This document shows positions 1 to 32,000 of a stretch of 32,000 bases of DNA, in pieces; the first letter of the stretch is position 1; the number at the start of each line of letters is the position of its first letter. The position numbers were made by a program, and so were the translations under genes. This stretch comes from Arthrobacter sp. ZGTC131. Its GTDB lineage: Bacteria; Actinomycetota; Actinomycetes; Actinomycetales; Micrococcaceae. The notes beneath the pieces were generated by a model. The model ran no database searches, was not told where the DNA came from, and saw only the letters and a list, made by a program, of their open reading frames with translations. The stretch spans positions 7,409-39,408 of the forward strand of contig NZ_PJIK01000013.1 in the NCBI RefSeq assembly GCF_002929275.1, in the 5' to 3' direction.

Positions 1-33
1 CCGCGCGCTGCGGGCGGAGGCCGCAGGCATTAC

Positions 34-55
34 TGTCGGTGCCTTAGGGCATGAT
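34..55 (+). promoter_or_regulatory. Putative RecA-independent DNA-damage (RecA-NDp / PafBC-type) promoter giving a leaderless lhr mRNA
   Basis: TGTCGGTG (34-41), 8 nt, CATGAT (50-55), 6 nt, then ATG at 62. This fits the actinobacterial pattern tTGTCRgtg-N8-TAnnnT except for the first base of the -10. Confidence 0.35.
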
Positions 56-61
56 GGAGGC

Positions 62-3000
62 ATGCAGTCGCAGGAGCCCGCCGGCACATCCGGCGGCACA
101 TCTACGGTGGACTCGATGGGCCAGTTCAGCCGGCCCACCCGGGAGTGGTTCCTGGGTGCCTTCTCCGAGCCCACGCCCGCCCAGCAGGGCGCCTGGGCGG
201 CCATCTCCTCCGGTTCGCACGCCCTCGTGGTGGCACCCACGGGGTCTGGTAAAACCCTGGCGGCATTCCTCTGGGCGCTGGACCGGCTGCTGGTGTCCGG
301 AGCGGCAATCCCCACGGAGCTGCCGGGCCTGGAGGAACCTCCCGCCGGAGTCGCGGGCGGCTCCCGGGCGGCCAAACAGCCCCGGGCCAGGAAGCCCAAG
401 CGGAAAACCCGCGTGCTGTACATTTCACCGCTCAAGGCGCTTGGCGTCGACGTCGAACGCAACCTCCGCTCGCCCCTCATCGGCATCACGCAGACGGCCA
501 AGCGGCTGGACCTGCCCGCCCCGCTGATCACCGTCGGCGTCAGGTCCGGCGATACACCGGCCTCGGACCGCCGCGCCCTGCTCAGCAACCCGCCGGACAT
601 TCTCATCACCACCCCGGAGTCCCTGTTCCTCATGCTGACGTCCAGAGCCCGGGAGACTCTGAGCGAGGTGGACACCGTCATCGTCGATGAGGTCCATGCC
701 GTGGCCGGCACCAAGCGCGGGGCACACCTCGCGGTCTCGCTGGAGCGCCTCGATGCCCTGCTGCCCAAGCCCGCCCAGCGGATCGGCCTGTCCGCCACGG
801 TGGAGCCGCGGGAGCTCGTGGCGCAGTTCCTGGCCGGTTCTGCTCCGGTCCAGATCGTGGCGCCGCCCTCCCGCAAGAACTGGGATCTTACCGTGTCCGT
901 TCCCGTGGAGGACATGTCCGATCTTCAGGGCGCCGCCGGCGCCTTCGATTCCGGCCCCGCCTCAGGGCTACAGCCGCAGGCTTCGATCTGGCCCCACGTG
1001 GAGGAAAAGATCGTGGACCTGGTGCTGGCGAACCAGTCCACCATCGTCTTCGCCAACTCACGGCGCCTGGCGGAACGGCTGACGGCGCGGCTGAACGAGA
1101 TCCACGCCGAACGGCAGCTCATGACGGTCGGCGGCGGCTGGGAGGACCCGTCACCGTCCGCGGCCGGGATCCTGCCGACGTCCACGGCCACACCCGCACA
1201 TATGATGGCCCAGGCCGGGAGCACGGCAGGCGCCGATCCCCTGCTCGCCAGGGCCCACCACGGCTCGGTGTCCAAGGACCAGCGGGCGATGATCGAGGAC
1301 GACCTCAAATCCGGGCGCCTGCGCTGCGTCGTGGCCACGTCCTCCCTGGAACTCGGCATCGACATGGGCGCGGTGGACCTGGTGGTGCAGGTGGAATCGC
1401 CGCCCTCGGTGGCCAGCGGACTGCAGCGGGTGGGCCGTGCCGGCCACCAGGTGGGCGAAGTCTCGCAGGGATATCTCTTCCCCAAGCACCGCGCCGACCT
1501 CGTCCACACGGCCATCACGGTGGAACGCATGCTGGACGGCAAAATCGAGCGCCTCAGCGTTCCGGCCAACCCCCTCGACATCCTGGCCCAGCAGACCGTC
1601 GCCGCGACGGCCCTCGGCAGCATCGACGTGGAGGAGTGGTTTTCCACTGTGCGGCGGTCCGCACCCTTTGCCACGCTCCCCCGCTCCGCCTTCGAAGCCA
1701 CCCTGGACCTGCTCGCCGGACGCTACCCCTCGGACGAATTCGCCGAGCTCCGTCCGCGCATCATCTGGGACCGCAACGCCGGCACCATCGAAGGAAGGCC
1801 GGGGGCGCAGCGCCTCGCCGTCACCTCCGGCGGAACCATCCCGGACCGCGGCCTGTTCGGCGTCTACATCATCGGCACCGAAGCGGAAGGGGCGGCCTCC
1901 CCCGGCGGAGCAGCAGGGGACGGCAAGGCCTCCGGTACCGCGTCGCCGGCAAAAGGCGGCCGGCGCGTCGGCGAACTCGATGAGGAGATGGTCTACGAAT
2001 CCCGCGTGGGCGACATCTTCGCCCTCGGGGCCACGAGCTGGAAAATCGAGGACATCACCCACGACCGCGTGCTCGTCTCGCCCGCCTTCGGCCAGCCCGG
2101 AAAGCTCCCCTTCTGGAAAGGCGACTCGCTGGGACGGCCGGTTGACCTGGGCCGCGCCCTCGGCGCGTTCGTCCGCGAACTGTCAGCGTCCGACGTCGGC
2201 CCCGCCACCGAACGCTGCAAGGCCAGCGGTTTGGACGACTTCGCCGCCAACAACCTGCTGCAGTACCTCAACGAACAAAAGCTGGCCACCGAGGTGGTCC
2301 CCAGCGATACGACCCTCGTGGTGGAACGCTTCCACGACGAACTCGGCGACTGGCGGGTCATCCTCCACAGCCCGTTCGGCATGCCGGTCCACGCGCCGTG
2401 GGCTCTTGCGGTGGGCCAGCGCCTGCACCAGCGCTACGGCCTGGACGGGTCCGCCATGGCGGCCGACGACGGCATTGTGCTCCGCGTCCCCATGATGGAG
2501 GACGAACCGCCGGGCGCCGAGCTGTTCCTGTTCGACCCCGAGGAGCTGGAGCAGATCGTCACGGCCGAGGTGGGCGGCAGTGCCCTCTTCGCCTCCCGTT
2601 TCCGCGAGTGCGCGGCCCGGGCCCTGCTGCTGCCGCGGCAGACGCCCGGAAAACGGCAGCCGCTGTGGCAGCAGCGCCAGCGGTCCGCCCAGCTGCTGGA
2701 TGTCGCGCGAAAGTACCCTTCCTTCCCCATCGTGCTGGAAACCGTTCGGGAATGCCTGCAGGATGTGTACGATCTTCCGGCCCTGAAAGAAATCGCGGCA
2801 TCCGTGGAACGCCGGGAACTGCGGATCGTGCAGACAACCACGCAGCAGCCGTCGCCGTTCGCGAAGTCGCTGCTCTTCGGTTACGTGGCGCAGTTCCTTT
2901 ACGAGGGCGACTCCCCGCTGGCCGAGCGCCGTGCCGCCGCGCTGGCCCTGGACTCCACCCTGCTCAACGAACTCCTGGGCCGCGTGGAGCTGCGAGAACT

Positions 3001-5113
3001 CCTGGACGCCAGGGTCATCGAAGCCACCGAGCGCGAACTGCAGCGCCTCGCTCCAGACCGTAAAGTCCGCGGCGTCGAGGGCGTGGCCGACCTGCTGCGG
3101 CTCCTCGGTCCGCTGGCCCCGGAGGAAGTGGCCGCCAGGCTCACGCCGCTGACGGTTGAGCCTGCCGAAGCCGAGCGACCGCCGGTTGAGCCTGCCGAAG
3201 CCGAGCCTGCCGAAGCCGTGCCTGACGAGACCGTCGTCGCGGACGCCGTCGCACACCTCGCCGCGCTGCAGCGGGCCAACCGGGCCATCAAGGTCTCCAT
3301 CGGCGGCGTCGAGCGGTTTGCGGCGGTTGAAGATGCCGCAAGGCTGCGCGACGCCATCGGGGTCCCGCTTCCCATGGGCGTGCCCCTGGCTTTCATCGAG
3401 CCGGTGGCGGATCCCCTGGGCGACCTCGTCTCGCGCTATGCGCGAACCCACGGACCCTTCACGGCAACGGAAGCCGCGGCCAGGCTGGGACTTGGCGTGG
3501 CCGTCGTCGGTACGGCCCTGAAGCGGCTCGCGGCGGACGGCCGAGTGGTGGAGGGCGAGTTCCGGCCCCACACCGAGCCAGCAGCCAACCAGACTGCCAC
3601 GGCCCCAACTGCATCCGCACCCGCGCCTGACGCCCCTGCGCCCGCGTCCGCCACCACCGCCGCCGCCGGCAGCGAGTGGTGCGACGCCGAAGTCCTGCGC
3701 AAACTGCGGCGCCGTTCCCTGGCCGCACTTCGTGCCGAAGTGGAACCGGTGGATGCCACAGCCTACGGGCGGTTCCTGCCCGCCTGGCAGAACGTCCGCA
3801 CCCCGGGAACCGGCCGCGGTCAGCCGGCGCTGCGCGGGCTGGACGGGATAGTGACGGCCATCGATCAGTTGTCCGGAGTGCCTGTTCCGGCGTCGGCGTG
3901 GGAACCCCTGGTGCTGGCCAGCCGGATATCGAACTATCAGCCGGCCATGCTGGACGAACTGATGGCAGCCGGCGAGGTTCTCTGGTCCGGTGCCGGCTCC
4001 CTGCCCGGCAATGACGGCTGGATCAGCCTGCATCTGGCGGACTCGGCTGAACTGACCCTGAACCCGGCGGTCGACTTCGAACCCGGGGACTCCCAGCAAC
4101 GGTTGCTGGATTACCTCCAGACCAACGGCGGTGGCTACTTCTTCCGCCAACTGACGGAAGTGGCCGGCGGAATGGACTTGGTCCTCAGCGACCAGGAAGT
4201 GGTGTCCGCGCTGTGGGACCTCGCCTGGGCCGGCCGGGTAACCGGAGACACGTTCGCCCCCGTCCGGGCCTTGATCGCCGGCGGACACACCGCCCACCGG
4301 CAGGTTGCCCGGGCACCGCGCGCCCGTGCCCCGCGGATGAGCCGGCTGGGGCGCTCGCACGGAACCGGGCTGCTCGGTTCCCCCGGGCTCAGCGGTGGAC
4401 GGTACGGATCAGTCACCGGTTCTGCCCCCACACCCCCGCTGGCGGCCGGGCGCTGGTCGGCGCTCCCGGCGCCTGAGCTCGACGCCACTATCCACGCCCG
4501 CGCCACTGCCGAGCTGCTCCTCGACCGTTACGGCGTGGTCACGCGCGGCTCAGTCATGGCCGAAAACATCCTGGGCGGGTTCGGGCTCATGTACAAGGTG
4601 CTGGCCCGGCTCGAGGAGGCCGGACGCTGCCGGCGCGGGTACTTCATCGAGCACCTCGGGGCGGCCCAGTTCGCAGTGCCCGCCACGGTGGACCGCCTGC
4701 GTTCCTATTCGGAGGACACCCAGCTGGCCAAACCGGAACCCGTGGCCCTGGCCCTCGCCGCCACCGATCCCGCTAACCCGTACGGCGCCGCCCTGCCGTG
4801 GCCCGCCCTCAGCGTCGAGGCCGGCAGCGGCCACCGGCCCGGGCGGAAGGCGGGGGCGCTTGTGGTGATGGTCGACGGCGCGCTGGTGCTCTACGTGGAA
4901 CGCGGCGGAAAAACCCTGCTCGTCTTCACCGAGGACCAGCCCGTTCTCGCCGCCGCCGGCGCCGCCCTCGTGGACGTGGTGAAGCGGGGCGCCGTGGACA
5001 AACTCGTCATGGAGAAGGTCAACGGCCACGGCATCCTGGACACCCCGGTGGCATCCGCCCTGACCCACGCCGGGGCCTACTCCACTCCGAAAGGACTGAG
5101 AATCCGTGCCTGA
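62..5113 (+). CDS. lhr: Lhr-family large ATP-dependent DNA helicase (1683 aa)
   Basis: SF2 helicase motifs are present: APTGSGKT (I), DEVH (II), LSAT (III), QRVGRAGH (VI). A very long Lhr-type C-terminal extension follows. An alternative start is the ATG at 116 (MGQFSRPTREWF). Confidence 0.95.
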   Translation: MQSQEPAGTSGGTSTVDSMGQFSRPTREWFLGAFSEPTPAQQGAWAAISSGSHALVVAPTGSGKTLAAFLWALDRLLVSGAAIPTELPGLEEPPAGVAGGSRAAKQPRARKPKRKTRVLYISPLKALGVDVERNLRSPLIGITQTAKRLDLPAPLITVGVRSGDTPASDRRALLSNPPDILITTPESLFLMLTSRARETLSEVDTVIVDEVHAVAGTKRGAHLAVSLERLDALLPKPAQRIGLSATVEPRELVAQFLAGSAPVQIVAPPSRKNWDLTVSVPVEDMSDLQGAAGAFDSGPASGLQPQASIWPHVEEKIVDLVLANQSTIVFANSRRLAERLTARLNEIHAERQLMTVGGGWEDPSPSAAGILPTSTATPAHMMAQAGSTAGADPLLARAHHGSVSKDQRAMIEDDLKSGRLRCVVATSSLELGIDMGAVDLVVQVESPPSVASGLQRVGRAGHQVGEVSQGYLFPKHRADLVHTAITVERMLDGKIERLSVPANPLDILAQQTVAATALGSIDVEEWFSTVRRSAPFATLPRSAFEATLDLLAGRYPSDEFAELRPRIIWDRNAGTIEGRPGAQRLAVTSGGTIPDRGLFGVYIIGTEAEGAASPGGAAGDGKASGTASPAKGGRRVGELDEEMVYESRVGDIFALGATSWKIEDITHDRVLVSPAFGQPGKLPFWKGDSLGRPVDLGRALGAFVRELSASDVGPATERCKASGLDDFAANNLLQYLNEQKLATEVVPSDTTLVVERFHDELGDWRVILHSPFGMPVHAPWALAVGQRLHQRYGLDGSAMAADDGIVLRVPMMEDEPPGAELFLFDPEELEQIVTAEVGGSALFASRFRECAARALLLPRQTPGKRQPLWQQRQRSAQLLDVARKYPSFPIVLETVRECLQDVYDLPALKEIAASVERRELRIVQTTTQQPSPFAKSLLFGYVAQFLYEGDSPLAERRAAALALDSTLLNELLGRVELRELLDARVIEATERELQRLAPDRKVRGVEGVADLLRLLGPLAPEEVAARLTPLTVEPAEAERPPVEPAEAEPAEAVPDETVVADAVAHLAALQRANRAIKVSIGGVERFAAVEDAARLRDAIGVPLPMGVPLAFIEPVADPLGDLVSRYARTHGPFTATEAAARLGLGVAVVGTALKRLAADGRVVEGEFRPHTEPAANQTATAPTASAPAPDAPAPASATTAAAGSEWCDAEVLRKLRRRSLAALRAEVEPVDATAYGRFLPAWQNVRTPGTGRGQPALRGLDGIVTAIDQLSGVPVPASAWEPLVLASRISNYQPAMLDELMAAGEVLWSGAGSLPGNDGWISLHLADSAELTLNPAVDFEPGDSQQRLLDYLQTNGGGYFFRQLTEVAGGMDLVLSDQEVVSALWDLAWAGRVTGDTFAPVRALIAGGHTAHRQVARAPRARAPRMSRLGRSHGTGLLGSPGLSGGRYGSVTGSAPTPPLAAGRWSALPAPELDATIHARATAELLLDRYGVVTRGSVMAENILGGFGLMYKVLARLEEAGRCRRGYFIEHLGAAQFAVPATVDRLRSYSEDTQLAKPEPVALALAATDPANPYGAALPWPALSVEAGSGHRPGRKAGALVVMVDGALVLYVERGGKTLLVFTEDQPVLAAAGAALVDVVKRGAVDKLVMEKVNGHGILDTPVASALTHAGAYSTPKGLRIRA
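3153..3220 (+). repeat. In-frame tandem repeat inside lhr (30-bp unit x2 plus a nested 15-bp partial copy)
   Basis: cggttgagcctgccgaagccgagc occurs at 3153-3176 and 3183-3206, and cctgccgaagccg again at 3206-3218. It encodes VEPAEAERPPVEPAEAEPAEAV. Confidence 0.8.
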
Positions 5114-5978
5114 GGGCGATTCCGTCTGGCGTGCGGCGAACCAGCTGCACGCGGCCCTTGCCGGGCAAATACTGCTGGCCTCCGACTTCCGCGTTCCCCG
5201 CTTCGCGACGCTGAACCTCCGGGACTGGACTGTCCAGGAAGTGGTGCCGCGCGGAAAGCACCTGCTCATGCGCCTGGTGGGTCCGGCCGACGACCGGCTG
5301 ACCATCCATTCGCACCTCAAGATGGAAGGCAGCTGGCAGGTCTACCCGCCAGGCGGCCGGTGGCGCAAGCCGGGCTTCACGGCAAGATGCGTCCTCCGCA
5401 CGGCGGCGGCAGACGCCGTCGGGTTCTCGCTAGGCATGCTCGAGGTCATCAAGACAGCAGACGAGGACAAGGCCGTCGGATTTCTCGGCCCCGACCTGCT
5501 CGGTCCGGACTGGGACCCTGCCGAGGCCGAACGACGCGTGGCGGCGGCGCCTGACGTTCCGGTCGGAGTTGCCCTGCTGGATCAAAGCAACCTTGCAGGC
5601 ATCGGCAACATCTACCGCTGCGAGGTGTGCTTCCTGGCCGGGGTCCACCCGGCGTCCCCCGTCGCCGCCGTGACGGATCTGCCCGCCATGTTCGCGGATG
5701 CCAAGCAGCTCCTCGAGGCCAACCTTGGACCCGGCCGGCGCACCACACTGCTCAACGCGCGTGGCACTCCCGTGGGCCGCGCGGCCGGCCGGCCCGGTTA
5801 CTGGGTCTACCGGCGTGAGCACCAGCCCTGCCTGCGCTGCCGGACCCCCATCCGACGCAGCGTGCTGGGCAAGACGCTGCCCGCGGGATCGGCGAGATCG
5901 GTGGATCTGGTCACCGAGGAGCGGGACATATACTTCTGCCCCAAATGCCAGCCGCTGATCGGTGTCGGCCAGCCCTGA
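5106..5978 (+). CDS. nei: Fpg/Nei-family DNA glycosylase (endonuclease VIII, Nei2-like)
   Basis: The N-terminus MPEGDS carries the catalytic Pro2/Glu3. An H2TH segment (LLDQSNLAGIGNIYRCEVCF) and a C-terminal CxxC...CxxC zinc finger are present. The GTG start overlaps the lhr stop by 8 nt. Confidence 0.9.
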   Translation: MPEGDSVWRAANQLHAALAGQILLASDFRVPRFATLNLRDWTVQEVVPRGKHLLMRLVGPADDRLTIHSHLKMEGSWQVYPPGGRWRKPGFTARCVLRTAAADAVGFSLGMLEVIKTADEDKAVGFLGPDLLGPDWDPAEAERRVAAAPDVPVGVALLDQSNLAGIGNIYRCEVCFLAGVHPASPVAAVTDLPAMFADAKQLLEANLGPGRRTTLLNARGTPVGRAAGRPGYWVYRREHQPCLRCRTPIRRSVLGKTLPAGSARSVDLVTEERDIYFCPKCQPLIGVGQP

Positions 5979-6039
5979 CGCACCGCTCACCATGTCCCGT
6001 AGGCCCGTCTCTTGCGCCGGGGGATGACGAGGTTGCGGC

Positions 6040-6708
6040 TCAGGAAGTGGCCACCGTTTCCCCGGCCTCTTCCGCAGCATTCTCCGTACGGGCCTGACCG
6101 GGGACCTGGGCGGGGGCCTGGGAAGGGATGGCCGCCGGGACCATGAAGCGCGGCAGCAGGAGCTGGACCAAGGGACCGATGGCCAGCGCATAGACGACGG
6201 TGCCCACCCCCACCGAACCGCCCAGCAGCCAGCCCGCGGCGAGGACCACCACTTCAATCAGTGTCCGGGACACCCGGACGGACCATCCCGTGCGCCGTGC
6301 CAGGCCGGTCATGAGTCCGTCGCGGGCACCCGGGCCGAAGCGTGCGCCGATGTAGCAGGCTGAAGCAATCGCGTTGAGCACCACGGCGCCTCCCAGCAGG
6401 GCAATCTGCCCGCCGAGGTGGGAGAAGGACGGGATCATCGCCAGGCCGACATCGGCGAACACCCCTACCAGCACGGCGTTGCAGAGTGTGCCGAACCCCG
6501 GCCACTGACGCAGTGGAATCCACAGCAGCAACACGAGGAAGCTGACGATGATCACCACTGCACCGATGCTCAGCCCGGTGCGTCCAGCCACGCCCTGGTG
6601 AAACACGTCCCAGGGGTCCAGGCCGAGTCCGGCACGGATGAACATGGCCAAGGAAATGCCGTACATGGCGAGGCCGGTGAAGAGCTGTACGAGTCTGCGA
6701 GTCATCAT
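6040..6708 (-). CDS. yczE: YczE-like polytopic membrane protein (222 aa)
   Basis: Only the C-terminal 222 codons of track ORF 6040-7560 look like protein (MMTRRLVQLFTGLAMYGISLAMFIRAGLGLDPWDVF..., about 6 TM segments). An AGGATGG SD-like element lies upstream of the ATG at 6708. It is divergent from a MocR regulator, as in the B. subtilis yczE/yczR pair. Confidence 0.8.
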   Translation of the reverse strand: MMTRRLVQLFTGLAMYGISLAMFIRAGLGLDPWDVFHQGVAGRTGLSIGAVVIIVSFLVLLLWIPLRQWPGFGTLCNAVLVGVFADVGLAMIPSFSHLGGQIALLGGAVVLNAIASACYIGARFGPGARDGLMTGLARRTGWSVRVSRTLIEVVVLAAGWLLGGSVGVGTVVYALAIGPLVQLLLPRFMVPAAIPSQAPAQVPGQARTENAAEEAGETVATS

Positions 6709-6727
6709 TGAACCATCCTGAAGGACA

Positions 6728-6766
6728 ACTGGCCTTGTTTTCCATGGCCAGTTTGAGATACTGGCC
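6728..6766. promoter_or_regulatory. Putative MocR operator: ACTGGCC direct repeats with an inverted copy between them
   Basis: ACTGGCC at 6728-6734, GGCCAGT at 6746-6752, ACTGGCC at 6760-6766, with the direct copies 32 bp apart. This lies in the 60-bp yczE/mocR divergent intergenic region. GATACT (6757-6762) sits 6 nt before the mocR ATG. Confidence 0.35.
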
Positions 6767-6768
6767 TG

Positions 6769-8253
6769 ATGACCAGCTCCCTGACTCCCACCGCCCTCGC
6801 ACGGCTGCTCGGCCAGTGGCACCTCGGCGCCGGGCCCGCCTACCGCGAGCTGGCCGACGTCGTCCGCCTTCTGGTCCTGGACGGCCGCATCCCCCTGGGC
6901 ACCGCACTCCCCAGCGAGCGGACCCTGTCCGCCACGCTCGCGGTCAGCCGCACTACAGTGACGGCAGCCTATGCCAGCCTGCGCGACCAGGGTTTCCTGA
7001 GCAGCGGCCAAGGCACGCGCGGCCGCACCTGCCTGCCCCGGACCGCAGGGCAGTCCACAGGACCAAGGGGTGAGGCGGGCGCAGGGCTGTCCGGGGCGCC
7101 GGGACTCGCGGTTCCGGACGGCGTCATCGACCTCGCCTATGCTTCCCTCCCGGCCAGCGGCGAAGCCGTGCACCGGGCGTTCGCCGCAGCCCTGACGGAA
7201 CTGCCTGCCCTGTTGCCTGGATTCGGCTACGACGCCCTCGGCGTTCCGGCCCTCCGCGAAGCAATTGCCGGGAGGTACACCGCCGTCGGAGTCCCCACCT
7301 CGGCGGCGCAGATTTTGGTGACCTCGGGCGCCCAGCATGCGCTGAACATCGTGCTGCGCACACTCGTCGGCCGGCAGGACCGGGTCCTGGTGGAGCACCC
7401 CACGTACCCGAATGCGCTGGATGCCATCCGCGCCGCTGGCGGCAGGATGGTGCCGGTGGCGCTGCCGCCTGCACCCGAGACCGGCTGGGACATCGCCGCC
7501 ACGGAAGCGGCACTGATGCAGCAGCGGCCCAAAATGGCCTACATGGTGCCAGACTTCCACAACCCCACGGGCCGACTGATGCCTGATTCCCAGCGCCGCC
7601 GGCTGGTCCGGGCAGCCGCTGCGGCAGGCACCATCCTGGTGGCGGATGAAACCCTTCGCGAGCTGAACCTCGACGGCGGCACCGCGGCGCCGATGGCCTC
7701 CTTCAGTCCGGCGGTGGTGTCCATCGGATCACTGAGCAAGTCCCACTGGGCCGGCATGCGCACGGGTTGGATCCGCGCCTCCGAAGGCATGATCCAGCGC
7801 TTCGCCGCCATCCGCACCACCATGGATCTCGGCGGGCCCGTGGTGGAGCAGCTCGCGGCCGCGCACCTGGTGCGCAATCTGGCGGAGCCGCTGCCCGGCC
7901 GGCTGGCCGCGCTGCGGAAGAACCGCTCGGCGCTGCTGGAACTGCTGCGCGGCCATTTGCCGCAGTGGCAGCCCGAACGGCCCGACGGCGGCCTGGCCGT
8001 CTGGTGCCGGCTCCCCGCTCCCAGCAGCACGGCCCTGACCGTGATCGCCCCGGAGCTTGGCATCCGCCTTGCGGCGGGCCCGCGCTTCGGCGTGGGCGGC
8101 GTCTTCGAAAACCATCTCCGCATCCCCTTCACGCTGCCGCCGGACCAGCTGGAAACGGCGGTCCTGGCCCTGCGCTCGGCCCAGGACAGGCTGGACGCCG
8201 CCCCGCAACTGCGCCGGACGCTCCGGAACTCCCCCGCCGTCGCCATCGCCTGA
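6769..8253 (+). CDS. MocR/GabR-type regulator (GntR wHTH fused to a fold-type-I aminotransferase-like domain)
   Basis: N-terminal wHTH: LPSERTLSATLAVSRTTVTAAYASLRDQGFL. The C-terminal aminotransferase-like domain carries the PLP-lysine motif SLSKSHWAGMRTGW. Confidence 0.9.
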   Translation: MTSSLTPTALARLLGQWHLGAGPAYRELADVVRLLVLDGRIPLGTALPSERTLSATLAVSRTTVTAAYASLRDQGFLSSGQGTRGRTCLPRTAGQSTGPRGEAGAGLSGAPGLAVPDGVIDLAYASLPASGEAVHRAFAAALTELPALLPGFGYDALGVPALREAIAGRYTAVGVPTSAAQILVTSGAQHALNIVLRTLVGRQDRVLVEHPTYPNALDAIRAAGGRMVPVALPPAPETGWDIAATEAALMQQRPKMAYMVPDFHNPTGRLMPDSQRRRLVRAAAAAGTILVADETLRELNLDGGTAAPMASFSPAVVSIGSLSKSHWAGMRTGWIRASEGMIQRFAAIRTTMDLGGPVVEQLAAAHLVRNLAEPLPGRLAALRKNRSALLELLRGHLPQWQPERPDGGLAVWCRLPAPSSTALTVIAPELGIRLAAGPRFGVGGVFENHLRIPFTLPPDQLETAVLALRSAQDRLDAAPQLRRTLRNSPAVAIA

Positions 8254-8286
8254 CGCCGGAGTTGTCTGACGCCGGAATTGCCTGGT

Positions 8287-8343
8287 GACGCGCAAAATGC
8301 CCGGGACGCCGTAATTCCGTTGTCGCCAGGCATTTTGCGCGTC
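8287..8343. terminator. Perfect 15-bp stem / 27-nt loop hairpin between convergent genes (I-shaped terminator candidate)
   Basis: gacgcgcaaaatgcc (8287-8301) pairs perfectly with ggcattttgcgcgtc (8329-8343). There is no U-tract on either strand. Confidence 0.4.
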
Positions 8344-8399
8344 TTGGGATCGGTTGCGCGTCGCAGGGCAGGCTCGCCGTGTTCTGCCGTCGTGAAGTG

Positions 8400-9092
8400 C
8401 TACGCGTAGACCTTCGCGAGGAAGCCGCCCCAGGCCGTGGCCGTAGCCGATGAATCCCGGGTGCCGCCGAAGTCGTGCACGGTCATGCCCACCGGGGCGC
8501 CGAAGGAGTTGCGGCCAAAGAACCGGTACAGCGCATCCCCGGTCCGCAGGCCCAGGAAGTGCTCGTTGGAGAAGTCCACCTCCCCTGAAAGCCGCCCGAC
8601 GCCGTCGAGCTCCACGTCTACGGCGTGGCCCGCCGACGCGCCTTCCACGCCGAGCGCCATCTTGAGCCGCACGAAGCCGTCCGGCGACTGGGACGTCGGC
8701 GGCGCCTGCACGTCCGTGAACACCACAGGCCTGCCGTCGAAGTGCCTGAGGTATTGGCCCAGGGTATGCAGGTAAAATTCGGTGTGCTTGCTGGCGCCGT
8801 CGTACTGCCCGTCCCAGTTGTCCACGAAGATGCCGCTGTGGACGTAGTGGAGTTTGGCGCGGCCGCCGTCGAGCGGTTCAAGGACATGCTCCAGCTGGTT
8901 GAACCAGCCGTCCGGCCCGTCCATGCGGGTCACCAGATGACGCGGGTACTCCTCCACCGTCTTCACTGCAGGCCACTGGTCCGTGGGGAACATCCACGCC
9001 GGGGTGTCCTTGGTGACGGCTTCCCAGACGCGCTCGGGGGTGCCGGGCAGTTCGGTATCGAAGACGATCTCGAATTCGCGGTTGTCAGTCAT
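8400..9092 (-). CDS. SRPBCC/AHSA1-like domain protein (230 aa)
   Basis: The N-terminal region MTDNREFEIVFDTELPGTPERVWEAVTKD is typical of Aha1/SRPBCC proteins. The start overlaps the stop of the upstream ArsR gene by 8 nt, a common arsR-SRPBCC pairing. Confidence 0.8.
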   Translation of the reverse strand: MTDNREFEIVFDTELPGTPERVWEAVTKDTPAWMFPTDQWPAVKTVEEYPRHLVTRMDGPDGWFNQLEHVLEPLDGGRAKLHYVHSGIFVDNWDGQYDGASKHTEFYLHTLGQYLRHFDGRPVVFTDVQAPPTSQSPDGFVRLKMALGVEGASAGHAVDVELDGVGRLSGEVDFSNEHFLGLRTGDALYRFFGRNSFGAPVGMTVHDFGGTRDSSATATAWGGFLAKVYA

Positions 9093-9762
9093 TGTCCTGC
9101 TCCTTAGCTGATATGGGCTTGGTTGATGATGTTCCGGTCGGTTTAAGCGTGGGGTGAAGGGCGAGGACGAGCCGGTGGTTGCGGCCGCGCGGGCCGCCGC
9201 CCGCCGCGGCGTTCACGGTCCCGGCGCCGCCCGCGGCAGCACCGCCGTCGTGATACTTGTCCACCAGCCTCGTGACGGCGACGCCCAGCTCCTCGGCGAA
9301 AGCGGCACGGTCGGCGGCGGAGCGGAACGTGATCTCGCCGTCGATCGCGAATGTGGCGAGTTTCTGCTTGGCGGCGGCGGCACCGGTGATGAGCTTGCCC
9401 ACCTCCTGGACCGTCCGGCCCGCCAGCGCCAGGAGCCAGAATGCTGAAAACCGGTCCGAGAAGCGGTGCGGATCCGGCGCCACGGAGGCCAGCGCCACCG
9501 GCGAGATCAGGTAGGAAGCGGCCGTTGCCTGCACCACGCGCTCGGTGACGTTTCCCTTGCGGCGCTCCTCAACGAGCTCCACCAGCCCGTGCCGCTCCAG
9601 CGCCTTGAGGTGGTAGTTCACCTTCTGCCGCGGCAGGCCCACCCTGCCGGCGAGCTGCGTGGCCGACCAGGGCTCGGCCAGCTCGTGGAGGATCCGGGTG
9701 CGGATGGGATCCAGGGACGCCTCCGCGGCTGCCGGGTCCTCGATCACTTCGATGTCCAACAT
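9085..9762 (-). CDS. ArsR-family wHTH transcriptional regulator with a C-terminal extension
   Basis: HTH segment: IRTRILHELAEPWSATQLAGRVGLPRQKVNYHLKALERHGLVELV. The ATG at 9762 (MLDIEVIED) is preferred over the TTG at 9798, because that TTG is part of a TTGACA -35 element. Confidence 0.85.
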   Translation of the reverse strand: MLDIEVIEDPAAAEASLDPIRTRILHELAEPWSATQLAGRVGLPRQKVNYHLKALERHGLVELVEERRKGNVTERVVQATAASYLISPVALASVAPDPHRFSDRFSAFWLLALAGRTVQEVGKLITGAAAAKQKLATFAIDGEITFRSAADRAAFAEELGVAVTRLVDKYHDGGAAAGGAGTVNAAAGGGPRGRNHRLVLALHPTLKPTGTSSTKPISAKEQDND

Positions 9763-9819
9763 GCTTCCAGTGTGCCTACCGACAATTTTATTTGTCAAGA
9801 ACTTTTTTGTCGTCGGTAG
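9763..9819 (-). promoter_or_regulatory. arsR promoter/operator in an AT-rich patch
   Basis: Minus strand reads TTGACA (9798-9793), 18 nt, CACACT (9774-9769), 6 nt, then ATG, a leaderless geometry. Plus strand carries GACAA (9781-9785), TTGTC (9792-9796) and TTGTC (9807-9811). An outer imperfect inverted repeat is ctaccgacaa / ttgtcgtcggtag. Confidence 0.3.
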
Positions 9820-9907
9820 CCGTTTAGACGGTTCCCTGCCGGGTTCGACGACGGGCCGCGTCTAGCCCGCAAGGAATCGTCGAAACGGCGGGAGGAGAGG
9901 GCCCCGG

Positions 9908-9913
9908 TAGAAT
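9908..9913 (+). promoter_or_regulatory. -10 hexamer TAGAAT for a leaderless pseudouridine synthase mRNA
   Basis: TAGAAT is followed by 6 nt and then GTG 9920 / ATG 9923. No SD is present. Confidence 0.35.
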
Positions 9914-9919
9914 GGACCG

Positions 9920-10903
9920 GTGATGCAATCCCCCCTCCCCGTGCGCGACGGCGTGAACGCCACCCGCCTGCGCCTCCCGGACGAGGGCCCCTGGACCACC
10001 GCGATGGACTACATGATGCACCGCTGGGGGCACATCGACCCGCAGGGCATCGAGGACCGGTTCGACGCCGGCGAGATCGTGGGCGAGGGCGGCATCCCCC
10101 TGGACCGGCGCACCAGGCTCGAGGACCACACCTTCATCTGGTACTACCGCACGCTCCCGCCGGAGACCCGCCTGCCCGTGGAGCTGAACATCCTGCACCA
10201 GGACGATCACATCCTGGTGGTGGACAAGCCGCACTTCCTGCCCACAACCCCGGGCGGCACGTACATCCAGGAATCGGCGCTGGTGCGGCTCCGGAACCAG
10301 CTGAACCTCCCGGATCTCATACCGATGCACCGGCTGGACCGCATGACCGCCGGCATCCTCCTCCTCTCCACCAACCCGGAAACTCGAGGCAGGTACCAGG
10401 TGCTCTTCGAGAAGCGCCTGGTGCAGAAAGAGTACGAGTGCGTCGCCGCCGCCCGGCCCGCTGCCGGTCACGCCGCCGTCGACTTCCCCGTGGTGGTCCG
10501 CAACCGGATGACCAAGTCCCGCAGCTACCTGCTCGCCGAGGTGATCGACGGCGAGCCCAATGCGGAGACCCGCATCGACCTGATCAGGACGTTCGAGGCC
10601 GGAACTTCCGACGGCGGAGCTTCCGACGGCGGTCCGGCCGCCGCCGCGTCACCCGCTTCGGGTCCGCGCGGGCTGTACCGCCTCGAGCCGCATTCCGGCA
10701 AGACGCACCAGCTCAGGGTGCACATGGCCTCGCTGGGCCTGGGCATCCTGCACGACGCGTTCTACCCGGACCTGCTGGACAAGGCCCCGGACGACTACAC
10801 CAAGCCGCTCCAGCTGCTGGCCCGCGGCATCCGGTTTGTCGACCCCATCACCAAGGAGCCCGTGGAGTACCGCAGCCGGCTTGAGCTGAGCGAAGTCCGC
10901 TGA
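9920..10903 (+). CDS. RluA-family pseudouridine synthase
   Basis: Catalytic motif HRLDRMTAGILLLS and ILHQDDHILVVDKP are present. It also contains an in-frame 15-bp tandem duplication (10604-10633, GTSDGGASDGG). Confidence 0.9.
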   Translation: MMQSPLPVRDGVNATRLRLPDEGPWTTAMDYMMHRWGHIDPQGIEDRFDAGEIVGEGGIPLDRRTRLEDHTFIWYYRTLPPETRLPVELNILHQDDHILVVDKPHFLPTTPGGTYIQESALVRLRNQLNLPDLIPMHRLDRMTAGILLLSTNPETRGRYQVLFEKRLVQKEYECVAAARPAAGHAAVDFPVVVRNRMTKSRSYLLAEVIDGEPNAETRIDLIRTFEAGTSDGGASDGGPAAAASPASGPRGLYRLEPHSGKTHQLRVHMASLGLGILHDAFYPDLLDKAPDDYTKPLQLLARGIRFVDPITKEPVEYRSRLELSEVR

Positions 10904-10916
10904 CACCGGCGGCACC

Positions 10917-10939
10917 GGGGCCGGACTAGCTCCGGCCCC
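10917..10939. terminator. 9-bp GC hairpin between convergent genes, overlapping the macro-domain gene stop codon
   Basis: ggggccgga (10917-10925), loop ctagc, tccggcccc (10931-10939). Confidence 0.4.
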
Positions 10940-11525
10940 CGCCCGTCTCACCGGCGGCGGGGTCATCGGCGGAGTGGCCAGCGGCGGCGGGCTCTGCGGC
11001 ATCGCCGCCAAGGACGTCACGGAAAATGGCGGCCATCTCGGCGCTGAACAGGACGAACTCCGCCACTTCCACCCCGGGTTCCTTTGAGCGGGCGGCATAC
11101 CCGCGGATGGCGTCGAGCGCCACCTGCGCAACCTGGCGGGCGTCCCAGCCGTAAACGCCGGCACCCACCGCGGGGAAGGCGACCGACCGCGCGCCGAGGC
11201 CCTCGGCGATCCGCAGGCTCTCGGTGAAGCAGGATGCCAGCAGCGCGGGGTTGGTCTGGCCGACGTGGCGGTTCGGACCCGCGGTGTGAATCACCCAGGT
11301 TGCCGGCAGCCGGAATCCCGGAGTGGCTACGGCCGCACCGACCGCAAGCCCGTTCTGCAGCTCGCCGGAGCGCAGCAGCCGGCAGGCTTCGAGCAGTTCC
11401 GGCCCCGCCGCCCGGTGGATGGCGCCGTCCACGCCGCCTCCGCCCAAGAGCGACGAATTTGCCGCGTTCACAATCGCATCCACAGGCCGCGCGGTGATGT
11501 CGCCCTGAACAATCTCGATCCTCAT
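10926..11525 (-). CDS. Macro-domain protein (O-acetyl-ADP-ribose deacetylase / YmdB-MacroD-like, 199 aa)
   Basis: MRIEIVQGDITARPVDAIVNAANSSLLGGGGVDGAIHRAAG carries the macro-domain ADP-ribose pocket motifs. The upstream 120 codons of track ORF 10926-11885 are not protein-like. CACACT lies 6 nt before the ATG. Confidence 0.85.
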   Translation of the reverse strand: MRIEIVQGDITARPVDAIVNAANSSLLGGGGVDGAIHRAAGPELLEACRLLRSGELQNGLAVGAAVATPGFRLPATWVIHTAGPNRHVGQTNPALLASCFTESLRIAEGLGARSVAFPAVGAGVYGWDARQVAQVALDAIRGYAARSKEPGVEVAEFVLFSAEMAAIFRDVLGGDAAEPAAAGHSADDPAAGETGGGRS

Positions 11526-11603
11526 GCTGCCAGTGTGGCACCGCAACCCGTCCCGGCGAAGGGCTGAGCACCGTGCCGGCGCCAAGTGCGGTACGTTGTG
11601 CGA

Positions 11604-12233
11604 ATGGACTTCGGCAACGCGGACACCTGGGGGGCCGCGATCTACTTCTGGATCATTCCGGCGGTCCTCGGCGATGCCATTTTTCCGCCCATCCCTTCGG
11701 AAATGGTCCTGATCACCGGCGGGGCACTGTCCGCGGAGGGCCGGGCCAACCTGCTCCTGATCGGCAGCCTGTCCGCCGCGGCCTCGTGGCTCGGCGACGT
11801 CATCGTGTTCCAGCTGTTCAAGCGCCGCCTCAGCCATGTCCTGGACCATTGGGCGTGGGGCCGGAAAGTCCACCGGGGCATCCACGAAGCCATCGCCAAG
11901 GCGGGCCGCTCGTCCACCTACGGGACCATCATCGGGGCCCGGTTCATTCCCGGCGGCCGGCTTGCCACCTCCGCGGCCGCCGGCATCGCCGACGTTTCCA
12001 CCCGGGGCTTCAATCTTTGTGCGGGTCTGGGCGGGGTGCTCTGGGCGACCTGGCTGGTGGGACTCGGCTATTTCACCGGCTCCGCGACCGGGCTGCCGTT
12101 CTGGGCGAGCTCGCTGATCGGCCTGGGCGTGGGTCTGGTGATCGGGGCCCTAGTAGGGGTGATCGCCACGCGCCGGGGCGGGAGCCGGTCGCCCGTGGAC
12201 GAGCCGGACGGCCCCGCCGAACCGCTCCGCTGA
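11604..12233 (+). CDS. DedA/VTT-domain membrane protein
   Basis: Contains FPPIPSEMVLITGGAL and multiple TM segments. The ATG at 11604 is preferred because TACGTT (11592-11597) sits 6 nt upstream, a leaderless geometry. The track start GTG 11586 remains possible. Confidence 0.8.
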   Translation: MDFGNADTWGAAIYFWIIPAVLGDAIFPPIPSEMVLITGGALSAEGRANLLLIGSLSAAASWLGDVIVFQLFKRRLSHVLDHWAWGRKVHRGIHEAIAKAGRSSTYGTIIGARFIPGGRLATSAAAGIADVSTRGFNLCAGLGGVLWATWLVGLGYFTGSATGLPFWASSLIGLGVGLVIGALVGVIATRRGGSRSPVDEPDGPAEPLR

Positions 12234-12234
12234 G

Positions 12235-12257
12235 CCGGCCGCCAACAGGCGGACCGG
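12235..12257. terminator. Weak GC hairpin (9 bp with one bulge) between convergent dedA and the 101-aa gene
   Basis: ccggccgcc (12235-12243), loop aaca, ggcggaccgg (12248-12257). Confidence 0.3.
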
Positions 12258-12275
12258 AAAGTCAGGCAGCAGCGG

Positions 12276-12581
12276 TCAGACCGGCGCCCAGCGGCCACGG
12301 CTGCGGCGGAGCACCGAAAGCGAGCCGGTCACCGCAACGCGTTCGACGGCGTCGCGCATCATCGCTGCCGATTCGCGCGCCTGGCGGTTCTCGCCGCTGT
12401 ATTCCGTGGCCTCCACGAGGAACCGCAGGTTCAGTTGCGGCACGCCGCCCGCGAGTTCCAGCTGGTTGGATTCCACGTGATGGCGGGTGCCCAGGGCCTC
12501 CACCGCAGCCGCCATCACGGCCTCCGGAGGGTTGCCCGGCTTCAGCCCGGTGATCTTGAGTCTGGTCTGGAACGACGGCAT
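12276..12581 (-). CDS. Hypothetical 101-aa protein with a beta-alpha-beta-beta-alpha-beta-like residue pattern, divergent from hypA
   Basis: Only the last 101 codons of track ORF 12276-13187 have normal composition (MPSFQTRLKITGLKPGNPPEAVMAAAVEAL...). AAGGTGGAGG lies immediately upstream of the ATG at 12581. The rest of the ORF is the antisense shadow of hypA. Confidence 0.55.
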   Translation of the reverse strand: MPSFQTRLKITGLKPGNPPEAVMAAAVEALGTRHHVESNQLELAGGVPQLNLRFLVEATEYSGENRQARESAAMMRDAVERVAVTGSLSVLRRSRGRWAPV

Positions 12582-12598
12582 CCTCCACCTTAACGTGT

Positions 12599-12661
12599 GC
12601 GCGAACACGCAGATAACGCCCACGGATCGTGCTTTTGAGGGCATTATCTGCCTGTTCGCGC
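12599..12661. promoter_or_regulatory. 18-bp inverted repeat (17/18) with a 27-bp spacer in the divergent region upstream of hypA
   Basis: gcgcgaacacgcagataa (12599-12616) versus ttatctgcctgttcgcgc (12644-12661). A further GTTCGCGC copy lies at 12686-12693. Confidence 0.5.
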
Positions 12662-12768
12662 CGTTGGGAGGAGCCTTAGATGACCGTTCGCGCGGGGTGC
12701 CGGGAGGGACGCCGGGGGAACTTCGTGGCCTGGTCAGCGAGGGCACATTCCCGCCTGAATTTGGGTGG

Positions 12769-12797
12769 TTGCGCTTTATCGGAGGCGAGCCTATCTT
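12769..12797 (+). promoter_or_regulatory. Candidate promoter for the hyp/hhy operon
   Basis: TTGCGC (12769-12774), 17 nt, TATCTT (12792-12797). The AGGAAGGGG SD and ATG 12817 follow. Confidence 0.25.
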
Positions 12798-12816
12798 GGC
12801 AGGAAGGGGTGCCACC

Positions 12817-13146
12817 ATGCACGAACTCTCCATCACGCAGGGCCTTGTGGACGCCGTTCTGGACCGTACAGGCGAACGGACGGTAACGGCGGTCAACCTC
12901 CGAGTCGGTGCACTCTCCGGCGTATTGCCCGACGCCATGCGCTTTTGCTTCGACGTGGTCTCCGCAGGCACGCCCCTGGCCGGGGCCCGGCTGTGGATCG
13001 ACGAGCCGCAGGGGCTGGCCCGGTGCCGGACCTGCCAGGACGAATTCGAGTTGCCCGACCTGATCCTGCTTTGCCAATGCGGAAGTGCGGACGTCGAAGT
13101 TCTCCGTGGCCGCGAACTCATGCTGATGTCGGTGGAGGTGGCGTAG
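12817..13146 (+). CDS. hypA: Hydrogenase nickel-insertion metallochaperone HypA (109 aa)
   Basis: MHELSI N-terminus (the MHE Ni site) and a zinc site CRTC...CQCG are present. An SD (AGGAAGGGG) lies upstream. The upstream part of track ORF 12487-13146 is not HypA-like. Confidence 0.9.
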   Translation: MHELSITQGLVDAVLDRTGERTVTAVNLRVGALSGVLPDAMRFCFDVVSAGTPLAGARLWIDEPQGLARCRTCQDEFELPDLILLCQCGSADVEVLRGRELMLMSVEVA

Positions 13147-13149
13147 GAG

Positions 13150-14034
13150 ATGTGTACAACGTGCGGTTGCGGTGATGAGTCCGGCACCCGGGTTTCGAGC
13201 CTTGAGGGAACTCACTACATGCCGGAGCATGAGCAGCTGCACGTCCACGCCGTTAACCACAGCCACCAGCACCCGCATGACCACGAGCACCCGCACGACC
13301 ACGGTCCGGGCCATCACCATCAGTCCCCGCAGACGGAAACCATCTCACTGGAACAGAACCTGCTCGCCAAGAATGACCTGCTGGCGGCTCGGAACCGCGG
13401 CTGGCTCGCCGGCCGCGGTGTCCGGGCCTTCAACGTGATGAGTTCGCCCGGTGCCGGCAAGACCACCCTCCTGGTCCGCACCCTGGCGGATCTCGGCGAG
13501 CGCCTCCGCGCCGGCGTCATCGAGGGGGACCAAGAGACATCCCTGGATGCGGACCGCATCCGCGCGGTGGGCCGGCCCGTCATCCAGATCAACACCGGTG
13601 CCGGCTGCCATCTCGACGCCGACATGCTCCGGCGCGGGCTCGACGCCCTGGACCCGGAAACCGGTTCCACAGTCTTTATAGAAAACGTGGGCAACCTCGT
13701 CTGCCCCGCGCTGTTTGACCTTGGCGAAACAGCCAAGGTGGTGGTCGTTTCAGTGACGGAAGGTGATGACAAACCGCAGAAATACCCGCACATGTTCATG
13801 GCAGCCGACCTGGTGATCGTCAACAAGTCGGACCTGCTCCCCTATGTCGATTTCGACGTCGACGAGTGCCTGCGCCGCATCCGGCAGGTCAATCCGCGAG
13901 CCGATTTCGTGACAGTTTCGGCCACAACAGGCGAAGGTCTCGCCGCCTGGTATGACTGGCTCGACGGCATCACTTCCCGCTCAGACACATCCCGGTCAGA
14001 CACCTTGACTGATTCGCTGACAGACGCCCACTGA
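13150..14034 (+). CDS. hypB: Hydrogenase nickel-incorporation GTPase HypB with a His-rich Ni-storage region
   Basis: N-terminal MCTTCGC; His-rich stretch HVHAVNHSHQHPHDHEHPHDHGPGHHHQ; P-loop SSPGAGKTT; NKSD motif. The C-terminal tail has a 15-bp tandem repeat (13975-14004, SRSDTSRSDT). Confidence 0.95.
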   Translation: MCTTCGCGDESGTRVSSLEGTHYMPEHEQLHVHAVNHSHQHPHDHEHPHDHGPGHHHQSPQTETISLEQNLLAKNDLLAARNRGWLAGRGVRAFNVMSSPGAGKTTLLVRTLADLGERLRAGVIEGDQETSLDADRIRAVGRPVIQINTGAGCHLDADMLRRGLDALDPETGSTVFIENVGNLVCPALFDLGETAKVVVVSVTEGDDKPQKYPHMFMAADLVIVNKSDLLPYVDFDVDECLRRIRQVNPRADFVTVSATTGEGLAAWYDWLDGITSRSDTSRSDTLTDSLTDAH

Positions 14035-14065
14035 GCCCCCGCGTGGGCCACCGAAAGAGGCAACA

Positions 14066-15124
14066 ATGCCTACTGAAACATCCCTCAAGGCCGAAGAAGC
14101 CCTCATCCACGTGCTGTGGATTAACGCAGGACTCAGTTGCGACGGCGATTCGGTCGCCCTGACGGCGGCCACGCAGCCCAGCGTCGAGGAGATAGCGCTG
14201 GGCGCGCTGCCCGGCCTGCCCCGGATCGCCATGCACTGGCCCCTGATCGATTTCGAGTGCGGTCCCCAGGAAGGGGCCGACGACTTCCTGGAGTGGTTCC
14301 GCAAGGCGGACCGCGGGGAGCTGGAGCCGTTCGTCCTGGTGGTCGAGGGCTCCATCCCGAACGAAAAACTCCACGAGCCGGGCGGCTACTGGTGCGGGTT
14401 CGGCAACGACCTCGAGACCGGCCAGCCGGTGACCACGAGTGAGTGGCTGGACCGCCTGGCGCCAAAAGCCACCGCGATCATCGCCGCCGGCACCTGCGCA
14501 ACGTACGGCGGCATCCACGCCATGGCGGGAAATCCGACCGGTGCCATGGGCGTCCCGGACTACCTCGGGTATGGCTGGAAGTCCAAGGCGGGCATCCCCA
14601 TTGTGTGCGTCCCCGGGTGCCCCATCCAGCCGGACAACCTCTCCGAAACCATGACCTACCTGCTGTACCAGGCCACCGGCCAGGCCCCGATGATTCCGCT
14701 GGATGACAACCTGCGGCCCACCTGGCTGTTCGGCAAGACCGTCCATGAAGGCTGTGACCGGGCGGGCTACTACGAGCAGGGTGACTTCGCCACGGAGTAC
14801 GGCTCTCCCAAGTGCATCGTCAAGCTCGGCTGCTGGGGCCCCGTGGTCAAGTGCAATGTGCCCAAGCGCGGCTGGATGAACGGCATCGGCGGCTGCCCGA
14901 ACGTCGGAGGCATCTGCATCGGCTGCACCATGCCGGGCTTCCCGGACAAGTTCATGCCCTTCATGGATGAGCCGCCCGGCGGCAAGCTTTCCACGGGCTC
15001 CATCCGCCCCTATGGCTCCGCCATCAGGGCCCTTCGGGGCATCACCACCCACACCCTGGACCAGGAGCCAAAGTGGCGCCGGCCCGGACGCGAGCTCCTT
15101 ACCGGCGCCCAGCGCACCTGGTAA
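14066..15124 (+). CDS. hhyS: [NiFe]-hydrogenase small subunit, group 1h/5 (no Tat signal)
   Basis: It lies immediately upstream of the large subunit. Cys-rich FeS-ligand pattern: LSCDGDS, GTCATYGG, CVPGCP, KCNVP, GGCPNVGGICIGC. The N-terminus lacks an RRxFxK motif. Confidence 0.95.
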   Translation: MPTETSLKAEEALIHVLWINAGLSCDGDSVALTAATQPSVEEIALGALPGLPRIAMHWPLIDFECGPQEGADDFLEWFRKADRGELEPFVLVVEGSIPNEKLHEPGGYWCGFGNDLETGQPVTTSEWLDRLAPKATAIIAAGTCATYGGIHAMAGNPTGAMGVPDYLGYGWKSKAGIPIVCVPGCPIQPDNLSETMTYLLYQATGQAPMIPLDDNLRPTWLFGKTVHEGCDRAGYYEQGDFATEYGSPKCIVKLGCWGPVVKCNVPKRGWMNGIGGCPNVGGICIGCTMPGFPDKFMPFMDEPPGGKLSTGSIRPYGSAIRALRGITTHTLDQEPKWRRPGRELLTGAQRTW

Positions 15125-15152
15125 CCCCCCACTTCCAGACAGGCGAAGCACA

Positions 15153-16946
15153 ATGACCTCCACGATTCCAATGAATTCCGGGAGCGGAACGGGCAACAAC
15201 AACCTGGTGGAGATGAACTGGGACCCCATCACGAGGATCGTCGGCAGCCTCGGCATCTACACCAAGATCGATTTCGAGAACAACCAGGTGGTGGAGTGCA
15301 AGAGCACGTCCTCGATCTTCCGCGGCTATTCCATCTTCATGAAGGGCAAGGACCCGCGGGACGCCCACTTCATCACCAGCCGCATCTGCGGAATCTGCGG
15401 CGACAACCACGCCACCTGCTCCTGCTACACGCAAAACATGGCGTACGGCGTGAAGCCGCCGAACCTGGGCGAGTGGATTGTGAACCTCGGCGAAGCCGCC
15501 GAGTACATGTTCGACCACAACATCTTCCAGGAAAACCTCGTCGGTGTGGACTACTGCGAAAAGATGGTGTCCGAAACCAACCCCGGCGTCCTGGCCAAGG
15601 CGGAAAACACCCGGGCTCCCCATGAAGGCGACCACGGCTACCGCACGATCGCGGACATCATGCGCTCGCTGAACCCGTTCACCGGGGAGTTCTACCGCGA
15701 GGCGCTGCAGGTCAGCCGCCTCACCCGCGAGATGTTCTGCCTGATGGAAGGACGCCACGTCCACCCGTCCACGCTGTACCCGGGCGGCGTGGGTACGGTC
15801 GCCACCATCCAGCTGATGACGGACTACATCACCCGCCTCATGCGGTACGTCGAGTTCATGAAAAAGGTCGTTCCCATGCACGACGACCTGTTCGACTTCT
15901 TCTACGAAGCGCTGCCGGGCTACGAGCAGGTGGGCCTGCGCCGCACGCTGCTGGGCTGCTGGGGGTCGCTCCAGGACCCGGACTACTGCAACTTCGAGTA
16001 CAAGGACATGACCGACTGGGGCCGGAAGATGTTTGTCACGCCGGGCGTCGTGGTGGACGGCAAACTCGTCACCACGGACCTGGTGCGGATCAACTTGGGC
16101 ATCCGGATCATGCTCGGCTCCTCCTATTACGAGGACTGGGAAGACCAGGAAATGTTCGTCACCCACGATCCGCTGGGCAATCCCGTGGACCGCCGCCATC
16201 CCTGGAACCAGCACACCAACCCCAGGCCGCAGAAGCGGGACCTCTCGGAGAAGTACAGCTGGGTCATGTCCCCCCGCTGGTTCGATGGCCAGGACAACCT
16301 TGCGCTGGACACCGGCGGCGGCCCGCTGGCCCGGCTCTGGGCCACGGCGCTCGCCGGCCTCGTGGACATCGGCTACATCAAGGCCACGGGGAGGAGCGTC
16401 CAGATCAACCTGCCCAAGACGGCGCTGAAGGGACCGGTGTCCTTCGAGTGGAACATCCCGCAGTGGAGCAACACCCTGGAGCGGAACCGGGCCCGCACGT
16501 ACTTCCAGGCCTACGCGGCCGCGGCGGCGCTGCACTTCGCGGAAAAGGCACTGGAGGAGATTCGCGCCGGCCGCACCAAGACCTGGGAAACCTTCGAGGT
16601 TCCCGAGGAGGGCATCGGTTGCGGGTTCACGGAAGCCGTGCGGGGCGTGCTGTCCCACCACATGGTGATCCGCGACGGCAAGATCGCCAACTACCACCCC
16701 TACCCGCCCACCCCGTGGAACGCCAGCCCGACGGACTCCGCCGGCGTTGCCGGACCGTACGAGGACGCCGTGCAGGGGCAGCCGATTTTTGAGGAGAATG
16801 ACCGCGAGCACTTCAAAGGCATCGACATCATGCGCACCGTCCGCAGCTTTGACCCTTGCCTCCCCTGCGGTGTTCACATGTATCTGGGCAACGGCCAGAC
16901 GCTGGAGAAGCTGCACTCCCCGACCCAGACGCTGACCGGCGAGTAA
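15153..16946 (+). CDS. hhyL: [NiFe]-hydrogenase large subunit, group 1h/5 (597 aa)
   Basis: L1 motif TSRICGICGDNH and L2 motif SFDPCLPCGVH. The start is set at MTSTIPMNSG, because the upstream 62 codons of the track ORF overlap hhyS in another frame. Confidence 0.95.
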   Translation: MTSTIPMNSGSGTGNNNLVEMNWDPITRIVGSLGIYTKIDFENNQVVECKSTSSIFRGYSIFMKGKDPRDAHFITSRICGICGDNHATCSCYTQNMAYGVKPPNLGEWIVNLGEAAEYMFDHNIFQENLVGVDYCEKMVSETNPGVLAKAENTRAPHEGDHGYRTIADIMRSLNPFTGEFYREALQVSRLTREMFCLMEGRHVHPSTLYPGGVGTVATIQLMTDYITRLMRYVEFMKKVVPMHDDLFDFFYEALPGYEQVGLRRTLLGCWGSLQDPDYCNFEYKDMTDWGRKMFVTPGVVVDGKLVTTDLVRINLGIRIMLGSSYYEDWEDQEMFVTHDPLGNPVDRRHPWNQHTNPRPQKRDLSEKYSWVMSPRWFDGQDNLALDTGGGPLARLWATALAGLVDIGYIKATGRSVQINLPKTALKGPVSFEWNIPQWSNTLERNRARTYFQAYAAAAALHFAEKALEEIRAGRTKTWETFEVPEEGIGCGFTEAVRGVLSHHMVIRDGKIANYHPYPPTPWNASPTDSAGVAGPYEDAVQGQPIFEENDREHFKGIDIMRTVRSFDPCLPCGVHMYLGNGQTLEKLHSPTQTLTGE

Positions 16947-16951
16947 CAGCA

Positions 16952-17977
16952 ATGGAAGGCGGTGACCGGCCGCTGCAGACCGGCGACCGGATCGGCACTC
17001 TCCTCGACGCCCTCGGGGCAGGCGGGGCGGTGGCCCGCGGCCGGGCCGAGGACCTCGTCCGGCAGGTCACGGACCTTTACGGCGCCGGCCTGCAGCGGAT
17101 CCTGGAGATCCTGCATGACCAGGGCAAGCTCGACGACGCCACGCTGGCGGCGCTGACCGCCGATGACCTCGTGTCCGGCCTGCTGGTGGTGCACGGGCTG
17201 CATCCGCTCTCCGTCGAGGCGCGCGTCGTCGCTGCGCTGGACAGCGTCCGTCCCTATCTGGGATCTCACGGTGGCAACGTCGAGCTGATGGACATCAGCG
17301 CGGAGGGCGTGGTCCGGCTGAAGCTGCTCGGCACCTGCCAGGGGTGCCCGTCGTCGTCCGTCACACTGAAGTTCGCCGTCGAGGAGGCGATTGAATCGGC
17401 GGCACCGGAGGTAACCGCGATCGAAGTCGTCGAAGAGGAAAAACAGGCCGCCACTCCTGCCCTGATCCCGGTGGACGCGCTGCTGGTCCGGGTCAATCAT
17501 CCTGCGGAGGGGGCGGCGCCCGCAGATGCCTGGCACGAAATGAGCGGCGGCACCTGGGAGCCGGTGCCGGAGATCGCCGGGCTCGAACCTGGCGACGTCG
17601 CCGGTTTCCTCGTCGCCGGCTACGCGGTGCTGGCCTGCCGGACCGGGCAGGACGTCTATGCCTACCGCGACTACTGCCCGCGCTGCACCGGCTCCATGGC
17701 GGGCGCCACACTGCAGCGGGCACTCGCGGCCCCGGCCGGCGGAGGCCTGCTGTGCTGCCCCACCTGCCGCGGCCACTTCGACGTGCGGCAAGCCGGGTCC
17801 TGCCTTGAAGACAGGAACCTCCACCTGGATCCGCTGCCACTCCTGGTCCGCGGTGGCGTGATGTCCGTGGCCGTGCCCCTGCCGCAGGACGGGGCGGCTG
17901 ACACGAACGGGGCCGCCGACATGAACAGGACGGCTGACGCGAACCGGGCGGCCGACATGAACAGGGCCCTGACATGA
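16952..17977 (+). CDS. hhyE: HhyE-like putative Fe-S protein: NifU/Nfu-like domain plus Rieske-like C-terminal domain (341 aa)
   Basis: Nfu-type segment GGNVELMDISAEGVVRLKLLGTCQGCPSS. The C-terminal segment YRDYCPRC...CCPTCRGHF sits in a Rieske-like context. The start lies 5 nt after the hhyL stop. Confidence 0.85.
   Translation: MEGGDRPLQTGDRIGTLLDALGAGGAVARGRAEDLVRQVTDLYGAGLQRILEILHDQGKLDDATLAALTADDLVSGLLVVHGLHPLSVEARVVAALDSVRPYLGSHGGNVELMDISAEGVVRLKLLGTCQGCPSSSVTLKFAVEEAIESAAPEVTAIEVVEEEKQAATPALIPVDALLVRVNHPAEGAAPADAWHEMSGGTWEPVPEIAGLEPGDVAGFLVAGYAVLACRTGQDVYAYRDYCPRCTGSMAGATLQRALAAPAGGGLLCCPTCRGHFDVRQAGSCLEDRNLHLDPLPLLVRGGVMSVAVPLPQDGAADTNGAADMNRTADANRAADMNRALT
17894..17965 (+). repeat. 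18-bp x4 in-frame tandem repeat forming the HhyE C-terminal tail
   Basis: gcggctgacacgaacggg / gccgccgacatgaacagg / acggctgacgcgaaccgg / gcggccgacatgaacagg, encoding AADTNG AADMNR TADANR AADMNR. Confidence 0.85.
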
Positions 17978-18669
17978 ACCCAGCGCCCGGAACCGGTGAC
18001 GCCGGGACCGGCCTGCCGGTAGCCCTGCTCCGCAGGATCGCCACCAGCCGGCCGGCGCCGGTGGCCGGCGAGCGCTGCGAGATGTGCGGCGAACCCATTG
18101 CGGACCAGCACCAGCACGTGGTGGACCTGGAGAGCCACGCCATGATGTGCACCTGCCGCCCCTGCTACCTCCTCTTCACCGACAGCGCAGCCCACCTCCG
18201 GTACCGCGCCGTGCCGGACCGGTACCTGTCCTTTCCGGACTTTGAACTGGGTCCCGGCCAGTGGGATGAGCTGGAGATTCCCGTCGGCTTGGCGTTCTTC
18301 TTCCGCAGCTCCAAGCTCGACCGGACGGTCGCCTTCTACCCCGGACCCGCCGGCGCGACGGAGTCGGAACTGCCCCTGGAGGCGTGGGGCGCCGTGCTGG
18401 CCCGCAACCCCGCCCTGGGAATGGCGGTGCCGGACACCGAGGCGCTGCTGATCCGCGGCCCGGGGCCGGACCGGGCCCAGGCCGACTGCCACCTCGTCCC
18501 GGTGGACGCCTGCTACGAACTCGTGGGGCAGCTGCGCCGCCTCTGGCGGGGGTTCGACGGCGGGCAGGAGGCCCGCGAACAGCTCGCCGCGTTCTTCGAC
18601 CGCGTCCGCAGCCGCAGCAAACCGGTTCGCGAGGCTAACCGCAACACCCAGGCGGGTGGCCCGCCGTGA
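17974..18669 (+). CDS. Hydrogenase-associated conserved protein of unknown function (231 aa) with a CxxC...CxCxxC cluster
   Basis: ATGA overlap with the hhyE stop. Contains CEMCGEPIADQHQHVVDLESHAMMCTCRPC. I believe this corresponds to a DUF family seen next to actinobacterial group 1h hydrogenases, but cannot verify it here. Confidence 0.85.
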   Translation: MNPAPGTGDAGTGLPVALLRRIATSRPAPVAGERCEMCGEPIADQHQHVVDLESHAMMCTCRPCYLLFTDSAAHLRYRAVPDRYLSFPDFELGPGQWDELEIPVGLAFFFRSSKLDRTVAFYPGPAGATESELPLEAWGAVLARNPALGMAVPDTEALLIRGPGPDRAQADCHLVPVDACYELVGQLRRLWRGFDGGQEAREQLAAFFDRVRSRSKPVREANRNTQAGGPP

Positions 18670-19322
18670 CTGAGCTGACCTTCGCCGTCGTCGATATCCG
18701 GCCGGAGCCCTACGCAGCGGCCCCGCAGCTGACCGCCCGGCTGCGGGTGACCGAGGCCACCGGAGCCGTGGTTCACGCCATCGCCCTGCGCTGCCAGGTC
18801 CGCATTCTCCCCCAGCGCCGCGGCTACGCGGCCGAGGAGGAAACCGGACTGCTGGACCTCTTCGGCGACCGCGGCCGCTGGCCCACGACCCTCAAGTCGT
18901 TTCTCTGGATGCAGTGCAGCACCATGGTGCAGGGATTCACCGGGAGCACCGAAGTTGACCTGCCGCTGCCCTGCACCTTTGACTTCGACGTGGCGGCAGC
19001 CAAATACCTGCATGCCCTGCGCGACGGCGAGATCCCGCTGGAGCTGCTGTTCTCCGGCACGGTCTTCACCAAGGGCGAGGCGGGCTTCGGCGTGGAGCAG
19101 GTGCCCTGGGACCTCGAGGCCACCTACCGGCTTCCGGTGGCGGCCTGGCACCGGCTGATGGACCAGTACTTCCCCAATGCGGGCTGGATACGCCTGGACA
19201 GGGACGTCCTCGCGGCGTTGTCGCACTATAAATCGGCACGGGGCCTGACGTCCTGGGAAGCTGCCGTGGAGGCCCTGCTGGCCAAAGCGGCTGCCGGCGT
19301 GAGCGGAGACCAGCTCCGATGA
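18666..19322 (+). CDS. Hydrogenase-associated conserved protein of unknown function (218 aa)
   Basis: GTGA overlap with the upstream stop. Normal globular composition with strong GC3 bias, and no motif I recognise. Confidence 0.8.
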   Translation: MTELTFAVVDIRPEPYAAAPQLTARLRVTEATGAVVHAIALRCQVRILPQRRGYAAEEETGLLDLFGDRGRWPTTLKSFLWMQCSTMVQGFTGSTEVDLPLPCTFDFDVAAAKYLHALRDGEIPLELLFSGTVFTKGEAGFGVEQVPWDLEATYRLPVAAWHRLMDQYFPNAGWIRLDRDVLAALSHYKSARGLTSWEAAVEALLAKAAAGVSGDQLR

Positions 19323-20791
19323 ACATGAGCCTGAGCCTCGCCCGCGCCGTCGCTGATGCCGTCCTCTACGAGGGCTATCTGCTGTACCCGTACCGCGCAT
19401 CGTCGCAGAAGAACCAGGCACGCTGGCAGTTCGGCATCCTCGGACCGCCCGGTGCCGCGGATGCCGGCGCGGGCGAAGAACCGGCCATGTTCGCCGACTG
19501 CCTGCTGGCCCCGGGGCCGCAGGCCGAGGTGGAGGTCCATCTGCGCTTCCTGCAGCTTCAGTCGCGCAGCGCTGTAGAAGCGGACGACGGCGGCGGGTTC
19601 AGCCCGGTGGCTGAGCTCACCATCGGCGCCACTCGCTGGCTGAGCTGGGACGAGGCGGTCGGGGAGGAAGTCACCCTGGGACCGTTTTCCGTGGCACAGC
19701 TCAGGGAAGGCGGGCAGGTCCTGCCGGTGGCGGTTCCCGCGGGACTGGACGTTGAGGAACTCACTGACGGCAGCGGCCGCGTGGCGGGCCGGCTGGTGCG
19801 CCGGCGCCAGGCCCTTCGCGGGGAAGTCCGGCTGGCCGTTGCCGCCCTGACGGACGGGCTGCTGCGGCTGAGAGTGTCTGCGGCCAACACCGCCCCGGCG
19901 GTTGCGGTCGCCGACGGCAGGCCGGGTGCCATCGCGGCGTCCTTCATCGGCGCCCACCTGTTGCTGAGCCTGCGGGACGGCGATTTCGTCTCACTGCTTG
20001 AACCGCCCGACTGGGCCCAGGCGGCCGCGCGGTCCTGCTCCCAGCACCGCTGCTGGCCCGTACTGGCGGGCCCCGAGGGACAAACGGACGTGCTGCTGGT
20101 CTCGCCCATCATTCTGTACGACCACCCCGCTGTGGCGCCGGAGAGTTCGGTGGCGCTGTACGACTCCACGGAAATCGACGAGATCCTCACCCTGCGCGTG
20201 CTCACGCTGACCGACGAGGAAAAGGCGGAAGCACGCGCCACCGACCCGCGCGCGGCGGCGATAATCGACCGCTGCGAAGCGATGTCCGCGGAAGAACTGC
20301 AGCAGCTTCACGGGATCCTGCGCAACCCCCATGCTCTCGTGGGCCCGCCGGAGTTGGACTGGCCTACGGCCATCACTTCCGACGGCGGCGGGTCAGCGGA
20401 CACCGCTACCGTCGCTTCAGCGGGCGGCAGCGTCGAGGACCGGCCCTGGTGGGATCCCGAAGCGGATGCCAGCGTCCAGCCGGACACGGACGCCGTCCTC
20501 ATTAACGGCGTCCCGGTGGCGCGCGGCAGCCGCGTCCGCGTGAATCCCAGCCGGCGGGCTGATGCGCAGGATCTGTTTTTCGCAGGTCAGACCGGACGCG
20601 TCACGAGCGTCCATTTCGACGTCGACGGCAGCACCCATGTTGGGCTGGTGCTCGAACAGGACCCGGCCGCGGACCTCCACGAGGGCTACGGCAGGTCCTT
20701 CTACTACGCGCCCGAGGAACTGGAACCGCTCGAACCGATGCGGCCAGCAGCCAGTCCCGGGCTTCGGGAGGGAAAGGAAGATCCCCAATGA
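19319..20791 (+). CDS. Hydrogenase-associated conserved protein of unknown function (490 aa)
   Basis: ATGA overlap with the upstream stop. The N-terminus is LYEGYLLYPYRASSQKNQARWQFGILGP. A low-complexity linker precedes a C-terminal beta-rich domain. No catalytic motif recognised. Confidence 0.8.
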   Translation: MNMSLSLARAVADAVLYEGYLLYPYRASSQKNQARWQFGILGPPGAADAGAGEEPAMFADCLLAPGPQAEVEVHLRFLQLQSRSAVEADDGGGFSPVAELTIGATRWLSWDEAVGEEVTLGPFSVAQLREGGQVLPVAVPAGLDVEELTDGSGRVAGRLVRRRQALRGEVRLAVAALTDGLLRLRVSAANTAPAVAVADGRPGAIAASFIGAHLLLSLRDGDFVSLLEPPDWAQAAARSCSQHRCWPVLAGPEGQTDVLLVSPIILYDHPAVAPESSVALYDSTEIDEILTLRVLTLTDEEKAEARATDPRAAAIIDRCEAMSAEELQQLHGILRNPHALVGPPELDWPTAITSDGGGSADTATVASAGGSVEDRPWWDPEADASVQPDTDAVLINGVPVARGSRVRVNPSRRADAQDLFFAGQTGRVTSVHFDVDGSTHVGLVLEQDPAADLHEGYGRSFYYAPEELEPLEPMRPAASPGLREGKEDPQ

Positions 20792-20907
20792 AAACTATAG
20801 GAACGGCGACCGTTACGGTGATGGCGGCGATGGCGCTCTGGGCTGTCTACACCGGGATCCGTGCGGTCCCGGATATCCGGCGCTACCTGAAGATCAGGAA
20901 GATGTGA
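20788..20907 (+). CDS. 39-aa single-TM peptide (MKTIGTATVTVMAAMALWAVYTGIRAVPDIRRYLKIRKM), below the ORF-track length cutoff
   Basis: Its ATG overlaps the upstream stop (ATGA) and its stop overlaps the protease GTG (GTGA). A strong purine-rich SD (GGGAGGGAAAGGAAG, 20767-20781) lies upstream. Third codon positions are almost all G/C after codon 5. The sequence has a hydrophobic core plus a basic tail. Confidence 0.6.
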   Translation: MKTIGTATVTVMAAMALWAVYTGIRAVPDIRRYLKIRKM

Positions 20908-21461
20908 CCCCCGGCGACCGGCCCCGTCCAGCTTCCTCCGGGCCTTCCCCCACGGAATTCCCGGGGAACGCAGTCCGCGTCCTCGTGGCGGGCGTGGGCA
21001 ACCTGTTCCTGCGCGACGACGGGTTCGGCCCGGAGGTCGCAGGGCGGCTGGCGGCGGAGGCAGTCCCGGCGGGGCGCGACGTCCGGGTTGTGGACTACGG
21101 TATCCGCGGCATGCATCTGGCCTACGACCTCCTCGGCGGTGTGGATGTCTTGGTGATCGTGGATGCCGTGCCGCCGGACGCACCAGGGAAAGCGGTCCCC
21201 GGAAGTCTCCGGGTGATGCGTGTCCGCAGCGAGGATCTGCACGGCGCCGCGTCCCTGGATCCCCACGGCATGGACCCGGCGGCGGTGCTGGGCCGGCTGC
21301 GCTCGCTGGGCGGCGAACTGCCCCTCACGTACGTGGTGGGCTGCGTGCCTGCCGACGTGACCGAAGGCATCGGTCTCTCCGCCCCGGTAGCCGCCGCAGT
21401 CCCGGAGGCGATCGCCGTCGTCGGCTCACTCTTGGAACAACACGTCCCCATCACCCCTTAA
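20904..21461 (+). CDS. hupD: [NiFe]-hydrogenase maturation endopeptidase (HupD/HybD family, 185 aa)
   Basis: VRVLVAGVGNLFLRDDGFG, VVDYG and IVDAV motifs are present. GTG 20904 is the only in-frame start upstream of the motif. The first 114 codons of track ORF 20562-21461 are non-protein-like. Confidence 0.85.
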   Translation: MTPGDRPRPASSGPSPTEFPGNAVRVLVAGVGNLFLRDDGFGPEVAGRLAAEAVPAGRDVRVVDYGIRGMHLAYDLLGGVDVLVIVDAVPPDAPGKAVPGSLRVMRVRSEDLHGAASLDPHGMDPAAVLGRLRSLGGELPLTYVVGCVPADVTEGIGLSAPVAAAVPEAIAVVGSLLEQHVPITP

Positions 21462-21474
21462 GGCGGTACCGTCC

Positions 21475-21744
21475 ATGTGCCTCGGAATACCCGGCCAGGT
21501 CATCGAGCTCGTCGAGGGCTACGGCGGCCAGCTCGCCCTCGTCGATGTGGCGGGAGTGGCCCGGAAAATCAACATCGGCCTGCTCGACGACGGCCCGCCG
21601 GAGCCCGGCAGCTGGGTCCTCATCCACATGGGTTTCGCCCTGGAGCGGGTGGACGCAGCAGGGGCCGAGCAGGCTATGGGCGGCCTGGAACTGATGGGCC
21701 GTGCGAGAGAACCTGAAAGCGGGGCCGCCCAGGAGTCCCGCTGA
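21475..21744 (+). CDS. hypC: Hydrogenase assembly chaperone HypC/HupF
   Basis: MCLGIPGQV N-terminus (Cys2) and the GSWVLIHMGFA motif. Confidence 0.92.
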   Translation: MCLGIPGQVIELVEGYGGQLALVDVAGVARKINIGLLDDGPPEPGSWVLIHMGFALERVDAAGAEQAMGGLELMGRAREPESGAAQESR

Positions 21745-21779
21745 CAACCAGCCACAACAATCACAGCGAGGAGAGCAGG

Positions 21780-22118
21780 ATGCCATCTACTGACCAGCCC
21801 CGTCCAGACGAACCGACGACGGGCACAGCCCCGGGCACGGCGCGTACCTTCGGCAGCGAACCGCCCCTGAAAGAGCCGGCACACCCCGGCCGGGACGAAA
21901 CCCCCGAGGACGCTGCTCAGGCGCCGCCGGACGTTGGCGAGAGCACCACGCGCCGGGGCGAGGACGTCATCAAGCAGGAAGGCAAGGAGCCCGGACGCGA
22001 GGACACCGGAACCGATGCCGGGCCTGTTGAACGCCCCACGGGTGAATCGTCGCCCCGCGATGCCTCCGGCATCCAAACACCCGAGGATCCGGACACTGCG
22101 GCTCCGCAATCGCCGTAG
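21780..22118 (+). CDS. Hypothetical disordered Pro/Glu/Asp/Thr-rich protein (112 aa)
   Basis: A good SD (GAGGAGAG) lies 5 nt upstream of the ATG. There is no hydrophobic core and no recognisable domain. Coding status is supported mainly by the SD and operon position. Confidence 0.5.
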   Translation: MPSTDQPRPDEPTTGTAPGTARTFGSEPPLKEPAHPGRDETPEDAAQAPPDVGESTTRRGEDVIKQEGKEPGREDTGTDAGPVERPTGESSPRDASGIQTPEDPDTAAPQSP

Positions 22119-22129
22119 CGCCTGCCGAA

Positions 22130-22903
22130 TCAGCGTCCAAGCGCGATTGCCGCGCCACGGTGTTCAACGCCGCTGTTGGCAATCTTGAGGTGGCGCGCCG
22201 TAAAGTGCTTGAGCTGCTGCACCTGCTGCGGTGTGAGGCGGTCGCACACCCAGTCCCAGTGGAGGGACACGACGTCGCCCACGGCCAGGTCCGCCACGAA
22301 GCCCGTTCCGTTGACGGCGTACTTGGCCGATTCCGCCACGGGCTCGCCGACCCCCAGCGACGTGCCGTCCCACACCAGCGGCCGGGAAAGCACCACGGCC
22401 TCATCGCCCGTGATGGCCAACACCTGGCCCCACCGGATCCGGCACCGGTCCAGCACGTTCAACGCCGTGGCGTGCCGGCGTTCGTCGCGGAGCAGGCCCA
22501 GCCAAGGATAGATCTCGAAGACATGGAAACTGTGGTGCGGGACCCCTCCCGCCAGCACTCCCTCCACCAGATGCGGGAACTGCCGGCCGGTGCGGGCCCG
22601 GAACCGGTCCTCCATGGAGTTGCCGATGTTGGTGATGCCCACGGAGTCCAGCAGGCTGTTCCCTACCCAGTACGCCTCGACCACCCGGGCATCAAGAGGA
22701 TCGGAGATGCCGTGCGAGCCGGCGATGAGTTCCAGATAGGGCCATGCTCCGGCAAAGCCCCGGGCCAGCTCGCGGAGTCCCTGATCCGTGACGCCGGACT
22801 GGCCGTAGTGGAGGAGGGCGTCGCTGTCCGGAGGCCCGCAGCTGCCGCGGGAATTCGGCGGATAGGCGTAGCGGACAAACAACTGGGCACCATCGATAAC
22901 CAT
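22130..22903 (-). CDS. Conserved protein of unknown function (about 257 aa) with a HypC-like C-terminal segment
   Basis: The N-terminus FVRYAYPPNSRGSCGP is one I associate with a DUF family found near hydrogenases (unverified). An AAGGTGG SD lies 7 nt before ATG 22903, and GTG 22906 is also possible. The C-terminal CRIRWGQVLAI...GDVVSLHWDWVCDRL resembles the HypC motifs. Confidence 0.8.
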   Translation of the reverse strand: MVIDGAQLFVRYAYPPNSRGSCGPPDSDALLHYGQSGVTDQGLRELARGFAGAWPYLELIAGSHGISDPLDARVVEAYWVGNSLLDSVGITNIGNSMEDRFRARTGRQFPHLVEGVLAGGVPHHSFHVFEIYPWLGLLRDERRHATALNVLDRCRIRWGQVLAITGDEAVVLSRPLVWDGTSLGVGEPVAESAKYAVNGTGFVADLAVGDVVSLHWDWVCDRLTPQQVQQLKHFTARHLKIANSGVEHRGAAIALGR

Positions 22904-22986
22904 CACGTGGCCACCTTCTGCAAGCGTCCTCTGAAAGTAGCACCGGGGTGTGTCAGCGACAAGGGCGGTACCGCCGGACGAATGCG

Positions 22987-23015
22987 TTGACAGCCCTGCC
23001 CTTGAAGCGGATGCT
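22987..23015 (+). promoter_or_regulatory. Candidate promoter of the ABC importer operon
   Basis: TTGACA (22987-22992), 17 nt, GATGCT (23010-23015). A GGAGG SD at 23033-23037 precedes ATG 23046. Confidence 0.3.
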
Positions 23016-23045
23016 GTGAAGAACCGACGCGCAGGAGGTCAGACT

Positions 23046-24194
23046 ATGGGAGTCTCCAATCTGAACCGGCGCACTGCCCTCCACGTGCTGGTGGCGGGAG
23101 GTTCCGCGGCCTTCCTCGCCGGATGCGGCGCATCCGGCTCCGCACCGCCGTCGTCCCCGTCCGGCAGCAGCAGCCCCGGGACGCAAAGCATCCGTATCAC
23201 CGACCAGCGCGGAAAAACGGTCACCTTCACCCGGCCCGTCACCCGGGTGGTGACCATTCCCATGCCGGCGGCGTCGCTGCTTGTCGCCGTCGACAGGACC
23301 GCAGACCATCTCGCCGCCATGCACAATGTGTCGTGGGTGGCCATGCGCGACGGCATCATGGGCACCATGTTTCCCCGGGCGCTGAGCGTCCCGCATGAAA
23401 TAGCCACCCAGGACTTCACGGCGAACGTTGAGAGCGTGCGCGCCTTAAATCCCGACGTCGTGATCCAGTGGTCGGACGAGCAACTGATTGAACCGCTGGA
23501 AAAGGCAGGCCTTCAGGTGATCGGCCTGAAAAACACGGGCCGGCAGGAGGACGTGGACGCCTGGGTGACCATGTTCGCCGCCATGCTCGGCAAGCCCGCG
23601 CGGGCAACGGAGATCAAGGCGCGAAGTGACTCGGAACTGGCGGCGGTCAAGGCCCAGGCGGCCGGCCGCAGTGCCGATGGTCCCAGCATTCTCTACTTCA
23701 ACCGCTTTACCGGCGGGCTCAAGGTTGCCGCAACGAACAGCTATAACGACTTCTACATCAAGCTAATAGGCGGTACCAACCCTGCCACCGGCAAGGATCC
23801 GCTGCCGGGACCGGGGATGGTGGGGCTCGACGTGGAGCAGGTCCTGAGCTGGGACCCCGAGGTCATCCTGCTGGGCAATTTCGATTTCGCCATGCCCCAG
23901 GATCTCTACTCGGATCCTGTATGGCAGAACGTATCCGCGGTGCGGTCCCACCGGGTGTACAAGGTGCCGCTCGGCGGATACCGCTGGGATCCGCCCGGGC
24001 AGGAGTCGCCGCTCATGTGGCACTGGCTGGCCGATATCGCCTTCCCCCAGCAGCAGTCGCCCCTGCGCGGCAAGGTCACTGAGTATTTCCGGTTCCTCTA
24101 CAACCACGAGCTCACGGCAGTCGAGCTGGACAAGATTCTCTGGACCGCAGCGAACGGCGGCTCCGCTCATTATCAACAATTCAATGCTGGATGA
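23046..24194 (+). CDS. ABC importer substrate-binding lipoprotein, FecB/BtuF/CeuE (cluster A, metal-chelate) type
   Basis: The signal has an RR n-region and lipobox (NRRTALHVLVAGGSAAFLAGC). The body resembles periplasmic metal-chelate binding proteins. It sits upstream of FecCD-type permease and ATPase genes. Confidence 0.85.
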   Translation: MGVSNLNRRTALHVLVAGGSAAFLAGCGASGSAPPSSPSGSSSPGTQSIRITDQRGKTVTFTRPVTRVVTIPMPAASLLVAVDRTADHLAAMHNVSWVAMRDGIMGTMFPRALSVPHEIATQDFTANVESVRALNPDVVIQWSDEQLIEPLEKAGLQVIGLKNTGRQEDVDAWVTMFAAMLGKPARATEIKARSDSELAAVKAQAAGRSADGPSILYFNRFTGGLKVAATNSYNDFYIKLIGGTNPATGKDPLPGPGMVGLDVEQVLSWDPEVILLGNFDFAMPQDLYSDPVWQNVSAVRSHRVYKVPLGGYRWDPPGQESPLMWHWLADIAFPQQQSPLRGKVTEYFRFLYNHELTAVELDKILWTAANGGSAHYQQFNAG

Positions 24195-25293
24195 GGCCAG
24201 GACCCCGGGCTTGAAAACCCCCCGCGCGCGGGCCGGGCGGAAGGCGTCCGTCCCGCGGCCGCGCGACCGGCGGCGCGAACCCGCCATCTTCGTTCCCATC
24301 GGGCTCACTGCCGTGTTGCTGATTGCCGCTGCACTCGTGGCGCTGGCGGTGGGCCGGTACAGCGTGCCGCTCTGGCATGTTGTGCAGATCCTGACGGCCC
24401 AGCTCATCCCCTTCCCCGTCGACGCCAGCGCCACCGAACAGAACGTGGTGCTGCTGGTCCGCCTGCCCCGGATCCTGCTCGCCCTGCTGGTGGGCGGCGG
24501 CCTGGCTATCGGCGGCGCCGCCCTTCAGGCCGTCTTCCGCAATCCGCTGGTCAGCCCGGACATCATCGGGGTTTCCGCGGGTGCGTCCTTCGGCGGAGCG
24601 CTGGCCCTGCTGCTCGGCCTTGGCTCGGTCCTCCTGGTCACTGGCTCGTTTGTGTTTGGCCTGGTGGCCCTCGGCACCCTGTTCCTGATCACCTCGGGCC
24701 GCTCGGGAACGCCCATGCTCATGATCGTGCTCGGCGGAGTGGTGACGGGCTCGTTCTTCTCAGCCCTGGTCGCGCTGGTCACCTATCTCGCGGACCCCAA
24801 CACCACGCTGCCGGCCATCGTCTTCTGGCTGCTCGGCAGCGTGTCCACGGCCACCTTCACCAAAGTGATCGTCGCGCTCATCCCAATCCTCGGCGGCGCC
24901 GTGGTGCTGCTGGCCCTGCGCTGGCGCATCAATGTCCTCTCCCTGGGCGACGACGACGCCGCCGCACTCGGCGTGCAGCCCCGCCCGCTGCGCTGGGTGG
25001 TGCTCGTCGCGGTGGCGCTGATCGTGGCCGGCGCGGTCGCGGTCAGCGGCGCAGTCAGCTGGGTGGGGCTCGTGGTCCCGCATCTGGCCCGGATGTGGGT
25101 GGGGCCGGAGCACCGGGTGCTGCTGCCGGTGTCCTTCCTGCTCGGCGGAGCCTACATAGTGCTGGTGGACACAGTTGCCCGCACCGCCACCGCTGGCGAG
25201 ATTCCGTTGGGCGTCCTCACCGCACTGATCGGCGCCCCGGTATTCTTCCTGCTCCTGCGGCGGAACCGGGAGAGGATCTGGGAAAATGCTTGA
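24184..25293 (+). CDS. FecCD-family ABC importer permease
   Basis: Polytopic, with the family segment GGAALQAVFRNPLVSPDIIGVSAGASFG and C-terminal IPLGVLTALIGAPVFFLLLRR. It overlaps the SBP stop by 11 nt. Confidence 0.9.
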   Translation: MLDEARTPGLKTPRARAGRKASVPRPRDRRREPAIFVPIGLTAVLLIAAALVALAVGRYSVPLWHVVQILTAQLIPFPVDASATEQNVVLLVRLPRILLALLVGGGLAIGGAALQAVFRNPLVSPDIIGVSAGASFGGALALLLGLGSVLLVTGSFVFGLVALGTLFLITSGRSGTPMLMIVLGGVVTGSFFSALVALVTYLADPNTTLPAIVFWLLGSVSTATFTKVIVALIPILGGAVVLLALRWRINVLSLGDDDAAALGVQPRPLRWVVLVAVALIVAGAVAVSGAVSWVGLVVPHLARMWVGPEHRVLLPVSFLLGGAYIVLVDTVARTATAGEIPLGVLTALIGAPVFFLLLRRNRERIWENA

Positions 25294-26047
25294 GCTCGAC
25301 GGCGTGGGCTTCGGCTACACCTTGGAGAACTGGGTCTTCCGCGGCGTCAGCTTCCGCGTTCCCCCGGGCACCGCCACTGCCGTGCTGGGGCCCAACGGCA
25401 GCGGCAAGACAACGCTGGTACGCTGCGCTGCCGGGCTGCTGGCGCCCGGGGAAGGGACTATCCGGCGGACCGAAAGCGCGGGGTACGTGCCTCAGGCCCA
25501 CGGCAGTGCCTTCGCCTACAGCGCGGTGGACATGGTCCTGATGGGGCGCGCGCGGCACGTGGGTGTCTTCCGGACACCGGGATCGGCGGACCGCGCCGCT
25601 GCCGCGGACGCCATGGACAGGGTAGGTGCCGCAGGGCTGCGAGACCGGCTTTTCCCCACGCTGAGCGGCGGCGAGCAGCAGCTGATCCTGATCGCCCGGG
25701 CCATCGCGGCCGGATCCCCTGTCCTGGTGCTGGACGAGCCCGCCACGGGCCTCGACCTGAAAAACCAGGTGCGGGTCCTGACGCTCCTGCGCGAACTGAT
25801 GGCGGACGGAATGGCCCTGCTGCTGAGCACCCACCAGCCCGACCACGCCCTGCACCTTGCCGACCGCGTGGTCCTGCTGGGCCGGACCGGCGCGCGGACC
25901 GGCCCGGCCGCGGAACTGCTCACCGAAACCGAGCTTTCCGGCCTCTACGGCGTACCGGTCAGCACGGTCTCCTATTCCGACGACGGCACGCGCCGGCGGA
26001 CCATCGTGGTGCACTACGGCGGCCCAAAGGCGGAGCACTCCGGTTGA
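25286..26047 (+). CDS. ABC importer ATPase (FecE/BtuD-like)
   Basis: Walker A GPNGSGKTT, signature LSGGEQQ, Walker B LVLDEPATGLD, H-loop STHQP. It overlaps the permease stop by 8 nt. Confidence 0.92.
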   Translation: MLELDGVGFGYTLENWVFRGVSFRVPPGTATAVLGPNGSGKTTLVRCAAGLLAPGEGTIRRTESAGYVPQAHGSAFAYSAVDMVLMGRARHVGVFRTPGSADRAAAADAMDRVGAAGLRDRLFPTLSGGEQQLILIARAIAAGSPVLVLDEPATGLDLKNQVRVLTLLRELMADGMALLLSTHQPDHALHLADRVVLLGRTGARTGPAAELLTETELSGLYGVPVSTVSYSDDGTRRRTIVVHYGGPKAEHSG

Positions 26048-26060
26048 ACCTCACGGCCAC

Positions 26061-26258
26061 GACCCTCTCTCACTTCCTGCCGCCTAAACGCACACCCTCT
26101 CCCACTTCCCGTCGCGTAAACACCAACGCTCTCTCAGCGCGTGAGAGAGCGTCGGAGGTAAACCCGCGGGAAGTGGGAGAGCGTTGGGGAAAAGCCCGCG
26201 GGAAGTGGGAGAGCGTTGGGGAAAAGCCCGCCGGAAGTGGGAGAGCGTCGGGGTCCGC
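26061..26258. repeat. Dyad-symmetric array of 32-bp-phased repeats (3 cores leftward, 4 rightward) between convergent genes
   Basis: Left cores ctctc[tc]cacttcc start at 26065 and 26097, with a partial core (ctctctca) at 26129. Right cores ggaagtgggagag start at 26169, 26201 and 26233, with a partial core (tgagagag) at 26142. Units 26163-26194 and 26195-26226 are identical 32-mers. The dyad centre is near 26139. Confidence 0.85.
26126..26152. terminator. Central 11-bp perfect hairpin of the repeat array (bidirectional terminator candidate)
   Basis: acgctctctca (26126-26136), loop gcgcg, tgagagagcgt (26142-26152). Confidence 0.45.
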
Positions 26259-26266
26259 CGTTGGGC

Positions 26267-29083
26267 CTAGCCGGTGTTGCGCAGGCCTGCCGCTACTCCG
26301 TTGACGGTGATGAGCATGGCCCGCTGAAGGCGTTCGTCGACCTCGGCGCCGGAGATGGTCCCCTCCTGCGCACCCTCCCGCACGCGGCGAAGGAGCTCCA
26401 CCTGGAGGTAGCTGATGGGGTCGAGGTACTGGTCACGGATTTCCAGCGAGCGCTTCAGCGTGGGCTGGGCGTCCAGGAGCACGTTCTCGCCCGTGAGGTT
26501 CTGGATTTCGGCGACGGTGAGCGCATATTCCTCCCGGATGGCCCGGAAGAGGTGGTGCAGTTCCTCCGGAACCAGGGTGTCCACGTAGTAGCCGGCGATG
26601 TCCATGTCCGTCTTGGCCAGCGTCATCTCCACGTTGGACAACACCGAGCGGAAGAAGTGCCAGCCGTGCATCATCTCCACGAGCTGGGCCGAGTTGCCGG
26701 CTTCACGGGCCGCCTTCAGCCCGGAGCCCACGCCGAACCAGCCGGGCACAATCTGCCGGGACTGGGTCCAGCCGAACACCCACGGGATGGCCCGCAGGCC
26801 GCCGAGGCCCGCTCCGGAATCGGGACGCTTGGACGGGCGCGAACCAATGTTCAGCGAACCCAGCTGCTCCACCGGGGTGGAGGCCAGGAAGTACGCGGGC
26901 AGGTCGGGGTCGTCGATCAGGCTGCGGTAGCGGGCAAAGGCGGCGTCGGAGATGGTCTCCATGACGTGCCCGAAGCGCTCCCGCTGGTCATCGGACGTGC
27001 GCGGGGTGCGGTGCAGGGCGGAACCCTGCATGACGGCGGCCAGGGACAGCTCCAGGTTCTCGCGGGCCAGTTCCGGCAGCGAGTACTTGTCCGAGATGAC
27101 CTCGCCCTGTTCGGTGAACTTGATTTCGCCTTCGAGGACGCCGTTCGGCTGGGCCATGATCGCGTCATAGGTGGGTCCGCCGCCGCGGCCCACCGAGCCG
27201 CCGCGGCCGTGGAACAGCCGGACCCGGACCCCGTGCTTGGCCGCAATGTCGCGGAGCTTGCGCTGGGTCTTGTGGATCTCCCACTGGCTGGTCATCACGC
27301 CGGACTCCTTGTTGGAGTCCGAGTAGCCGAGCATGACTTCCTGGACGTCGCCGCGCAGCCGGACCAGTTCGCGGTAGGAAGGATCGGACAACAGCTGGTC
27401 CACGATCTCGGCCGAAGCACGCAGCTCCTCCACGGTCTCCAGCAGCGGCGCGAAGCCGATCTTGGCGTACGGGGCATCCCCGAAGAGGCTGACCAGCCCG
27501 GCCTCGCGGGCCAGGACGGCCGCGGCCAGGACGTCGTCCGCGCCGCGCGTCATGGAGATGATGTACGTTTCGATGACGTCGGGGCCGTAGGTGCGCAGGG
27601 CGCGCCGGATCTCACGGAAAACGTCGTACGTGCCGTCAGCGACGCCGTCGAGCTTGATCGGGTGGCCGGACAGCGGACGGCGGGACGCCAGTTCCGCGCT
27701 CAGTACCTCGAGGCGCTCGTCGCGGGTCAGTTCCGCGTACCGGATGCCGGGCCCGCCGAGGCGGTCCATGAGCTGCCCGACGGCGTCATGGTGGTGGTCG
27801 GCGTGCTCGCGGATGTCCAGCGTGGCCAGGTGCAGGCCGAAGGACGCGATGGCCCGCCGGACCCGGGCCAGGGCGCCGTCGGCGGCGAGGGACGCCGAGT
27901 GGTTCCGCAGCGAGAGTTCCAGCAGCTCCAGCTCCGAGATGAGTTCCTCGGTGGACATGTAGTCCCGGCCGGGCTGGTGGGCGGAACCTGCAGCCACGCG
28001 CTTGCCGGTGTTGATGAGCTTGGCCTTGATGCAGGTCAGCTTGAGCCGGTACGGTTCCTGGGCGTTAAGCTCCAGGATGCGCCGGTCCAGGCCCGGCAGT
28101 TTCTCGAGGTCGGCGTCGATCGAATCGAGCAGCGTCTCGTCGGCGCCCGCCAGGGCAGTGGAGTTGGACAGGATGGAGATGAGCTCGTCGATCATGGCGA
28201 TGCTGATCCGGACCGCGTGCTGGTTCTGCAGCTGGAGGATCTCGTGCGTGACCGCGGCAGTGACGTTGGGGTTTCCGTCGCGGTCACCACCGATCCACGA
28301 GCCGAACTTGATGGGGGCGTTCTGGGCCGGCAGGGTAACGCCGTGCTCACCGAGGAGCTCGGACAGGTCCGTGAGCATCTCCGGCAGGGCGTCGGTGAGG
28401 ATGCTGCTCAGGTAGTAGATGGCGTTGCGGGCCTCGTCCACCGGCGTGGGCCGGACCTGGCGGAGCTCGTCCGTCTGCCACATCTGGTCGATGATCTCGG
28501 ACAGCTGGCGGTCCTGGCGGCGGCGGCCCGACGTGCCTTCCTCGGTGGGCTCGGCCAGCACGTCGGAGAGCTTGCGGATCTTGTCCAGCACGGAGCGGCG
28601 CGAGGCCTCGGTGGGATGTGCGGTGAAGATGGGGCGCACATCGAGTTCATTGACCACGTCCTGCAGCACGGCAGGGCCGGCCTGGCCGGCGATGTCAGAC
28701 ACCGCCTTGGCCAGCCAGCCATCCTTCTCCTGCCGCGTGCGCAGGCCGCGGACCCGGTGGACCTGTTCGGCGGCGTTGGCCAGGTGGAAGTAGAAGGCGA
28801 AGGCCCGGACAAGGTCGGTCGCCTGCTCAAGCGGCAGGGAGGCGAGCAGTTCGCGGACCTGGGCAACGACGTCGTGCGCGCTCCACGGTCCGGTGGCGTC
28901 CGCGCCGCCCCGGGCGGCCTCCTTCGATTCCTTGGTAAGCAGGCGCACCTGTTCCACCAAGTCGAGGAGTTCGGGGCCGTGCTGGCGGACCAGCGACTCG
29001 CCCAGCAGGGTGGAGACGCGGCGCACGTCGGCGCGGAGTTCGGCGGCGAGATCTGTTTCTGAATTCATTGCAGTGTCAGCCAT
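26267..29083 (-). CDS. ppc: Phosphoenolpyruvate carboxylase
   Basis: [33 protein letters not shown] and the C-terminal GLRNTG are present. The start is placed at MADTAMNSE (29083) by N-terminal length comparison with Corynebacterium PEPC recalled from memory. GTG 29122 is possible. Confidence 0.95.
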
Positions 29084-29409
29084 GGAAACTATCTTTCGAG
29101 GGTTCGGACTTGGCTCGTACACTGCGCTGGATACTGTGAGCCGGGTTACTTGTTCCTATGGGATGTTACCCGCAGCCGGCAGGAGGCCGGGAATATGTCT
29201 CAGATGCTGTCGCGCCCTTGAACATCTGCGGCGGGCCGCGGTAAGGGGCCGCGGCTAACTTCATCCGGCGTGGGTAATGGCCCATTTCCAAGGCTACGCA
29301 GCCAGCCGCCGGCCCGGCAGGGCCAAACAGGCGGCAGCGGCGGAATGAAGTCCCGCCGCTCCGGGTTGACCCCTAAGCTGGCCAGATCGACACCCACGTT
29401 GGAGGAACC

Positions 29410-30234
29410 ATGAGCACCGCACCGGACGCCCTGCTGGAACGCTGGCGCCGCTTCCGCAGCAGCCGCAACACCGCCCTCGCCGCGGACTACGGCTGGCTGA
29501 CGCTGACGTCATTCCAGTGGCTGGAAAGCCAGCCGTCCGCCGTCGACCTCGCGCCCGGTTTGTGGTCAACGGACGGCACGACGGCGGCGCTCACCGCCGC
29601 GGCGGCGGATGGGCTCACGCTGGTGGAAACGGGAGAGCCCGTGAACGGCACCGTCACCGCGCAACTAGCCGACGAGGAGTCCCTGATGTGGGTGCAGTTC
29701 GGCGGCGACGACGGCAAACAGGTGATGGTGGAGCTGGCCATGCGGGCCGACAAGTATGCCATCCGCACGCGCGATTCGAAGTCGCCGGTGTTCACCGAGT
29801 TCGACGGCGTACCCACCTTTGATTACCGCCCGGACCTGGTGGTTGAGGCGCGGTTTGAGGCGTTTGCCGAGCCGGAGGACGTTCCGATTGCGACCGCGAA
29901 CCCGCTGGTGGACGGCGTGCACCGGAGCGTCGGCGAGCTGGTGTTCCGGCTGCCCGGCAAGGACCACGAATACCGGCTTCACGCCGAGGAGGAAAAGCTC
30001 GGAGCCCTGACCGTCACGTTCCACGACGAAACCAACGGCGAAATGACCGACGAGTGGCGCAAGGTATCCACCGCGCGCCCCAGGCCCGACGGAACCGTCA
30101 TCCTGGACTTCAACCGCGCTATCAACTACCCCAGTGCCTTCACGCCCTACGGCACCTGCCCCATGCCGGTGAAGAACAACAGCCTGGACGCCCGGATCGA
30201 AGCCGGCGAAAAGCAACCAGCCCTGACCGACTGA
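29410..30234 (+). CDS. DUF1684 domain protein
   Basis: Family-typical C-terminus AFTPYGTCPMPVKNNSLDARIEAGEK, and a GGAGGA SD upstream. Confidence 0.85.
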   Translation: MSTAPDALLERWRRFRSSRNTALAADYGWLTLTSFQWLESQPSAVDLAPGLWSTDGTTAALTAAAADGLTLVETGEPVNGTVTAQLADEESLMWVQFGGDDGKQVMVELAMRADKYAIRTRDSKSPVFTEFDGVPTFDYRPDLVVEARFEAFAEPEDVPIATANPLVDGVHRSVGELVFRLPGKDHEYRLHAEEEKLGALTVTFHDETNGEMTDEWRKVSTARPRPDGTVILDFNRAINYPSAFTPYGTCPMPVKNNSLDARIEAGEKQPALTD

Positions 30235-30267
30235 GCGCGAACGGACATCTAAGCCCCCGCCTCCTGA

Positions 30268-30330
30268 GCGCGAACTGGCAGCTGATGACCTCAAACCCCG
30301 GTTTTGAGGTCATCAGCTGCCAGTTCGCGC
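30268..30330. terminator. 28-bp perfect palindrome (7-nt loop) between convergent genes; I-shaped bidirectional terminator candidate
   Basis: gcgcgaactggcagctgatgacctcaaa (30268-30295) pairs perfectly with tttgaggtcatcagctgccagttcgcgc (30303-30330). Confidence 0.65.
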
Positions 30331-30354
30331 CGGTCCCGGGCCGCGTGCGGAGGC

Positions 30355-31563
30355 TCAGACGATCGCGGACACTCCGGTGACGGCGCGGCCCACGATGAGC
30401 GTGTTGATTTCGTAGGAGCCCTCGTAGGTGTAGATGGCCTCGGCGTCGGCGAAGATCTTGGCCATCCGGTAGTCCGTGACGATCCCGTTGCCGCCCAGCA
30501 GAGACCGGCCCATGGCCACGGTTTCGCGCATCCTGGCCGAGGTGTACGACTTGGCCAGGGCAACCTGTGCCATGTCCGCCGCGCCGCGGTCCTGCAGCTG
30601 CGCGATCCGCACCATCATGCCCATACTGGCGACGGCGTTGCCCAGCATGGTGACCAGCTGCTGCTGGATGAGCTGGAACTTCGCGAGCGGTCGGCCGAAC
30701 TGCTGGCGCTCGACGGCGTACTGCCGGGCGACGTCGAACGCGGCCAGCTGCTGCCCCACCGCCTGCCACGCCACCATGATCCGCGACCCGCGGAGGAGGG
30801 CGTTGGTGTCCTCGAAGCCGTTGATTCCGGCAAACCGGTCTGCCTCGGCGACGCGGACATCCTCGAACACGATGTCCGCGTTCTGCACCGTGCGCAGCGC
30901 AATCTTGTTCTCGATCCGGCTCCGGCTCACGCCCGGCAGGGCTGCATCCACAATGAAGCCGCGGATGGCGCCGTCGGCCTCGTCCCTCGCCCATACCAGC
31001 ATGTAGTCGCAGAACGTCCCGTTCCCGATCCACCGTTTGGCGCCGTTGAGCACCCAGCAGTCACCGCCGTCGTCGGCAGCTCCCGTCAATCCCGATACCC
31101 GGCGCGCCCGGGTTTCCATGCCGCCGGCGACGTCCGAGCCGTGCCCGGGCTCGGTCAGGGCGAAGGCGCCCGTGGTCCGCAGGTTCGAAGCGTCGTCCAG
31201 CAGGCGCTTCTGCTGATCCTCCGAGCCGAATTCGTAGAGCGACTCCACGAAGAGATCGTGATGGACCAGGAAGAATGTGGCGATCGAGGTGTCCACGCGC
31301 GTCATTTCCGCGATCACCACACCGGCAAACAGATGGCTGTACCCGCGCTGGGCCGGCGTGCTCAGCTCCAGCGCAGCGAGCTTCGGCAGTATGTGTGCGG
31401 GGAACTCGGCCCTGTTCCACCATTCCCCCGCGTACGGTGCGATCTCCGTGGCCAGGAACTCCCGCAGCTCCTGGAGCTTCCGCTGTTCGGGGACGCTGAG
31501 CAGCGACTCGTAGTCGAAGAAGTCGGCAGTGGGCAGGGCCTCAACCCCGGTGGCCTGCGTCAC
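30355..31563 (-). CDS. Acyl-CoA dehydrogenase (glutaryl-CoA dehydrogenase-like)
   Basis: [11 protein letters not shown] and [14 protein letters not shown] motifs. The GTG start overlaps the upstream SDR stop (GTGA). Confidence 0.9.
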
Positions 31564-32000
31564 TTCGGGCCCATCCGGATGGCGCCGTCAAGGCGGATGG
31601 TTTCGCCGTTGAGCATGGCGTTGTCCACGATGTGCGCGGCGAGGTTGGCGTACTCGGCCGGCCGGCCCAGGCGCGACGGATGCGGCACCTGCTTCCCCAG
31701 CGAATCCTGCGCTTCCTGGGGCAGGCTGGCCATCATGGGCGTCTCGAAAATGCCCGGCGCGATGGTCACCACGCGGATCAGGGAGCGGGCCAGTTCGCGG
31801 GCCAGCGGCAGGGTCATGGCCGCCACCGCGCCCTTCGAAGCGGCATAGGCGGGCTGGCCGATCTGGCCGTCGAACGCGGCCACGGAGGCCGTGTTGATGA
31901 TGACGCCACGCTCCTCACCGCCCAGCTCCGTGACAGCGGGTTCCGTCGCCGCCATCGCCGCGGCTGCCAGCCGGACGACGTTAAAGGTGCCCACGAGGTT
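31560..32000 (-). CDS. SDR-family 3-hydroxyacyl-CoA dehydrogenase (HSD17B10/type II-like), 5' end outside the window
   Basis: [25 protein letters not shown] carries the catalytic YxxxK, and the C-terminus is [16 protein letters not shown]. The reading frame stays open to position 32000. Confidence 0.88.

Follow-up and report, generated by a model that had tools for sequence, protein, structure and literature searches.

Downstream of hhyL, Arthrobacter sp. ZGTC131 carries a six-gene module with an invariant, overlap-coupled core, formed by the genes for a DUF5947 protein, a DUF6084 protein and a 490-residue protein (p490) beside the maturation endopeptidase gene hupD. Judged from sequence comparison, the module may represent a hydrogenase-specific assembly set of a cytosolic, O2-insensitive group 1h [NiFe]-hydrogenase, a reading to which we assign a probability of about 0.5. 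Much of the atmospheric H2 consumed by soil bacteria passes through group 1h hydrogenases as a principal route, and the module genes are obvious candidates for assembly of these enzymes in air and for their access to the membrane and quinone pool without a cytochrome b or a transmembrane segment. The unit worth studying comprises the DUF5947-DUF6084-p490 trio, HupD and a membrane peptide of 33-39 residues, not HhyE plus everything downstream of it.

The window, i.e. the whole analysed stretch of 32,000 nucleotides, harbors the locus of a group 1h (Hhy, actinobacterial-type) hydrogenase. The large subunit HhyL (15153-16946; plus strand, as are all genes below unless stated) possesses both the L1 motif TSRICGICGDNH and the L2 motif SFDPCLPCGVH, which are given for this group (PMC5364354), followed by a 22-residue C-terminal extension past CGVH. 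Its best PDB match is HofG of 5AA5 (1069 bits; runner-up 161 bits), the chain of which terminates opposite HhyL residue 575. The small subunit HhyS (14066-15124; Pfam NiFe_hyd_SSU_C, 3.4e-24, and Oxidored_q6) starts with MPTETSLKAEE and has neither an RRxF motif nor a twin-arginine (Tat) signal, and Pfam cytochrome b families are absent from the gene products of the window. A longer hhyL reading frame from 14967, overlapping hhyS by 158 nt, was dropped in favor of ATG 15153, because the resulting 28-nt spacer fits the 8-126 nt seen at most related hhyS-hhyL junctions. The enzyme genes are preceded by hypA (12817-13146, nickel metallochaperone; ATG 12817, MHELSITQ; Pfam HypA, 1.6e-28) and hypB (13150-14034, nickel-insertion GTPase; Pfam cobW/HypB/UreG, 1.1e-25), and hypC (21475-21744; Pfam HupF_HypC, 4.8e-21) starts 13 nt past hupD. 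On the minus strand, 22130-22906 encodes a DUF6390 protein (PF19927, 2.8e-92), a family without assigned function that travels with group 1h loci and occurs in 65 of 80 related loci. A scan of positions 11500-23500 for promoters and terminators yielded nothing exceeding shuffled controls.

The module itself comprises hhyE (16952-17977), the genes for the 231-residue DUF5947 protein (17974-18669; PF19372, 2.9e-74) and the 218-residue DUF6084 protein (18666-19322; PF19562, 4.4e-98), p490 (19319-20791), the gene for a 39-residue DUF6893 micro-protein (20788-20907; PF21833, 7.9e-12) and hupD (20904-21461; TIGR00072, 3.4e-30, 105 bits with a cut-off of 47.45, and Pfam HycI). All but p490, which lacks a Pfam or NCBIfam family, have a Pfam match, and the GC3 of the six reading frames (0.78-0.90) is a coding signature. 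Minus-strand frames of high GC3, such as 20883-21425, are artefacts of the high GC content, as the family matches belong to the plus-strand frames. The gene junctions described by the sequence-only reading were all recovered: hhyE starts at ATG 16952, 5 nt past the hhyL stop (TAA 16944-16946), and five consecutive 4-nt stop/start overlaps follow (ATGA 17974-17977, GTGA 18666-18669, ATGA 19319-19322, ATGA 20788-20791 and GTGA 20904-20907). No alternative in-frame start is found upstream of conserved residues for the DUF5947, DUF6084, p490 and peptide genes. An alternative p490 start at 19325 would lie 2 nt past the upstream stop, and coupling would stay tight. GTG 20904 was considered as a spurious hupD start and retained, since the next in-frame start, at residue 28, cuts the conserved VLVAGVGN strand.

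We surveyed the overlaps with an identical start-calling rule over 80 actinobacterial loci. The 4-nt overlap is present at 45 of 75 hhyE-DUF5947, 66 of 77 DUF5947-DUF6084 and 67 of 79 DUF6084-p490 junctions, compared with 1/63 for hhyS-hhyL, 4/72 for hhyL-hhyE and 2/74 for hupD-hypC as control junctions in the same loci. The p490-peptide (15/40) and peptide-hupD (7/37) overlaps are less conserved than the first three, so that five overlaps in uninterrupted succession are in part a trait of the Arthrobacter lineage. Beyond the close actinobacterial set, overlaps persist at DUF5947-DUF6084 (47/60), DUF6084-p490 (60/74) and p490-hupD (64/70), at hhyE-DUF5947 in only 10 of 46 cases. Anti-Shine-Dalgarno pairing at hhyE (-3.1 kcal/mol), the DUF5947 gene (-3.4) and hupD (-4.3) is no better than background (mean -3.7), while Shine-Dalgarno sequences are present at the DUF6084 (-6.0 kcal/mol), p490 (-7.2) and peptide (-10.0) genes. 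With conserved stop/start overlaps and some starts lacking a Shine-Dalgarno sequence of their own, the module has the sequence hallmarks of a translationally coupled operon. The further proposal of a fixed stoichiometry goes beyond what overlaps by themselves can show. Actinobacteria often have four-nucleotide gene overlaps, a Shine-Dalgarno sequence precedes three of the six genes and the last two junctions differ among genera; the overlaps might thus be mere operon compaction of the kind common in high-GC genomes, with proteins that act apart and form no functional complex. We consider this very unlikely, given that module junctions overlap in about 60-87% of cases and control junctions of the same loci in about 1-5%, that the overlaps are kept even where identity between the proteins of different lineages has dropped to 35-50%, and that co-evolution is specific to the trio (see below).

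The linkage of the trio to the enzyme is strict. In a set of 161 related loci, p490 keeps its position between the DUF6084 gene and hupD. All 119 loci which reach far enough to test for a large subunit carry a group 1h hydrogenase alongside the trio, with a large subunit that shares 77% identity or more with a 1h reference. Similarly, a 1h-type HhyL and p490 each occur in 13 PLSDB records, and the two sets of records coincide. A single block from hhyE to hupD is not borne out, since in a second gene order (loci L094, L102, L110, L113 and L117) hhyE relocates to hypB-hypA-hypF and the trio remains with hupD; the DUF5947-DUF6084-p490-hupD order is contiguous under both arrangements. HhyE contains a NifU domain (Pfam 8.2e-22, 77.6 bits with a cut-off of 27; matches to Nfu domains in the PDB at 1e-19) with a CxxC motif and a C-terminal domain with two (CQGC, CPRC and CPTC), a layout that fits the published description (PMC6883350). 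The same work supports the statement that HhyE is needed for H2 oxidation in M. smegmatis. HhyE was also considered as a Rieske protein and rejected: the Rieske_2 score (21.9 bits) is below the cut-off of 27, and its potential ligands are CxxC pairs, not CxH.

Co-evolution was assessed by mirror-tree partial correlations with HhyS-HhyL as positive control (0.55). The values for DUF5947-p490 (0.62), DUF5947-DUF6084 (0.46) and DUF6084-p490 (0.37) are followed by that for p490-HupD (0.27), and HhyE-DUF5947 shows no residual signal (r = -0.06). The correlations of the trio with HhyS or HhyL are about 0, which is weak evidence because the structural subunits vary little (mean distance 0.12-0.13). 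The trio is 35-45% identical to its C. necator counterparts, comparable to HupD (42%) and HypC (46%), and the enzyme subunits are far more conserved (HhyS 67% to HofK, HhyL 79%). Linkage and co-evolution of the trio point to partnership and do not by themselves assign a function. The suggestion that all module products form one complex thus gains ground for the three proteins, with coupling kept across phyla and co-evolution resembling that of HhyS-HhyL, and loses it for HhyE.

That the three proteins are without assigned function, as had been proposed, was corroborated: Pfam and NCBIfam provide DUF names or nothing, and a literature search with the DUF names and the MSMEG_2714-2717 and PHG066-069 tags did not find a functional study. 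The DUF5947 (249 bits, cut-off 25, profile positions 1-176 of 177) and DUF6084 (327.5 bits, cut-off 25, positions 1-210 of 213) proteins cover their profiles almost completely, and p490 has matches in 3884 clusters formed at 50% identity. When the PDB was searched by sequence and by profile, the three families matched zero chains, including 5AA5 as the only solved 1h enzyme, and DUF6084 has no PDB relative by either route. Pfam at E <= 10 returned only noise, hhalign indicated that the three families are unrelated to each other, and Foldseek with the AF2 models of DUF5947 (pLDDT 78.8) and p490 gave nothing in the PDB at E <= 0.001. The p490 model combines a beta-rich core with an acidic segment that is conserved and a C-terminal SH3-like domain, the latter alone matching a solved fold (PetP, Foldseek); model confidence is low in the best-conserved stretches of p490, residues 1-30 and 249-292. 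Our analysis singles out a candidate metal-binding motif in DUF5947, C35-x2-C38-x7-H46-x-H48-x10-C59-x-C61-R-x-C64 plus C180, which is without variation in sets of 66 and 16 sequences, C. necator among them. Ferredoxin, rubredoxin or cytochrome families did not match DUF5947, and in DUF6084 and p490 neither a cofactor motif nor a match to ferredoxin, cytochrome or quinone-site families was found.

The DUF6893 micro-protein (45.4 bits, cut-off 24.6) consists of one hydrophobic helix (Kyte-Doolittle hydropathy >= 1.9 in a 17-residue window) and a basic tail, VPDIRRYLKIRKM-COOH, with the pattern PDxxRYxKxRxM. Its length is 33-39 residues in most lineages, its invariant residues are spelled by many synonymous codons, and of 80 actinobacterial loci about 79 carry its gene directly behind p490. 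A membrane peptide gene adjoins hupD in most checkable loci, including an unannotated reading frame on pHG1; it follows hupD and not the enzyme genes hhyS and hhyL. A role as membrane anchor is plausible and gains support because Hhy occurs exclusively in the membrane fraction and resists release by 5% cholate, yet has neither a transmembrane segment nor a known anchor (10.1101/769216). The trio and the peptide might accordingly tether mature Hhy to the membrane and relay electrons to menaquinone in place of cytochrome b, DUF5947 then being a metal protein with redox activity. The conserved single helix with its basic cytoplasmic tail, the seven invariant Cys/His residues of DUF5947, the naming of MSMEG_2717/PHG067 as a candidate acceptor (PMC6883350) and the position of hhaABC on the structural operon of T. 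roseum would fit this possibility. We nevertheless regard it as rather doubtful: DUF6084 and p490 offer no cofactor motif or redox or quinone-site family match, trio and peptide follow hupD instead of hhyS/hhyL, co-evolution of the trio with HhyS/HhyL is absent, and its divergence matches that of maturation factors. Moreover, the group 1h enzyme of C. necator is soluble although the peptide gene is carried. The related Huc enzyme, which purifies as HucS/L/M only, passes electrons straight to menaquinone in the absence of HucE, the paralogue of HhyE, and needs no such relay (PMC10017518). A fuller version, in which DUF6893 would be the missing Hhy anchor and the trio would dock Hhy and pass electrons to menaquinone with DUF5947 as carrier of a novel metal center, appears unlikely.

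As to the two mechanisms that the sequence-only reading had offered, comparative and literature evidence thus favors the assembly platform over the link to the quinone pool. The assembly role is favored by the strict group 1h linkage of a core that stays with hupD, by co-evolution that is confined to the trio with p490-HupD next, by a divergence resembling that of maturation factors and the direct menaquinone reduction by Huc purified without HucE, by the absence of the families from the PDB including 5AA5, and by the Nfu-type Fe-S carrier domain of HhyE and the invariant CxxC...HxH...CxCxxC motif of DUF5947. Against it stand the failure of fold and profile comparisons to link the proteins to a known hydrogenase chaperone, the firm membrane association of Hhy, which has no known anchor or assigned electron acceptor (10.1101/769216), the proposal of PHG067 as acceptor and the position of hhaABC on the structural operon of T. 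roseum. It might be hypothesized that DUF5947, DUF6084 and p490, the coupled synthesis of which is suggested by their gene junctions, form one hetero-oligomer, as their co-evolution implies, to which DUF5947 contributes a putative Cys/His metal site. This complex would act at the step of HupD, either handling the HhyL precursor at about the time when nickel is inserted and the C-terminus cleaved, or joining HhyL to HhyS in air. HhyE may serve as a separate Fe-S delivery factor via its Nfu-type domain, and the single helix of DUF6893 may keep HupD or the trio complex at the membrane via its basic cytoplasmic tail; none of these proteins would stay in the finished enzyme as a permanent subunit. 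A stable trio might also act after assembly, neither as biosynthetic chaperone nor as electron carrier, for instance by protecting, repairing or storing Hhy in long-term starvation in air or by controlling HupD activity. The trio co-evolves as a unit and not with the enzyme, its folds are new and without chaperone similarity, the conserved p490 segments of low confidence are as expected if they order only upon partner binding, and Hhy is an enzyme of the persistence phase (10.1101/769216). Because the trio genes adjoin hupD and are coupled to it, such a role is less economical than maturation, and we deem it distinctly unlikely.

The assembly reading has a working analogy in the HoxL/O/Q/R/T/V, HupG-K and HyaE/F sets, which likewise are extra hydrogenase-specific genes between structural and hyp genes and which are required for assembly of O2-tolerant membrane-bound hydrogenases in air. 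However, these sets serve Tat-exported enzymes and HhyS has no Tat signal. Searches by sequence and profile revealed no similarity to them, and the Pfam HyaE, HupH, HybE and rubredoxin families gave no hit even at E = 10. HypA is similarly a small maturation protein, with a Cys4 zinc site and a separate His-containing nickel site, and the ligand count of DUF5947 (five invariant Cys, HxH and C180) is comparable; homology between the two is undetectable, and the genuine HypA is separately encoded at 12817-13146. HucM, which forms the scaffold and membrane stalk in Huc, a group 2a hydrogenase, is also a small hydrogenase-specific protein connecting a high-affinity enzyme of the cytosol with the membrane (PMC10017518), but is a stoichiometric subunit of 189 residues forming a coiled-coil tube, whereas DUF6893 is a single hydrophobic helix of 33-39 residues in most lineages, shares no homology with it and adjoins the protease gene.

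The module genes are among those that recur in group 1h loci as conserved hypotheticals, as the sequence-only reading had stated (PMC4377017, PMC6776052, PMC5900883). By family content and gene order (NifU protein, DUF5947, DUF6084, p490 homolog, protease), it corresponds to PHG066-PHG070 on pHG1 of Cupriavidus necator H16 and is thus not new; the DUF5947 and DUF6084 proteins are homologs of PHG067 and PHG068, and p490 is 35% identical to PHG069 over 480 columns (E 2e-80). The functions of PHG066-PHG070 are given as unknown (PMC4377017). The C. necator genes overlap by 1, 4, 8, 4 and 4 nt, the NifU protein has 192 residues and lacks the C-terminal CxxC domain of the 341-residue Arthrobacter HhyE, and hypF, hypC, hypD and hypE directly follow, whereas the window lacks hypF, hypD and hypE. 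The module genes are probably also equivalent to hhaABC of Thermomicrobium roseum, located on the structural and not the maturation operon (PMC6776052), and MSMEG_2717 with its downstream genes is probably the M. smegmatis counterpart. In C. necator, a DUF6893-like peptide gene, omitted from the gene table of this model system, lies downstream of hupD and not upstream as in Arthrobacter. While the gene set itself had already been noticed, our comparison of 161 loci adds its linkage, the definition of its core, the co-evolution of the trio and the recurrence of the peptide.

On the + strand of the window, the module resides in a run of hydrogenase genes comprising hypA (12817-13146), hypB (13150-14034), hhyS (14066-15124), hhyL (15153-16946), hhyE (16952-17977), the genes for a DUF5947 protein of 231 aa (17974-18669) and a DUF6084 protein of 218 aa (18666-19322), p490, encoding a 490-aa protein (19319-20791), the gene for a 39-aa DUF6893 peptide (20788-20907), hupD (20904-21461) and hypC (21475-21744). 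The three DUF assignments are those of Pfam, while p490 is matched by no Pfam or NCBIfam model. The 5-nt spacer behind hhyL and the five ATGA or GTGA overlaps that follow it, as described in the sequence-only reading, were recovered at exactly the same positions. Each module gene has a sole in-frame start 5' of the conserved residues, with a second ATG in p490 two codons downstream. The G+C content of the window is about 68-70%. The DUF5947 protein shows 100% identity to that of Arthrobacter sp. ZGTC131, and other proteins of the module 95-96% identity to Arthrobacter proteins. The hhyL frame is open for 186 nt 5' of its probable start at 15153 (14967-15152), overlapping the end of hhyS, and an automatic gene caller could give HhyL a spurious Pro/Ser-rich N-terminus of 62 aa.

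Several further genes surround the module. The maturation genes hypD, hypE and hypF directly follow hypC in Mycobacterium, Rhodococcus, Streptomyces and Cupriavidus necator, whereas the window lacks them, none of the eight Arthrobacter-type loci (L001-L008) has them within 10 kb of the module, and they must be located elsewhere in the Arthrobacter genome. A putative 112-aa ORF 3' of hypC (21780-22118, + strand) has a lower GC3 (0.73) and no family match, and tblastn recovered it in just 4 of 80 related loci, each from Arthrobacter. Convergent with the end of the operon lies the gene for a DUF6390 protein (22130-22906, - strand; Pfam 2.8e-92); this family occurs in 65/80 related actinobacterial loci, where its gene usually lies 5-8 kb downstream and is co-oriented with the hyp genes, and is another hydrogenase-linked protein of unknown function. 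A SIS-domain gene of the sugar-phosphate-binding type, with no obvious role in hydrogenase maturation, is found among the hyp genes in 28/80 actinobacterial loci and in C. necator (for example in loci L025, L029 and, at 12939-13628, the C. necator locus L081). The flanks (62-5978, 9085-9798 and 22950-26047), encoding an Lhr-type helicase, an Fpg/Nei-like glycosylase whose gene overlaps the end of the helicase gene, an ArsR-type regulator and, directly downstream of the hydrogenase locus, an iron-siderophore-type ABC importer, are unrelated to the hydrogenase module.

HhyL possesses both the L1 and the L2 motif of group 1h and scores 1069 bits against the C. necator enzyme (5AA5), compared to 161 bits for the next structure. 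As the 5AA5 chain stops at the histidine of the CGVH motif, the 22 residues that follow in HhyL represent the tail removed by the endopeptidase. HhyE combines a NifU/Nfu-type domain with a C-terminal domain that bears two CxxC motifs; its assignment as a Rieske protein was rejected, the Rieske_2 match being below cut-off.

A diverse p490 alignment was used to scan genomes, and the best 80 of more than 570 confirmed matches, mainly from Arthrobacter, Mycobacterium, Rhodococcus, Nocardia and Streptomyces, were analysed together with the best 80 of 554 matches from metagenomes, scanned with the C. necator p490 homolog as anchor, and with the C. necator pHG1 locus itself, giving 161 loci. The association with group 1h hydrogenases is exclusive in this set: hhyL is present in 119 loci, the contig ends at most 824 nt from the first module gene in the other 42, and no adjacent large subunit falls below 77% identity to a 1h reference. 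Among PLSDB plasmids, 1h-type HhyL and p490 occur in an identical set of 13 records, and p490 is absent from two Rhizobium records that encode another [NiFe] enzyme. Thus module homologs apart from hydrogenase genes, which the sequence-only reading named as a refutation, did not occur among the loci examined, a sample that lies above the low-scoring tail of p490 matches. At 50% identity the p490 family forms 3884 clusters, 1120 of which have E <= 1e-30, and all named members among the matches listed are termed 'hypothetical protein'.

Start/stop overlap is concentrated within part of the module. In actinobacterial loci, 4-nt overlaps join DUF5947 to DUF6084 in 66/77 and DUF6084 to p490 in 67/79 cases, and the corresponding junctions overlap in 47/60 (mostly by 8 nt) and 60/74 metagenome loci. 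The p490-hupD junction overlaps in 64/70 metagenome loci, while in actinobacterial loci the peptide gene intervenes, with 4-nt overlaps in 15/40 cases on its p490 side and in 7/37 on its hupD side. For hhyE-DUF5947 the values are 45/75 at 4 nt and, in metagenome loci, 10/46 for any overlap. That this pattern reflects mere operon compaction appears quite improbable; in the control junctions of the actinobacterial loci, a 4-nt overlap is limited to 1/63 (hhyS-hhyL), 4/72 (hhyL-hhyE) and 2/74 (hupD-hypC). Gene order leads to the same unit. Besides the common order, hhyS-hhyL-hhyE followed by the trio (DUF5947, DUF6084 and p490), six metagenome contigs (L094, L102, L106, L110, L113 and L117) have the trio-hupD-hhyS-hhyL-hypB-hypA-hhyE-hypF order, which a Streptantibioticus plasmid may share, as p490 there precedes hhyL when read on the strand of the gene. 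DUF5947-DUF6084-p490-hupD is contiguous in both, and the gene that moves is hhyE, its destination being the hyp genes. As judged from these sequences, the unit whose coupling is conserved is the trio, which most lineages also join to hupD, and the unbroken hhyE-to-hupD chain of the window is the form that this unit takes in one lineage.

Co-evolution was assessed in 38 loci with all eight proteins at normal length by comparing pairwise distance matrices, with the component common to the other six families removed and p taken from permutation. In these phylogenetically related sequences, the partial correlation was 0.62 for DUF5947-p490, 0.46 for DUF5947-DUF6084 and 0.37 for DUF6084-p490, with HhyS-HhyL as positive control at 0.55 (all p <= 0.0005). 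p490 also correlated with HupD (0.27, p 0.005), and HhyE with HhyL (0.32, p 0.0015) and HypC (0.34, p 0.0025), but not with DUF5947 (-0.06, p 0.75). Values for the trio against HhyS or HhyL ranged from -0.14 to 0.07, the enzyme subunits being too invariant for a sensitive test. Co-evolution thus supports a complex of the trio, with HhyE apart from it. The earlier proposal that all products form one complex probably holds for the trio, based on overlap conservation and co-evolution, but not for the whole hhyE-to-hupD chain.

An HMM built from 40 peptides found by tblastn placed the DUF6893 micro-protein directly behind p490 in about 79 of the 80 actinobacterial loci. All 40 peptides are 39 aa long, with a hydrophobic helix (Kyte-Doolittle hydropathy of 1.9 or more in a 17-residue window) and, up to the stop codon, the tail S-[IVL]-P-D-x-x-R-Y-[LIM]-K-[IM]-R-x-M. 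Many synonymous codons encode its invariant P, D, R, Y and R, indicating selection on the protein. In more distant loci, an ORF ending in the tail motif, sometimes of 65-100 aa, directly follows hupD in 35/54 of those that extend far enough. One such ORF on C. necator pHG1 encodes 33 aa (MKGFLKYLVLPALVVALLANIKDIRRYIRIRSM; L081 9999-10100, corresponding to NC_005241.1 66753-66854, + strand) between the protease gene (PHG070) and hypF; its product bears the DUF6893 tail motif, a strong Shine-Dalgarno sequence precedes it, and the record's gene table omits it. Wherever it was seen, the peptide gene adjoins hupD, before or after it. The positive-inside rule puts the basic tail of the peptide on the cytoplasmic side, and the peptide might act as a tether or, as raised in the sequence-only reading, as an anchor.

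Structural modeling of DUF5947 (66 sequences; pLDDT 78.8, pTM 0.74) gave a best Foldseek E-value of 0.17 against the PDB. Residues C35, C38, H46, H48, C59, C61, R62, C64 and C180 are invariant and kept in C. necator, and the secondary-structure pattern, a CxxC knuckle, a hairpin and a helix opening with CxxC, suggests a treble-clef zinc-type site and a possible second His2Cys2 site. The p490 model (49 sequences; mean pLDDT 66.5) has a confident beta-rich core (residues 33-249) that gave no Foldseek match in the PDB, and a small beta domain at the C-terminus that resembles SH3-like PetP (probability 1.0), the sole p490 match. Its best-conserved segments, residues 1-30 (YEGYLLYPYR) and 249-292 (SPIILYDHP...TEIDEIL), are modeled at pLDDT below 50. 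hhalign detected no relation among the three families.

These genes bear on an important question, namely how Hhy is built in air and reaches the membrane and the quinone pool. We favor, with a probability of about 0.5, that the trio is a dedicated maturation complex. This is based on the trio being linked and coupled to the endopeptidase gene, on hhyE having moved to the hyp genes, on co-evolution inside the trio and none with the enzyme, on divergence rates like those of HupD and HypC and unlike those of HhyS and HhyL, and on the three families matching no PDB chain, 5AA5 included. A further argument is the precedent of the group 2a hydrogenase Huc, which was purified as HucS/L/M and reduced menaquinone without HucE (PMC10017518). 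The main rival, a role in electron transfer or anchoring, draws on the strong membrane binding of Hhy without a known anchor (10.1101/769216), on its electron acceptor not being known and on the redox metal that DUF5947 could hold; we consider it rather unlikely. A protective or regulatory complex acting after assembly seems less probable still, set against the coupling to hupD. Of the two roles raised in the sequence-only reading, assembly platform or quinone link, assembly is hence rated the likelier from hupD coupling, co-evolution, divergence and the Huc precedent.

The existence of the module genes is already familiar to specialists: 'conserved hypothetical proteins hhaABC', probably the same genes, were noted on the hhyLS operon of T. 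roseum (PMC6776052) and 'conserved hypothetical proteins' with hhyE and hupD in Acidobacteria (PMC5900883). In M. smegmatis, deletion of hhyE abolished Hhy activity, and MSMEG_2717, a PHG067 homolog, was raised as a possible electron acceptor (PMC6883350). No functional study of DUF5947, DUF6084, p490 or the peptide was found in the literature searched, and the Arthrobacter module is thus a further instance of a known, uncharacterised set. The trio-hupD core, the trio-specific co-evolution and the hupD-adjacent micro-protein, unannotated on pHG1, appear in no paper searched. The C. necator H16 megaplasmid has the order hofK, hofG, NifU protein, DUF5947, DUF6084, p490 homolog and protease, with overlaps of 1, 4, 8, 4 and 4 nt; its record labels hofK (L081 3208-4263), 67% identical to HhyS, as 'hydrogenase expression protein HypE', an apparent misannotation. 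PHG066-PHG070, of which PHG066-069 were termed 'proteins of unknown function' (PMC4377017), are the same series, from the NifU protein through the protease.
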